From contig JBAZFL010000003.1 of the NCBI GenBank assembly GCA_041653455.1, positions 1-45,662 on the forward strand: a stretch of DNA of 45,662 nt, in the 5' to 3' direction. Made by a program: the position numbers and the translations under genes. The stretch is from Clostridia bacterium. Its GTDB lineage: Bacteria > Bacillota > Clostridia > DUPQ01. Of the stretch, positions 1 to 45,662 are shown piece after piece (the first letter of the stretch is position 1; each line of letters starts with the position of its first letter). The notes beneath the pieces are model-generated. The model was not told the origin of the DNA and ran no database searches. It was given only the letters and a program-made list of their open reading frames with translations.

Positions 1-127
1 TCTTCCCATGTCTTAAACATTTCCCCTCCTTGCCGTTTATTTGTCCGATGTTTTGTCATAATTATGTGTTTGTTTTTGTGTCATATCTTCCCGCCAAACG
101 CCGCGAAAATGTCCTTTAAAATGTCCG
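1..127. repeat. Contig-end overlap, copy 1 (identical to 45536..45662)
   Basis: Read directly: bases 1-127 equal 45536-45662. The repeat cuts through the start of the DUF3310 CDS, so it behaves as an assembly overlap of a circular or circularly permuted genome. Confidence 0.95.
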
Positions 128-266
128 GCATTTCCGGCTTCCGTTCAATCTTATGAAAGATAATCGCTTGCCTGACCTTTTCCCTTGCTTCCTTCGCGCT
201 GTCAGCTTCGAGCGAAACACGCATTTTTTTTGCGTATATCTCGATATACAATGTGTATCTATCCAT
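81..266 (-). CDS. Hypothetical protein (61 aa)
   Basis: ATG at 264-266 with a purine-rich stretch (aaaaggtg) upstream. Same strand as its neighbours. No recognisable motif. Confidence 0.55.
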   Translation of the reverse strand: MDRYTLYIEIYAKKMRVSLEADSAKEAREKVRQAIIFHKIERKPEMPDILKDIFAAFGGKI

Positions 267-354
267 CTTCTAAGCACCTTTTGTTATCAATCTTGTTAAC
301 TTTGTATGCTTTACTTTCAAATAGCGCCGAAAAGTGGCACTTTCCGCAATTAAG

Positions 355-384
355 ATTATAAAAATTAAATCCTTTAGCCTACAA
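355..384 (-). promoter_or_regulatory. Putative sigma70-type promoter (minus strand): TTGTAG-18 nt-TATAAT
   Basis: Reverse complement of 379-384 is TTGTAG and of 355-360 is TATAAT, with an 18-nt spacer. Lies in the 160-nt gap upstream of the 81..266 ORF. Confidence 0.35.
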
Positions 385-425
385 CTTGTTTACAGCTTCA
401 AAATCTCCAACAATACAAAGTTGTA

Positions 426-1271
426 TTAAATTAAAAACGGTTCACAGTTCACGATTTCGCCGCAATCAACGGTAATTTTAACAAATCCTAATTCTACCGG
501 CGGGTAGTTTTGCGCGTAATCATCATAACCGTCTAACCGTGATTTTCGGGCAGACCCACAACACGCATACCAGCGTTGATCCGGTTGAATATATCCGATA
601 GATGTTGAGCCTTTTAAATACTGCTGGCTTACACCTACCGGAGAATCAACAAAATATAGCCGCTTTGCCGGTGGCACAATTCCAATCCAATGAGCGTGAC
701 CACAAAGCATAATTGAGCAATCGCCCATTTGCTCTTGAAGATACAGTTTTAAAGCGGCCTTCTTGTTTGCTTCGCGTTGTTCATAATCTTTAGCGTGAGA
801 AGAAAAAATACGGTTTCCATGCATAGCAAAGATGTTGAAAAGTGGTTTGCCTTTATTCTCGACAATTAATCGGCATGATTCTGTACCGTACGGTATTTCC
901 AAATCTTCGCAAATAATGCTGCCGACCAGATCGCCAAACTTAGACAAAAATCGCTCATGGTTTCCTTTTAGGCCAACAATAATTTTCTTTTTGATTGGCT
1001 TAAAAAGCCCCACAGCGTCTTTTGCCTGTTTAATGGGTATTGCCTGTTCTTTTTCTTTTTGACCCTCTGGCGGGGCATTGTAGCGTTTATCATCGGTCAT
1101 AATTGCTTCTATCCAGTCCCCAAGATGCAGAAAATATCTTCGTGGCGCAGAAGCGATATAATCTACCGTCTTTTTAATCCCGTCATAGTGGCACATAATA
1201 GAGCCAATATGTGTGCAACTTCCCGCGATTAGTTCAAAAGATTTCGGTAAGTCTGACACTATCCTTTGCAT
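426..1271 (-). CDS. Calcineurin-like metallophosphoesterase
   Basis: Motifs HLGDWIE (GD), GLKGNHERF (GNHE) and MLCGHAHWIG (GH-H) occur in the canonical order. SD gggggag precedes the ATG at 1269-1271. Confidence 0.8.
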   Translation of the reverse strand: MQRIVSDLPKSFELIAGSCTHIGSIMCHYDGIKKTVDYIASAPRRYFLHLGDWIEAIMTDDKRYNAPPEGQKEKEQAIPIKQAKDAVGLFKPIKKKIIVGLKGNHERFLSKFGDLVGSIICEDLEIPYGTESCRLIVENKGKPLFNIFAMHGNRIFSSHAKDYEQREANKKAALKLYLQEQMGDCSIMLCGHAHWIGIVPPAKRLYFVDSPVGVSQQYLKGSTSIGYIQPDQRWYACCGSARKSRLDGYDDYAQNYPPVELGFVKITVDCGEIVNCEPFLI

Positions 1272-1458
1272 ATTTCATCTCCCCCCTAATTGTATGACCA
1301 CAATTCACGCAGGTTTTAATTTCCCCTGCAATTAGCGGCGTTGCACAACCCACACACCGCCTTTCTTTAACGTATCTTTCCTTTGCCTTCCTGACTGATT
1401 CCTTGCAAAATTCTAAGTGGGAATCCCTGTATCGTTTATTAATTTCGCTTCTGCTCAT
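1234..1458 (-). CDS. Small zinc-ribbon protein (74 aa)
   Basis: CVGC...CVNC pair. SD gagga lies 4 nt before the ATG. The 3' end overlaps the next gene by 38 nt. Confidence 0.55.
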   Translation of the reverse strand: MSRSEINKRYRDSHLEFCKESVRKAKERYVKERRCVGCATPLIAGEIKTCVNCGHTIRGEMKYAKDSVRLTEIF

Positions 1459-1556
1459 TAATCCTCATCAAAAATGCGTTTAATCGCTCTGTTCACCAGT
1501 AGCCCTATTGCCGCTATTATTGCCGATCCTATTACGATTAAGATTAGGTAAGTCAT
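1458..1556 (-). CDS. Small single-pass membrane peptide (32 aa)
   Basis: Hand-translated: MTYLILIVIGSAIIAAIGLLVNRAIKRIFDED. TAATG stop/start overlap with the next gene. Below the ORF-track length cutoff. Confidence 0.35.
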   Translation of the reverse strand: MTYLILIVIGSAIIAAIGLLVNRAIKRIFDED

Positions 1557-1567
1557 TGCTTTACCTC

Positions 1568-1831
1568 TTAAAATGGCACATCGTCTGCCGGTTGTTGCGT
1601 TGTTTCTTCCAATTCGGCCAATAATGTTTTCAGCACATTAATTGCCGTTTCCTTGTCGCCCAACTTGATTTTCTTCGGCAATTCCTTTTCGATTTTTTCC
1701 TTGCCAAATGGCTGTTTAATCCAGTTGGCCTTAAAATCCCCCTCGCGCCCTTCCCACCCCTCAACGAGCGAATAAATGCCTTTGTAGCTTTCCATCTGGA
1801 CTACTGTGTATTGATCTACCCTGATAAGCAT
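1568..1831 (-). CDS. Hypothetical protein (87 aa)
   Basis: Strong SD aggagg lies 4-5 nt upstream of the ATG at 1829-1831. Confidence 0.65.
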   Translation of the reverse strand: MLIRVDQYTVVQMESYKGIYSLVEGWEGREGDFKANWIKQPFGKEKIEKELPKKIKLGDKETAINVLKTLLAELEETTQQPADDVPF

Positions 1832-1839
1832 GTGACCTC

Positions 1840-2181
1840 CTAATATTCTTTTAATAAGGTTTGTATTCTTAGTGTTTCAGCTTGCGCTGCTTCTTGTGAC
1901 TTAGCTTCTGCCATTCGTAAAATTTCGGCTCTTTCCATTTTTTTTGACATTACAAATTTTTCAAAATCATCTATCCATTGACCAGAATGAAGCCAGCCAT
2001 AAGATTCTGTCCACCCAGGCTGACCACCAATAATTCCATAAACTTCAACTGTTCTTTTTCCTTCACTATTTAAAATCCAGATATGAAATGTTTTTCCTCT
2101 CGCATGGATTCCGCTTTCATAAGATAATTTTTCAAAAACCCCACTTCCCAACAAATCAGCATATTCTCTCGCTCCAACCAT
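1840..2181 (-). CDS. Hypothetical protein (113 aa from internal ATG)
   Basis: The ORF-track start at 2220 is a GTG. The ATG at 2179-2181 is preceded by aggaggggg, so the shorter form is preferred. Confidence 0.6.
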   Translation of the reverse strand: MVGAREYADLLGSGVFEKLSYESGIHARGKTFHIWILNSEGKRTVEVYGIIGGQPGWTESYGWLHSGQWIDDFEKFVMSKKMERAEILRMAEAKSQEAAQAETLRIQTLLKEY

Positions 2182-2219
2182 ACCCCCTCCTATAAAAAGT
2201 TTTCTATTTTGTCCGTCCA

Positions 2220-2399
2220 CTATAAATATTGTGATAATTCATCTATTGCTTCCTGCAAACTATGACCTGCTGAGTCACAATTATATGCAATGTCCTCAAA
2301 TTCAGAGATTAAATCGTTCAAGGCATCGCGTTCTTTTGCAATATTGTTTTTGTGCTTCTCTATTTGCTTAACTAGATTTTTAAGTTGTTTCTTATCCAT
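2220..2399 (-). CDS. Hypothetical helical protein (59 aa)
   Basis: Hand-translated MDKKQLKNLVKQIEKHKNNIAKERDALNDL... SD aggaggga precedes the ATG at 2397-2399. Fills an otherwise empty gap. Confidence 0.5.
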   Translation of the reverse strand: MDKKQLKNLVKQIEKHKNNIAKERDALNDLISEFEDIAYNCDSAGHSLQEAIDELSQYL

Positions 2400-2407
2400 A
2401 CTCCCTC

Positions 2408-2776
2408 CTATAAAAAATCTGTTATTTTATCAGTTCGCGGATCGTATTTAATACCCATTCCCTCGCTATAATCCGCGTTTACTATCTGTCTGCACTCATC
2501 ACAAAAATGATAAGTCTTGCCATACTTCGCCCGATAAATATTTCTCGCTTGATGCTTTTCGCCACATATCGGACATTCGCAATCAATCAATTTTCCCGCC
2601 AATCGGAAAGAAGGCATGTTCTCAAGGCGCTTTTTTTCAGGATTGTTTTTATGTCTTATTCTCCTGACTTGCCGCCTGTTGGCTAGTTTAGCGTGTTCAA
2701 CACAACAATACTTTTGCTTGTGCTTTTTGATAAACTTAACATTGCAGCCCTCAAGGGCGCAGGTTAGATATTCCAT
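2408..2776 (-). CDS. Cys-rich (zinc-binding) protein
   Basis: Several C-x2-C / C-x-H pairs (CALEGC, CCVEH, CECPIC, CDEC). Basic central region. Confidence 0.6.
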   Translation of the reverse strand: MEYLTCALEGCNVKFIKKHKQKYCCVEHAKLANRRQVRRIRHKNNPEKKRLENMPSFRLAGKLIDCECPICGEKHQARNIYRAKYGKTYHFCDECRQIVNADYSEGMGIKYDPRTDKITDFL

Positions 2777-2779
2777 TGC

Positions 2780-3277
2780 TCACTCCCAACAAGGTCTAAA
2801 CAGTATCGTGCCAAATTTATGCTTTGAGCCACCCTTGCAATCCCCGGCAATGAAATTCCTCGGACATAAGGTGCATTTATCGGCGTTCTTGTAATTCCGC
2901 TTAAAGCCAAAGATTTGCTTCCAGATAAGTTTTTCGCTCTGCACTTTGGGAGCCATAAACCCATTAAGGCGGCACTCTCGCAAAACATTCGCCCATTTTT
3001 CTAGTAGGTCAGTAGGTATTTTCTTCCGGCATATTTCCCAATCCATGCCTGTTTTTTGGTAGCCGATTAAATACTTAATCATTGAGTCCTTTTCGCTTTG
3101 TGTGAGCAATCCGTTCACAATTACTTCAGGTGGGCAATTTTCCAGCACGAGCCTCGGCAGCTTTGTTGGCTTCAAGTTCTCTGGTGACTGCGTCAAAATA
3201 GTCCTCTGCTTTCGGGTCGAGTACCCGATCTCTTCCATAATTTCCCCTACTGCTTCCGGCGGTCTGTCGATTTCCAT
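2780..3277 (-). CDS. Hypothetical protein (165 aa)
   Basis: ATG at 3275-3277 is preceded by a strong SD agggggg. It overlaps the 3' end of the DUF1376 gene by 152 nt in another frame. Confidence 0.5.
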   Translation of the reverse strand: MEIDRPPEAVGEIMEEIGYSTRKQRTILTQSPENLKPTKLPRLVLENCPPEVIVNGLLTQSEKDSMIKYLIGYQKTGMDWEICRKKIPTDLLEKWANVLRECRLNGFMAPKVQSEKLIWKQIFGFKRNYKNADKCTLCPRNFIAGDCKGGSKHKFGTILFRPCWE

Positions 3278-3989
3278 AAGTCCCCCCTATTGATTTTAAT
3301 TCATCATCCCAACAACCACGGTTTAACCACGTTGCCGGGTTCTTCCACTCCGGCCTAAATTCTCCGTTGGCGTTATTTCTCCATGCTATTTGTTTTTTGA
3401 TTGCTTCTAAGATTGTTTCAATGGTCGGTAAGGTATGTTTTAATTTCTGCCAGCGTTTTAATGTTTCCTGTTTTTCCTTCTTATTCGGGTATGCGTTCCA
3501 AAATGCGACAAAAGCTGCATCAATCTTCTTTTTACTATCTTCATTTTCATCTTCATTTTCATTTTCAGTGTTTGCTTTAACTTTTGCTTTAGCAAACTTT
3601 GAAGCAAATTGAGTTTTTTTACCGCCTTTTTGACCAGATTCAGACCTCTTAATAGAAACCTCATTATCTCTAACCATGCGTTTTTGATAAAGATAATCAT
3701 CTTCAATGGTGATAACTCCCTCAATCAGAAGCTCTTGCAATGACTTTTCTATTACTTCGATGGTGTAGGGCATCTGCTTTAATAATTTTAAAGCAAAATT
3801 TTTCAGGTGCTTGGTGGTTTGCTTGTCTTTTTGCTTAAGCAAAAGTTTTCCGTATTCTTCAGATTTGTGTAGTATGCAAATCAATCTAATATAAACTCCG
3901 GTTGATTCAGCACTGCACTCGATTAGTTTTTCATCAGTAAGAAAGTCTTGAACATAAAGTGGTATATATGGTTGATTCCTTAACGCCAT
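3126..3989 (-). CDS. DUF1376-type phage replication (initiator/organiser-like) protein
   Basis: N-terminus PYIPLYVQDFLTDEKL matches the DUF1376 pattern. The C-terminal half has the FWxxYPxK...W...W...TWLN..CWDDE motif seen in phage replication/DnaD-like proteins. An acidic NENEDENED linker joins them. Confidence 0.65.
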   Translation of the reverse strand: MALRNQPYIPLYVQDFLTDEKLIECSAESTGVYIRLICILHKSEEYGKLLLKQKDKQTTKHLKNFALKLLKQMPYTIEVIEKSLQELLIEGVITIEDDYLYQKRMVRDNEVSIKRSESGQKGGKKTQFASKFAKAKVKANTENENEDENEDSKKKIDAAFVAFWNAYPNKKEKQETLKRWQKLKHTLPTIETILEAIKKQIAWRNNANGEFRPEWKNPATWLNRGCWDDELKSIGGTYGNRQTAGSSRGNYGRDRVLDPKAEDYFDAVTRELEANKAAEARAGKLPT

Positions 3990-4219
3990 GTTATCTCCAA
4001 ATTTTCGACTATTTCTTTTGCTTGAGGAATTAAGTGATTAACTTTTGATTTATAATCAGTAAGGTTAATATCCTTGAAGCACTCTCTGTATCCGCCAAAT
4101 TTAATTTTGGGGTTGTACGGATTAAATAATCCTTGTAGGGTTGACTCATTATTTACAGCATCGTAAAAATCGAGACCCATAAGCATATATACGATAGTTA
4201 CTTTATAACCATGCTTCAT
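3980..4219 (-). CDS. C-terminal fragment of a split T5orf172/GIY-YIG-like gene
   Basis: GYKVTIVYML...ESTLQGLF..YNPKIKFGGYRECF resembles the C-terminal half of T5orf172/GIY-YIG-like phage proteins. The ATG at 4217-4219 immediately follows, in frame, the TAA of the upstream fragment. Confidence 0.5.
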   Translation of the reverse strand: MKHGYKVTIVYMLMGLDFYDAVNNESTLQGLFNPYNPKIKFGGYRECFKDINLTDYKSKVNHLIPQAKEIVENLEITWR

Positions 4220-4402
4220 TTACGGCAATGCGACTATCCAGTACGTGTCCGGCAATGCGACTATCCAGTCCGTGTCCGGCAATGCGACTATCCAGTACGT
4301 GATTTGATAAAAGCGTGAATATCTGTGAACAGATGTTCCAATTTTATAAAAAGATTCATCGCTGTTTTCTAATTTAATTAAATAAAGATGTTCGCCATTC
4401 AT
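4220..4402 (-). CDS. N-terminal fragment of a split T5orf172/GIY-YIG-like gene, ending in repeat-encoded tail
   Basis: LYLIKLENSDESFYKIGTSVHRYSRF resembles the N-terminal beta-hairpin/helix of T5orf172/GIY-YIG-like domains. The last 27 residues (YWIVALPDT x3) are encoded by the tandem repeat. Confidence 0.5.
   Translation of the reverse strand: MNGEHLYLIKLENSDESFYKIGTSVHRYSRFYQITYWIVALPDTDWIVALPDTYWIVALP
4224..4301. repeat. 27-bp direct tandem repeat, 2.9 copies (ggcaatgcgactatccagtacgtgtcc)
   Basis: Read directly: copies at 4224-4250, 4251-4277 (one a>c change at 4270) and 4278-4301 (truncated). Confidence 0.95.
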
Positions 4403-4413
4403 TTACATTTCCC

Positions 4414-4833
4414 TCAAAACGGCAGGTTGTCGCCCAAATCTCTTATTGTTAATTCACAGCGCGGGTTGTCTTTATCCACGCCGCCGAAACGGTAATCTAT
4501 TGCCGGAATCACTTTGTAGGAATCATCGGAGATAACGCCAAAGTCTATCAGTGCATCGTCTGTGAACTTCTGGATTATCGAGCATACATTAGCTAGGTCG
4601 AACTTTCGGTTGCTTGATGCATAGATGGTGTAGGTGAAAAGAAACGGGGCTTCAGGGCGTTCTATAATAGGAATACTCGGTATTGCCTGATTGACTATTT
4701 CTTTCCATAAAACCTTACTTTGATTTAATGTCATATGATGAGTATTCCGATAGTTATTAAGATTAAGAATCCAGATGCGATCTTCTTTCGTTTTTCTTGG
4801 TATGGTTACTGATAAGGGCAAGATGATCTTCAT
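4414..4833 (-). CDS. RusA-like Holliday junction resolvase
   Basis: C-terminal half ([29 protein letters not shown]...[10 protein letters not shown]) aligns by eye with E. coli RusA ([28 protein letters not shown]...RLELTITEMG). The second Asp of the DxDN motif is Ala. ATGA coupling to the MTase gene. Confidence 0.6.
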
Positions 4834-5648
4834 TCGGCCTCCGCAAACTGTAAAACTGACTGTTGCAATCTCTTGACTGCTATTTCACAATACTTTTCTT
4901 CAATCTCAATCCCGATTGCTTTACGGTTTAATTGCTTGGCTATTTTTAGTGTTGTTCCACTTCCAGAGAATGGGTCCAGAATTAAATCATTTTGATTTGA
5001 CCATGAATTAATATGGTCATAGGCTAAATTATCAGGGAAGATTGCAGGATGGTCATAAGCGACAATATCTTTTGCCGACTTCATATAACCAACATCGTAA
5101 ATCCATACGTTTTCCCTGTTTCTTTCTTCTTTCCCTGTTTCGTATTTAATATTAGAAGTGCTGCCGTCTTTATTGCGGCGCGTTGTTGATGTTTTACCTT
5201 TAATGCGATACTCTTTGTATGTTGGGACACGGAAGATATTTGTTGTTTTTGGTTTGCCGTTTGAAAAGATAAACATATATTCAAAAACTGGTGCGTATCT
5301 GTTTTGTTCTGGAAACGAAAAATTATTTTTCCAATAAATCATCGTGTCGTGAAGTGATAAACCTTTTTCAAGAAACAAAAGTGCGTGTCGAAATGAGTTA
5401 CCCGTTTCCGAACCATTAACAGTAGAATCATTAACAATCCAAACACAAACACCACCCGATTTAACCACCGGATAAATTGCATTAATAGACGAAACATAAT
5501 CAAATTTATGTCCGCCATATTCCCGCAAATCATCATACGGCGGCGAAGTCAGCACTAAATCAACCGGCTCTAATTCCGGCAGTATTTCCCGACAATCGCC
5601 GTGATAAATCGTGATTCCGTATTGGTCGTCTTGGTAATAAGGCTTCAT
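4830..5648 (-). CDS. Beta-class amino DNA methyltransferase (N6A/N4C family)
   Basis: Motif IV SPPY is near the N-terminus and motif [10 protein letters not shown] near the C-terminus, which is the beta permutation. No adjacent restriction enzyme. Confidence 0.85.
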
Positions 5649-5977
5649 TTCTTCACCATCTCTTTAATCTCCTCGTATTCAGCCTCGCTCGGAAGCACCA
5701 GGTATGTATAATCCTTTTCGACATACTCAACTGCGTAGGGTGACAATTCGGATTCGGTATGCTGAAAAACCTTTTCCCCGCTTTTCAATGTGCCGATGAA
5801 TTTTGCGTTCATAAAGCCTCCTTTTCTTTCTTGCCCTATTTTACCCTTACCCTTACATTTTGGGCAGGGCTTGACTATCTGATACACTCTATTATCCTTC
5901 ATTACCTGACCATCTTGAATCTGTTTTTTACCATTACAGACGGGGCAGGCAACAATGTCATATATTATAGCGTTCAT
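5645..5977 (-). CDS. DnaJ-type CxxCxGxG zinc-finger protein (110 aa), with internal duplicated start region
   Basis: CPVCNGKK and CPKCKGKGK motifs. The ATG at 5975-5977 is preceded by aaggagg. The longer track ORF to 6106 has no SD. An identical SD+ATG occurs again in frame at 5812. Confidence 0.65.
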
Positions 5978-6120
5978 AAAGCCTCCTTGAAAGTTGTGCT
6001 TACGATATATCAGGTAATTTTTAAAAGCAAGGATTATTTTAAAAATAAATGAAAATAGTTCTTGCAATTTAAAATTAGTTGGTCTAGTGTAAGCACAACG
6101 AAACAAGAAAAGGATTTCTC

Positions 6121-6477
6121 ATGCTGGCAGTTGATAGATTTTTAAAACTCAATCGGAAGCTGGATAATATGACGGAAAACTACCAGGACATGACAGCATT
6201 GTTCCAAGCCCTAGACGCGGAAGATGCGGAGATAATGTTTGGGGTAGATGTTGAATACAGTTCACTTAGGGAAGATTCCCTTAATGGTGATATATTTGCC
6301 GCCGACCAACCTTCGGGCAAAGTTCGTGGCAAAAAAGCAGTTTCTTTACCAACCCCTTTGTCCAGTTGGCAGGAGTCTATGCCGTGCATAGGTGATGATC
6401 GCAGAACCGTATTGGGGAATGATGGTGGAAGTCCATCAAACGGTGGTGAAATGCCATCAAGTAACAACGCCCTTTAA
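6121..6477 (+). CDS. Questionable ORF (118 aa, acidic/disordered); may instead be non-coding
   Basis: Weak SD (aaaagga). Several rare-looking codons (ata, agg, aga, cta, ggg). A mirror ORF on the opposite strand (6180..6467) covers the same bases. Confidence 0.3.
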   Translation: MLAVDRFLKLNRKLDNMTENYQDMTALFQALDAEDAEIMFGVDVEYSSLREDSLNGDIFAADQPSGKVRGKKAVSLPTPLSSWQESMPCIGDDRRTVLGNDGGSPSNGGEMPSSNNAL

Positions 6478-6591
6478 TTGCCATCACCAGATTACTTGTA
6501 ATCATAGGTCATGGGAAAAGAGAGGGTGAACTTACAGGAAAGGGGATGGTTACCGGCATAATAGCAGTAAGCGTAATTAATCTTATTTTAA

Positions 6592-6627
6592 GGTGGGTGC
6601 GGTTTCGGCTCTGTTGCCGCACTCACC
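6592..6627 (+). promoter_or_regulatory. 11-bp stem-loop abutting the SD of the first plus-strand gene
   Basis: ggtgggtgcgg (6592-6602) pairs with ccgcactcacc (6617-6627), with one G-U, around a 14-nt loop. SD aggaggg starts at 6628 and the ATG is at 6638. Confidence 0.5.
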
Positions 6628-6637
6628 AGGAGGGAAC

Positions 6638-6748
6638 ATGGAAAAGTTGATTGAATTTTTGGACGAGGGATTGAAGCCACTGTGCTGGATAATCATAATA
6701 TTGTCGGTGGTCTATTTTGTAACGATATTAGTTATTGCGAACGGATAG
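6638..6748 (+). CDS. Small membrane peptide (36 aa)
   Basis: Hand-translated MEKLIEFLDEGLKPLCWIIIILSVVYFVTILVIANG. Strong SD aggaggg. Confidence 0.5.
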   Translation: MEKLIEFLDEGLKPLCWIIIILSVVYFVTILVIANG

Positions 6749-6756
6749 GGGGTTGT

Positions 6757-6951
6757 ATGTCAAGTTTTAGCGGAGATTATCAGACGAGAGATCAGATAGG
6801 CATACATTGGATTCCACCGGCAGAGTGGGAATCATTGCGGCAATCCCTTAACGCCGAATGTAAAGAGAATAGCAAAACGGAATGGTTCTGCCTTCAAATC
6901 GGCGAAGTGGAATTAACCTTTTTCAAGAACATGAGTAACGAGGCCGCTTGA
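6757..6951 (+). CDS. Hypothetical protein (64 aa)
   Basis: An internal ATG of track ORF 6682..6951 is preceded by gataggggg. The upstream extension overlaps the small membrane ORF. Confidence 0.55.
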   Translation: MSSFSGDYQTRDQIGIHWIPPAEWESLRQSLNAECKENSKTEWFCLQIGEVELTFFKNMSNEAA

Positions 6952-7094
6952 TGGACATAACTGAAACAGTCAGCCAGTTAAACGATGACGACATTATCTT
7001 GTTGCTTAAAGTTTTGTCATGTCCAGAGGGTCAAACAGAGGAAATTTATTTTAAGGAAAGGAAGACAGATGGAAGCAGGAAAACACAAAATTAG
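6951..7094 (+). CDS. Hypothetical small protein (47 aa)
   Basis: Hand-translated MDITETVSQLNDDDIILLLKVLSCPEGQ... TGATG stop/start overlap with the preceding ORF. Confidence 0.3.
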   Translation: MDITETVSQLNDDDIILLLKVLSCPEGQTEEIYFKERKTDGSRKTQN

Positions 7095-7959
7095 TTTTGC
7101 CGATTATCTTACCGACCCATGTGACAAACCCTCGCTGAGCCGGTCAACGATTAAGTCGCTAGTCAATGAATGTCCACGGAAAGCGTTTCACGGGCACCCG
7201 CGCTTGAATCCTGATTACGAGAAGGAAGAAAAGACTCAGTTTGACATTGGTTCGGCGGCGCACGATTTTTTTCTTGGCGGGGAAGATGCTGTAATTGTTT
7301 TCGATTATCCTGATTGGCGCAAGAAAGAAGCGCAAGAAGCAAAGGCAGAAGCAAGGGCGCAGGGTAAGACACCGTTATTAACTCACCAATTTGAGGAAAT
7401 TAACTCAATGGTCGAAGTTGCCCATGCAAGCCTTCTAACATTTGAAGCTCGCGGAGAAAAGCTCAATTTGCAAATTGCCGACGGTGAATCGGAATTAACC
7501 TATCTATGGCAGGAAAAAGAAACGTGGTTCAGGATAAGACCGGACTGGATTAACAAAGAGCGCACTATTATCTTGGATTATAAAACAACCGGACAGTCAG
7601 CCGACCCCGAAGATTACACCGGAATTATCTCAAACACCGGCCTTGACATTCAGGACGCTCTTTACCGCCGTGGTGTGAAAGCCATTGAGGGAACGGAGCC
7701 GGACTTTTATTTTCTTGTTCAAGAAGTCGATGCGCCTTACCTTTGTTCATTTATCGAACTGGATATGATGTTTAAGGACATGGGCGAAAGCAAAGTTAAT
7801 CTTGGAATTAAACTCTGGCGGCAATGTATGAAGTCCGGCGTGTGGTCAGCTTATCCAACGCAGTTATGCACGGTAGAGCCGAAACCGTGGTCACTCGCAT
7901 CGTGGGAACTCAAGAAGTCAATGATTTTATCGGGAGGGGATTATGCCGTATCAAATTAG
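7069..7959 (+). CDS. PD-(D/E)XK family exonuclease (RecE/DUF3799/Cas4-like)
   Basis: IRPDW...IILDYKTT (D..D-x-K) followed by QDALY (QxxxY). SD aaggaaagga precedes the ATG at 7069. Paired with an annealing-type ATPase downstream. Confidence 0.7.
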   Translation: MEAGKHKISFADYLTDPCDKPSLSRSTIKSLVNECPRKAFHGHPRLNPDYEKEEKTQFDIGSAAHDFFLGGEDAVIVFDYPDWRKKEAQEAKAEARAQGKTPLLTHQFEEINSMVEVAHASLLTFEARGEKLNLQIADGESELTYLWQEKETWFRIRPDWINKERTIILDYKTTGQSADPEDYTGIISNTGLDIQDALYRRGVKAIEGTEPDFYFLVQEVDAPYLCSFIELDMMFKDMGESKVNLGIKLWRQCMKSGVWSAYPTQLCTVEPKPWSLASWELKKSMILSGGDYAVSN

Positions 7960-8935
7960 ACCAGCAAGAAGGTCGGAAGCAAAACCGTTAATCGGTTTAT
8001 ATTCAGAGTCGGGGTGCGGGAAAACTTACGGAGCGTTGTTGCTGGCAAAGGGATTTACCGGAGATATGTCAACCGTGGGAATGATTGAAACAGAATCAGG
8101 ACGCGGAGAAGTTTTTGCAGACGACCCTATCATTGGCGGGTATCAGGTTATTTCAATGCGCGACGATTTTTCGCCAAAGAATTACGGACAGGCGATTGAC
8201 TTAGCGAATCATTCAAACCTGAAAGCACTGATTATTGATTCGGCAAGCCACGAATGGGAGGGTGCTGGCGGCGTGTTGGGTATGGCAGCGGCTAACCAAG
8301 CGGGTGGCAAGAAGGGGCCGCTTGTGTGGCAGCAACCGAAAATGGATCACCAAAGAGAGTTTATGCTTCGGCTTATGCAAACACCGATACCCCTTGTCAT
8401 TGTTTGCATGAGGGCAAAATATCCGATGAAAGAAACCGTCAGTAATGGAAAGAAGGAATGGACGCGATCAACGGAACTTGACCCGAAGCAAAGCGAGGAC
8501 ATACTTTTTGAAATGATGGTTCACGCATGGATTGACAAACAGCATTTATTGCACCCGACAAAATACACAAAAGACGAACTCAAGAGCATTTTTCTTGATG
8601 GCAAAATGATTACGGTAGAAACCGGACAAAAACTTGCTGAATGGGCGAAGGGAATAACTAAGCCCCTGCCAACTACCGCACCCGCTCCAGAAGTCTTGCC
8701 ACAGGGCAACGTCGCAAGCGAGAAGGCAAAAGAAAAGGTTAATCAGAAACAGCTTACACGGTTATTCGCTATGGTTCATAAAGATATTCCCAAAGAGTCG
8801 GTTAAACTGTTCCTGATGCACTATTACTCGTTTGAATCGAGCAAGGATATAACCTCGGATAAGTACGAAGAAATAATTACCATTGTTTCAGACAAGGCAA
8901 AGTTTGACATTATGATGAAGGATATAGCGGCATGA
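7943..8935 (+). CDS. Sak4-like / AAA_24 RecA-fold ATPase (recombination)
   Basis: Walker A LYSESGCGKTY, Walker B ALIIDSASHEWEG. Strong SD gggagggg. Typical position next to a phage exonuclease. Confidence 0.7.
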   Translation: MPYQIRPARRSEAKPLIGLYSESGCGKTYGALLLAKGFTGDMSTVGMIETESGRGEVFADDPIIGGYQVISMRDDFSPKNYGQAIDLANHSNLKALIIDSASHEWEGAGGVLGMAAANQAGGKKGPLVWQQPKMDHQREFMLRLMQTPIPLVIVCMRAKYPMKETVSNGKKEWTRSTELDPKQSEDILFEMMVHAWIDKQHLLHPTKYTKDELKSIFLDGKMITVETGQKLAEWAKGITKPLPTTAPAPEVLPQGNVASEKAKEKVNQKQLTRLFAMVHKDIPKESVKLFLMHYYSFESSKDITSDKYEEIITIVSDKAKFDIMMKDIAA

Positions 8936-9057
8936 CGCTCGACCTTAAATGCGACAAGTGCGGCAAGTCAATCCATGTTGAAACAGACTGCCCGAAGATT
9001 ATCAAAAAGGCAGAAAAGGAATTTAAAAAACACAAGTGCAGAAAGGTGAAGAAATGA
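8932..9057 (+). CDS. Small basic Cys-containing protein (41 aa)
   Basis: Hand-translated MTLDLKCDKCGKSIHVETDCPKIIKK... ATGA overlaps at both ends. Confidence 0.4.
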   Translation: MTLDLKCDKCGKSIHVETDCPKIIKKAEKEFKKHKCRKVKK

Positions 9058-10115
9058 ACGACATGACGGACGAAGAATTGGTAAAGGAATATGCGATTGA
9101 TGTTGCTCGGTATGAATACGATGATGGTGAGGAACCATTCTATGATGTTCATGAGAAAGAGCTTCTTTCCCGCCTATACACCCTCCGGCAGCAGTTGGAG
9201 GAAGCACAGGCATACGCAATTACCACACTGGATCCAATTAATAATTCAGTAATGGCGTATAAGCAACGTGCCGAGCAAGCCGAGGACGACCTTAAATATG
9301 CTTTAGAGCGCATATCTAATTTGCAAAAAGATATTGCAGAACTGAAAAAACAGCGACAGACCGATGCTCTTGACGGTCAGGCAGAAATGGATATGACTAA
9401 CAATGTTGTTTTAAAGTTGCAAGCCGAGCTTGCCGAAGCCCGGCAGAAAATTAGAGATACTGAATGGATAATATATAGGCGGTTGGAAGAAGGAGAAATG
9501 ACACAAAAAGGCGATCAAGTATTGCTGCCAGATGAAGATGCGGAATGGGAAGATGTTGGCGACTGCTTTAGACCAGCCCCAAGCCCTTTATATCCCGCAC
9601 ATTGTATATACAGAAGGTCAAGAATAAAATCCCTTGAAGCCGAGCTTGCCGAAGCTAATGCTCGTCATGAAAATGCTTTAAATAAGTTAGCTGTCTATGA
9701 GAAACAGCTTGTCGGCATGAAGGAGAAGGGCAAGGGGATAATTCCAATAGTTGTTATGTGCGGTTCTTCTCGGTACGTTGATATTATGGCGGTGTGTGCT
9801 TGGTATATTGAACGCGATGAAAAGAAAAACACAATGGGACTGCACTTACTTCCAGAATGGTATTGCAAGGGCAACATTCCAGATCACCTTGCAGAACACG
9901 AAAATTGCGCGGCTGAAATGGACGAGCTTCATCTAAGAAAGATAGACATTGCAGATGAGGTTTTTGTTGTTAATTGTAACGACTATATCGGAGAAAGCAC
10001 TACACGCGAAGTACGATATGCCATAGACCGCAATAAAAAAATACGTTGGTTTACTCATGATGAAATTGGAGAGAAGGTAAGGCAAGCCATCAAACAGTTT
10101 GCGGAGGGGAAATGA
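9054..10115 (+). CDS. Coiled-coil protein with C-terminal nucleoside 2-deoxyribosyltransferase-like (Rossmann) domain
   Basis: Long heptad-like region (LQKDIAELKKQ..., LEAELAEANARHENAL). The C-terminus has VVMCGSSRY...HLRKIDIADEVFVVNCNDYIGESTTREVRYAIDRNKKI, which resembles the NDT/DUF4406-like fold. The domain call is tentative. Confidence 0.45.
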   Translation: MNDMTDEELVKEYAIDVARYEYDDGEEPFYDVHEKELLSRLYTLRQQLEEAQAYAITTLDPINNSVMAYKQRAEQAEDDLKYALERISNLQKDIAELKKQRQTDALDGQAEMDMTNNVVLKLQAELAEARQKIRDTEWIIYRRLEEGEMTQKGDQVLLPDEDAEWEDVGDCFRPAPSPLYPAHCIYRRSRIKSLEAELAEANARHENALNKLAVYEKQLVGMKEKGKGIIPIVVMCGSSRYVDIMAVCAWYIERDEKKNTMGLHLLPEWYCKGNIPDHLAEHENCAAEMDELHLRKIDIADEVFVVNCNDYIGESTTREVRYAIDRNKKIRWFTHDEIGEKVRQAIKQFAEGK

Positions 10116-10276
10116 AATTCAAGAAAGAGTTTACTGCGTGTAGGTGGGATGATGATCTTCCGGTTAGGGTAGCAATGTTACATTTTCCTAAAGAAAATTG
10201 CTATTCATATAAAGAAGGTATCTGCAAAAATGACAACAAGCCCTGCAAGGTTGTGAAGTACATACGGGAGAAATAA
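10112..10276 (+). CDS. Hypothetical small protein (54 aa)
   Basis: Hand-translated MKFKKEFTACRWDDDLPVRVAMLHFPKENC... ATGA coupling to the upstream gene. Confidence 0.4.
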   Translation: MKFKKEFTACRWDDDLPVRVAMLHFPKENCYSYKEGICKNDNKPCKVVKYIREK

Positions 10277-10293
10277 CATGAAAGGAGCATAAC

Positions 10294-10392
10294 ATGGACG
10301 AACAGACTGCGAGGACGAAATTATGTCCGTACGTCGATCCCGAAACGCAAGAGGTATGCGGCGGCGATTGCGGATTGAAGGAGGGGAGATGA
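10294..10392 (+). CDS. Hypothetical micro-ORF (32 aa)
   Basis: SD aggag lies upstream of the ATG at 10294. ATGA coupling to the next ORF. Confidence 0.25.
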   Translation: MDEQTARTKLCPYVDPETQEVCGGDCGLKEGR

Positions 10393-10571
10393 ACGATTTA
10401 ATTGCGGTGTATGATAATTATTTGAAGTTTTTAAATGAAGCAAATGAATCGCCAATATACTTAGCCTATGCGCATGACTGGCGTTGTCCCCAAGAGGATT
10501 TGAATAAAGGGGCAGAATACCGTATGCAGATAGGGGAACTTAAAAAGAAATACGGATTAGCCACCTCTTAG
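10389..10571 (+). CDS. Hypothetical protein (60 aa)
   Basis: An internal ATG of track ORF 10323..10571 is preceded by aaggagggg. Confidence 0.5.
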   Translation: MNDLIAVYDNYLKFLNEANESPIYLAYAHDWRCPQEDLNKGAEYRMQIGELKKKYGLATS

Positions 10572-10683
10572 CTTGCAGCAGGTCAATTATCTTGTTGGTC
10601 GGCGTGTTCGGGCTTAATACGGCTATCCCTTTGAGTATCGCCCAAAATAGGGCTATTGTGTAGGAGTATTCAGATATAAACCA

Positions 10684-10711
10684 TTGACAAAACATATTAT
10701 GTGATTATTAT
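10684..10711 (+). promoter_or_regulatory. Putative promoter TTGACA-16 nt-TATTAT directly upstream of the HNH gene
   Basis: TTGACA at 10684-10689 and TATTAT at 10706-10711. The ATG at 10718 has no SD, which suggests a leaderless transcript. Confidence 0.4.
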
Positions 10712-10717
10712 ATAACT

Positions 10718-11497
10718 ATGCGAAAATGTAAGAAATGTGAACAAGTAAAACCAGAAGAAATGTTTTTCCGTAATAGCAAACGGGAAGATGGTTTATGTGT
10801 GCAATGCAAAGAGTGTATGAGGGCCGCTAGCTCGTTATGGCATCAAAAAAACAAAAGTAGAGAGTTAGAATATCACAAAAATTATTACGAAAAAAATGCT
10901 GATAGGATAAAGAAACACGCTAAGGAGTATGCTATAAAAAATGCTGAAAAGTTAAAGACCAAAAGGCAGTCGTTACCTGCGGAAGAAAAAGAAAGACGAA
11001 AAGAAATGAACAGATTATGGAGATTATCTAATCCTGATAAAGTTCACGCACAACAACTACGCGCAAACATTAAACAAAGAAGCACAGCAAAGGTAAGGGT
11101 TGCCAGAGCTATATCAAACGGAATGAACAAGTCCTTAAAAAGAAAAACCAAAGGTGGGCAACACTGGGAAGGTTTAGTTGATTATAATAGCGAAGATTTA
11201 AAGAAGCATCTTGAAAGGCAGTTCAAAGAAGGAATGACATGGGAGAATTACGGCAAAGTATGGGAAATTGACCACAAGATACCGGTTAAAGTTTTTAATT
11301 ATGAAAATACAACGGATATAGATTTCGGAAGATGCTGGTCGCTGAAAAATCTTCAACCACTTTGGAAAAGCGACAACAAGAAAAAACAAGCTAAAATTAT
11401 CAAGCCATTTCAACCATCGCTAATCATTAGCATCTCGGCAGTGGTGACTGCCTCAGATACTCCCGCCACGGCACCTACCTTGCTAAGCCCTTCTTGA
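10718..11497 (+). CDS. HNH homing-type endonuclease
   Basis: N-terminal CxxC...CxxC. C-terminal WEIDHKIP...NLQPLWKSDNKKK is the HNH/N core. The 3' tail runs antisense into the last lysis-operon ORF. Confidence 0.8.
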   Translation: MRKCKKCEQVKPEEMFFRNSKREDGLCVQCKECMRAASSLWHQKNKSRELEYHKNYYEKNADRIKKHAKEYAIKNAEKLKTKRQSLPAEEKERRKEMNRLWRLSNPDKVHAQQLRANIKQRSTAKVRVARAISNGMNKSLKRKTKGGQHWEGLVDYNSEDLKKHLERQFKEGMTWENYGKVWEIDHKIPVKVFNYENTTDIDFGRCWSLKNLQPLWKSDNKKKQAKIIKPFQPSLIISISAVVTASDTPATAPTLLSPS

Positions 11498-11616
11498 ATG
11501 TTAAAAGTTTCGGGGGCGACAATCATTACCACAACGGTATTTGCCGCCGCCGAGATAGCAGTCTGTAAGATTCCTAATATCCACTTCTTTACGGTCAATA
11601 CGTTTTCAGGGTTCAT
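11410..11616 (-). CDS. Small hydrophobic protein at end of lysis cassette (68 aa)
   Basis: WILGILQTAISAAANTVVVMIVAP is a putative TM segment. ATGA coupling with the DUF1353 gene. The 3' 88 nt overlap the HNH ORF antisense. Confidence 0.45.
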   Translation of the reverse strand: MNPENVLTVKKWILGILQTAISAAANTVVVMIVAPETFNIQEGLSKVGAVAGVSEAVTTAEMLMISDG

Positions 11617-12026
11617 GGCGCCTCCAATATTTTCTTTTCATTCTCTGCGTTAGCGGCGGCAAGAGCGAACTTACGGACTCCGATATACCAAATGTAAGCC
11701 CTTATCCGAAACATACCGTCTTCGATGCAAATATCCCTGAGCATAGCGTCTGCGGTCAGCCGTTCATGCTGGCTTATCTTTTCTTCCCGAAGCAACTGAT
11801 ATAGTGCATCGTGGACTAAAGCGCCGCGCATTGATGATTTTGTGTCTATGGTAGGGCCGGACGCTCCGTCCCAAGCATAGCCGCGCTTTACAGTCAACAT
11901 TCCTTCCGGTGTCAGTTTAATATATTCAGTGTCAACATCATACCCTGCGATTTGAGTTTGCAGAGAGTAATTATGATAGAGTTGGTATTTGTAACCGCTT
12001 GTGTATGTGATTTTGTCGCCCTTCAT
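11613..12026 (-). CDS. DUF1353-like protein
   Basis: GYAWDGASGPTIDT...ALVHDALY matches the DUF1353 pattern (G..tDGaS.P ... HD.lY). The ATG at 12024-12026 has SD ggtggg and ATGA coupling. The track start is a GTG. Confidence 0.6.
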   Translation of the reverse strand: MKGDKITYTSGYKYQLYHNYSLQTQIAGYDVDTEYIKLTPEGMLTVKRGYAWDGASGPTIDTKSSMRGALVHDALYQLLREEKISQHERLTADAMLRDICIEDGMFRIRAYIWYIGVRKFALAAANAENEKKILEAP

Positions 12027-12268
12027 TTTATCACCCACCTATTATCCTTCAGCGGTCTTAGACTTTCCCAAATCGCGTCTATATCTTTTTGCTGCTGTTT
12101 CTGAATTTTATCCCATTCATCTTTGGTGGCGATGTCGGCTTTACGCGCTGCCTCTTTGGATATTTTCCGCATAGATTGCTCAAATAGTTTCTGGTCAAAT
12201 TCATCTCCGGCGAAACAAAACGATGACAGAAAAAAGACCATTGATATTACCGCCAAGAATTTACTCAT
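12023..12268 (-). CDS. Secreted small protein (spanin-like position)
   Basis: N-terminal signal-like MSKFLAVISMVFFLSSFCFAG, followed by a charged helical remainder. Strong SD aaggagg. Confidence 0.55.
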   Translation of the reverse strand: MSKFLAVISMVFFLSSFCFAGDEFDQKLFEQSMRKISKEAARKADIATKDEWDKIQKQQQKDIDAIWESLRPLKDNRWVIK

Positions 12269-12373
12269 ATCGCCTCCTTGTTTCTAATATTTCCCTTTAT
12301 ATTATACGCTAACCGTTTTGTGGTTAATGCGTGATACGCAACCTCATCACTTTGCCGGCGTCGGCAAACCGAT

Positions 12374-12679
12374 CTACTTTTTCCCCATGTAGGTTACGCT
12401 GTAATGATTTCCGTCCTTAAACCTACCGCCCCAAGCACAGAGGGGGTCAAGGCTTTCCCAATATTCCCCAAACTGTTTATGGTCGTCCGTATTCGTTAAG
12501 TAAACACCGTCTTTCGTTAAGTCTATATCCACGGCAAGCCCTTCATAGTGCAGACTCCCCTTCATGTGTTTTAGACCGTCCTTGCCAAGCATAGGCTGAT
12601 AACCCTTGCTCAGCATGAAATTAATCAGGTCGGCAACATAGATGGTAAACTTCTTTCGCTTATCTCCAAGTTCGCTCAT
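12374..12679 (-). CDS. Peptidase M15 (VanY/L-Ala-D-Glu peptidase-like) endolysin
   Basis: HYEGLAVDID (H..G.A.D) and WGGRFKDGNHY (W.G...D..H) are zinc-ligand motifs. The ATG at 12677-12679 is ATGA-coupled to the upstream gene. Confidence 0.8.
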   Translation of the reverse strand: MSELGDKRKKFTIYVADLINFMLSKGYQPMLGKDGLKHMKGSLHYEGLAVDIDLTKDGVYLTNTDDHKQFGEYWESLDPLCAWGGRFKDGNHYSVTYMGKK

Positions 12680-13005
12680 ATAATCTCTATCCACTTAGCT
12701 AATCTGTTAATAACATCGGCGGCTGTATGACCATCCCACTTCGGAGCAACATCAAATGTTTTAATGTCTTTATTGTCTAACATAGACCACATCCATTGGG
12801 GTAAATGATATGTGATCGTTCCTGTTGGTAAATCAATCCCCGCCAAAAACCATGAAGGCCACTTTTCGCCATTATCGTTTTTATCTGCCCTCCAAGATAT
12901 TTTATGGTTGCATATCATCAGTGCAATCATTAAATGGCAACGGTGATCGTATAATTCGTCAAACGTGTGGTAGCCATCAGATATTTTCCCGGTATCTATT
13001 TCCAT
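12676..13005 (-). CDS. WDGH-motif conserved phage protein
   Basis: DGYHTFDELYDHR...ITYHLP...WDGHT matches a family I recognise only as conserved hypothetical. Confidence 0.55.
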   Translation of the reverse strand: MEIDTGKISDGYHTFDELYDHRCHLMIALMICNHKISWRADKNDNGEKWPSWFLAGIDLPTGTITYHLPQWMWSMLDNKDIKTFDVAPKWDGHTAADVINRLAKWIEII

Positions 13006-13068
13006 AATCCCCTAAACCAATCTTCCCAAATTTCGCACAATTCGGCTAATAGGTTTACCCAATTATCA

Positions 13069-13203
13069 ATCCGCGTTAATGACATACCTAAAAACTCCGT
13101 CAATCCAGATTGCGAAAAACAGGACTGCGCCGAATATCAGGCCAATCAATAAACCTATCGGCAAAGCTAACGCGGCAATAAAAATTAAGAGCAAGAGTTT
13201 CAT
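13069..13203 (-). CDS. Small two-TM-like membrane protein (holin candidate, 44 aa)
   Basis: Hand-translated MKLLLLIFIAALALPIGLLIGLIFGAVLFFAIWIDGVFRYVINAD. ATGA coupling to the upstream gene. Confidence 0.45.
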
Positions 13204-13457
13204 TTTTGTTTTCCGTTAAGCTGAAAGTCAATTAGCTTATCAAGCTTCCCCTCAATACGCTGAATGTCGCACCTGTATTGCTCCATATCAACTTTGTGCG
13301 TTTGCAGCTTCTCAATTTTGTCCTGCGCCTGTGATACGGTTAATCGGGTATCGGTAATAATGCCGGTCAAACAGATAAAAAGAATAGTCGCCAATCCGTA
13401 AACAATAGCTCTCCAAGTAATAAACCGATTTCCGTTTCCGCCGTTAGAATCTGCCAT
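13200..13457 (-). CDS. Membrane-anchored coiled-coil protein (holin/lysis regulator candidate, 85 aa)
   Basis: The ATG at 13455-13457 is preceded by aggagg. One TM (WRAIVYGLATILFICLTGII) is followed by a helical tail. The upstream part of the track ORF overlaps the preceding gene. Confidence 0.55.
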   Translation of the reverse strand: MADSNGGNGNRFITWRAIVYGLATILFICLTGIITDTRLTVSQAQDKIEKLQTHKVDMEQYRCDIQRIEGKLDKLIDFQLNGKQK

Positions 13458-13483
13458 CACATAAGACCTCCTATTGTATTGTA

Positions 13484-15514
13484 TCACTCCAAAGTAAAAC
13501 CGCTTCCACTTCCTGTCGTACTTCCCATTGTTCGTCCGGCGCCTGATGCACTTGTAGAACCAAAAGTTACCGCTGCCCTTGATTTGCCCCTTAATGGGTG
13601 AGGGTAGGTGTAGGGTTGCCAGTACGCTGCCCATGCTGAGCCTGTCCATTTATAGAGAGTGCCTGTGATTGGTGTGACTGGATTCACGCCCTCAGTCTGT
13701 TTAATGTTGTCCGCTGATACGGAAGTGCACGGCATGGTTGTGATATTTGTAGGAACCCAAAAGCCAACACCAACCGTTGTCGGAGTGATAGCGTTCATTT
13801 CTGCGGCAGTTCCGCAAGATACGCCTACTGTACCATCAAAGGAACCAAGAGCAACATAATTGAAAAATTCTATATTTTCTACTAATTCAGGCGGATCGTT
13901 AAGCGTGTAAGTTGTATCGTTATCAAAATAATCGAAATTTTCAAGAGGCGTTCCGCGTTTTGCTATAATAGCATTATGGATAGTTTCGTCTGTTGCGCGT
14001 CTATTGTTTAAAAAATAACTATCATGAACTTTCCAGCAATTACAACTATCAGGTGTCCCTATCAAATAACCCGGACAAGTTTGTCTATCACCCTCAGTTT
14101 CCTTTGTAGCACGCGAGGAACACATATTAAGGGCATCTAGCGTTTCTTGGCTAGCCGAACCATGATCATTCCACTCCTCCCGCAGAGATATTACAGCGGT
14201 GCTAGTATCTGGCATCCTATTGTAAAAATATAAGTTTTTTTGCCCTCTAATGTCACTAAAATAACTAAGAATTAAATCTCCTCGTGTTGCTGTCATATTG
14301 TTTCCATATAATTCTAAATGCTGTCCGCCTGTGATGCTTGACTGGTTAGAATGCTCATCGAAATATATTTGCTGTGTTGAGTTATATGAATAATCTACCA
14401 ATCCAGTGACTATATTATATCTGATGGTAGCCGCCAAACCATCGTTGTTGTCTGCCGATACTAAAAATGATCCTTGTGGATAACCGTATCGTGAATATGT
14501 AACTCCTGCGGCATTAAGCAGTGTTGTCCCGCAGACAAAATCTCCGGCAGTATTTACAATCGTGATATACCCCATATTGGCTTGATTTTCGGGGACAGCG
14601 GGAACAGCGGCAATAGCAAGTGCGCTTGAGCCGTAACCAGTTGTGTAGTTATCCGTCCCGGCGGTTAAAGTCACCGCACCCAAAGCATCTGTCGAAACCC
14701 TATATATTCCCCATGTGTTTTGGGGTATTGTTCCTGCTGGTAACGCTGTTTCCGTTTCTGCAACGTCAACAAAAGTATGGTCTGGTAGCCAGTATGTAGA
14801 AGAAACATTTTTTACTTTTTTAAGATCAGTCGACCTAGATAGAGTCGGCCCAGACCATCTAAATATATTATCTTCAATATACCAGCCCGTTCCATCTCCC
14901 GGATAACTACGGTTAGATAAATTAAAAATGGAAGCGCCAAAAACATACGCTATCGTGTTATGTAAAAAGTTATTATCAACCACGCCCGTTGCCATACCAA
15001 TTTCTTTCCCTGTGCCATTACCGCCAACAATACGCGCCATATTAACTACGCGATTATGATGTATTCTAATCTTTCTAATAACTTTTGACGGAGGTTCTAT
15101 CATAACAGGAACCACACCATAAACTTTTGTCCCCGCGAAGGTGATTCCACTAACTTCAAAAATACCCGGACTATCCGCATGACCGGGAGTATTAAAGTAT
15201 TCAATATTATCTTCTGCCGTTGAATCAAAAACGACGTTGAATATTCCAACTGACTGTGTAGTAATCTCTGAATCTATAAATGTTGACGAATATCCAGCAC
15301 CCTGTATTTTTATATCCTTTGTCACATTTATTGGACTTGTATAACCAGTTCCCGTTCCGGCAGGGATAGCAACTGTGTCCCCATAGGTGGCGGCGTTAAT
15401 CGCCGTTTCCACATCGTCCCGATTAGCAGTTGCCGCAGTATGGGTGTCTGCCAACGCCGTTAAGGGCAGTAGCAATAATAAAATTATCAGGTATAGTTTT
15501 TTTATGGTGCGCAT
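13484..15514 (-). CDS. Signal-peptide-bearing right-handed beta-helix (pectate-lyase-like) protein; tailspike/depolymerase candidate
   Basis: The ATG at 15512-15514 has SD ggagggg. MRTIKKLYLIILLLLLPLTALA|DT is a Sec signal. DDVETAINAATYGDTVAIPAGTGTGY...IKIQGAG is the typical beta-helix N-cap motif. Confidence 0.65.
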   Translation of the reverse strand: MRTIKKLYLIILLLLLPLTALADTHTAATANRDDVETAINAATYGDTVAIPAGTGTGYTSPINVTKDIKIQGAGYSSTFIDSEITTQSVGIFNVVFDSTAEDNIEYFNTPGHADSPGIFEVSGITFAGTKVYGVVPVMIEPPSKVIRKIRIHHNRVVNMARIVGGNGTGKEIGMATGVVDNNFLHNTIAYVFGASIFNLSNRSYPGDGTGWYIEDNIFRWSGPTLSRSTDLKKVKNVSSTYWLPDHTFVDVAETETALPAGTIPQNTWGIYRVSTDALGAVTLTAGTDNYTTGYGSSALAIAAVPAVPENQANMGYITIVNTAGDFVCGTTLLNAAGVTYSRYGYPQGSFLVSADNNDGLAATIRYNIVTGLVDYSYNSTQQIYFDEHSNQSSITGGQHLELYGNNMTATRGDLILSYFSDIRGQKNLYFYNRMPDTSTAVISLREEWNDHGSASQETLDALNMCSSRATKETEGDRQTCPGYLIGTPDSCNCWKVHDSYFLNNRRATDETIHNAIIAKRGTPLENFDYFDNDTTYTLNDPPELVENIEFFNYVALGSFDGTVGVSCGTAAEMNAITPTTVGVGFWVPTNITTMPCTSVSADNIKQTEGVNPVTPITGTLYKWTGSAWAAYWQPYTYPHPLRGKSRAAVTFGSTSASGAGRTMGSTTGSGSGFTLE

Positions 15515-16104
15515 CCTATCACCCCTCCGATTGTTGTAAATGCGCCGGATGTCGACCAGGTGCTTCCCCCATCGGACGAATATTTGAAACCGCTTGTTCC
15601 ACTCGTTGTTCTCCCCCAATTAAGGGCAGATGCATCAGCTTTTTTGCATACAACCCAATATGATGCTGTGGTCGGGATGGTTTGGGTTGACGCAAAAAGA
15701 AAATCCTCTGTAGCGGGTGGATATGTGTCCTGTAAATTACTTTTCGTACACGTATAACCAGCTCCAACTATTGCATTTGGAGAACCAGCATTATCAGTCC
15801 AAAGTTCGCAGATACCACCAAAAGACCCTCCAGAATCGCTTATTGCTGCTGTTACTCCGGTAATCTGCGTTCCTGCCGATAGTGAACCAACTGGATAAGC
15901 ATACCAATTATCTTGTACTGAGGCGGTAGTTGATGGACTATTTGGAGTGGCAACTAATTCAGTATCATTTGAAGAAGTACATGAAACAGCCGCCGCACTC
16001 ACCCCGCTCACGCCACTTGCAACGCATCCACTCATTACCGCCCCTTGCTGACACCATCCGTTAGATGCCAGCAGAAGCAAGAAGATAATCAAATATTTTT
16101 TCAT
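15502..16104 (-). CDS. Signal-peptide-bearing Ser/Thr/Gly-rich protein (200 aa)
   Basis: MKKYLIIFLLLLASNGWC N-terminus. SD aggag. Confidence 0.6.
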   Translation of the reverse strand: MKKYLIIFLLLLASNGWCQQGAVMSGCVASGVSGVSAAAVSCTSSNDTELVATPNSPSTTASVQDNWYAYPVGSLSAGTQITGVTAAISDSGGSFGGICELWTDNAGSPNAIVGAGYTCTKSNLQDTYPPATEDFLFASTQTIPTTASYWVVCKKADASALNWGRTTSGTSGFKYSSDGGSTWSTSGAFTTIGGVIGCAP

Positions 16105-16112
16105 AGAAGCTC

Positions 16113-18290
16113 CTATGTCTGGACTGCTGTTCTGGAAACCTCATACCAATGCGTTCCATTGCTTATAAACCGAACAACGTAGAATTTACCCGCGTCAGTC
16201 CCTAATGTAAGCGTTCCGGTTGAAGAAACTAAAGTGGCATGGAAAGTGATTACTTCGTCTGCCGTGCCTGCCGTTGTGAAAATTATAGTAATCTCCTGTC
16301 CTGCATAACCGGCGCCGGAAAAAGTAATCGTCTGGTCTTCGTTGTCGTCAACGGTCAGTGTAAAACAGTTGGTCGTTGCTACCGTTAAGGCAGTATTCAC
16401 GCCATCACTTGCCAGAGCAGTACAAGCTCCTGCCATTGGGATATTGTATTCCACGCCGTTTGCGTTGGCTTTCCATGCTCCGGCATCAGGATATAATTCA
16501 TAAACCGAAGCCGTAGGCGCACGACCACCTGAGTTATTTGTTATCTTGATATAATTGTCATTCGTAACGTCTGCCACGGTAATCGGCTTGGCAAACGTCC
16601 AACCAGTCGCCGCAGAAGTCATCGTGTTCGATTCGTCATCCTGAGCATAGATAACCGCCCCTGCCGCTAGATATATGTCACTAAAGCCCAAAGAGCTTGT
16701 TCCTATGGTAGTGCCATCATGTGCCGTTGGCGTAATTGAAGTCGTGAAGGTCGGGGCAGTAAATACATTCACCCCTGTAAAGGTCTGCCCTGCATCTCTG
16801 CGAGCCATTGTTTGAGCCGCATCATCAACGGTAATTATTCTGCGTGTAGTTCCTCCAGTAGAAATGTCTATATATCCTGTGGTCACTGACTTTAGGCCGA
16901 CCGCATCATAATACTTCAAAGCTCCGTCATATCCTACTTCACCAGCAGCATCAGGAGAAGCATCGCCGAAGATTAAACCACCGGTTGCCACACCCTCCAA
17001 AAGTTGCGGATATGTCCCTGCTGTCAAAGATGGTGTTGAGATATAAACCGGCCCCGTTGTTGCCACTGGTTGATACCAAACCGTTACTCCTGCGGTTACG
17101 TTTACAGGGTCAACACCAGCAAGTTTAGTTGGCGCGACTGAATCATTAAATTGTGCTGCGGTATTGTCTGATCGGAAATTGGTATAGTACGCACAGACGC
17201 TTGAACCATTGCAACCCCATATACCGTTGGCAACAGGAGCAATCGCAGTCGGACTTGCAGCACCAGCAGTACCATTGGCAAGGATTGTGTAAGCTGCTTG
17301 AGGGGCAAGGGCGGTTAAAGCCACTTTTGCTGGATTAAGCAGCTCCCATCTTGTATTAGCTAGATTATACTCAAGTAGCATAACCGCGCCAGCACCTGGT
17401 ATATCTCCGGCAGCAAGAGCAACACCACCCTGTTTCACTATCGTATGAGCGGTTACACCATCAGGCGCAAAGGTCGGAGTGGTCGTGGCATTAGCCGCCG
17501 CAGCTTCTAAAGCAACCAGTGCTTTATCAACTAAGGTTACATCAGGATTGTAGTCCGCCACAATAGCGTCCGCTGTACCTGTGGCAATAGTGATGGGAAC
17601 AGAACCCGGCCCGCCTATGCCAGTTGTCGCCTGAAGAACAGTAAATTTACCAATATCAGCTATAACATCACCAATCGGAGTACCTTGAATAGAAGGCAGA
17701 ATCCACTGACCGTTTCCGTAGACGGTTCCAATAGGAGAGGTATAGTTATAAAACATCAGGACTGTCTCAGCATCAGCAAGAGCTTGCCAGCCCGTACCGT
17801 TTTTCTTGCCACCTCTAATTACAACAGCCGGATAAATGTCTGTAGGATCAGCCGCGCCAAGAATACCTGTCAGCCTCAAAGCTCCTGCTTGGTCAGCATC
17901 GGTTATGCCGTAAAGGTCAAGGCCGCCGATAGTTGAGGATATAGCCATAACTGCGCCATAGTCATTAGTGGGTGCAATGGAGGTTATGCCATGCTCAACA
18001 CCTGACTGGAAGAAATAGCCATTTGTGAAGTAGAAGTCAGATGGTGTAGTGCCACCGATTGTGCCGGGTGCGGTCAAATCGGTAGAAGTAATTTCGCTTA
18101 CAGCCGCCCCAGTCCCCTTATAGAGCTTGCCATCATCGGAATCTTGGCAAAGTTTTCCAATAGCGTAATAAGCGTCTGCGTTACATTCGGTAGAAACGGA
18201 AACACCACTACTGCCGCTATCCCACCCCGCGCTATATGCCGTAGTCGCACAAAACAGAATAACTAAAATTATTAACCATGTCTTTTTCAT
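16113..18290 (-). CDS. Signal-peptide-bearing large fibre-like protein (725 aa)
   Basis: The ATG at 18288-18290 has SD ggaga. MKKTWLIILVILFCATTAYS|AG is a Sec signal. The remainder is Gly/Ala/Thr-rich. Confidence 0.6.
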   Translation of the reverse strand: MKKTWLIILVILFCATTAYSAGWDSGSSGVSVSTECNADAYYAIGKLCQDSDDGKLYKGTGAAVSEITSTDLTAPGTIGGTTPSDFYFTNGYFFQSGVEHGITSIAPTNDYGAVMAISSTIGGLDLYGITDADQAGALRLTGILGAADPTDIYPAVVIRGGKKNGTGWQALADAETVLMFYNYTSPIGTVYGNGQWILPSIQGTPIGDVIADIGKFTVLQATTGIGGPGSVPITIATGTADAIVADYNPDVTLVDKALVALEAAAANATTTPTFAPDGVTAHTIVKQGGVALAAGDIPGAGAVMLLEYNLANTRWELLNPAKVALTALAPQAAYTILANGTAGAASPTAIAPVANGIWGCNGSSVCAYYTNFRSDNTAAQFNDSVAPTKLAGVDPVNVTAGVTVWYQPVATTGPVYISTPSLTAGTYPQLLEGVATGGLIFGDASPDAAGEVGYDGALKYYDAVGLKSVTTGYIDISTGGTTRRIITVDDAAQTMARRDAGQTFTGVNVFTAPTFTTSITPTAHDGTTIGTSSLGFSDIYLAAGAVIYAQDDESNTMTSAATGWTFAKPITVADVTNDNYIKITNNSGGRAPTASVYELYPDAGAWKANANGVEYNIPMAGACTALASDGVNTALTVATTNCFTLTVDDNEDQTITFSGAGYAGQEITIIFTTAGTADEVITFHATLVSSTGTLTLGTDAGKFYVVRFISNGTHWYEVSRTAVQT

Positions 18291-18301
18291 ATTTATCTCC
18301 A

Positions 18302-18679
18302 TTATTGAACATTCAATTTAAGGTTAATGACAGCATCGTACGATGTTCCCGTTTCCGTTGCCGTGATTTTCATAAACGGATATGGTGATGGCGTGAACGA
18401 TAACCCACCTAAACCGGAAGAACCAGAAGTTTTGGTTAGCCCTGTTGCTATCGAACTTGCACCAGTTGGCGTGAAATACGTTCCTGCTTTTGTTGAACAT
18501 ACCGTGTAAGCAATGGTTAAAGTGCCATCTCCGGTAATTAGATATTCAATGGAAAAATATCCGTTCTGTGCAATCTCCCTTAAATCAAAAGCCACCGATG
18601 TTGAAGTGGTGTTTTTGGTAACTGTTTGCGCTCCACCGAAAACATTGTAAGTTGTAATTGGTCTCATTCCTTTTGGCAT
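18302..18679 (-). CDS. Virion-associated hypothetical protein (125 aa)
   Basis: Strong SD aggagga. Lies within the fibre gene cluster. Confidence 0.6.
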   Translation of the reverse strand: MPKGMRPITTYNVFGGAQTVTKNTTSTSVAFDLREIAQNGYFSIEYLITGDGTLTIAYTVCSTKAGTYFTPTGASSIATGLTKTSGSSGLGGLSFTPSPYPFMKITATETGTSYDAVINLKLNVQ

Positions 18680-18704
18680 TTTTCTTTCCTCCTAATTAAA
18701 TTGG

Positions 18705-19628
18705 TTACGCTACATCAAAAAATAAATGTGCTCCTATTGCTTTGGTTCCAGAATCAGTCCACGTTCCAGATGAACCAGTCATATCTTTGGAAGCGGCAAC
18801 TGTATTAGAATTAGCCGCTAGAAAAACAGCGCAGTGAGCGTATGTCCCGCCGTTATCACTAGCTCTACCAACTGCCATTGTCTCTAGTGTGTTAGACGAA
18901 GTATAGGGAAGCGTAAAAGTGGAATTGGTTGCATTGCTTGTTCCCACAAGATGAAATGATACAAAAACTGTTTTCCCTATTTTTTTATAGTATATGCTTT
19001 TCGTGGTGAAACTTGCCCATCCCGTTACTGTTGATGTTGCAGAGTAATCAGTCCAAACGGTTTCACCGTCTGCCCATTCGGGAGCGGTAGCCCCGGAGTT
19101 CATTCTTTTATATTGATAGGCAGTCCCTTTGGCTAGCCTTGTCATAACACCGGAAGCCCTATACCAAGTATCTCCATCAGCGTCAGACCCAATGGCAAGG
19201 TTGTTACCCGTCTTGTTCATTTTATTGCTAGAGGTAACATCTTCATCAACTGTCAATGTCTTACTGGTAGAACCACCGGCTATTGTGAATCCAACAGTTT
19301 CTGATGTTTGAGTCAATAAAAGACCAAGAATCGTTTTAACTTGTGCCAATGTTTTCTTAGCCCAAGCAAAAGGTGATGCACCCGCTACGATAAAATCGGA
19401 CTCAGCAGTTGCGGCAACCGTGTCCATCTTGGTTGCCAACGCATCATAAACAGAGTTTCCATCCGGCGCATGAGTGGTGTCTCCGTCTGCAATGGAATGG
19501 ACTAAATTAACAGGGTCGCCCGGAGTTCCCTTTATCCCAATCATTCCTATGCTTATGACAGGGGTAATCAGTTCTACATTGAGATATAAGCTGTCTGAAT
19601 CTCCAATCGTAATTTGAATATCTTTCAT
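18705..19628 (-). CDS. Tail fibre-like protein
   Basis: The THAPDGNSVYDALATK motif recurs in phage tail fibre proteins. ATGA coupling upstream. Confidence 0.55.
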   Translation of the reverse strand: MKDIQITIGDSDSLYLNVELITPVISIGMIGIKGTPGDPVNLVHSIADGDTTHAPDGNSVYDALATKMDTVAATAESDFIVAGASPFAWAKKTLAQVKTILGLLLTQTSETVGFTIAGGSTSKTLTVDEDVTSSNKMNKTGNNLAIGSDADGDTWYRASGVMTRLAKGTAYQYKRMNSGATAPEWADGETVWTDYSATSTVTGWASFTTKSIYYKKIGKTVFVSFHLVGTSNATNSTFTLPYTSSNTLETMAVGRASDNGGTYAHCAVFLAANSNTVAASKDMTGSSGTWTDSGTKAIGAHLFFDVA

Positions 19629-19966
19629 GTCTTAGTGACCTCTGGACTAATAGTGACAGTGCCTTCAAGCAATCTTGTTACGGTTGTTCCTTCGGTAAGC
19701 TCCAAATCCCACACGCCACTTGTAATGGCAATATCTGCCGTATCTGTAGCTGACATAGTAACCGTGATAACTCCGGTTGTGGAATTTATGGTGCAATCAA
19801 ATTCGTAAGCGGTTGTTGCATCCGCCGTTTCCCTTAACTTGGCAGCGGCGGTTGCTGTGGACATATCATACACACCGCTATCATCAGTCACCGTTACTTC
19901 CAGCGTGTATGTAGAGCCTTGTTCCATTCTGTAATTTCCGGTTAAATTAAAAGTTCCTGCTGGCAT
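19625..19966 (-). CDS. Ig-like/beta-sandwich virion protein (113 aa)
   Basis: Alternating beta-strand pattern (TYTLEVTVTD...GVITVTMSATDTADI...WDLELT...LLEGTVTISPEVT). Confidence 0.45.
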   Translation of the reverse strand: MPAGTFNLTGNYRMEQGSTYTLEVTVTDDSGVYDMSTATAAAKLRETADATTAYEFDCTINSTTGVITVTMSATDTADIAITSGVWDLELTEGTTVTRLLEGTVTISPEVTKT

Positions 19967-21861
19967 TATTGACTCCTTCGTCTTGCGTTTCTTAAACCTT
20001 TTAAATATTGTTCTTCGTTCAAATCACCGTAAAGTCGTTCAAGTTTTGCATTACCCACTCTAGGGATTATTTCTTGTGTTGAGAAATCTTGCCACGGAAT
20101 CTGTGAAGGCTCTGGCGGTCTATTCCCTGTTAATCTGGGAATGGAAGTAAACTCCGCGTCAATAACATCTGAGGGTTGCGGTTTCGTTCTAAGTGGTCTC
20201 AATACCTCGCCCGTTGGTTCACCTTTAAGCGTAAACCCTCTTTCGGGCATTGGTAATCCAAGCGGAGTCGGGATAGCACCTGAAGCGTCACTGAAGGGAT
20301 ATTCGGGGGGCGCTTGCGTGAATTTACCCTTTATATATTGCCCTGTCTTGCTTGCGGGCTGAAATTCTGTTCCCTTAGTCATTATGCTGTCAACATCGGA
20401 GAACATCTTTTTAACGTAGGTGTCAGGGTTTTTCAGGTTGCGCCTTAAAATATTCAATGCTTCCATAAAGCCACCACCTGCGATAGTAGCAGGATTCAAA
20501 GTAAGCAATCCATGAACTAATGCCGTACCTGATGTAATGTCAAAAAAGTTAGGGGTGCCCTTTTCAGCGAAAGCGGCGAAAGTAGCTTTGTTCGTTCCTT
20601 CGCGTAAAGACTTAACAGAGCCGTATCTTCTCTTAATATCCTGATAACCAGCGCCCTCAGTGCTTTCGATTAACTTATCCAACTCCTTCCGCATGATGCT
20701 GGCAATACCAGCATCGGCTGATGCTTTGGAAACATCCAGCGGCATAAGGTTTTTGTTGAGCAACTTGTTATTGGCTTGTGCGATAAAGTCCTGTGCCGCT
20801 TCCGGTGACATTGTTTTGATTTCTCTTAATATGGTTTGCGCTTCCTCTGCGTGTTTAATTACTGCCCTGCCTTCTTTTGTTGCCCTTAATGTTTCGTTGT
20901 TAATAACGTCATCGTACTGTTTTGCTATTGGTTCAAGGTCTAGTCTTGCACCCTTTCCTGTTGCCGCTTTCTGCATTGTATCGTATTCTGTAAACAGTTT
21001 CTTTTCGGTTGAGTGAATAGCCTGTGACATTTGCAATCTTGTTTCGGGTAAAGCTCCGTTTACTATTTCCCCAACATCATTAGTCAAATTCAACCCCTGC
21101 TTGTTGTTGATTATTTCTTTTATTCCGGTTCCGGCATCGGTAAAATACTTCTCTATTAAAGGTAGCGTTTGTTTCCCCTTAGAAGTAGCCTTGATTGACT
21201 TGTTAAGGTTGTCCTTGACTATTTGATTTATTTCCCGATCAACAACGCTTTTCGTTACTGGTTGAATCTTGCGGTTTACCATTTCCATTGCATCGGCAAC
21301 AACCGCGCCTGTTTCTTCTGCCGCCTTACCACCAAACTTTTTAAAAGCGGATAAAGTCTTGGCTGCTGGCATAATCATTGAGGCGTTGGCTATATTACCT
21401 AAATCATTTTTAACATCTTCGGGTAATTCACCATAAGCAGTCTTTGCCGCATCAACAACAGGGTTTGTAGCAATCATCTTGCCAATACCGCTTATATTTT
21501 CTTGTGCTGATTTAGGCATGGCCTTATAAGCACTTCTTAAACCAGTGCTGACAACATCACCGACAAAACCACCCACTTGACCGGCAACATTCAGTCCGGC
21601 ACCAAGAGCGGGATTAAATTCTCTAACGGCAGAAGGTTGAGGGTTGGATATGTTCTCAATCCGTCTTTTACCGGCAGTTACTAAATCCGATACAAAACCT
21701 TCCTCAACTGGTTTAGTAACCGTTGTCGTTTCTTCTGTTGGTTTCTTTGGCTTTACGCCGGATTGTAAATATTCTAAGGTAGATGTGCTAACCTTATCGT
21801 ATTGCTTGTTTTGCAAAGCCTCTAAATCTTCAGTTGATATTTCGCTATAATCTATCGCCAT
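19966..21861 (-). CDS. Large virion/internal (ejection-like) protein
   Basis: Call rests on position and size. Mostly helical, with a Gly-rich N-terminal segment. No motif recognised. Confidence 0.45.
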   Translation of the reverse strand: MAIDYSEISTEDLEALQNKQYDKVSTSTLEYLQSGVKPKKPTEETTTVTKPVEEGFVSDLVTAGKRRIENISNPQPSAVREFNPALGAGLNVAGQVGGFVGDVVSTGLRSAYKAMPKSAQENISGIGKMIATNPVVDAAKTAYGELPEDVKNDLGNIANASMIMPAAKTLSAFKKFGGKAAEETGAVVADAMEMVNRKIQPVTKSVVDREINQIVKDNLNKSIKATSKGKQTLPLIEKYFTDAGTGIKEIINNKQGLNLTNDVGEIVNGALPETRLQMSQAIHSTEKKLFTEYDTMQKAATGKGARLDLEPIAKQYDDVINNETLRATKEGRAVIKHAEEAQTILREIKTMSPEAAQDFIAQANNKLLNKNLMPLDVSKASADAGIASIMRKELDKLIESTEGAGYQDIKRRYGSVKSLREGTNKATFAAFAEKGTPNFFDITSGTALVHGLLTLNPATIAGGGFMEALNILRRNLKNPDTYVKKMFSDVDSIMTKGTEFQPASKTGQYIKGKFTQAPPEYPFSDASGAIPTPLGLPMPERGFTLKGEPTGEVLRPLRTKPQPSDVIDAEFTSIPRLTGNRPPEPSQIPWQDFSTQEIIPRVGNAKLERLYGDLNEEQYLKGLRNARRRSQ

Positions 21862-21864
21862 TGA

Positions 21865-23163
21865 TTACTTACCTTTGCGGCGTTTCAGTTCTGCCGCGAT
21901 TGCGTCCATATCAATTCCACCGGGATTAGTATTGACAGGGGATTCCCCAATAGCTCCCATTTCTTTTATTAAATAGTTTGTGGAATCAAGCCATGTGCTT
22001 AATCTCATATTTGCCATTTTCTTAGTCCCTTCCAAGACGGGCAATATTTCTTTCAGAGGCAAGTTAATATCGTGTATTCTTAACCACTCTTTTCTGTTAC
22101 CTTCGGGAAGTTGCGCTATTGAAGCAGAAGAACCTTGTGCTAACTTATTCGCTTCCATTGAAATTTCTTGCAGGAATAATTCATATTGGCGTTCCAAGCC
22201 ACTACCGGCAACCCTTGTTCGTAATTCTCTTAACGGCAAGTTAAGCAATCTAAAGTCGGTTCTTTTCAAACCGTCAAACAGTTCTTTGGCGTAATCAACT
22301 TGCGTGTTGATGTTGTTAACAAAGGCTCGCATAGGTGCTTCCTGCTTTTTCATATTACCAAGCGAACTAGAACCAGACTTGTAGGTTGCTTGCATCACAA
22401 CGACATCATTTGCCGTTAATCCTTTTTCTTTGATGTATTTATAATATTCATCGTTAAATATTCTTCGTTCCTGCCAATCACGATTTGAGACGTTTAAAGG
22501 GTCTTTGCCTGTAATCATTTTTGTTTTAATCGCTATTTCTTTTGCTTCTGGTTCCCAATTTTTAAAAGAGTCTTTTTCTTTTTCTTTCTGTGTTCGGTTA
22601 TACTTTTTCTGTTCTTGTATTTCCGCCTCTCTTTTCGTTATCTCTTTTTCAGCCATTCCCATGAACATTTGAAACTGCCCTAACATCTGCTGTTTCTCTT
22701 GTGCTTTTTTAACGTATTCCTGCTCTCCTACTTTCTGCGCTTGTTCAAGAAGTTTGGGAGTAACCTCACCCATCCTTCCTTTATTCTTCTCTATGAAAGC
22801 CTTTGCAGCACTGTTCCCTTCATAAGTTGGGTCTATTTCATTCGGGTCTGTTCCTTTAAACATATCAGCAATGACATTTTTCTTTATTTCTGCCAGTTTT
22901 GCAGATACGCTTAATTCAAGGTCAGTTGGCTTTTTAGGGATTGGGTTATAGTCCTGCATTGTCTGTTGTGGAACATAGACTGTTTCGGCAGTAGGTTTGT
23001 CTTGCGGAACATTGGTAAATAAAGGAACACCGCCAGCATCAGAAATTTCCTGACCTCTTTTCCCTGCATCCACAATAGCTGTTGCCGCCAATGCCCTTTT
23101 TTTCTTTTCTTCTTCGGGGTCATCAGGTATATAACTTGGGTACATTGCATTAGGTACATCCAT
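21865..23163 (-). CDS. Charged coiled-coil virion/internal protein
   Basis: Call rests on position. Lys/Glu-rich helical sequence. Strong SD aaggaga. Confidence 0.45.
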   Translation of the reverse strand: MDVPNAMYPSYIPDDPEEEKKKRALAATAIVDAGKRGQEISDAGGVPLFTNVPQDKPTAETVYVPQQTMQDYNPIPKKPTDLELSVSAKLAEIKKNVIADMFKGTDPNEIDPTYEGNSAAKAFIEKNKGRMGEVTPKLLEQAQKVGEQEYVKKAQEKQQMLGQFQMFMGMAEKEITKREAEIQEQKKYNRTQKEKEKDSFKNWEPEAKEIAIKTKMITGKDPLNVSNRDWQERRIFNDEYYKYIKEKGLTANDVVVMQATYKSGSSSLGNMKKQEAPMRAFVNNINTQVDYAKELFDGLKRTDFRLLNLPLRELRTRVAGSGLERQYELFLQEISMEANKLAQGSSASIAQLPEGNRKEWLRIHDINLPLKEILPVLEGTKKMANMRLSTWLDSTNYLIKEMGAIGESPVNTNPGGIDMDAIAAELKRRKGK

Positions 23164-23174
23164 TGACTTTCTCC

Positions 23175-24065
23175 TTAATAACTTGTTCCGCTACCTGTAT
23201 TGAGTTGAGTTAATCCACCGGTATAAGGTTTACCCGAATAATATTTGCTGACCGGATTATCAATAGAGCTACTTACCGCACCGTATTTAGTGGCGCCTGT
23301 CCCGTACATCTTAGCCATGTAGTCGGAAAGCTGAGCTTGGTATTCAGCCATCTTTGTGGTCAAGTTTGCTTGATAATTGGTCTTGTCGGCTTCCAACTGT
23401 GCGGTGTAATTCTTCTCCGCCTCGGAAGTCTTACCGGCATATTCCTGTTGAGATTTAATTAACTCAGTATTGTAATTGAGCTTGCCACCCTCAACACCAG
23501 CATTAAAGGTTGTCTTGGAGGCATCGGCTTCAATCCCGTATTCTGTATTGTATTGGTTTCTGGCTTCCCCGCTAGCACCGGCAATGACATTTTCCACACC
23601 CAAACCGTAACCGGCTAGGGCATCCCGCAAGGTCATTCTCTTAACATTCGGGTTTTCGTAATAACCGCCTGTGGTCTGCTGTAATGCCATTCGTGCCGCC
23701 CTTAATCCGGGTGCGGCCTTCTTTTGGGCAAGAGATTCCACCTTGCCTTCATCATAAGTAGGTGCGTTATAAGTAGGAGCAACGTATTTTTCGGGGGCAA
23801 CGTATGTTGGCGCTGTATATGTCACGCTAGGCGTATATTCCGGTATGGTAGGAACGGAAGGCATTGTTATATTAGAATAAGGGCTACCGTTATTAAAAGT
23901 GTCGGTTGATTTCTTCCATTCCTCATAACCCATGCTCTGAGCTTCAACGCCGTAATCACCCCTTGCAACTTTCTCGGCTTCCTGTTGACTGGCTAAATCC
24001 TTATAACCAGCCGCCCTCGCTCTTTGATTATAGGCTTCTAATTCCCCCGGTGCGTATGATGCCAT
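23175..24065 (-). CDS. Virion/internal protein with AP-x-Y peptide repeats
   Basis: TYTAPTYVAPEKYVAPTYNAPTYDEG repeats. Strong SD aggagagg. Confidence 0.45.
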   Translation of the reverse strand: MASYAPGELEAYNQRARAAGYKDLASQQEAEKVARGDYGVEAQSMGYEEWKKSTDTFNNGSPYSNITMPSVPTIPEYTPSVTYTAPTYVAPEKYVAPTYNAPTYDEGKVESLAQKKAAPGLRAARMALQQTTGGYYENPNVKRMTLRDALAGYGLGVENVIAGASGEARNQYNTEYGIEADASKTTFNAGVEGGKLNYNTELIKSQQEYAGKTSEAEKNYTAQLEADKTNYQANLTTKMAEYQAQLSDYMAKMYGTGATKYGAVSSSIDNPVSKYYSGKPYTGGLTQLNTGSGTSY

Positions 24066-24075
24066 AATTCCTCTC

Positions 24076-25710
24076 CTATCCTTTGTACCAGACCATAAGT
24101 TCTGTTTCCGTTAGTGTCTTGCCACCGGACATTAAAGAGATAATCACATATCGTTGATTAGCCGTTAATTCCGGGGTGTAATAAATAACCGTTAACCCTG
24201 AATATCTGCTGAATGAACCCCAATCGCCAATTCCATCTTTTACCCTTCCAGACCACAAATACTTGTCACCGCTGTATCTTGGCGAAACAATCGAAAGATT
24301 AGCCTTTTCGCCGCTTGGAATATTCACCCCAACATCAGAGTATATTGATTCAATAGCCCCGCCAAATCTCATACTAGCGGTGGGTACTGTTTTTCCCATT
24401 AGTCTGTAGTTTTCTCTTGCGTATGCGTTAAAATTATCCTTGCTTGCTAACTGTGAAGAAAAGTCGAAATACATATCGTTTCTATCAGGGGTCTCGCCCA
24501 AGACCTTGCTCAACGCCGTTTCCTTGATGCTTACCGAAACCTCTGTGGGCGTATCATCAAACAGATAAACCATTGAGTTATAGTCTGTTGATAGATAGGG
24601 TCGTTTAAAATCACCGGCAGGAAAGTTATAGCCAATGGATTTTACATAATGTTCGGTAAGGTCGCTGGAAAACTCCAAATACGTTTTTGCCTTGCTCATT
24701 TGCTGCAATCTTCCGTAATCCGGTGAATAGTTTGCCGCCGCCGTTGCCTTTAGATAGCTGTTGTTTGTTGGAATAACCGTTACCGTGGCATAATCATAGG
24801 TAGTTCCCGAAGTATTGGTTGCCGCCAATGTGTATGAAGTTGTTTCTACCGGGTTGACTATTTTCGTACCACTTGAACCAACATTTCCTATTCCCTGACT
24901 TAATGTCACTGAGTCTGCGCCTACCGTTTCCCATGCCAGTTGTGACGATGTTCCAAATTCCATATTCTCCGGGTCGGCGGTAAATGAAGTGATTGAAGGT
25001 AACTGTATTGTTACCGTAACATCAGATGTGTCGCTTCCAGAGGCATTAGTGACGGTAAGTGTATAGGTAGTAGTAACTGTCGGATAAAGGTCTATCGTTC
25101 CATCAACTGTCGTTGCGCCAACTGTGGGACTGATTGAGGCGCTTGTTCCATCGGTGCTTGTCCATGTCAAAGTAACAGCGTTCCCATTTATTAAAGATTC
25201 GGGGTCGGCAGTAAACGTATCAATGGTCGGTAATGCTAACGATGTAACAACAACATAAAAATGAGAGCAATAAGCAGTGCCAGATAACTCGCCCAAACTA
25301 AGAAACACAATCCCGCTTAAATTGTCTATGTCTGTCCAAGTCCACGCCGCGCTAGTTGTTGGATTCAGGCTAATATCCCTACTGTATTCTACCCATGATT
25401 CCGTAACACCGCTAACGCTGTAAAGATACTCGCTCCCGCTGACAACAACACCAATTCCAGCAGTTATGCCGTTTGCGGGATTTACCATTGCTTTTTTTAA
25501 TCTGGCATAAATAGTTATCTTGCTTATAGATTCCGTTTCCGTTGTGTGGTTAGTTAATAAATAGTAATCTTTTCCATTCCCTGTGGTGTAAACATAATCT
25601 CCATCATCAGCTACGGCTTCATCAACAAGAGCATAGTGGTCAGAACCTGCGCTGCAAGTAAGCGTGAGGACTGCACCATCACCAGTTGGCCTAAGCGTTA
25701 AGGTACTCAT
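24076..25710 (-). CDS. Virion protein with two tandem Ig-like repeats
   Basis: Residues about 160-236 and 237-312 are visibly homologous (LPTIDTFTADPESL...TTTYTLTVTNASG versus LPSITSFTADPENM...TTSYTLAATNTSG). Confidence 0.55.
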   Translation of the reverse strand: MSTLTLRPTGDGAVLTLTCSAGSDHYALVDEAVADDGDYVYTTGNGKDYYLLTNHTTETESISKITIYARLKKAMVNPANGITAGIGVVVSGSEYLYSVSGVTESWVEYSRDISLNPTTSAAWTWTDIDNLSGIVFLSLGELSGTAYCSHFYVVVTSLALPTIDTFTADPESLINGNAVTLTWTSTDGTSASISPTVGATTVDGTIDLYPTVTTTYTLTVTNASGSDTSDVTVTIQLPSITSFTADPENMEFGTSSQLAWETVGADSVTLSQGIGNVGSSGTKIVNPVETTSYTLAATNTSGTTYDYATVTVIPTNNSYLKATAAANYSPDYGRLQQMSKAKTYLEFSSDLTEHYVKSIGYNFPAGDFKRPYLSTDYNSMVYLFDDTPTEVSVSIKETALSKVLGETPDRNDMYFDFSSQLASKDNFNAYARENYRLMGKTVPTASMRFGGAIESIYSDVGVNIPSGEKANLSIVSPRYSGDKYLWSGRVKDGIGDWGSFSRYSGLTVIYYTPELTANQRYVIISLMSGGKTLTETELMVWYKG

Positions 25711-28124
25711 TGCTGGCTGTATTCCTCAGTAAGATAACCGTAATCAAGCAAATAAAAAGACTCGCCCACTTTGTTATGTTCTATTTTAAGTGATAGGCAG
25801 TCACTAACAAAATTGGTGGCAAACTTATTCCGTTTTGACCGCTGGCCTGTATTTTCTGCGGCAAGTGAAAGCGTCCTTGCGGTTTGCGCCACCCCGTTAG
25901 CATAAGGTGTAATAGTCATATTTCCGGTTTGTGCTTTGGTACGGTAAATGATTTCACCATTCCTAATAACCGAACCATAGTAATTAAGTTCGTGAGTGAC
26001 GTATGCATCAACGGCTAAGGCAACATCATCTGTTCCGCTATTCAAGATATAAACAAATCCATCATCCGTTCCACCACCTAACTGAACAGTGCTGACGCTT
26101 CCGCTACCTGCGTCCAGTTCGGTCATGCAAGCAACTGGATAACCGTAACTATCCTCAGAGAAAGTCAAATCCAGCAGGTCATAAACAAGCCATGTGTTGC
26201 AAACGGTGGCAGAAGAACCAGTTACCAGACCTATTTTTAAGACCTGATAAGAGGAATCATACTTAATGAACATCTTGCTTTCATATCCTGACCTGATACA
26301 GTCAGAGGATGAAGGGTCAAAGTAATTCTTGATTGTATTAAAATTGGGAACGTGGCGCACTGTCTTGCCATCCGTGTATAAAATACCTCTCTTAGAGAGG
26401 ATAAAAGCCATTGTTACCCGTTCATCGTTTTGCCCATAGGGTAAACCGTCAACAACTACCAGAGATTGCGAGTTCATCCCGCCATAGTAATTGGATAATG
26501 TAATCTTTCCTAAGTTTGCCGGGGTGCTTCCTTGCAAGAGAGTTATACACCCGCCTTCCTCTCCGCGTTCCTCTTGGATGCAAAGCAACTCATTATAAAA
26601 CTTTCTGGCAGCAATTATCTTATTCGCCCTGCCATCACCCATTTGATAGATTGCGCTGTCCTGACCGGAAAGAATCTGAGGGTTGTCAGTGGATGAAAGA
26701 TAGAGATAAGAAGGGTCTTGGTCGAACACATAAACTCCCCTGTTCTTCCACACCGCATTGCACAAGCCAACACCGAACCGCGATATGTCAAAATAAGGAA
26801 TAACCTGAATACCAATATTAACATCAGCCGATAATGTTTTATCAACCGTAAACCGATACCAGTATGAGTCGTAGTTTAATTGATTAAATTGAGTAGGCTT
26901 AATTCCCGCTGTTCTCGGAAAGCTAACAAATCCAGATTGGCTTAACCCTGATGTTCCATCAGAATACGACCCAACTGTTACCCAAGAACCGGCAGGATTT
27001 AGATATTCAAATGAATCAATGGCGGTTGATGCTGTGGTATTCGGTGCAGTTCCCACATCTATATAAGCCGCCACAATCGGGTCAATAGAATTAAAGTAAA
27101 CGTAATCAGCATCGGTCATGCCGCCGATAGAAATTGAACTTGCACCGTAGCTGTAATAAACAGAGGAATGATAGTATTGCGCTTCGATAGCATCTTGAAA
27201 AACACCATCCCAAACGTCTTGGATAGATGTAAACCCCGAACCATAAGTGCAAGAAGTCACCTCAACCGTAGCGGATAAAGCCGCGCTAAAGGTTATTTGA
27301 ATCCAGAAACCGTTTGAGCCATACATATACTTCGGATAGGCATCTGTCGGTTGTGTCCAAGTGATATACCCTGTTCCGCTACAAGTCTTTCCGGTTACAG
27401 ATATTGTGCCATCGGTCTGACCGGAAACCGCAGTCCAAGAACCATTCCAGTATTTTACCGTGGCAACAACGGCATTAGTATTAACATTGGTATTAAAAGT
27501 AAGTTTTATTCTGTTAGACTGAATCTGTGAATTGATTACGATGCAGTCCGTGGCGTTTGTTCCTAAAGCTCCGATAGAAGCTACAGTGGAAGTGCTTGTA
27601 TCGTTTACCTGATCTGTGTAATCCGTTCCAATGGTCGGCATATCCGGCAACGTACTTGCAGACGAATAAGTTAATAACTTGGTAATGTAGTCATCAGTTC
27701 CCGCGCAGATTTGATGCTGGTCAACGCCGTTAGAAAATAAAAGTTTGTCGTTAATAACAGACCACGAAGCGGGAATTGAACTAGCAGAACCGCTAAACAC
27801 TTCGCTTCCGAAAGCACCTGTAGTTACGCCCGGAGGGGCAGTAGTTGCTTCCAGCACATCGTTGTCGGTCATTTGAGCGTAAAAATGCCTCTCTGTTCTC
27901 TTACCTTTTGAGAACTGGAATAGCGTCATTACGCCGTTTGTGCTGTCGGCTGTGGAGTGCTGTTTAATCATCCCTAGTCTTTGCTTCATGCCGGGGTGCA
28001 TCTGCCGCATATTCATTACTTTGGAATATGTGCCAAACTTCAGCAACGATGGTTCGTTATAACTGTTCTGACCGCCCATGAAAGGGACTGTTTTAATTTC
28101 GGTTGTCTGCTTAGATTGCGCCAT
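25707..28124 (-). CDS. Large tail structural protein (nozzle / tail tubular B-like position)
   Basis: 805 aa, ATGA/TAATG-coupled to both neighbours. Position is analogous to podovirus tail tube genes. No motif recognised. Confidence 0.45.
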   Translation of the reverse strand: MAQSKQTTEIKTVPFMGGQNSYNEPSLLKFGTYSKVMNMRQMHPGMKQRLGMIKQHSTADSTNGVMTLFQFSKGKRTERHFYAQMTDNDVLEATTAPPGVTTGAFGSEVFSGSASSIPASWSVINDKLLFSNGVDQHQICAGTDDYITKLLTYSSASTLPDMPTIGTDYTDQVNDTSTSTVASIGALGTNATDCIVINSQIQSNRIKLTFNTNVNTNAVVATVKYWNGSWTAVSGQTDGTISVTGKTCSGTGYITWTQPTDAYPKYMYGSNGFWIQITFSAALSATVEVTSCTYGSGFTSIQDVWDGVFQDAIEAQYYHSSVYYSYGASSISIGGMTDADYVYFNSIDPIVAAYIDVGTAPNTTASTAIDSFEYLNPAGSWVTVGSYSDGTSGLSQSGFVSFPRTAGIKPTQFNQLNYDSYWYRFTVDKTLSADVNIGIQVIPYFDISRFGVGLCNAVWKNRGVYVFDQDPSYLYLSSTDNPQILSGQDSAIYQMGDGRANKIIAARKFYNELLCIQEERGEEGGCITLLQGSTPANLGKITLSNYYGGMNSQSLVVVDGLPYGQNDERVTMAFILSKRGILYTDGKTVRHVPNFNTIKNYFDPSSSDCIRSGYESKMFIKYDSSYQVLKIGLVTGSSATVCNTWLVYDLLDLTFSEDSYGYPVACMTELDAGSGSVSTVQLGGGTDDGFVYILNSGTDDVALAVDAYVTHELNYYGSVIRNGEIIYRTKAQTGNMTITPYANGVAQTARTLSLAAENTGQRSKRNKFATNFVSDCLSLKIEHNKVGESFYLLDYGYLTEEYSQQ

Positions 28125-28972
28125 TAAACGTATGCCCTAAAGTCATAAAAGAGTTCATCCATCGGAATATCACCATGATAACTTCCGGTGAACGCTCTTA
28201 GTGTCTCGATTAAATCTTCTCGGAAATCTCCAATCTCCGGCACTTCCGCCCTCTGCGGAGAAACAACCTGATTCTTTAAAGCGATGATTGCTTTTTTAAC
28301 TATGAGATGATGGAAGGCTTCGGGAAGTTCTGATACTGTTCCGTAATATTTGCCTAATGCTGCCCTTGTAGCAATCGTGGCTATCCTTGTCGTGGCGTAA
28401 TCAGTGATTGTATCAGACCAACCATCGGTGATGTTTTCAATGACTATATTATTGTAATAATCGGCAATCTTCTTAGCATTGGTGTCGAGCGTGATGGTTG
28501 TAGCTGTGCCACCCACCGAACAGCCCTGAGTCAGTTCCTTCGGTTCGTAGTAATACCAAAAGGTCAACGTACCCGATGCTCCGCTATCCCTGACAATAGT
28601 ATTGCCCTGCCTGTAATAGAGGAAATCCGAGCCGGTTGTGTTGGTCATTGTTTTTGTTTTGACTGAAATGTTGCTGATTTTATTACCGTCACCGTCAATG
28701 ATATGCGATAAACGGAAAATTGCAGAAGGGATTGTATAGACACCGCTTGAGCCGGTAACAGTTGTTGAGGTTAAAAATAATTCAGGGAACCGGGCAAAGA
28801 GTAGATTCCATATAAATCTTTGGGAAATGTTGATTTTACGGACAATATCAGAATTGTCATAAACCCCCTTGTCGGTTCCCTGCATAAGTGCTGTTGAATA
28901 TTCATTTAATTCAGTCCTGATTTCTTCCAACATTCCATAGCAGTTGTTATACTGGTACAGGCTTTGTATCAT
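28124..28972 (-). CDS. Tail/adaptor structural protein (282 aa)
   Basis: Call rests on position only, directly upstream of the large tail gene. Confidence 0.4.
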   Translation of the reverse strand: MIQSLYQYNNCYGMLEEIRTELNEYSTALMQGTDKGVYDNSDIVRKINISQRFIWNLLFARFPELFLTSTTVTGSSGVYTIPSAIFRLSHIIDGDGNKISNISVKTKTMTNTTGSDFLYYRQGNTIVRDSGASGTLTFWYYYEPKELTQGCSVGGTATTITLDTNAKKIADYYNNIVIENITDGWSDTITDYATTRIATIATRAALGKYYGTVSELPEAFHHLIVKKAIIALKNQVVSPQRAEVPEIGDFREDLIETLRAFTGSYHGDIPMDELFYDFRAYV

Positions 28973-29597
28973 CTTTAAAGTCCTTGATTGGGTTGTGCTT
29001 AAAGTTTATGTGACTTTTCATTCTATTGGCGCGAACCATCTCTCCACAAATTCCACACGCTATTAATTCTTCGGCGCTATTATTTTTTTTTTGATTAACT
29101 GGTTCTTGCTGACCGCCTTTGGCTACCGTTGCCATGACTTCTTGCATCTGGTTTAACAGTGCCGCCATTTGCGTCTTTAATTCTTCGTTCTCCCTGCTAA
29201 GTTTTCCAATCTGCCCCTTTTCTCCTTCTGCCAGTGAATAGGGTTGCAATAACTCAATCCCTAACTCGATTGCGTATTGCTTGATTATCTTGCTTGGCAC
29301 ATCGTAGGGCTGACCGGATGCCTTACGTCTTTCATTCCTTTCGTTGTAGGTAACAATCTGCTTAATCTTAAATTCTCTGTTTCTCTCAATCGCGTCTTTG
29401 GCTATTGCATCTTCCTCGATTGACTTGCCATCATCATCAAAAATCAGTTTGGTCATGCCCCTTGCGGTAAGGTTATTCAGAACGTGCTTACCCATTGCTT
29501 CGTCAACCTTCATTCGCTTACCGGCAAGCAGGGTGTAACTTAATCCGGCATAACTAAACGGCATGTCCTCGTTCGTAGGATTCCATAAAAAAATCAT
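28947..29597 (-). CDS. Hypothetical protein with coiled coil and C-terminal C2H2-like zinc motif
   Basis: The ATG at 29595-29597 is preceded by ggaggg at 5-nt spacing. CGICGE...HINFKH at the C-terminus. Confidence 0.5.
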   Translation of the reverse strand: MIFLWNPTNEDMPFSYAGLSYTLLAGKRMKVDEAMGKHVLNNLTARGMTKLIFDDDGKSIEEDAIAKDAIERNREFKIKQIVTYNERNERRKASGQPYDVPSKIIKQYAIELGIELLQPYSLAEGEKGQIGKLSRENEELKTQMAALLNQMQEVMATVAKGGQQEPVNQKKNNSAEELIACGICGEMVRANRMKSHINFKHNPIKDFKDDTKPVPV

Positions 29598-31230
29598 AAT
29601 ATCCCTCCATTGGTCTGTATGAATATTGGGATTGCTCACAAGATTCATCAAATTCTAAAACTGTTTCGATCACTTCTTCCGGTTCTGGAAGATACTCCAC
29701 AATGCTGTGTCCCTTTGGTACATACTTAGCCACCCATACATCGGTAATGTCGCCACCGAAGTATGAGTTTTCTTCTTCCATTAATTTCTTATAAAGCGCC
29801 TTTGCCTTGTAATTCTTGCTTCTATTTCTAAAAGGCAATACATGGTCGGGGTGCTTGCAGGTAGGAATCAGTAAAATGTTATTGTCGAAAGCTCCGGCTA
29901 TGTGAATAGGTGCTGAATCATTTGAAATAAGCGTTTTTGCCATTGAAATTAACGCCACAAGCCCTCTCAGAGACAACTTATCCCTAAAGTCTATGCAATG
30001 AGTAGCATCCACTTCCAAAACGCTGTGAGCGTCATTTAAACGCTTCCCGATAATGCCTACCTTCTGACCAGACTCGATTAAACCGTCAATTATCTTCTGC
30101 CAGTATTCAACAGGAAAGGTCTTTGATTCCCACCCAACGCCCGGATGAACCAAAACAAGTTCTTCGGGTTCGTTGTAAATCTTTGTTACTTCAGCCATAT
30201 GTTCCTGCGCGAATGTCAACTTAATCTGTTTGTCATCATCGGATAACTGCCGACCAAGCATACAGGTTGAAACCCAATCTACAGGGTGCATAAAGTGAAA
30301 CGATATAGCTTTTCCAAAAGACTCCCACGGTAATTGGTGCGTGTTCATTTCGATTACAGCGTCAAAGTCACCATCTGGATAACCCTTGCTGAAATGGATG
30401 CCTTCGATATGGTCGTATATTTCATAATCTTTGCACATGAGCCAGATTTCACAATCCTTATAGGCTTTCTCCCTGATGTATCTGATAACTGGTTCTGCCG
30501 ATACAACGTCACCTATCCCGCCTAGCGACCAGATAAATATTTTCTTTTTGTATTCGTATTTCCCATTTGCTTCTTTCCACTTGATAATATCCCTATCCAT
30601 TTTCTTCATCATATTATCACCGTCACCGGCATAGTGGATAAGGTAGGAATCAAGTCTTGAAACTCCGGTTGCCCTGTCCATGATGGACATGCGGTTGAAC
30701 TTGTAATGCAGTTTAAAAATCTTTTCGCCGGATAGCATAATTTTCATGTTAAGGAAGGTCTGTTCTCCAAAAGAGTTTCTTAACTGTTTTACTTCCTCAA
30801 CTATCTTGAAAATATGTCTATGGCGGCGAGAACATACAAACACACCAGTGTTATAGTAAGTTGTTCCATCGTACCTGAATCCCTCAATTTGATAGACCTT
30901 CATCACTTCGTGGATGCAGATGTTGCGCGGGGTAAACTCGCCCTCGTTGAATATCCCGAATTCGTTTTCCGGCACTATGTCGAACAGCGAAGGTGCATCG
31001 TCACGGATGATAATATCAGCGTCTATATAAGCAATCCGGTCATATTCCTTTTTTAACAGGTCATAACAGCAGAATTTCAGCCAATGCGCCGTAGGAACTT
31101 GGCTTACATCATTCAGGATTATTAAATCAGCATCGCACTTATCGGCATAGGCGAGAAAATAAGGCTCGGTCTTTTTCCAGATCGCTTCGTATTTATCGCC
31201 AACAACGATTGTCAATATGGCATTTCTCAT
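29554..31230 (-). CDS. Bifunctional glycosyltransferase: N-terminal GT-A (GT8/GT34-like, DXD) fused to C-terminal GT9 (heptosyltransferase-like)
   Basis: N-terminal domain: AYIDADIIIRDD (DXD), YYNTGVFV, LIHYAGDG. C-terminal domain: SLGGIGDVVSAEPVIRYI, VLVHPGVGWESKTFPVEYWQKII, LISNDSAPIHIAGAF, which are classical GT9 blocks. Confidence 0.75.
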   Translation of the reverse strand: MRNAILTIVVGDKYEAIWKKTEPYFLAYADKCDADLIILNDVSQVPTAHWLKFCCYDLLKKEYDRIAYIDADIIIRDDAPSLFDIVPENEFGIFNEGEFTPRNICIHEVMKVYQIEGFRYDGTTYYNTGVFVCSRRHRHIFKIVEEVKQLRNSFGEQTFLNMKIMLSGEKIFKLHYKFNRMSIMDRATGVSRLDSYLIHYAGDGDNMMKKMDRDIIKWKEANGKYEYKKKIFIWSLGGIGDVVSAEPVIRYIREKAYKDCEIWLMCKDYEIYDHIEGIHFSKGYPDGDFDAVIEMNTHQLPWESFGKAISFHFMHPVDWVSTCMLGRQLSDDDKQIKLTFAQEHMAEVTKIYNEPEELVLVHPGVGWESKTFPVEYWQKIIDGLIESGQKVGIIGKRLNDAHSVLEVDATHCIDFRDKLSLRGLVALISMAKTLISNDSAPIHIAGAFDNNILLIPTCKHPDHVLPFRNRSKNYKAKALYKKLMEEENSYFGGDITDVWVAKYVPKGHSIVEYLPEPEEVIETVLEFDESCEQSQYSYRPMEGYYDFFMESYERGHAV

Positions 31231-31625
31231 ATCGGTCTATATGCCGGGATTTTCTTACCCGCGCCGGTCATTTTGTTAAAAGCGTTTCGTAATTGAATCT
31301 TGTCGTCTTTAGTCATGTTACGAATCATGTCTTTCCGCTTAGTATCATCTGCGCTTCTTACATCGTGCATATACTTTGCGGTCTTTTCTAATCGGTCTTT
31401 AACCCGCTGTTTCTCCATATCCCCTTCAGAGAGGACGGCAATCTCGCGCATATCCGGTTGTCGGAAACCACCGTCATCTCTCTTTACAAGGAGGAGATTA
31501 ACTGGTTGACCATAACCTCGGTCATACACAATAACAAAATGCTCATGTTCTTTCCGAAACACACAATCTAAGCGTTTATCAAGATTCTTGAGTAAGCGCA
31601 TAAATCCTCTTTCCGGTGTAATCAT
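31227..31625 (-). CDS. Hypothetical protein (132 aa)
   Basis: ATGA-coupled on both sides within the glycosyltransferase cassette. Confidence 0.55.
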   Translation of the reverse strand: MITPERGFMRLLKNLDKRLDCVFRKEHEHFVIVYDRGYGQPVNLLLVKRDDGGFRQPDMREIAVLSEGDMEKQRVKDRLEKTAKYMHDVRSADDTKRKDMIRNMTKDDKIQLRNAFNKMTGAGKKIPAYRPI

Positions 31626-32176
31626 AACAATCCCTTCTGCGGAGTTCCGTACCCATACATTACCCCGCCGTTAGTTCTTAAAATCAAACTGCCGCTTCCA
31701 TGAACTTTTACTTTAATCCCTCTGCCAAGAGCCTGACCTATCCAAAATTCTAAAGATGGTTTCTGCCATAAGTATTCTGAACGTGCGGTCATATTGACTC
31801 CGTAAAGGTTAATCTCCGTGAATCCCTTATAGATTGCCAGTGCAATAGCGTAATCAATTGTATTCGAGAAATAGTCAGTCTCGAAGTATTCAATGATTTC
31901 ATTTATTGGATATGACCCCAAGTTGATGTAAGGCACGTTATTCTCAATCGCTAATTGCCTTGACTTAATCGCGCCCTGCTTTTCTAACTCTCCCCACCGA
32001 CCATCTTCATAGACGTTCATGTCTATTACTAGGTCAACTTTTCTTTTCAGGTTAATGAGGGTAATGCCCCATGCGAGTTCATCGCACGGAGCATTTTCCC
32101 ATCCCTTACCTCTGCCGATGATATTAACTTTCACGTTAGGTTGTGGTATCAACCAACGGATGCGGCCCCGCCACAT
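31622..32176 (-). CDS. CstII/DUF115 (MptE/Maf)-like Rossmann protein; possible sugar transferase
   Basis: VNIIGRGKGW resembles the (V/I)IAGNGPSL block. DYAIALAIYKGFTEINLYGVNM resembles the CstII block VAIALGYKEIYLSGIDF. Weak, by-eye similarity only. The start is uncertain (41-nt overlap upstream). Confidence 0.35.
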   Translation of the reverse strand: MWRGRIRWLIPQPNVKVNIIGRGKGWENAPCDELAWGITLINLKRKVDLVIDMNVYEDGRWGELEKQGAIKSRQLAIENNVPYINLGSYPINEIIEYFETDYFSNTIDYAIALAIYKGFTEINLYGVNMTARSEYLWQKPSLEFWIGQALGRGIKVKVHGSGSLILRTNGGVMYGYGTPQKGLL

Positions 32177-33047
32177 TAGCGGCAGTCAGCCAGTTATCGG
32201 CTGCCCTTGCTTCATTAACAACCAATGCCTCAAGCGGAGTAGCAATACCCGTTACCGTTGCGGCACTCATCAATTTGTTGCCGGACGTATAGAACAAACT
32301 TGCTGCATCATTGATGGTTATCCCTGCTGCGGAAATTAAGTTATCCTTGATAACCGAACCCCAAGATGAGGTCATGCCCGAACCAGCAACGATTCCGCTG
32401 GCGGCTGCGTCAACCATCGTATTGCCAACTATTTCCGTCCCACCAGCTTCGCCAGTACCGAAGGTCATATAAGAAGTTGCAAACGCACCCTCAAATCTAT
32501 TGCTAAACACCTTCAAAAATGGAGAAGCGGTAGCCTGAATCCCAATAGTCGTAGTTCCGTTTGTGGTCAATGTACTTCTACCAATCTGGAAACCGCTTGA
32601 ACTTGAAGCCAATGTGATAATAGGGGCAGCAGCACCAGTAGATTTCAACCAGAGATTAAGAAAACGAGTTCCATAATTGTCATCATTAACGGGAACATGG
32701 TGACCCAAAATTCCAGGCTGAGTATTACCATCATAAGAACCGCAACCAACAACATCGCACTTATTCGGGAACGCAACCAACGACTCCGTGGTATAATCTG
32801 ACCACAGATAGATTGTATTACGTCTTGCCCATCTTGCTCTGCGAGCCATATCAAGATTGCTTACAGAAATAGCTTTGGCAAGAGTCTTAAAAGCCCTATC
32901 AATCGACAGACCATCCCAAGCATCATTACCGGAGTTGTTCTCAACATAATACACCGTACCGCCCAATGCTCCACGAGCTTCTACGCCCATTCCAAGATTG
33001 TCGATATAGTTGACTAAACTTGAATCTAAATTGTATTTCTTAATCAT
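32136..33047 (-). CDS. Right-handed beta-helix protein immediately downstream of the capsid gene
   Basis: YYVENNSGNDAWDGLSIDRAFKTLAKAI is the typical beta-helix/DUF1565 N-terminal motif. The remainder is Gly/Ser/Thr/Ala-rich and repetitive. SD aaggaga. Confidence 0.55.
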   Translation of the reverse strand: MIKKYNLDSSLVNYIDNLGMGVEARGALGGTVYYVENNSGNDAWDGLSIDRAFKTLAKAISVSNLDMARRARWARRNTIYLWSDYTTESLVAFPNKCDVVGCGSYDGNTQPGILGHHVPVNDDNYGTRFLNLWLKSTGAAAPIITLASSSSGFQIGRSTLTTNGTTTIGIQATASPFLKVFSNRFEGAFATSYMTFGTGEAGGTEIVGNTMVDAAASGIVAGSGMTSSWGSVIKDNLISAAGITINDAASLFYTSGNKLMSAATVTGIATPLEALVVNEARAADNWLTAANVAGPHPLVDTTT

Positions 33048-33071
33048 TTTAATTCTCCTTAATAGTTGTCC

Positions 33072-33097
33072 CTAGAGGGCGAGTAATCGCCCTCTAG
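33072..33097 (-). promoter_or_regulatory. Perfect 10-bp stem-loop just downstream of the capsid gene
   Basis: ctagagggcg (33072-33081) / cgccctctag (33088-33097) around a 6-nt loop. No U-tract follows on the minus strand. Confidence 0.6.
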
Positions 33098-33112
33098 ATA
33101 CTTGTTAAATTG

Positions 33113-34441
33113 TTATGAATATAGGCTCGGTTCAACCAAATCTTTTACGAGCGCGAGACAATTTCTCTGCTCGCACCCTAACTGGGTATAAATTCTGAGA
33201 TATGCATCCCATTCATCGTACCCTGCTCTCTGGTGCAACTGAGAATTATCCAGATTGCCCCAACCAAGAGGACTCATTTCGTACTTCTGGATTACATCAT
33301 CAGGGTAGCAGTAAATAAGATTCGGCTGGCACAGCGGGTCAACGATGATTTCCACAGAACCATCACCACCGGAGAAGGTCAACACTTCGTAACCGCCAAC
33401 CAGTTTGCCCGGAGCAAAACGAACATCCGGCATTAACAGGTTTGCGTATTTACGTTTCTGACCCAATCCCATGAGCATTTTCTTGATGCTGGCGCCGGAA
33501 GCTGTACGAACTACATCAACAGCCTGAAGCATAAGGTCAACGGAAAGCTCACGGTTGACACTGGAATTGCTGAGAATATTTGCCGCCCATTTCGGCTGAG
33601 AAGCAACGGTAATGCCTTCATAAACGGAAAGCAGCGTACCATTGTCAAACATACCGTAAAGGCCAGTCATTTCGGCAGGAGTGTCGGTGGAGGCATGAGA
33701 AAGATCACGCGCACCCATCTTTACAACGACCATTCCTTCTGTCGTGGTACAGGTAACGCCATTGGTCAAAGTGGAAAGAGTGGGGTGATTTGCCGCAAAC
33801 GTAGTGGCATTGGTTTCAAAGGTTACAACCTTAGTAGAAGGCGCAACGCTCTTTACTCTCTGTGCATAAGCGGCGGAATCAGACGAACCAAGAACGGTAC
33901 CACCGGCAGAAGCGTAGAAGTCAACCAACTGGCCTTCAATAAAGTATTTAATGCCTAAATCGTTATCAAAGGTTACTGCATAAGTGGCGTTGGAAGCAGC
34001 GCTCGAAGCCGCAGAAGCGCGACCAATCATTCCAAAACCGTCCCAATGCATCTGGCGGTTCATGTCAACAATAATGCTCTGATAGATGTCCTCGATTTCA
34101 TCCGCGAGTCCATCAACAAAAGCCGCTTCATTACCCTTTGCCGCTTCGATAGCGGGGCCGGTGATTCTCAGCGAACCATACAGATAGGCAGGGGTGATTG
34201 TTCCATTGATTTTAACGCCGGTCATCGGGTCAGGAAGTTTCCCTGATTCTGCGCGACCACCTGTTGACTGATTACGGGCTATTCTAAGCCCAAAAGTATA
34301 ACCCTTGCCCTTCGGGGATTTATCCGATTTCGGGAACAGGTTATAAGTAGTTTTTTCATCGTTGAACTGATTTTTCAGTCCGTCACCATATACGGTTTTC
34401 AACGCATTGGTTAAATTTGTCAAATCTGCATAACTGGACAT
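33113..34441 (-). CDS. Major capsid protein (HK97-fold candidate)
   Basis: 442 aa directly after the scaffold-like gene, with strong SD aaaggaga. The N-terminal region has the LP-containing pattern common in phage MCPs. The call rests mainly on synteny and composition. Confidence 0.75.
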   Translation of the reverse strand: MSSYADLTNLTNALKTVYGDGLKNQFNDEKTTYNLFPKSDKSPKGKGYTFGLRIARNQSTGGRAESGKLPDPMTGVKINGTITPAYLYGSLRITGPAIEAAKGNEAAFVDGLADEIEDIYQSIIVDMNRQMHWDGFGMIGRASAASSAASNATYAVTFDNDLGIKYFIEGQLVDFYASAGGTVLGSSDSAAYAQRVKSVAPSTKVVTFETNATTFAANHPTLSTLTNGVTCTTTEGMVVVKMGARDLSHASTDTPAEMTGLYGMFDNGTLLSVYEGITVASQPKWAANILSNSSVNRELSVDLMLQAVDVVRTASGASIKKMLMGLGQKRKYANLLMPDVRFAPGKLVGGYEVLTFSGGDGSVEIIVDPLCQPNLIYCYPDDVIQKYEMSPLGWGNLDNSQLHQRAGYDEWDAYLRIYTQLGCEQRNCLALVKDLVEPSLYS

Positions 34442-34443
34442 TG

Positions 34444-35289
34444 TTAATCTCCTTTACGACTAACCGCCTCCATGAAGGCTGACCGAAGTCCTTTTAATCC
34501 CTTCGGAGGTTCGGGTTTGGTAGCGGTTGACGCTCCATCGGTAGAAGGAACCTTGGGGATGCTTTCCTTCCCGGCAAGATATGCCTTAATCGCTTCTTCC
34601 TTTATCGCCTCAACCATCTTTTGATATTTTTTAACACCGGAGGTAATTACCTTTTTAACTGCCTTTTTATCGGTCAGGGTAATTTCGTTGCAGTCATTTT
34701 GTACGCCAAGCGTCCATGAAATAAATTCTCTTTCATTGGGTTTTAAATCGTCCATGAGGTCTAGGGCTGTCTTAACTTCGCCCTCATAAAACTCAACGGA
34801 CTGTTTAGCTGCCTGTGCGTCCTTCTCTGCTTGCTCCTTTGCCGTTACCCTATGCGAAATTTCCTGATTTTGCTTTTCCAACCGGGCAATCGTTTGTTCC
34901 GGTGTTTCCTCGTTTCTCCGCTTTAATTCGTTTTGTTGCGCCCAATAAAGCTCGTATGAGTCTAACTTTTCAGCTTTGCCGACAATTTCATCGAGTTTAT
35001 CTAGGTCAACTTTTTTGCCGTAAACTTTCTTACCGGATTCAATCAGGTCTTTCAGTTCGTCAACATCTTCCAGACCGTTAGCTTCCATTAAAGACTTTGC
35101 TGTTTTTAAAAGAGCTAACTCACTTTTGAATCTTGGGTCTTTGTGCCACGGCATATCGGCTTCGGACGAGTCAACCTTCTTATCTTTATCGTCCTTATTG
35201 GCTGTGGATGAATCAGCCGTTGCATCCTTTTTGATTTCTTCCTTTTTGTCAGGTTCCGCCCCTGTCTTATCGGTATTCTTTTCTTCCAT
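34444..35289 (-). CDS. Scaffolding protein
   Basis: Highly charged and helical, with an acidic/lysine-rich N-terminus. Lies between portal and capsid genes. Confidence 0.65.
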   Translation of the reverse strand: MEEKNTDKTGAEPDKKEEIKKDATADSSTANKDDKDKKVDSSEADMPWHKDPRFKSELALLKTAKSLMEANGLEDVDELKDLIESGKKVYGKKVDLDKLDEIVGKAEKLDSYELYWAQQNELKRRNEETPEQTIARLEKQNQEISHRVTAKEQAEKDAQAAKQSVEFYEGEVKTALDLMDDLKPNEREFISWTLGVQNDCNEITLTDKKAVKKVITSGVKKYQKMVEAIKEEAIKAYLAGKESIPKVPSTDGASTATKPEPPKGLKGLRSAFMEAVSRKGD

Positions 35290-35431
35290 TGTGTTCTCCT
35301 TTGGTTTATTTTGTCAGTTTGGGTGATTCCAAAATGGCAAATAAAAGTTGTTTGGTGTTTATTTATCAGCGTCCTTAAATATCTTTCCGCTTTTTGACAT
35401 TACCTTCTTGGCTATCTTCAATCCTTTCGGA

Positions 35432-37651
35432 TTAGGAAGCTTTACTTTTTTTTGCACCAGCTTCATCAGATCGCTTAGACTTTTCGTCTTTTCTGTCATT
35501 GGCATCTTCCTCTTGTTTTAATTTGTCCTGAACGGTAGGCATACCAACAACGGTTGCTTCGGCATCAGGAATGATGTTAAGTTCTTTTAATATCTGCATC
35601 TGCTCTTTGCGTGACAGCAATGGGTAGAGTTTATCCATCTGCACAAACTCACGCGGGTCATGCGGTTCTGCCGGTCTGTTCTTTTCCGCTTCCACAACCT
35701 GCATGTGGTGTGTGTCGGCGTGGGAAATCATTATCTTCTTTGACCGCTCGTCCCACTCGCTGAACGCTTCAGACATAATGCAACGTCGATGCTGCTCATA
35801 ATGGATAACGTGGTTGTCGTATTTAAAGAATGGGTCGTGGTTAAGGACTTGACTCTTGGCAGAAATTGCACCTGTTTCATCCGGTTCAACAACCATGATG
35901 CTTTGAACTTCGCCGGACTCAATTAATGAGTTCTCGTATTCGGCACGTTTAACATCAGGGTCTTCCTGTTCGGTAAATCCAGACAAACCTGCGCGTCTTA
36001 ACAATTCCTGTTTCAGTTCTTTATCTTCTGCGACATTACCCAAAATGCCTCTTTGAGCGAAATCAAGCAGAATGTCCATCTTACCGGCATTGGTAGAAGC
36101 TAGGCCGGAATCAAGTTCCATGCGAATATCTGTATTGTTCCGTAAATCAGCCGCCTTAAACTTGGTTATCTTCCATTTGTTGCCTCTGCCAGCGACCTTT
36201 AAAATCCTTTCTTCGGTCATTATTTCTTTGGCTATAAGCAATCTTTTCTTGTTAACCCTTGTCATTGCCCTAACATACCGGTCAACGTCTGGATAATGCC
36301 CCTTTTCGGCGGTTTCCCGCAGTATATCAACCATGATACCAGAAGCCTTAGAGCCGGGAGATTGACCTCTGAGAATGTTCTTCGGGTCGCCGGAAACGTC
36401 TTGAATGACTGTCCTTTGAATACTCCTTTCTTCCAACACCTGTTGCGGCAACGGCGTTCCATCTTCAATGGTCGGTTTCTGGTTTCCGGTAAGCAACGGG
36501 TCATATTTAATCATCAGCATCCCGATACCCAAACCGCCGACTTCATCAACACGCTTTAATCCTGTCTCTCCGGGGCTGAACAGTCTTGGTCTTGCCAATC
36601 CCTTGCGGTTGATTGACAGTGCTTGGTCTATTTCGTTGATGGTGTTCTGTGGACTGATAAGGTTATTAACTCCGGCATCCGACCAGAAACAACCGGGCAA
36701 AAAATCAAAATGAAAATCAGTTAATGAATAAAACCATTTTCCTTCCTCTGTGAGTATCGGCAATCGGTCATACCGTTTTAAAATCCTGTCACCACAAGCA
36801 ATAATATATCTGCCTTGCGGATATGCTTTGGTCGGTTTCATTTCTATTTCACGGAAAAGAACCAAATCCTCGTCATCCATGTTGTTGGACGATGTATCAA
36901 TGCCAACACCTTTCCACGGTGAAACCTGACCGACCATCTTCATTAAACGCTTAGTGTAGTCGGTTGCTGATACGTTCTCGCCACCGGCTATTTTCTGTTT
37001 AAATATGTCCTCAACCCATTCTTTTGATTTTAGGGTCTGTATACCTATCCATCGTTTCTTGGAAATTCTGTCTCCTAAGAAATCAACAAACACCTGAAAC
37101 GGCACAACGCTTTCCGTTCCCACTTCCCCTGTGGTTATCGGATTTCCGTCTTTGTCAAATACCCACTGGTCATTGTCCATAAACGGAAATGTTCGCAAGA
37201 AACCAATCCCGAACAATGGTAAAGAAAGCGCTGTTTTCTCTTTTTCATCGTGAAATTCTCCCTCATTGCATAAATCCAAATACTGCAAAAGGGTTTCTCC
37301 TAGTTCTGCCGCCTTAATATCGTCCTTGTCCATGCTGTTCGGTGCAACCTTCACAACCATTTTCTGATTAAGAAGCATGGCCTTGACTGACCGGCAGTAT
37401 TCTCTTATTTCGTTGGAAACCGGCGTGGGAATGAAATCGGGCAGGATACGCCGCCTAAATGATTGACTTGACTTAACATACTCTAAATACTGCTCACCGA
37501 GATAGTAAAGAACATTTCTGAACCAAATACGCTCCATCATCATGCGAGTATAATCGCGTTGAGAGGTGTCAAATAACGTATTGGTGGCAGCAAGAAGCTC
37601 TTTATCGTCAACTTTGCCCTTTATTTTCTGATATATTTCCGCTAGTTTCAT
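35432..37651 (-). CDS. Portal protein
   Basis: 739 aa, the first large gene after TerL, with a charged C-terminal tail. Call rests on size and synteny. Confidence 0.7.
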   Translation of the reverse strand: MKLAEIYQKIKGKVDDKELLAATNTLFDTSQRDYTRMMMERIWFRNVLYYLGEQYLEYVKSSQSFRRRILPDFIPTPVSNEIREYCRSVKAMLLNQKMVVKVAPNSMDKDDIKAAELGETLLQYLDLCNEGEFHDEKEKTALSLPLFGIGFLRTFPFMDNDQWVFDKDGNPITTGEVGTESVVPFQVFVDFLGDRISKKRWIGIQTLKSKEWVEDIFKQKIAGGENVSATDYTKRLMKMVGQVSPWKGVGIDTSSNNMDDEDLVLFREIEMKPTKAYPQGRYIIACGDRILKRYDRLPILTEEGKWFYSLTDFHFDFLPGCFWSDAGVNNLISPQNTINEIDQALSINRKGLARPRLFSPGETGLKRVDEVGGLGIGMLMIKYDPLLTGNQKPTIEDGTPLPQQVLEERSIQRTVIQDVSGDPKNILRGQSPGSKASGIMVDILRETAEKGHYPDVDRYVRAMTRVNKKRLLIAKEIMTEERILKVAGRGNKWKITKFKAADLRNNTDIRMELDSGLASTNAGKMDILLDFAQRGILGNVAEDKELKQELLRRAGLSGFTEQEDPDVKRAEYENSLIESGEVQSIMVVEPDETGAISAKSQVLNHDPFFKYDNHVIHYEQHRRCIMSEAFSEWDERSKKIMISHADTHHMQVVEAEKNRPAEPHDPREFVQMDKLYPLLSRKEQMQILKELNIIPDAEATVVGMPTVQDKLKQEEDANDRKDEKSKRSDEAGAKKSKAS

Positions 37652-37660
37652 TTAAAATCC

Positions 37661-37906
37661 TTAGTTTACCGGAAAAACGTCCTGTTGTTCCAAAAGTGAT
37701 TTCTTTTTTTCTTCTGGCGCGGCAATTATCTCTTTTTCCAATTCAAAACGTGCATATTCGGGGTAAGTCCTTGCCATTAAACGGTTTAAAAGGTCTTTAA
37801 TCTCCACGCGAAGCGTTTTGTTTTCCTTCCAGAAGTTAAAAACGACAAAACCAAGACAAATATAGGAAAAAACTACCAAAATTATAATTAATTCACTACC
37901 ACCCAT
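37661..37906 (-). CDS. Small N-terminally membrane-anchored protein (81 aa)
   Basis: LIIILVVFSYICLGFVVFNFW is a TM segment. Overlaps the TerL stop by 11 nt. Confidence 0.5.
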   Translation of the reverse strand: MGGSELIIILVVFSYICLGFVVFNFWKENKTLRVEIKDLLNRLMARTYPEYARFELEKEIIAAPEEKKKSLLEQQDVFPVN

Positions 37907-39482
37907 AAGAAATATTCTCGCTTTCCTGATTTTTATAAAATTCTTCCAGTTCCATGTGTGCTATTTCTGAAATATTGGCAGGTTTCTTGCTTATCGGGTC
38001 TTTTTCGTTCATTGATTTCTGCCAGTTGGCTATCTGTAACGGTCTTGCCATGCACAAAAGCGCAAATTCATCAGCGCAATGATCTTCTCCTGAAGTGTCA
38101 ATATCTTCGGGGTTGTTAGGATTGACTACTAAAGTGGATAAAGTGCGAATAAAATGGACGCAGTTCTCATAAATCTGCACCATCGGCACTCCGCTGACCT
38201 TACCATCCTCAACAGGGACATGAAGTCTTTGATGAACTTGCCGCCATTTCAATATTCTTGACGGGTCGCCCGGTCTTAAAACAATTCCCTTCGCCCTGAA
38301 CTCGTCTGCCGTGGAAGCGCCCTGACCGCCTCCCCTGTAATCCGGTTTCTTATTAAAACAGGTGGGGTCGCAAAAGCGGGTAATTTGAGGATTTAAGACA
38401 AATCCGTTCTCTGTTTTGGTCTTTAACGAGAACCCCATTGCTTCTTCACGGACTCTAATCCCTTCGGCAATCTCAGAATCGGATAACCGCAAACCCTGAT
38501 TAGGTGTGCCGTTCCATCCGTACCATTCAGAGAACCGATAAAACCGTCCATCAGAATCCAGCCACCACCACCCAACGCTAAACGGCGCTCCAAAACCCCA
38601 ATCGAAGGTCATAAACAAAGGAGCGTTAGCAGGGACTTTAACCGGCTTGATAACATGATGGTTTCTGTTCCATTCCTGAAACGCCTGTCCAATGAATGTG
38701 TCCCAAGAACCGTCTCTAAAGGCAGCTCTTAAATGGATAGGCAGGGTATTGAGCATATTCCAGTAGGTTGAATCCAGATAAGGGTTATCCTCTGCCTTAG
38801 ACTGAATAAACTTGAATTTTTGGGTATAGTCAGTGGGTTCCTTGAACTCAGGAGGGAATATCTTATCAATCCAAAACGCCTTGCAATACGCATGGCCGAT
38901 GCCGCCGGGGTTAGTTCCCCCAAAGAACAAGGTCTCATTGTCGTTCAAACCAGACCACCGCAAACGCATACGCAAATCATTAAACGTATCGTAGGGGTTC
39001 TTGGTCAGTTCATCCACGGCAATAGCCGCAAACTCAGCAGATTGATACTTGCTGGCATCGTCCAGATTCCTAAAACAGATAACCCCGTTCCCGTAAGCAT
39101 CGGCCAAAATAAAGCACCTTCCGTAGTCCTTATGGTCGGAATAAGACTTTCCCAACCATGACGGGAACTCCCGCGCTATCTTCGTTAGTTGCCGGTCTTT
39201 CAGTGAAGGATAATCCTCACAAGCCAGCATAACCTGAACGTATCGCAAACCTTTTTCAAAGAACCATGTCATCAACAGCCGGACTAATATCCAGCGCAAT
39301 AAATACGATTTTCCACCACCCAAACACCCGCCATACAGGATGTATTTAGCCAACCCCGAATCAACAACAGCGCAGACCTCTAACTGTCTCTCTGTGAACT
39401 TCGCAATATCCTTGTCAAAGTCCAGTTGCTTCGGCTGTTTGGCAAGGTCGTTAGCAAGTCTTTGGTCGCTTAGCTTCGACAT
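37896..39482 (-). CDS. terL: Terminase large subunit
   Basis: Walker A YGGCLGGGKSYLL, Walker B AAIAVDELT, and a C-terminal nuclease-type FDWGFGAPFS block. Confidence 0.9.
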   Translation of the reverse strand: MSKLSDQRLANDLAKQPKQLDFDKDIAKFTERQLEVCAVVDSGLAKYILYGGCLGGGKSYLLRWILVRLLMTWFFEKGLRYVQVMLACEDYPSLKDRQLTKIAREFPSWLGKSYSDHKDYGRCFILADAYGNGVICFRNLDDASKYQSAEFAAIAVDELTKNPYDTFNDLRMRLRWSGLNDNETLFFGGTNPGGIGHAYCKAFWIDKIFPPEFKEPTDYTQKFKFIQSKAEDNPYLDSTYWNMLNTLPIHLRAAFRDGSWDTFIGQAFQEWNRNHHVIKPVKVPANAPLFMTFDWGFGAPFSVGWWWLDSDGRFYRFSEWYGWNGTPNQGLRLSDSEIAEGIRVREEAMGFSLKTKTENGFVLNPQITRFCDPTCFNKKPDYRGGGQGASTADEFRAKGIVLRPGDPSRILKWRQVHQRLHVPVEDGKVSGVPMVQIYENCVHFIRTLSTLVVNPNNPEDIDTSGEDHCADEFALLCMARPLQIANWQKSMNEKDPISKKPANISEIAHMELEEFYKNQESENISYGW

Positions 39483-39646
39483 TAAGTCGTTAAATCCTTC
39501 CTGTAGGTAAGGTCAAACTCATGCAGTTCCCACATATTCCGAACCAAATAATCAAGTAACTCTATAGAATCAGCATCACCCAACCGTTTTAATATCTTCT
39601 TAACCTCACGCTTGGTCAGTAATTGTTCTTCCTGCAACAACTCCAT
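39482..39646 (-). CDS. Hypothetical small protein (54 aa)
   Basis: Hand-translated MELLQEEQLLTKREVKKILKRLGDADSIELLDYLV... TAATG coupling to terL. Confidence 0.35.
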   Translation of the reverse strand: MELLQEEQLLTKREVKKILKRLGDADSIELLDYLVRNMWELHEFDLTYRKDLTT

Positions 39647-39815
39647 GACTTCCACCTGAAATAACGATATTTATTCTCTCGACGTAATTAGCACCCGCAC
39701 AAGGCCGCTCAATCGTGGTGGCATCCTCAAACTGCGGCATAACCTTCTTCCCGAATATCCGCTCCCAATTATCACGATACGAACCAGTAATAGGAATAAC
39801 CCTTACATCGTCCAT
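39606..39815 (-). CDS. Hypothetical small protein (69 aa)
   Basis: Track ORF. The SYRDNWERIFGKK motif is common in small phage proteins. Overlaps the next ORF by 41 nt. Confidence 0.4.
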   Translation of the reverse strand: MDDVRVIPITGSYRDNWERIFGKKVMPQFEDATTIERPCAGANYVERINIVISGGSHGVVAGRTITDQA

Positions 39816-39875
39816 GTCATCACCACCAACGCGATTGCCACACCAATAATGAACCAGTAGGTAGCGTTTATGTCC

Positions 39876-40052
39876 TCATTCGCTTTCATCCGAACCCCGC
39901 TTCATCATCTTAGACTTGAACTTCTCAATAATCTCCATCTCGGCAGCCAACATGATACAGGTAACTATCCGGTCTATCTTAACCCCACCACCCGGAATCA
40001 ACTGCTTTAGCAACATACCCGCTTCTTCTCTCAATATGTCTGCCTTGTTCAT
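39876..40052 (-). CDS. Hypothetical small protein (58 aa)
   Basis: Hand-translated MNKADILREEAGMLLKQLIPGGGVKIDRIV... SD aaaggg lies upstream of the ATG at 40050-40052. Confidence 0.35.
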   Translation of the reverse strand: MNKADILREEAGMLLKQLIPGGGVKIDRIVTCIMLAAEMEIIEKFKSKMMKRGSDESE

Positions 40053-40105
40053 AGTCGCCCTTTGTTTTACTAAGTCTGATATGGGGTATGGCCTGTGCCT
40101 CGATA

Positions 40106-40122
40106 GGGGGGGGGTGGGGGGG
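40106..40122 (+). other. G9-T-G7 tract (G-quadruplex-capable / slippage-prone)
   Basis: Read directly: ggggggggg t ggggggg. It can be parsed as four G3 runs with 1-3 nt loops. Lies in a 318-nt non-coding gap. Confidence 0.9.
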
Positions 40123-40370
40123 CTACCCTACCCTTCGCGCCTATTACCCATTTATTTTCCTTTTCATTCTGGCTGCCCACATTTTATTTGCTTGCTTTAA
40201 TTTTTTGCTGCTGCTACTCTCAAGCATCACTCTTATTATATGGCATGATAGTTGCTTGGTGCATCCAGCGTCTTATAATAATCAATTACGTAAACATGCA
40301 CACCTAATCATTTCAACAACTTACATTATCACTAACATTATTATGTAACCTAACCACTATATCTTGTGTG

Positions 40371-40805
40371 TTACACATCTATTAGCTGCCCTTCTGGTAG
40401 TGTTTCCAGCCTCGTTTCTACGCTGCCGGATTGCCCGGAAATATTTATTTTGTTGATTATTACCATCGGCGCTTGCTCTCGATTGCCGCCAGCACGCTCG
40501 ATCTTATCCGCATATACGCCGTATGCTACAGCTAGATCACGTTGTTCTTTTGGTGCCAATCCCTCCCCTTGCATCAATAACTTTCTGCATTTTTCTTCTA
40601 AAATTTCTGTTTTTAACTCTCTGTAAATTTCCGTGGTTTTACGAGGTGTTAGTGATTTTAAGCGCCGGGCAATCGTTTTATGGTTGAGGCCTGCTATTTT
40701 GCTGATCGCTTTAACCCCTTTCCCCGCATCGTGGAGCGCAAGTATTGCGGTATCATCCAGTGTTGGCTTGCTGATCTGCTTTGTTTTTACCGTTTCCGCT
40801 GCCAT
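40371..40805 (-). CDS. HTH DNA-binding protein; small terminase or late regulator candidate
   Basis: N-terminal HTH (ILALHDAGKGVKAISKIAGLNHKTIARRLK). First gene of the late minus-strand operon, upstream of terL. Confidence 0.4.
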   Translation of the reverse strand: MAAETVKTKQISKPTLDDTAILALHDAGKGVKAISKIAGLNHKTIARRLKSLTPRKTTEIYRELKTEILEEKCRKLLMQGEGLAPKEQRDLAVAYGVYADKIERAGGNREQAPMVIINKINISGQSGSVETRLETLPEGQLIDV

Positions 40806-40999
40806 TTTGCCCTTGCCCTTAGTGATTTGTTAGTTTGCATTGCTATCGGCTATCGCCGTACGCTTCGCACTACCCTTGCAGGTACTATCTATTATTATAT
40901 ATAGCAATGATTATGCGTGCTTTGATTGCTTTGTTGGGTTAGTCTGGTGATATGTTTACGATTAATTTATTTTTTTTTATGCGGTTAGTGTCGGTATGC

Positions 41000-41029
41000 T
41001 TTACAGTCCTGCTTGGTATTTTCCATTAT
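41000..41029 (+). promoter_or_regulatory. Putative promoter P1: TTTACA-18 nt-CATTAT, preceded by conserved TAGTGTCGG box
   Basis: TTTACA at 41000-41005 and CATTAT at 41024-41029. The upstream box 40986-41007 is shared with P2. Confidence 0.35.
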
Positions 41030-41241
41030 TTCCCTTGCTCTAATTACATGATATTACTTACTATTATTTTGCCGTATTCCTATCTATTTAATATTGTTAT
41101 ACTTGTTCATTGTAAAGTTTTCTTACACTTTTTTAACTGGTATTATTATTTCCTTACTTGTATCTTATTGATATTGCATATCTTTATTTTAGCCTATCTA
41201 TAACACATTGATTTAATTAGATTGTTATAGTGTCGGATTTC

Positions 41242-41270
41242 TTTACAGTTTTGATTTATGCCATTATACT
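41242..41270 (+). promoter_or_regulatory. Putative promoter P2: TTTACA-17 nt-TATACT, preceded by conserved TAGTGTCGG box
   Basis: TTTACA at 41242-41247 and TATACT at 41265-41270. Box at 41228-41249. Confidence 0.45.
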
Positions 41271-41336
41271 GATTTACACCTTATTATTTTATTACCTTGC
41301 AATATCAATGCTTTAACTATTATTTATTATTATTGC

Positions 41337-41366
41337 TTGCCTTTGGCATAGTGATTGCTTTATAAT
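41337..41366 (+). promoter_or_regulatory. Putative promoter P3: TTGCCT-18 nt-TATAAT
   Basis: TTGCCT at 41337-41342 and consensus TATAAT at 41361-41366, 30 nt upstream of the first small ORF. Confidence 0.5.
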
Positions 41367-41395
41367 ACAATAAACAAACAAAAGGAGAAACGGCC

Positions 41396-41617
41396 ATGAC
41401 AGGTAAACAAAGGGCATGGACAGCTTATCGGGAATCAAAGGGAATGATTATCCCTATAACAAATAAACGTTCTGTTTGTAAATATTGTGGGAAAGAGATT
41501 ATTTTTCAGAAATTAAATGGTGTGCATGGCGAATATTGGGCAGCTTATGAAGATAGCGGCTGCCGCACAACAGATGGTTTTATGTCAATTAATAGGCATT
41601 TTTGTCAATCTAACTAA
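41396..41617 (+). CDS. Small Cys-containing protein (73 aa)
   Basis: SD aaaaggaga. CKYCGKE...GC...HFC is a putative zinc site. Confidence 0.6.
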   Translation: MTGKQRAWTAYRESKGMIIPITNKRSVCKYCGKEIIFQKLNGVHGEYWAAYEDSGCRTTDGFMSINRHFCQSN

Positions 41618-41650
41618 CATTAACGCAAATACGCAAAAGGAGAAAACATC

Positions 41651-41827
41651 ATGAAAAAAGAAAAGCACTGGGAGGCGGTATATTACACAGGCTCAACGTG
41701 GGGGAATTATGGAGAGCAGGTTGTAGATAGACATTGTGGACATAAACACAAAAACATGACGTTGGCAGAAAAATGTTGGGATAAAAATGAAGATTTATAT
41801 AATGGCGTCAAGGAATATAATGATTAA
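41651..41827 (+). CDS. Hypothetical small protein (58 aa)
   Basis: Hand-translated MKKEKHWEAVYYTGSTWGNYGEQVVDRHCGHKHK... SD aaaggaga. Confidence 0.5.
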   Translation: MKKEKHWEAVYYTGSTWGNYGEQVVDRHCGHKHKNMTLAEKCWDKNEDLYNGVKEYND

Positions 41828-41853
41828 CTAACCATAAAAAAGGAGGCACGACA

Positions 41854-42072
41854 ATGAAAACATCTAAAAAAGTATTAGTGGATAATCTGGATAGAGTTGT
41901 TGGGCTGGTCGCTCCGCGCACTGGCAAAATAGGGAAAAATATAGAGTATGGCGGAGTAAGGGATAATTGCCTTGATGTGCAAGGGATTGCACGGATCGAG
42001 CGCAAAAAATTAGATGATTATGCGATTGAGCATCTTAATACTTACGATGGTAATACAGGACGCAGAACCTAA
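41854..42072 (+). CDS. Hypothetical small protein (72 aa)
   Basis: SD aaaaggagg. Confidence 0.6.
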   Translation: MKTSKKVLVDNLDRVVGLVAPRTGKIGKNIEYGGVRDNCLDVQGIARIERKKLDDYAIEHLNTYDGNTGRRT

Positions 42073-42097
42073 CTAACCCATAAAAGGAGAAATGACC

Positions 42098-42577
42098 ATG
42101 AAAACAAAAACTAATTATCCAATGGGCAGTATATCAAGCGGAACGATGCGAAACGAAGATTTGATCCCTGATTTTGTATGGGAATTAAAATCATTGGCTA
42201 AGTCATGTAAATGGAACAAAGCATACAAAAAAGAACATTTAGCTTTATGTGCGAGAATAGAAAAAGAAATGGAAAAAGAAGGTTATTTTGATTCTGATGA
42301 TGCTGTTTATGATCTTAATGAAGATTTATTCAATGCCTTAGATCAATATGCCGCCCCTTATTTCTATTTTGGCAGTCATCCGGGCGATGGTGCTGATTAT
42401 GGATTTTGGTTATCTGAAAACATGGAAGAAGATTTTGACGGTTTAAAAGTGGAAGATTTATCAGAAATCCCCAAAGATTATGCCGGAGAAATTATAGTTG
42501 TTAATGACCACGGAAATATGACCTTATATCATAAGGCAAAAACACAAAATCCAAAGGAAATATGGGCAGTGGTTTAG
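42098..42577 (+). CDS. Acidic protein (159 aa)
   Basis: The second ATG has better SD spacing (aaaggaga + 8 nt). About one residue in five is Asp/Glu (DSDDAVYDLNEDLF, ENMEEDFDGLKVEDLSE). Confidence 0.6.
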   Translation: MKTKTNYPMGSISSGTMRNEDLIPDFVWELKSLAKSCKWNKAYKKEHLALCARIEKEMEKEGYFDSDDAVYDLNEDLFNALDQYAAPYFYFGSHPGDGADYGFWLSENMEEDFDGLKVEDLSEIPKDYAGEIIVVNDHGNMTLYHKAKTQNPKEIWAVV

Positions 42578-42637
42578 CCTTTCCGCCATCCTCACAATGT
42601 GGGGATGTCCGAAATACTAAAAGAAAGGGGAAAGAAA

Positions 42638-42853
42638 ATGACTATTAATGAATTTAAACAAGAATTGCCTTTGTTGGTAGTTAAGAAAAACGGAAAGAGA
42701 TATACTGGCCGGCCAGGCGGGAGATTAAATAAATTTTGCTCGGTCGCATTGTGGCATGATGGACAAAAATATATCATGGGAGAAATAATAGAGTTTTCAT
42801 GGGAAACGGTAACTAACGCTTATAATAATAACGCGGTTTTATTAGCAGATTAA
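42638..42853 (+). CDS. Hypothetical small protein (71 aa)
   Basis: An internal ATG is preceded by aaaggggaaag. Confidence 0.55.
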   Translation: MTINEFKQELPLLVVKKNGKRYTGRPGGRLNKFCSVALWHDGQKYIMGEIIEFSWETVTNAYNNNAVLLAD

Positions 42854-42880
42854 CAATTAACCTTTAACTAGGAGGGCAAA

Positions 42881-43276
42881 ATGAAAACAGATAAATATTT
42901 AATACATTATAAAGGAGTTGGCCGTTTAATCGAATTATCTACCAGAGAAACGACCTCGGAGCAATTTGGAGAAATGCAAAGAAGTTTTGCTAATGAAGTA
43001 GGAAAAAACGAAAAAGATTGGCCTTTCGCTGATATGATTAGACTTTACCCTGACCAAGTGCAAAACGGCGTTTTTTATTCTTGGGGGTTGGCAAGTGCTG
43101 ACGGTGCATGGTTTAATCTGATCGCCTTACCGGATACCCTGCCCGAACAGATAGAACAGGCTAAAAAGCAAATACGTTATAATCAAGATGTTGTGTCAAT
43201 GTCAGTTACCCGCATCAATAAACTTTTACAGGAGGAGGCACAAAATGAAATATCAAATTTATGTGAAAAAGGATGA
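42881..43276 (+). CDS. Hypothetical protein (131 aa)
   Basis: SD taggaggg. Confidence 0.6.
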   Translation: MKTDKYLIHYKGVGRLIELSTRETTSEQFGEMQRSFANEVGKNEKDWPFADMIRLYPDQVQNGVFYSWGLASADGAWFNLIALPDTLPEQIEQAKKQIRYNQDVVSMSVTRINKLLQEEAQNEISNLCEKG

Positions 43277-43421
43277 AAACGGAAAAACCTATTACTCATG
43301 GGATAAGGAAACAGACGGCGGGTATTATAATCTTGATGCCATGCTAAAATTAAAGGGCTTAAGCGGGAAAGATATTGACCTTATTAACTTAACTAAAGAA
43401 AGTGAGGCAGGAAATGCTTAA
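43245..43421 (+). CDS. Hypothetical small protein (58 aa)
   Basis: The ATG at 43245 is preceded by ggaggagg. Overlaps the upstream ORF by 32 nt. Confidence 0.5.
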   Translation: MKYQIYVKKDENGKTYYSWDKETDGGYYNLDAMLKLKGLSGKDIDLINLTKESEAGNA

Positions 43422-43572
43422 ATCAGTCAAACCATGCGAAAACTGCGGAGCGGATAAGGTCAGTGATTTTAAGGAATATGACGGAATGTTAGGATATGAG
43501 GCAATAATTTGCAAAAAGTGCGGCTGGATATATGATAATGACGGCGCACATAAACCGGAAAGTGAGGCGTAA
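43414..43572 (+). CDS. Zinc-ribbon micro-protein (52 aa)
   Basis: Hand-translated MLKSVKPCENCGADKV...IICKKCGWIY, with two CxxC pairs. SD gtgaggcagg. Confidence 0.45.
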   Translation: MLKSVKPCENCGADKVSDFKEYDGMLGYEAIICKKCGWIYDNDGAHKPESEA

Positions 43573-43573
43573 A

Positions 43574-43783
43574 ATGAAAATGGAAAAAGGAACACAGTTT
43601 ACGGCATATCATAGGCAGCTAGGCTTAAATTCTTATGTTTACCTTGAAAGGCTTTTGCTTGGAATTGATATAATTGAGCATAAATTGTTAAATATCAGCT
43701 CAGGTGAAATACAGGTAGCGGATAATTGGTTTGATAACAGAAAAATAAATCTAATCAAGGAGGCTCAAAATGGAAAAAAATAA
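43574..43783 (+). CDS. Hypothetical small protein (69 aa)
   Basis: An internal ATG is preceded by agtgagg. Confidence 0.5.
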   Translation: MKMEKGTQFTAYHRQLGLNSYVYLERLLLGIDIIEHKLLNISSGEIQVADNWFDNRKINLIKEAQNGKK

Positions 43784-43937
43784 GAACATGATACTCAGGG
43801 GCATACCGGAAGAATTGCACTACGAGTTTGCGATTTTATCAAGGCAGCTCAGAACGAGCATGAAGCAGTTGATTTTGCAGTTAATGGAACGAGCGGTAAA
43901 TGAGCATAAGGGGAAGGGAGGGAAGGAAAATGAATAA
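43770..43937 (+). CDS. Ribbon-helix-helix (CopG/Arc-like) DNA-binding protein (55 aa)
   Basis: Hand-translated MEKNKNMILRGIPEELHYEFAILSRQLRTSMKQLILQLMERAV, showing the beta-strand + two-helix RHH pattern. SD aaggagg. Confidence 0.5.
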   Translation: MEKNKNMILRGIPEELHYEFAILSRQLRTSMKQLILQLMERAVNEHKGKGGKENE

Positions 43938-44148
43938 ATATGAAAAGGTGACTTTTATCACGGATTTAATTCGTAACGTGCAAGGTGACATTTTGAAAAA
44001 AGTTGATAAACTGCCCGAAGATTGGGATGGTTGGGAATTAAGGCAATTAGTTGCTGACTATTTTACAAATGCGGCATTTTTTACCGATAACGATAAAAGA
44101 CGCAAAAAAGAATATAAAAACACGGTTTTAGTAAATAACCTCATTTAA
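43930..44148 (+). CDS. Hypothetical small protein (72 aa)
   Basis: An internal ATG is preceded by gggagggaagg. Confidence 0.55.
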   Translation: MNKYEKVTFITDLIRNVQGDILKKVDKLPEDWDGWELRQLVADYFTNAAFFTDNDKRRKKEYKNTVLVNNLI

Positions 44149-44153
44149 CCCAC

Positions 44154-44184
44154 AGCCCGGAGCGATCCGGGCTTTACTTTTTTA
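44154..44184 (+). terminator. Rho-independent terminator between convergent operons
   Basis: agcccgg (44154-60) / ccgggct (44167-73) with a 6-nt loop, followed by ttacttttttatt. Lies exactly between the stops at 44148 and 44174. Confidence 0.75.
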
Positions 44185-44518
44185 TTGCCTGTTTAATCTG
44201 CTCGATGCCCTCGGAGATTTTCCGGCATATTACCGATTGCGAAGTTTTGGCATAGCTCGCAATCTCATTTTGAGATGCGCCTAACAGGTAATAGGCCATG
44301 ACTGGTATTGACAAATCAAGACGGATAGTTTTTAAAATGGCAAAAATATCTTCTGTCCGTAAATCCGCTAAATTTTCCAGAATAATATCGGGTACAGCCT
44401 CATATTTAATGGTTTGCCGTTTACCGGAATCGCGCTGAAACTCAAGATACTGCTTACAGTTCAGGCATTGCGGCGTTCCGCGTCCTCGATTGTATTTTGA
44501 GCAATTTGAACAATTCAT
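44174..44518 (-). CDS. Zinc-ribbon + sigma-70 region-4-like HTH protein (phage transcription factor candidate)
   Basis: The ATG at 44516-44518 is preceded by aaggagc. CSNC...CLNC N-terminus. LSIPVMAYYLLGASQNEIASYAKTSQSVICRKISEGIEQIKQAI looks like sigma region 4 / LuxR-type HTH. Confidence 0.55.
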   Translation of the reverse strand: MNCSNCSKYNRGRGTPQCLNCKQYLEFQRDSGKRQTIKYEAVPDIILENLADLRTEDIFAILKTIRLDLSIPVMAYYLLGASQNEIASYAKTSQSVICRKISEGIEQIKQAIKK

Positions 44519-44585
44519 TTTTTGCGCTCCTTGAAAAAGCAGTAAATAAACATCAAAAATATTGCAGCGGCGAACAGGTCGAGCA

Positions 44586-44936
44586 TTATTCAAAAACCTT
44601 CCCAGCCAAGTTTTTCTCTCTCGTAATCCAAGTTATTGCGGCCTTTTTCTCAATCAACAAATGCTGCGCCTGTTCGCAAAGCGGCTTTAAACGCGGTTCC
44701 TTAACCTTGTAGCGGCCCGAAATCTGATTGACCACTAAGAGGCTGTCAGTGCAAACCTCATCACCGGCTGAGCAAAGTTTTAAAGCGGCGATCACGCCGC
44801 GATATTCTTCTTCGTTGTTTGTTTTGTCATTCGGCGCATAGCTTGTCTCAGATTTTAAAATATTACCTATCGCACTGGTTACGCAATAGGCAGACTTAAC
44901 CCCTATTGTGCTACTACCATCACAGTAAAATTTCAT
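44586..44936 (-). CDS. RNase H-like protein
   Basis: FYCDGSS (DG), NNEEEYRGVIAAL (E), VCTDSLLVVNQI (D) and a C-terminal REKNLAG, in RNase HI order. Confidence 0.65.
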   Translation of the reverse strand: MKFYCDGSSTIGVKSAYCVTSAIGNILKSETSYAPNDKTNNEEEYRGVIAALKLCSAGDEVCTDSLLVVNQISGRYKVKEPRLKPLCEQAQHLLIEKKAAITWITREKNLAGKVFE

Positions 44937-44939
44937 TGC

Positions 44940-45221
44940 TCACCTCAATTTCCTGATTGATTTTATAAATCCTTTACCCACATTAATTGGCCGCAAATAG
45001 CTCTTGCTTTCGCACTCGTCCGCTTCCATATCGCCAACCAGATTTATAAAACTCTCGTCCTCAGAAATATAAATGCCGATTGAGCGGACTTTGCTACCTG
45101 CATTTTTAACCCACTCTTGATGCTCTGCCTCAGTCATCCAGCCTGGCTGAAGGGGAATGTTTGTATCTTCCCAAATGATTTCTACAAGGTCATATTTTTT
45201 TAGTTTTGGTTTCATATTCAC
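44940..45221 (-). CDS. Hypothetical protein (93 aa)
   Basis: Track ORF in operon context. No motif recognised. Confidence 0.5.
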   Translation of the reverse strand: MNMKPKLKKYDLVEIIWEDTNIPLQPGWMTEAEHQEWVKNAGSKVRSIGIYISEDESFINLVGDMEADECESKSYLRPINVGKGFIKSIRKLR

Positions 45222-45324
45222 CTCAGCTATTTAAAATTTCAATAACCAGCAAGCCATCGGAAAATTATCCGTTTTATTTCCTGCCGCCAAATCCAAAACT
45301 TAAGCCGTAACCGTTTTATCGTTT

Positions 45325-45555
45325 TCATTGTTTCTCCATTTTCTCGGCTATGAGCAAATCCGCGTAATGCTTAATTTTAATCATATCAATAGGATTAAGC
45401 TCTTTATCCGCATTACGGGTGGCATATTTTATGATTGAGGATAGCGCAAAAGGTTTAAAAATGCCCTTTGCCTTATACAAATCTATTGGTTCAACTGTTC
45501 CCGTTTTGTAGTGTTCGCTACCTTCGTTTTTTAATTCTTCCCATGTCTTAAACAT
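45325..45555 (-). CDS. DUF3310-like protein
   Basis: HYKTGTVEPIDLY...SSIIKYATR...IKIKHYADLL fits the DUF3310 pattern. The ATG at 45553-45555 is preceded by aaggagggg. This start lies inside the terminal overlap. Confidence 0.65.
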   Translation of the reverse strand: MFKTWEELKNEGSEHYKTGTVEPIDLYKAKGIFKPFALSSIIKYATRNADKELNPIDMIKIKHYADLLIAEKMEKQ

Positions 45556-45662
45556 TTCCCCTCCTTGCCGTTTATTTGTCCGATGTTTTGTCATAATTAT
45601 GTGTTTGTTTTTGTGTCATATCTTCCCGCCAAACGCCGCGAAAATGTCCTTTAAAATGTCCG
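45536..45662. repeat. Contig-end overlap, copy 2 (identical to 1..127)
   Basis: Read directly. Confidence 0.95.

Follow-up and report, generated by a model that had tools for sequence, protein, structure and literature searches.

The window, the whole 45,662-nt stretch of DNA analyzed here, derives from an uncultured tailed phage and carries three adjacent late genes on the minus strand: gene A (725 aa, 16113..18290), gene B (200 aa, 15502..16104) and gene C (676 aa, 13484..15514). The three reading frames, with the refined starts at 18290, 16104 and 15514 given in a preliminary description, are confirmed by good ribosome-binding sites before each ATG, which lies 6 nt after GGAG in A, 5 nt after AGGAG in B and 7 nt after GGAGGGG in C. 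An alternative upstream ATG for A at 18302 would gain only MEIN. Spacing is 11 nt from the preceding ORF125 to A, 8 nt from A to B, −13 nt from B to C and 26 nt from C to the next gene. Because of this tight packing and the lack of enrichment for promoter- or terminator-like sites around the cassette, the three genes are assigned to a late operon. A, B and C encode seven Cys each, compared with 0–2 in eight neighboring virion-module genes (18302-25710) and 11 in an 805-aa tail protein, and invariant Cys pairs appear in alignments of the cassette protein families.

The identities of the neighboring genes, likewise on the minus strand, bear out the reported slot between fiber genes and lysis genes. 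A is preceded by the small, leaderless ORF125 (18302..18679), whose family was collected by jackhmmer, and by the conventional leaderless tail fiber ORF307 (18705..19628), which over its first 37 aa shares 68% identity with the N-terminus of P0086, the 986-aa fiber of relative L020. ORF113 (19625..19966) is a fiber-associated beta-sandwich protein that matches phrog_1084 (8e-20) and phrog_3304, "L-shaped tail fiber protein assembly" (3e-7), and is 75% identical to its L020 homologue. The window retains a conventional fiber set beside the cassette. Immediately downstream of C, Pfam and PHROG matches and sequence reading delimit a lysis-type block (11613..13457) encoding an 85-aa membrane/coiled-coil protein (13200-13457), a 45-aa two-helix holin-like ORF (13066-13203), a WDGH protein (12676-13005), an M15 endolysin (12374-12694), an 81-aa signal-peptide protein (12023-12268) and a DUF1353 protein (11613-12038). 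The endolysin has no leader and is 46% identical to that of L026, which likewise follows a signal-peptide cassette; DUF1353 also adjoins such cassettes in L005 and L035.

Conserved Sec/SPase-I-type signal peptides are confirmed on all three proteins at the level of sequence. The A leader (aa 1-20, MKKTWLIILVILFCATTAYS, then AG; 18231..18290) has a tripartite shape and a predicted cleavage after A-Y-S, and the C leader (aa 1-22, MRTIKKLYLIILLLLLPLTALA, then DT) a predicted cut after A-L-A. The B leader, MKKYLIIFLLLLASNG(WC) followed by QQ, spans aa 1-16 or 1-18 and has an ambiguous, noncanonical cleavage site. The basic n-region and Leu/Ile core previously described hold for all three, as Lys/Arg followed by an uncharged core of 10-16 residues, while the small-x-small end, at −3/−1, is clear in A and C and ambiguous in B. 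These cores are too short for membrane-spanning anchors. Among about 39 real genes, hydrophobic N-termini occur only in A, B, C, two 81-aa proteins and the small membrane proteins of the lysis region. Homologues retain the leader (10/10 for C, 3/3 for B and every full-length protein with the A N-module) despite divergent leader sequences, and conservation begins at the predicted +1 position, as in the DTHT shared by C, P0009 and P0011. No downstream start that would remove a leader is better supported. The gene caller's C start is a TTG at codon 14 (P0001), inside the hydrophobic core; neither A nor C has a suitable internal start ahead of its conserved domains, and in A no in-frame start falls between the leader and the module at residues 33-67. 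B has an in-frame internal ATG (Met24), five bases after AAGGGG, that would yield a leaderless form, but Met24 is absent from B homologues, all of which retain the leader.

Gene A comprises the signal peptide, a Cys-loop N-module, a mosaic fiber shaft and a C-terminal tip domain. It has no sequence match in Pfam, PHROG or PDB, and its 332 homologues match separate modules. The N-module (aa 33-67, TECNADAYYAIGKLCQDSDDGKLYKGTGAAVSEI; 18090..18194), delimited by alignment, contains two invariant Cys and lends the mature N-terminus the motif CQDxDDGKLYKGTG. A search for it returns 105 matches among 1.84 billion cluster representatives, with the motif in 96 sequences; the proteins form about 95 clusters, range from 79 to 1571 aa and place the module at residues ~25-75, immediately after the leader. 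It occurs in 10 viral contigs versus one small MAG contig among 185,579 species genomes. The phages that carry it have SU10-like (the window), P22-like (L028/L029) and siphovirus (L021) tails and share no virion protein within 10 kb of the module, a distribution that fits a host-side docking partner.

Homologue matches define the remainder of A. Module 2 (aa 69-224; 17619..18086) is 60-83% identical to P0013, P0016, P0021, P0027, P0038 and proteins of L003/L004/L005; it occurs mainly in other signal-peptide proteins and in a few leaderless fibers, and three of the seven proteins matching it alone have a leader. Module 3 (aa 225-330; 17301..17618) is a ~95-aa shaft unit that is common, often in tandem, in ordinary phage tail fibers, including the 986-aa L020 fiber, and a leader is found on just 13 of the 102 proteins matching it alone. 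The tip domain (aa 514-725; 16116..16751) is found only in signal-peptide proteins (P0018, 42% identity; P0063 and P0064, 55-56%). A is, judged from these matches, a fiber-like mosaic protein, and its fiber-like character as first described is upheld by a shaft module common to more than 100 tail fibers.

The closest analogue of A is the mosaic adhesive trimer (MAT) fiber of Bdellovibrio bacteriovorus, whose N-domain is proposed to anchor the fiber to a cell-surface element (PMC10769870). MAT fibers and A alike combine a signal peptide, a conserved N-domain, a mosaic phage-like trimeric shaft and swappable C-terminal tips (PMC10769870). This likeness is one of architecture. In MAT fibers the beta-rich N-domain spans ~130 aa, whereas the A module is a Cys loop of ~35-45 aa. 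MAT fibers are encoded on the chromosome of a predatory bacterium, while A is a late phage gene whose cassette also supplies a small partner, adds a beta-helix enzyme and adjoins lysis genes.

B was initially grouped with the large fiber/depolymerase-like proteins, a label that does not suit a small 200-aa protein made of a signal peptide, a Gly/Ser/Ala linker of low complexity and, at aa ~64-199, a beta-sandwich. Its Cys content is 3.5%. The homologue P0135 has a 95% identical N-terminus and a diverged body. The predicted model is of low confidence (pLDDT 59), and its best fold matches, which are not significant, are carbohydrate-binding modules.

C consists of a signal peptide and a right-handed beta-helix-like body that contains a ~110-aa insertion, and its C-terminal part combines a conserved ...PYTYPHPL end with a Gly/Ser/Thr tail. 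The suggested beta-helix, carbohydrate-enzyme-like character gains support from the homologue P0007, which carries a Pfam Pel9A-like_beta_helix domain, and from weak fold matches (E around 1e-3, TM under 0.3) of the low-confidence predicted model (pLDDT 66). The top five of these and most others are beta-helix carbohydrate enzymes, among them RbmB, a polysaccharide lyase, and alginate lyases of family PL6. The C family is also cellular, and there its members bear leaders and are predicted to be secreted: P0007 lies on an archaeal contig, and the leader-bearing P0006 in a bacterial exopolysaccharide locus with Wzy, flippase and glycosyltransferase genes. C resembles Vibrio cholerae RbmB, PL6 alginate lyases and the AlgE4 epimerase, the type of enzyme among its top, though weak, fold matches, in joining a signal peptide to a beta-helix. 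Unlike them, the phage clade carries the ~110-aa insertion as an extra, and no PDB entry matches C in sequence. Phage beta-helix tailspikes and free depolymerases share with C the beta-helix-type body and the fiber/spike slot. Known depolymerases, however, lack an export signal and either have a virion-docking N-domain or are freed by lysis; C bears a leader but lacks such a domain, and its nearest non-phage relatives are the cellular leader-bearing proteins.

The order fiber-like protein, ~200-aa protein and beta-helix protein, each with a signal peptide, repeats in unrelated viral contigs, usually directly ahead of the endolysin. The cassette is linked to lysis genes in the window, L004, L005, L026, L032 and L035, and in other cassettes signal-peptide proteins match Pfam Beta_helix above threshold. 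By sequence, A, B and C belong to a widespread, previously undescribed class of predicted exported phage "fiber" cassettes. Presence varies among close relatives: the cassette is absent from L019 and L020, and runs of signal-peptide proteins occupy its position in only 4/22 relative loci. Fiber and partner proteins of the same families exist among relatives both with and without a leader, as in the ORF125 family, whose L047 member has a grafted signal peptide ending where ORF125 begins. Entire fiber sets therefore seem to change compartment jointly. Syntenic recurrence, presence and absence in relatives, leader/leaderless pairs and the cellular C family did not feature in the preliminary description.

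The reading favored here, albeit tentatively and at somewhat less than an even chance, is that A, B and C, instead of being assembled into the virion in the cytoplasm, form a late, Sec-exported accessory cassette that acts beyond the cytoplasm on glycans of the envelope. The precursors would cross the inner membrane via Sec and be cut by signal peptidase I, and the conserved Cys (two in the A N-module, several in B and C) would form extracytoplasmic disulfides. A may be a trimeric fiber-like glycan binder whose N-module binds a conserved partner that is probably part of the envelope, and whose shaft and tip have been exchanged freely with real tail fibers; B may be a sugar-binding-type partner and C a beta-helix polysaccharide-active enzyme. 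Shortly before lysis they would together bind and cut host surface or nascent polysaccharide from the periplasmic side or from outside, so that a receptor or matrix is stripped or masked. Possible benefits are easier release, progeny that do not stick to debris and exclusion of superinfecting phages. An accessory role is favored because close relatives lack the cassette and the window retains its conventional fibers; the surface-glycan theme is supported by an LPS-core-type glycosyltransferase encoded by the phage.

Precedents exist for parts of this scheme. Wzy-type polymerization takes place at the periplasmic face, and cellular polysaccharide pathways employ periplasmic enzymes of the AlgL, PslG and BcsZ type. 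T5 Llp and phi80/N15 Cor act on the receptor, blocking superinfection and protecting progeny; together with lambda Lom they are export-signal phage genes beside tail-fiber or receptor-binding genes, as A, B and C are. These are lipoproteins or outer-membrane proteins of 70-200 aa unrelated to fibers, whereas A and C are large, fiber- or enzyme-like and have SPase-I-type leaders instead of lipoboxes. Oenococcus phage fOg44 Lys44 and P1 Lyz (Sec-exported/signal-anchor-release) demonstrate that late phage proteins may use host Sec before lysis, although both serve the lysis pathway as peptidoglycan hydrolases, and the window endolysin is leaderless. The scheme meets a difficulty in a two-membrane host, where Sec alone leads to the periplasm and no farther; neither a lipobox nor a Pfam secretion-tail domain, as an outer-membrane route, was found in A, B or C.

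The accessory reading is weakened by the low confidence of the structural models and their weak fold matches, and also by L042, L047 and L068, where no fiber-like genes other than those for signal-peptide proteins follow the ORF631-like or preceding gene in the stretch examined. A diversity-generating retroelement (DGR) targets the L068 fiber SP660, a full-length, collinear homologue of a leaderless L019 fiber, as expected for a true receptor-binding protein. The SP660 C-terminus is a C-type-lectin-style variable region (…GFRLACYPE), with a template repeat and an Avd-like gene downstream. The main rival, unlikely but the most serious, is that A, B, C and their relatives are true receptor-binding virion fibers or spikes whose folding and disulfide formation take place outside the cytoplasm and which join fiberless or partly fibered particles when lysis mixes the compartments. 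Besides these loci, the leader and leaderless versions of the ORF125 family and the shaft modules A shares with real fibers favor it, as does the conserved N-module with variable tips, a conserved N-terminal domain on a mosaic fiber being also a classic mark of virion docking. T4 long fibers can be added to fiberless particles in vitro. Against it, no tailed phage is known to carry leader-cleaved fibers in its virion, joining particles mid-burst would be inefficient, the N-module spans three tail types with no shared virion partner nearby, the window already has conventional fibers, and the 27-aa N-terminus present in the leaderless homologue is missing from SP660. The situation is as unusual as first claimed: two DGR surveys report leaders or membrane anchors for cellular targets, but none for the targets of phages or for tail proteins (PMC6199706, PMC8144416). 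Compared with Mtd-type phage fibers and cellular surface proteins, L068 joins a phage fiber slot to a signal peptide; unlike L068, A, B and C have no accompanying DGR.

Dual localization is a good deal less probable. One part of each protein would be exported to the envelope and another, through slow late Sec export or an internal start, would stay in the cytoplasm and enter virions. Free and virion-bound depolymerases made from alternative starts are known, and B Met24 and the leader/leaderless versions among relatives are in keeping with this; the missing Met24 in B homologues and the lack of comparable starts in A and C are not, and a virion fiber with an uncleaved hydrophobic leader would be prone to aggregate.

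Slimmer still is the chance that the genes are lysogenic-conversion cargo, moron-type secreted adhesins and enzymes serving the host cell in adhesion or biofilm remodeling instead of the lytic cycle. Secreted cargo often lies near tail-fiber or lysis genes, as with lambda lom and bor and streptococcal prophage toxin genes; the GC content of A (48% versus ~43% for the genome) and the cellular nature of the MAT fibers also favor cargo. Yet no integrase or repressor-like gene is present among the ORFs scanned, there is neither room for nor sign of a cassette promoter or terminator, the N-module is almost absent from the 185,579 species genomes yet occurs in 10 viral contigs, and the capsid gene has no match in that genome set.

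Least probable is that the N-termini are wrong-start artefacts or uncleaved structural or membrane-anchor helices, the latter once suggested as virion anchors: the gene caller's later C start and the noncanonical B site would suit this, but the ribosome-binding sites match the upstream ATGs, no alternative start precedes the conserved domains, the cores are shorter than membrane anchors, and leader shape is kept while sequence varies up to the conserved mature start.

Three neighbouring minus-strand late genes of this tailed phage, A, B and C, encode proteins whose predicted N-terminal signal peptides (leaders) appear to be genuine, conserved features and not accidents. All three are real ORFs, A spanning 16113-18290 (725 aa), B 15502-16104 (200 aa) and C 13484-15514 (676 aa), and a good ribosome-binding site precedes the ATG of each. 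These are the starts used in the preliminary description, whose claim of three ORFs with Sec-type N-termini stands; its picture of three large fibre- or depolymerase-like proteins is corrected for B, a small protein. Read from the sequence, the n-regions are positive (MKK in A and B, MRTIKK in C), and the h-regions form an uncharged Leu/Ile core of 10-16 residues, below membrane-anchor length, with Kyte-Doolittle means over the best 10 residues of 3.6 in A and 3.2 in B. The C leader has a Pro at -6. Small residues occupy -3 and -1 in A (A-Y-S before A) and C (A-L-A before D), and the cleavage site of B is ambiguous (S-N-G before W, or G-W-C before Q). Leader shape is constant and leader sequence differs in 10/10 homologues of C and 3/3 homologues of B, and conservation begins exactly at the predicted mature residue, DTH(T/N), in C and two homologous proteins (P0009 and P0011). 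Among about 39 real genes, hydrophobic N-termini are confined to A, B, C, two 81-aa proteins and small lysis-block membrane proteins. The leaders class as putative Sec/SPI-type signals by the n-region, h-region, -3/-1 and conservation criteria.

As deposited, C (P0001, 663 aa) begins at a TTG within the leader's hydrophobic core (15449-15514, minus strand), so automatic annotation hides the leader. Wrong start codons were rejected as an explanation, as the ribosome-binding sites fit the upstream ATGs and no alternative start that would remove the leader precedes the conserved domains in A, B or C. An in-frame ATG in B (Met24, 16033-16035) lies five bases after AAGGGG and would give a leaderless 177-aa form; Met24 is not conserved in P0133 or P0134. 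Lipoprotein processing by signal peptidase II was likewise rejected, the lipobox [LVI][ASTVI][GAS]C being absent at the leader ends of all three proteins. Cysteines near the leaders occur as ILFC within the core of A and NGWC in B, the C leader has none, and some C homologues have leaders ending in ...AWGAC or ...AYAAC, borderline for a lipobox. Type IX secretion cargo was rejected because no Pfam C-terminal sorting domain is present in A, B or C. The intergenic gaps around the gene run, which lies within the late operon, are 11, 8, -13 and 26 nt, and a scan found promoter- and terminator-like sites neither enriched nor present at its borders; such tight spacing and the lack of an own promoter or terminator signal led to the rejection of an autonomous moron.

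The surrounding genome, of about 45.5 kb, is complete. A 127-nt exact direct terminal repeat (1-127 and 45536-45662) indicates that the contig is either circularly assembled or terminally redundant. The window has no tRNA genes and encodes recombination and replication functions as well as minus-strand late genes for a large terminase, a portal, an HK97-type capsid protein, an SU10-type adaptor, an 805-aa tail protein and several large virion or ejection proteins. The late genes run from virion genes through the A-B-C region to a lysis-type block. Among cultured phages only actinophages have a match to the capsid protein, at 24-26% identity, which is too low for any inference of lineage or host; the protein has no match in GTDB species genomes, and the DNA of the 6-kb region has none in 50,697 phage records. 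The structural module also contains, between its head genes and the gene for the SU10-type adaptor, a gene (29554-31230, minus strand) for a 558-aa protein with Pfam Glyco_transf_8 (8.5e-8) and Glyco_transf_9 heptosyltransferase (1.8e-13) domains. This predicted phage-encoded, LPS-core-type double glycosyltransferase is a hint of an LPS-bearing host, and of surface-glycan or virion glycosylation.

None of A, B and C has a Pfam or PHROG match, and a PDB sequence search gave no useful match. By sequence comparison A appears to be a mosaic of separate modules. Its leader (aa 1-20) and a short Gly/Ser stretch are followed by a 35-aa Cys-loop module, the N-module, with two invariant Cys (TECNxxxYYxIGKLCQDxDDGKLYKGTG), and by a second module (aa 69-224) mostly common to other leader-bearing proteins. 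Module 3 (aa 225-330) is a shaft unit, often in tandem, that occurs in 102 fibre-like proteins, only 13 of them leader-bearing; its matches include a 986-aa fibre of a relative and one protein named "phage tail protein". The tip domain (aa 514-725) is common only to leader-bearing proteins. A has a shaft module homologous to tail fibres, and its N-terminus is not one shared with fibres that dock to the tail: it starts with a leader and a module never seen leaderless, and the docking-type N-terminus is carried instead by ORF307, a leaderless fibre encoded upstream (18705-19628).

A search with the mature N-module against 1.84 billion cluster representatives gave 105 matches. In the family members it occupies residues ~25-75, immediately after a classical leader; a strict hydrophobicity score was passed by 89 of 103 proteins, the others being 5'-truncated, borderline or unrelated weak matches. 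With members of 79 to 1571 aa, this is a large mosaic family whose defining feature is a leader followed by the Cys-loop module. Gln directly follows about a fifth of the family's leaders, as in Bacteroidota, which is a hint only. The N-module was found in 10 viral contigs, and among 185,579 species genomes in just one small MAG contig (3.8 kb), which is uninformative. Three different tail types carry it, and no shared virion partner was found in the 10-kb flanks of its loci at BLAST sensitivity.

C aligns with ten homologues over a beta-rich body ending in ...PYTYPHPL, and an additional insertion of ~110 aa sets apart a phage clade (C and P0002-P0005, 46-49% identity). The invariant motifs WYIEDN, RYN and YGNN could not be placed on a known active site. 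Although C itself has no Pfam match, its homologue P0007 contains Pfam Pel9A-like_beta_helix. The AlphaFold model of C is beta-rich, with a modest pLDDT of 66, and its Foldseek matches are weak (E about 1e-3, TM below 0.3); the top five, and most among the top 50, are carbohydrate enzymes with a beta-helix, which in the best of them (the AlgE4 epimerase, PL6 alginate lyases, RbmB, GH87 and pectin methylesterases) is right-handed. Two leader-bearing members show that the family is also cellular: P0006 lies on a bacterial contig beside Wzy, a flippase, glycosyltransferases and other polysaccharide genes, and P0007 on an archaeal contig with DNA polymerase D. The model of B comprises the leader helix, a disordered linker and a beta-sandwich whose best fold matches, carbohydrate-binding modules, are not significant. 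Proteins of ~200 aa occupy the position of B in comparable leader-bearing gene runs (cassettes) of four other loci (L023, L026, L035 and L037); a B-family profile did not detect them, Pfam assigned none, and their likeness to B is limited to position, size and leader.

Leader-bearing proteins recur in other contigs in consecutive runs of two to four, at a similar place and often in the same order. L037/L038 encodes leader-bearing proteins of 122 aa, 553 aa (fibre-like) and ~200 aa, then a 685-aa C homologue. A leader-bearing ~170-aa protein and a 677-aa C homologue of L035 are followed by small membrane proteins, a GH108 endolysin and a DUF1353 protein. In L026 a 906-aa N-module fibre, a 243-aa protein, a 550-aa protein with Pfam Beta_helix and an 843-aa member of the C family (E 1e-28) precede an endolysin; L023 has a 674-aa N-module fibre, a 238-aa protein, a 498-aa Beta_helix protein and a 1373-aa protein. 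In L004, a 414-aa protein with module 2 of A and two beta-helix-like proteins (the 486-aa one Pfam Beta_helix) precede an endolysin, and in L032 a normal fibre is followed by three leader proteins and a lysozyme. L005 has two leader proteins, an endolysin and a DUF1353 protein inserted between P22-type connector genes, and L021, a siphovirus, a leader-bearing fibre after a J-like protein.

The lysis genes recur with these cassettes. The DUF1353 gene (phrog_1158, labelled tail assembly chaperone) adjoins the endolysin and the leader-bearing cassette in three otherwise different phages: the window (11613-12038, minus strand), L005 (11083-11502) and L035 (4345-4776). The copies of the window and L005 share 50% identity. 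The window endolysin (12374-12694, minus strand) best matches, at 46% identity, the endolysin (17840-18301) of the otherwise unrelated L026 phage, which also comes after a cassette of fibre, beta-helix and C-like proteins with signal peptides. Cassette and lysis genes may thus move together between phages. A WDGH-domain protein (12676-13005, minus strand; Pfam PF25311, 1.5e-32) lies between holin-like ORFs and the M15 endolysin of the window.

Relatives were gathered by the 805-aa tail protein, which gave 47 viral loci; ORF113 (19625-19966), tried as an anchor, gave only distant ones, and C as an anchor gave none in viral contigs. At least 5 kb of downstream sequence is available in 22 loci, and four of these (L018, L042, L047 and L068) encode leader-bearing proteins where the window has A, B and C; in three they form runs of two or three, and L018 has one before the contig end. 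The other loci have none there, and L019 and L020 proceed from ordinary fibres to lysis genes. The gene after the ORF631 homologue is already leader-bearing in L042 and L068, and no leaderless fibre was found in the stretch available for either. The leader-bearing L068 protein of 660 aa and the leaderless L019 fibre of 654 aa are collinear and differ only at the N-terminus (MKKRIGIITLIIAFCVSIAYA, with predicted cleavage before VPPTPP..., in L068; MVKFGWDKLKRLLAQDNTWTGTQTFSD... in L019). Similarly, ORF125 (18302-18679), directly upstream of A, is leaderless in the window and in L019, and its L047 family member has a leader that ends where ORF125 begins. These pairs show that the leader is a switchable add-on among close relatives. 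The L068 fibre is also the target of a diversity-generating retroelement (DGR; 18789-22470): the variable region (20641-20733) at the 3' end of its gene is 86% identical to a template repeat (21209-21301), with differences at template adenines, and an Avd-like 130-aa gene lies between them. The leaderless L019 fibre has the same GFRLACYPE ending. Taken together, the comparisons show a cassette that is accessory among relatives, linked with lysis genes and exchanging modules with real fibres.

The reading tentatively favoured here, at somewhat less than even confidence, is that A, B and C are exported effectors. They would be exported by Sec, cleaved and disulfide-bonded; on the periplasmic or outer side, A and B would bind glycans and C would act on them. 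The cassette could then, shortly before lysis, strip or mask the host cell's own receptor or matrix polysaccharide, with the outcome that release is easier, progeny are not lost on debris and superinfection is excluded. This reading draws on the leader-bearing cellular relatives of C, one of them in an exopolysaccharide locus; on the conventional fibre set kept in the window (ORF113, ORF307 and ORF125); on the occurrence of the N-module with three tail types that share no virion partner; and on the LPS-core-type glycosyltransferase that the phage also carries. The main rival, a doubtful one, holds that the proteins are true virion fibres, matured outside the cytoplasm and attached at or after lysis. 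Relatives with no leaderless fibre in the stretch examined speak for it, as do the DGR-targeted leader-bearing fibre and the conserved N-terminal domain, which is typical of docking domains. A partial export that allows dual use is quite unlikely. That the cassette is lysogenic cargo is very unlikely, and no integrase was seen in the window. It is scarcely credible that the hydrophobic N-termini are not signal peptides.

The closest known architecture to A is that of the Bdellovibrio MAT fibres, in which a signal peptide likewise leads into an invariant N-domain, followed by a mosaic trimeric shaft and swappable tips. The MAT N-domain is proposed to bind a cell-surface element (PMC10769870). 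MAT fibres are cellular, however, their conserved N-domain spans ~130 aa as against about 40 aa in A, and the comparison covered architecture. DGR surveys report signal peptides on cellular targets and none on phage targets (PMC6199706, PMC8144416), a rule that the leader-bearing L068 fibre contradicts. No leader-bearing tail fibres or fibre cassettes were found described for tailed phages in the literature covered, which was incomplete, with subscription journals mostly outside it. Export itself has phage precedents: endolysins exported through Sec show this route to be open to late phage proteins, and beside receptor-binding genes phages encode the exported proteins T5 Llp, Cor and lambda Lom, although these are small and unrelated to fibres.

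The finding is real and larger than the preliminary description saw, joining phage fibres and depolymerases with exported phage or cellular surface proteins. The usual assumption is that tail fibres and spikes are cytoplasmic products, and an export signal is taken as an argument for a cellular protein, not a viral one; here a large mosaic phage fibre-like family always carries a leader and lies in conserved cassettes with enzyme-like partners near lysis genes. Exported effectors would represent a new means by which phages remodel the surface glycans of the host, or mask them, from outside the cytoplasm, and a source of secretable glycan binders and depolymerases. Virion parts would instead require an extra compartment in the tailed-phage assembly pathway. 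It is conceivable, if improbable, that in a sizeable group of uncultured tailed phages receptor-binding fibres, DGR-diversified ones included, are exported via Sec, disulfide-matured outside the cytoplasm and added at or after lysis. If so, tailed-phage assembly would be partly extracytoplasmic, and relatives would switch whole fibre sets between the cytoplasmic and the exported route by leader gain or loss. Either way, pipelines that label all such proteins "tail fibre", or discard signal-peptide proteins as non-viral, are misled.

Two smaller features accompany the leader-bearing genes of other phages. A leader-bearing family of ~155-177 aa, with a mature start of A/G-G-S-C... and a later TCTGDG, lies directly upstream of leader-bearing fibre-like genes in L025 (9462-9995), L042 (18188-18670) and L068 (18315-18779), and its L018 member (7151-7645) is the last ORF found before the contig end; these proteins may be a partner or adaptor of leader-bearing fibres. 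In L035, a 76-aa membrane protein (2842-3072) encoded just after the C homologue ends in ...DPHPLRGSLGSASTGITASGVSIQ, copying the C-terminal tail of that upstream homologue (...YPHPLRGSTATVSGATISGVVIQ), which is probably a scar left at the border of the cassette by recombination or duplication.

Follow-up and report, generated by a model that had tools for sequence, protein, structure and literature searches.

Why would a phage keep glycosyltransferase-like genes between its capsid gene and its tail genes, and what would their products modify? The question was raised by a 45,662-nt stretch of DNA (the window), which carries the complete, 45.5-kb genome of an uncultivated, podovirus-like phage. 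The original prediction had described three translationally coupled ORFs as one virion glycosylation cassette within the capsid-to-tail operon. The three ORFs are real and lie on the minus strand, both ATGA stop/start overlaps are present (31227-31230 and 31622-31625), and the genes are indeed located between the capsid gene and the head-to-tail adaptor gene (Table 1). The stretch between these two genes appears to be a variable island with two independent accessory modules for the modification of virion-associated proteins, and we give a probability of about one in two to the reading that these sugar-transfer modules decorate virion proteins with sugars.

Table 1 Features of the variable island and its flanks; positions are those of the window.
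Feature	Position	Strand	Basis or remark
Major capsid protein, 442 aa	33113..34441	-	PHROG 14242 major head protein, E 2.4e-39; weak SU10_MCP match; head-module anchor
Perfect hairpin, 11-bp stem	33072..33097		Between capsid stop codon and AAGGAG ribosome-binding site of bh303
bh303, right-handed parallel beta-helix protein, 303 aa	32136..33047	-	AF2 model and Foldseek
bh303 C-terminal tail P-L-V-D-T-T-T	32139..32159	-	Predicted acceptor or recognition tag for orf184
orf184, really 170 aa, GTG start	31622..32134	-	Minimal CstII/Maf(DUF115)/MptE-like Rossmann enzyme (candidate transferase)
orf132, 132 aa, core head-module gene	31227..31625	-	Present in all related loci
GT558, whole ORF, 558 aa, GT8+GT9 fusion	29554-31230	-	Two Pfam domains above gathering cut-offs
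GT558 N-terminal domain, residues 1 to ~225, GT8-type GT-A	30556..31230	-	Pfam PF01501 and DxD motif D70-A-D72 (31015-31023)
GT558 C-terminal domain, residues ~228-530, GT9-type GT-B, heptosyltransferase-like	29641..30549	-	Pfam PF01075
orf234, core gene	28947..29651	-	Coiled coil and C-terminal C2HC zinc finger
Head-to-tail adaptor	28124..28972	-	Pfam SU10_adaptor, E 9e-11; end of variable island

The major capsid protein shows 49-91% identity across 66 IMG/VR loci. The hairpin just 3′ of its gene has no T tract; this strong structure, possibly an attenuator or an RNA-stability element, suggests a lower expression of the genes beyond it, in place of the predicted expression in stoichiometry with the virion proteins. 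At the other end of the island, orf234, whose true start is likely the ATG at 29597, comes after GT558, or straight after orf132 where the glycosyltransferase is missing.

The 558-aa ORF turned out to be the fusion of a GT-A and a GT9 domain that had been proposed. Pfam Glyco_transf_8 (PF01501) matches residues 47-202 with 32.5 bits (gathering cut-off 24.3), and Glyco_transf_9 (PF01075) matches residues 336-476 with 50.9 bits (gathering cut-off 22). The motifs quoted earlier are real and invariant in an alignment of 39 relatives at 41-77% identity, in which the GT8 half keeps D70-A-D72, N127/G129, E156-Q157 and H199-Y-A-G and the GT9 half keeps G237-G-x-G-D241, H362/G364/K370 (HPGxGW..K) and N437-D-S-x-P441. 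Besides the Pfam score, the first half has the DxD and the downstream His, N-x-G and (D/E)-Q motifs of retaining GT-A enzymes; its residues were equated with those of LgtC through the motif match and a weak PDB profile alignment (E 0.013). The second half passes the Pfam threshold and resembles solved heptosyltransferases, with profile matches to WaaF (1psw, E 2.9e-6), the GT9 structure 3tov and TibC (3.4e-3). WaaF and WaaC are its closest solved relatives, and an NDSxPxH(I/V)A(G/A)A block aligns between GT558 and WaaF 1psw. These PDB matches span the donor half only; in the acceptor-binding half the profile search found no detectable similarity to LPS heptosyltransferases, and by this comparison that half is divergent. 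In one relative, an intein-like element sits exactly at the donor-binding Lys of the GT9 domain. The profile search suggested with the original prediction supported both the GT folds and the catalytic residues, and with both domains above cut-off and the signature residues invariant, we count GT558 as a presumably competent catalyst.

A search for the GT8-GT9 fusion returned 898 relatives at E<=1e-3; among the 120 relatives listed, lengths range from 525 to 907 aa, most have both Pfam domains and many lie on 40-55-kb contigs. In 185,579 species genomes, every occurrence of the fusion was on a MAG contig of <=30 kb; the contigs were assigned to mutually unrelated phyla, including an archaeon, which points to mis-binned phage, and no isolate chromosome or prophage contained it; a search of 50,697 deposited phage records gave no match either. 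Judging from these searches, it is an accessory, phage-only gene that always sits inside virion-gene modules. Its place between orf132 and orf234 is constant in the related head modules that have it, about 24 of some 30, and the 6 related genomes without it fall into two parts of the capsid tree: GT558 is dispensable and has been gained or lost within the clade. In 54 non-redundant loci from other lineages (contigs up to 416 kb), a gene with RCC1 repeats adjoins the fusion in 38 and lies within two genes of it in 5 more (43/54 in total), with baseplate, collagen-like and fibre genes around them. Methyltransferases are also recurrent partners, either fused (GT8-GT9-FkbM in L012 and L013, MT24-GT8-GT9 in L014) or adjacent, as a CmcI/rhamnosyl-O-methyltransferase-like gene (L003), class-I methyltransferases (L002 and L005 by Pfam; L025, L033 and L058 by clustering with these) or FkbM genes (L004, L009, L045 and L067 by Pfam; L048 and L051 by clustering). 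The FkbM domain of these relatives has a weak Pfam match to V. cholerae RfbT.

These observations bear on a different role, in which GT558 would act late in infection and extend the LPS core or some other surface glycan of the host with heptose and hexose, blocking re-adsorption of progeny to lysing cells and debris or excluding rival phages, with the methyltransferases of its relatives capping the glycan. Synthesis of the LPS core is the classic role of GT8 and GT9 enzymes, FkbM-type methyltransferases act on O-antigens too, as the RfbT match recalls, and the nearest solved GT9 enzymes are LPS-core heptosyltransferases. Gain and loss within a clade is also frequent for receptor-modifying genes, and viral GT9 genes have been annotated as LPS auxiliary metabolic genes (PMC10747093). 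The distribution speaks against such a role: not found in the isolate chromosomes, prophages and deposited phages searched, the fusion always occurs in virion modules, away from lysogeny or early genes, and its linkage to RCC1-repeat fibres has no obvious LPS rationale. The divergence of the GT9 acceptor half points the same way, as does a domain scan of the window's non-structural ORFs of at least 150 aa, which found no integrase. Remodelling of host glycans is, in our view, the less likely reading but a serious rival. Its variant as a prophage LPS/O-antigen conversion moron was rejected, since the fusion matches no isolate chromosome among the species genomes searched and no deposited phage record, is ATGA-coupled in the head operon and has no integrase domain beside it in the window ORFs scanned; siting in virion modules on phage-like contigs only likewise speaks against such a moron.

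If GT558 acts on the virion, the clade itself does not single out its acceptor: no feature of the capsid, adaptor, nozzle, scaffold, orf132 or orf234 co-varies with presence of the gene, it shows no co-variation with the beta-helix protein, and no acceptor could be inferred from comparison of the clade loci. Nor did the idea of one three-gene cassette hold, as orf132 is kept where the glycosyltransferase is absent. It occurs at every related locus, the 6 without the GT among them, is translationally coupled on both sides and has no Pfam, PHROG or PDB match; orf132 is a conserved core head-module gene, not a GT-specific one. The pair of bh303 and orf184 on the one hand and GT558 on the other are likewise independent and occur without each other. 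The first two travel together between phage lineages, including lineages without GT8-GT9; in L086, L089 and L090, which represent a different lineage with another capsid type and no fusion, they again form an adjacent pair.

For orf184, the predicted CstII/DUF115-like fold was upheld by modelling, whereas the length of 184 aa was not: its relatives begin with MKVNIIG, placing the true start at GTG 32134, one base past the bh303 stop codon (TAA at 32138-32136). Pfam gave no match even at E<=10, and the PDB no sequence or profile match. Foldseek, run on an AlphaFold model (pLDDT 90.8) as had been proposed, found CstII GT42 sialyltransferases as the closest structures (E 2.4e-4, probability 0.99-1.0, with a TM-score of only 0.34-0.43) and phage proteins annotated as MptE-like/DUF115 (TM 0.43-0.54, probability 1.0); thiamin pyrophosphokinase (TM 0.47) fits at least as well as CstII. 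All of these structural neighbours are nucleotide-dependent transferases. The family conserves a G-x-G-x-G-W N-terminal loop and invariant D101, E134, K139, Y89, Y135 and Y174; its alignment has no invariant His as a counterpart of the catalytic base in CstII, and no catalytic residue could be assigned from it. Membership in the GT42 CstII-type family (no Pfam or PDB match, no such His) and in the DUF115/MptE-like sequence family (PF01973, Maf; no Pfam match) was therefore rejected, the likeness being one of fold and structure. The superfamily, for which Pfam has no model, is large (4715 cluster representatives at E<=1e-3), and one relative is a fusion with a methyltransferase.

Directly upstream, the suspected beta-helix protein is confirmed as right-handed by its AF2 model (pLDDT 84.2, with a flexible N-terminal stretch of ~30 aa and an unstructured C-terminal tail), by Foldseek matches to rhamnogalacturonan and pectate lyases, AlgE4 and tailspikes, and by Pfam Beta_helix in some relatives. 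It belongs to a hypervariable "post-capsid" gene family (cluster C2) that 28 of 30 related head modules carry, and its gene position suggests that it is part of the virion. About 88 of 120 homologues contain the motif [YWF]P-x-x-D-[TS]-[TA]-[TAV], the codons of which differ synonymously between loci, and in the window bh303 is the only ORF with a P-x-x-D-T-T-T-type end. Presence of this tail goes with presence of orf184: 11 loci have both, about 25 have neither and none is discordant, counts that are not phylogenetically independent. L091, near-isogenic to the loci of the other lineage, lacks the tail motif as well as orf184. Three upstream proteins with the motif have a body that is not detectably homologous to bh303, yet end in PAVDTVT. 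In a test on 80 further loci with orf184 relatives, the upstream ORF ended in Ser/Thr in 26 of 37 cases for close relatives (background 95/438, p=3e-9) and in 15 of 25 for distant ones (p=7e-5). Phage-encoded transferase genes are thus combined with a tail that tracks the enzyme, as a virion glycosylation system would have it, and the P-x-x-D-T-T-T tail is predicted to be the acceptor or recognition tag of orf184. The earlier suggestion that the beta-helix serves as acceptor is plausible for orf184 in view of the perfect co-variation; GT558 shows no such co-variation.

The same pattern would be produced by a dedicated folding or assembly chaperone that binds the C-terminus of the beta-helix, like tail-fibre assembly proteins, with GT558 functionally unrelated. 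Downstream position, coupling and strict co-variation with an upstream C-terminus are exactly what fibre chaperones show, and the missing catalytic assignment and low TM-scores to enzymes fit as well. However, a Rossmann-type fold with the G-x-G-x-G-W loop and invariant polar and aromatic residues is typical of a ligand-binding enzyme, transferases as the only structural neighbours and a methyltransferase fusion are hard to align with a chaperone, and Ser/Thr-rich ends on unrelated upstream proteins are more easily explained by a modification site than by a chaperone for one particular fold; we regard the chaperone as improbable. GT8 and GT9 folds are absent from known DNA glycosyltransferases, and the GT is consistently accompanied by genes for capsid, fibre, RCC1 and methyltransferase proteins. 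That the enzymes instead modify phage DNA (base hypermodification) or a small molecule, their structural-operon siting being incidental, deserves very little credence, even though DNA-glycosylating phage enzymes are common (bioRxiv 10.1101/2023.12.21.572611) and the window encodes an N6/N4 DNA methylase, because no hydroxymethylase, dioxygenase or other base-modification gene turned up beside the GT in the >150 loci inspected.

Returning to the decoration of virion proteins, the observed folds, conserved catalytic motifs, synteny and co-variation allow us to sketch donors, order of action and acceptors conditionally. In the first module, orf184 would recognise the exposed C-terminal P-x-x-D-T-T-T tail of bh303 and move a nucleotide-activated group to its threonines. 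By analogy with Maf on flagellin, this group would most likely be a sugar; it could be something else, because the TM-score to CstII is low, the invariant His is missing and thiamin pyrophosphokinase fits as well. In the second, a cytoplasmic, two-headed GT558 would add two successive sugars, with an inverting GT-B (the GT9 half) and a retaining DxD GT-A (the GT8 half). These sugars would come from host nucleotide-sugar pools. The phage encodes no sugar-nucleotide synthesis genes; heptose-synthesis genes, too, were not found among the window ORFs scanned. The acceptor would be a virion surface protein, either a capsid-associated fibre or the capsid here and RCC1-repeat fibre proteins in other clades, and the product a short glycan, in some relatives capped by the fused or adjacent O-methyltransferase.

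If this is true, glycosylated particles would be much commoner among phages than the handful of mycobacteriophage examples known so far suggests. More tentatively, and with the odds somewhat against it, two undescribed, very large phage-specific enzyme families may together provide environmental phages, podovirus-like, myovirus-like and jumbo phages alike, with a general toolkit for virion glycosylation: a ~170 aa Maf/CstII-like transferase that reads a C-terminal "glyco-tag" (P-x-x-D-T-T-T or other Ser/Thr-rich ends) encoded just upstream, and a GT8-GT9(-methyltransferase) assembly line that makes short methyl-capped glycans on capsid-associated or RCC1-repeat fibre proteins.

Several known systems resemble parts of this arrangement. 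The LPS-core enzymes WaaC/WaaF (GT9) and LgtC/WaaO-type enzymes (GT8) belong to the same Pfam families as GT558, with conserved catalytic motifs, but are bacterial proteins that stand alone and have their genes in LPS loci, in contrast to a fused protein encoded in virion modules on phage-like contigs only. The protein heptosyltransferases TibC/AAH share the GT9 fold and act on Ser of beta-helical passengers, and a beta-helix gene lies near GT558; they have a conserved Cys cluster for an iron site. The specific likeness to TibC that had been considered did not hold up (E 3.4e-3 over 81 residues, weaker than the WaaF match), and GT558 was rejected as a TibC/AAH (BAHT) member, only C105 and C458 being near-invariant, with no conserved multi-Cys site. 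The best structural neighbours of orf184, CstII (GT42) and Maf/DUF115 (MptE-like), share its N-terminal G-x-G-x-x loop and an "AIALAI..G..EI.LYG" strand-helix block; Maf enzymes, putative flagellin nonulosonic-acid transferases, are thought to act on protein Ser/Thr. In contrast to both, orf184 has only 170 aa, no lid or flanking domains and no invariant His, and its TM-scores reach only 0.34-0.54. A064R of chlorovirus PBCV-1, which carries two rhamnosyltransferase domains and a methyltransferase domain and acts on the capsid glycan, is like the GT-GT-MT or MT-GT-GT proteins of L012, L013 and L014 a multidomain viral polypeptide building and methyl-capping a short glycan; its domains are unrelated in sequence, the virus is eukaryotic, the capsid glycan is N-linked, and GT558 itself has no methyltransferase domain. 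To our knowledge, the virion-glycosylating enzymes of mycobacteriophages belong to other families, with neither a GT8-GT9 fusion nor a CstII-like enzyme among them. According to Freeman et al. 2023, as cited in PMC12619734, their glycans were shown by mass spectrometry and the acceptors are the capsid and tail-tube subunits themselves, whereas here the acceptor is predicted from genes alone and would be a separate beta-helix protein. Those virions, too, are reported there to be glycosylated by phage-encoded glycosyltransferases, and their glycans are located at the C-termini of the capsid and tail-tube subunits, which parallels the pairing of the D-T-T-T tail with orf184.

The window spans one complete genome of a phage, circularly permuted or terminally redundant, with 45,535 bp of unique sequence and a 127-bp terminal direct repeat at 1-127 and 45536-45662. 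Its minus strand carries, in this order, the genes for terminase, portal and scaffold, followed by those for the major capsid protein, the beta-helix protein bh303, orf184 (an ORF first called with 184 aa), orf132, the glycosyltransferase fusion GT558, orf234, an SU10-type adaptor and the large tail proteins. The original prediction had placed the glycosyltransferase genes between the capsid and tail genes, and they are indeed embedded in this head-to-tail operon; the ATGA overlaps it had named at both ends of orf132 exist as well. The start codon of orf234 is probably ATG 29597, with a GGAGG 5 nt upstream and a 44 nt overlap with the 3' end of GT558, and its product ends in a C2HC/C2H2 zinc finger only in some relatives and in basic tails in others. 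Elsewhere in the window we noted an N6/N4 DNA methylase gene at 4830-5648(-) and a PD-(D/E)XK (DUF3799) nuclease gene at 6985-7959(+), and the window ORFs scanned showed neither an integrase nor a DNA polymerase domain. Ten further ORFs of the window, scanned against PHROG, yielded no spanin, one weak partial endolysin-family match (a 106-aa ORF, E 5.5e-5) and no further clue to the host envelope. DNA and protein searches of 50,697 phage records gave no match among deposited phages, so that no annotated relative exists.

Genes of the capsid-to-adaptor region, in the order of the minus strand (window coordinates)
Feature	Position	Strand
Major capsid protein	33113-34441	-
bh303 (303 aa)	32136-33047	-
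orf184, as first called (184 aa)	31622-32176	-
orf132 (132 aa)	31227-31625	-
GT558 (558 aa)	29554-31230	-
orf234 (234 aa)	28947-29651	-
SU10-type adaptor	28124-28972	-

A perfect hairpin at 33072-33097, with an 11-bp stem containing 7 G-C pairs, lies directly 3' of the capsid stop codon, ahead of the strong ribosome-binding site of bh303. It lacks a T tract and may act as an attenuator or an mRNA-stability element by which the balance between capsid protein and downstream products is set. Because of this hairpin, the genes 3' of the capsid gene are probably expressed in lower amounts than the capsid protein, which would suit enzymes and minor decorations.

For comparison we used 66 IMG/VR loci anchored on the capsid protein plus loci reached via individual proteins. 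A GT8-GT9 gene is located between orf132 and orf234 in ~24 of the ~30 distinct loci that reach the adaptor. orf184 goes with the protein of the gene just before it and not with the glycosyltransferase. The six loci without it (L060, L064, L071, L072, L079 and L092) fall at two places in a rough capsid tree and have orf234 directly after orf132 or, in L064, after one short unassigned ORF. Since these six loci keep both genes, orf132 and orf234 are core head-module genes and the GT8-GT9 gene is an accessory insert, and the proposed cassette of three ATGA-coupled genes has to be given up. A post-capsid gene, assigned to the bh303 family when this is taken broadly, occurs in 28 of 30 loci and is hypervariable. 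Between capsid and adaptor lies a general hotspot for insertions, whose cargo includes HNH/EndoVII genes, class-I and FkbM methyltransferases, a B12-radical-SAM enzyme and a collagen-repeat protein. HNH/Endonuclease-VII homing-type genes lie directly 3' of the capsid gene in nine related genomes (L004 3428-4267, L005 4557-5099 and seven others), the B12-binding radical-SAM gene lies between orf184 and orf132 in L004 (6429-7604), the collagen-repeat gene in or beside the island of L067 (12538-13497), and an asparagine-synthase-like gene just after the adaptor in L092 (9416-10102). Within this island, bh303 with orf184 and GT558 form two modules that are independent of each other.

The predicted fusion of a GT-A domain with a GT9 domain in GT558 was borne out: residues 47-202 match Glyco_transf_8 and residues 336-476 match Glyco_transf_9, both above the curated Pfam thresholds. 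The GT8 signatures D70-x-D72, N127/G129, E156-Q157 and H199-Y-A-G and the GT9 signatures G-G-x-G-D241, H362-x-G364...K370 and N437-D-S-x-P441 are invariant in 39 relatives of 41-77% identity, and together with the Pfam and profile matches they make both halves look catalytically competent. Against the PDB, the family profile found WaaF (E 2.9e-6), another GT9 structure, TibC (3.4e-3) and LgtC (0.013), and the more specific assignment as a TibC-like protein heptosyltransferase was dropped, WaaF scoring better than TibC. One 907-aa homologue, P0103, contains a ~350-aa intein-like LAGLIDADG insert (residues ~382-731) that breaks the GT9 domain at a precise point, right behind the conserved Lys of the donor-binding site (...GWETK, then the insert ending ...VTHN, then TFPV...); it may be a class-3-type intein, as it has no Cys1, yet a Cys in block F. 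In L001 (9956-11638; 272+281 aa) and L015 (9974-11650; 330+227 aa) the gene is split into two ORFs, which could reflect a frameshift, pseudogene formation or an error of assembly.

For the GT8-GT9 fusion a search gave 898 relatives at E<=1e-3, and the family has at least 898 clusters at 90% identity. Among the 120 matches listed, lengths range from 525 to 907 aa, most have both Pfam domains and many lie on 40-55-kb contigs. None of the relatives is among the deposited phages. Across 185,579 species genomes the fusion turns up solely on short contigs of MAGs whose phyla are unrelated to one another, a pattern typical of mis-binned phage, and the host labels of these MAGs contradict each other; the family is restricted to phage-like contigs. 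Two kinds of neighbour recur. Class-I or FkbM methyltransferase genes adjoin the glycosyltransferase gene in at least 10 loci of the window clade, a CmcI/rhamnosyl-O-methyltransferase-like gene does so in L003, and GT8-GT9-FkbM fusions (L012, L013) and an MT24-GT8-GT9 fusion (L014) join the activities in one protein. Such adjacency was found in 11 loci with the GT8-GT9 gene versus 0 of 6 without it, a difference not significant alone, and the argument is carried by the domain fusions, which would make sense if a short glycan is first assembled and then capped by methylation. Outside the window clade, 80 loci on contigs of up to 416 kb gave 54 non-redundant loci, of which 38 have an RCC1-repeat (beta-propeller) gene directly adjoining the glycosyltransferase gene and five more have one at most two genes away; among the other 11, four have the glycosyltransferase at the contig edge. 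There (IMG/VR loci L173-L245) the gene resides in tail-fibre modules, including those on contigs of 100-416 kb, commonly with Baseplate-J, collagen-like fibre, LamG and GT2-like genes, for example in L221 in the order fibre (745 aa), 121 aa, RCC1 (758), GT (532), 186, 149 and 760. With these methyltransferase and RCC1/tail-fibre neighbourhoods across lineages, GT8-GT9 is linked throughout to genes for surface proteins of the virion, in several phage architectures that are unrelated to one another.

These associations suggest that GT558 would modify virion proteins, its inverting GT9 half and retaining GT8 half adding successive residues. The host would supply the nucleotide sugars, as the window ORFs scanned showed no sugar-nucleotide genes. 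When loci with and without the gene were compared, no C-terminal feature of the capsid, scaffold, adaptor, nozzle, orf132, orf234 or post-capsid proteins tracked its presence, and no acceptor was identified in the window clade. The main alternative, that GT558 remodels the host envelope (LPS), would fit the names of the GT8 and GT9 families and the fact that the gene is accessory, but it leaves both the phage-only distribution and the fibre/RCC1 linkage unexplained, and we consider it unlikely, if well worth keeping in mind. Glycosylation of DNA or small molecules is highly improbable.

The other module pairs orf184 with bh303. All relatives of orf184 begin with MKVNIIG, which sets its true start at GTG 32134, one base past the bh303 stop codon, and its length at 170 aa. 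Sequence and profile searches of Pfam, PHROG and the PDB gave nothing usable for orf184, orf132 or bh303, and only predicted structures were informative. The predicted likeness of orf184 to CstII/DUF115 holds at the fold level and fails at the family level, where no Pfam, PHROG or PDB sequence match was obtained. The best PDB neighbours of its model (pLDDT 90.8) are the GT42 sialyltransferases CstII and Cst-I, with probabilities of 0.99-1.0 at a TM of only 0.34-0.43, and thiamin pyrophosphokinase (TM 0.47); among viral models, uncharacterised phage proteins reach TM 0.73 and large phage proteins annotated as MptE-like/DUF115 about 0.5. The bh303 model is a right-handed beta-helix with a loose N-terminus of ~30 residues and seven unstructured final residues, PLVDTTT.

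This tail varies together with orf184. Where orf184 follows a bh303 homologue, the latter ends in [YWF]P-x-x-D-T-T-T or a close variant; homologues without orf184 have unrelated ends, and across loci the motif and the gene occur together in 11, are both missing in about 25 and are discordant in none. L086, L089 and L090, from a different lineage that lacks GT8-GT9 and whose capsid protein is of the Phage_capsid_4 type (311-313 aa), have adjacent homologues of bh303 and orf184 (each 54-62% identity) between capsid and adaptor, whereas L091, with the same gene order as L090, has neither motif nor orf184. In L022, L024 and L028 the ~310-aa protein upstream of orf184 is not detectably bh303-like and still ends in PAVDTVT or PAVDVVT. 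Of 120 bh303 homologues in the database, about 88 carry the tail, and bh303 itself is the only window ORF with such an end. Its codons vary synonymously and do not resemble a ribosome-binding site, indicating that selection acts on the peptide. IMG/VR holds more than 570 loci with orf184 relatives; in a wider test on 80 further loci, the ORF upstream ended in Ser or Thr in 26 of 37 cases for close relatives (p 3e-9) and in 15 of 25 for distant ones of <45% identity (p 7e-5), compared with 95 of 438 background ORFs taken from these loci.

We infer that the target of orf184, or at least its ligand, is the short Ser/Thr-rich C-terminal tail of the upstream structural protein. Judged by its fold neighbours, the likeliest chemistry would be transfer of a nucleotide-activated sugar to Thr of this tail. 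A chaperone could also bind the tail, a role we regard as rather improbable, and the pyrophosphokinase-like neighbour means that orf184 could transfer a non-sugar group. Clustered at 50% identity, the superfamily of orf184 forms at least 4,715 groups; it has no Pfam model and one informative domain fusion, to a class-I methyltransferase. Distant paralogues occur in head modules of other SU10-adaptor phages beside other glycan-type genes: L087 (3500-8272) encodes a beta-helix-like protein, a 410-aa Methyltransf_24 protein, two orf184-like proteins and a 443-aa protein, putatively GT-B-like by a guess from sequence, and in L088 (1815-3133) a 229-aa protein directly upstream of the paralogue is, on a similar guess, putatively GT-A-like. 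As its gene directly follows the capsid gene, bh303 might be a capsid-attached fibre, in a position that we liken to that of head-fibre genes of other podoviruses.

The observation behind the original prediction thus stands, and its interpretation is partly supported and refined. Literature searches on GT8-GT9 fusions, head-fibre glycosylation and a link between RCC1 and glycosyltransferases found nothing relevant ('RCC1' matched culture-collection strain numbers). We could find no description of the GT8-GT9 fusion family, linked as it is to RCC1 and methyltransferase genes, or of the minimal CstII/Maf-like enzyme and its C-terminal Thr-tag. If our reading is correct, thousands of environmental phages sugar-coat capsid appendages or fibres, with bearing on adsorption, environmental adhesion, shielding from proteases and immunity, and host-range evolution; the 7-residue tag and the 170-aa enzyme would be a portable, directly testable system, and viral GT9 genes, now routinely annotated as auxiliary metabolic genes for an 'LPS heptosyltransferase', would need a corrected label. 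As a kind of system, glycosylation of phage virions is already known, to our knowledge shown experimentally only for a handful of actinobacteriophages. The proposed action of orf184 on a Thr tail echoes that of Maf enzymes, which are thought to act on flagellin. The C-terminal position of the bh303 tail likewise echoes mycobacteriophages, for which PMC12619734 describes glycans on the C-termini of capsid and tail-tube proteins.
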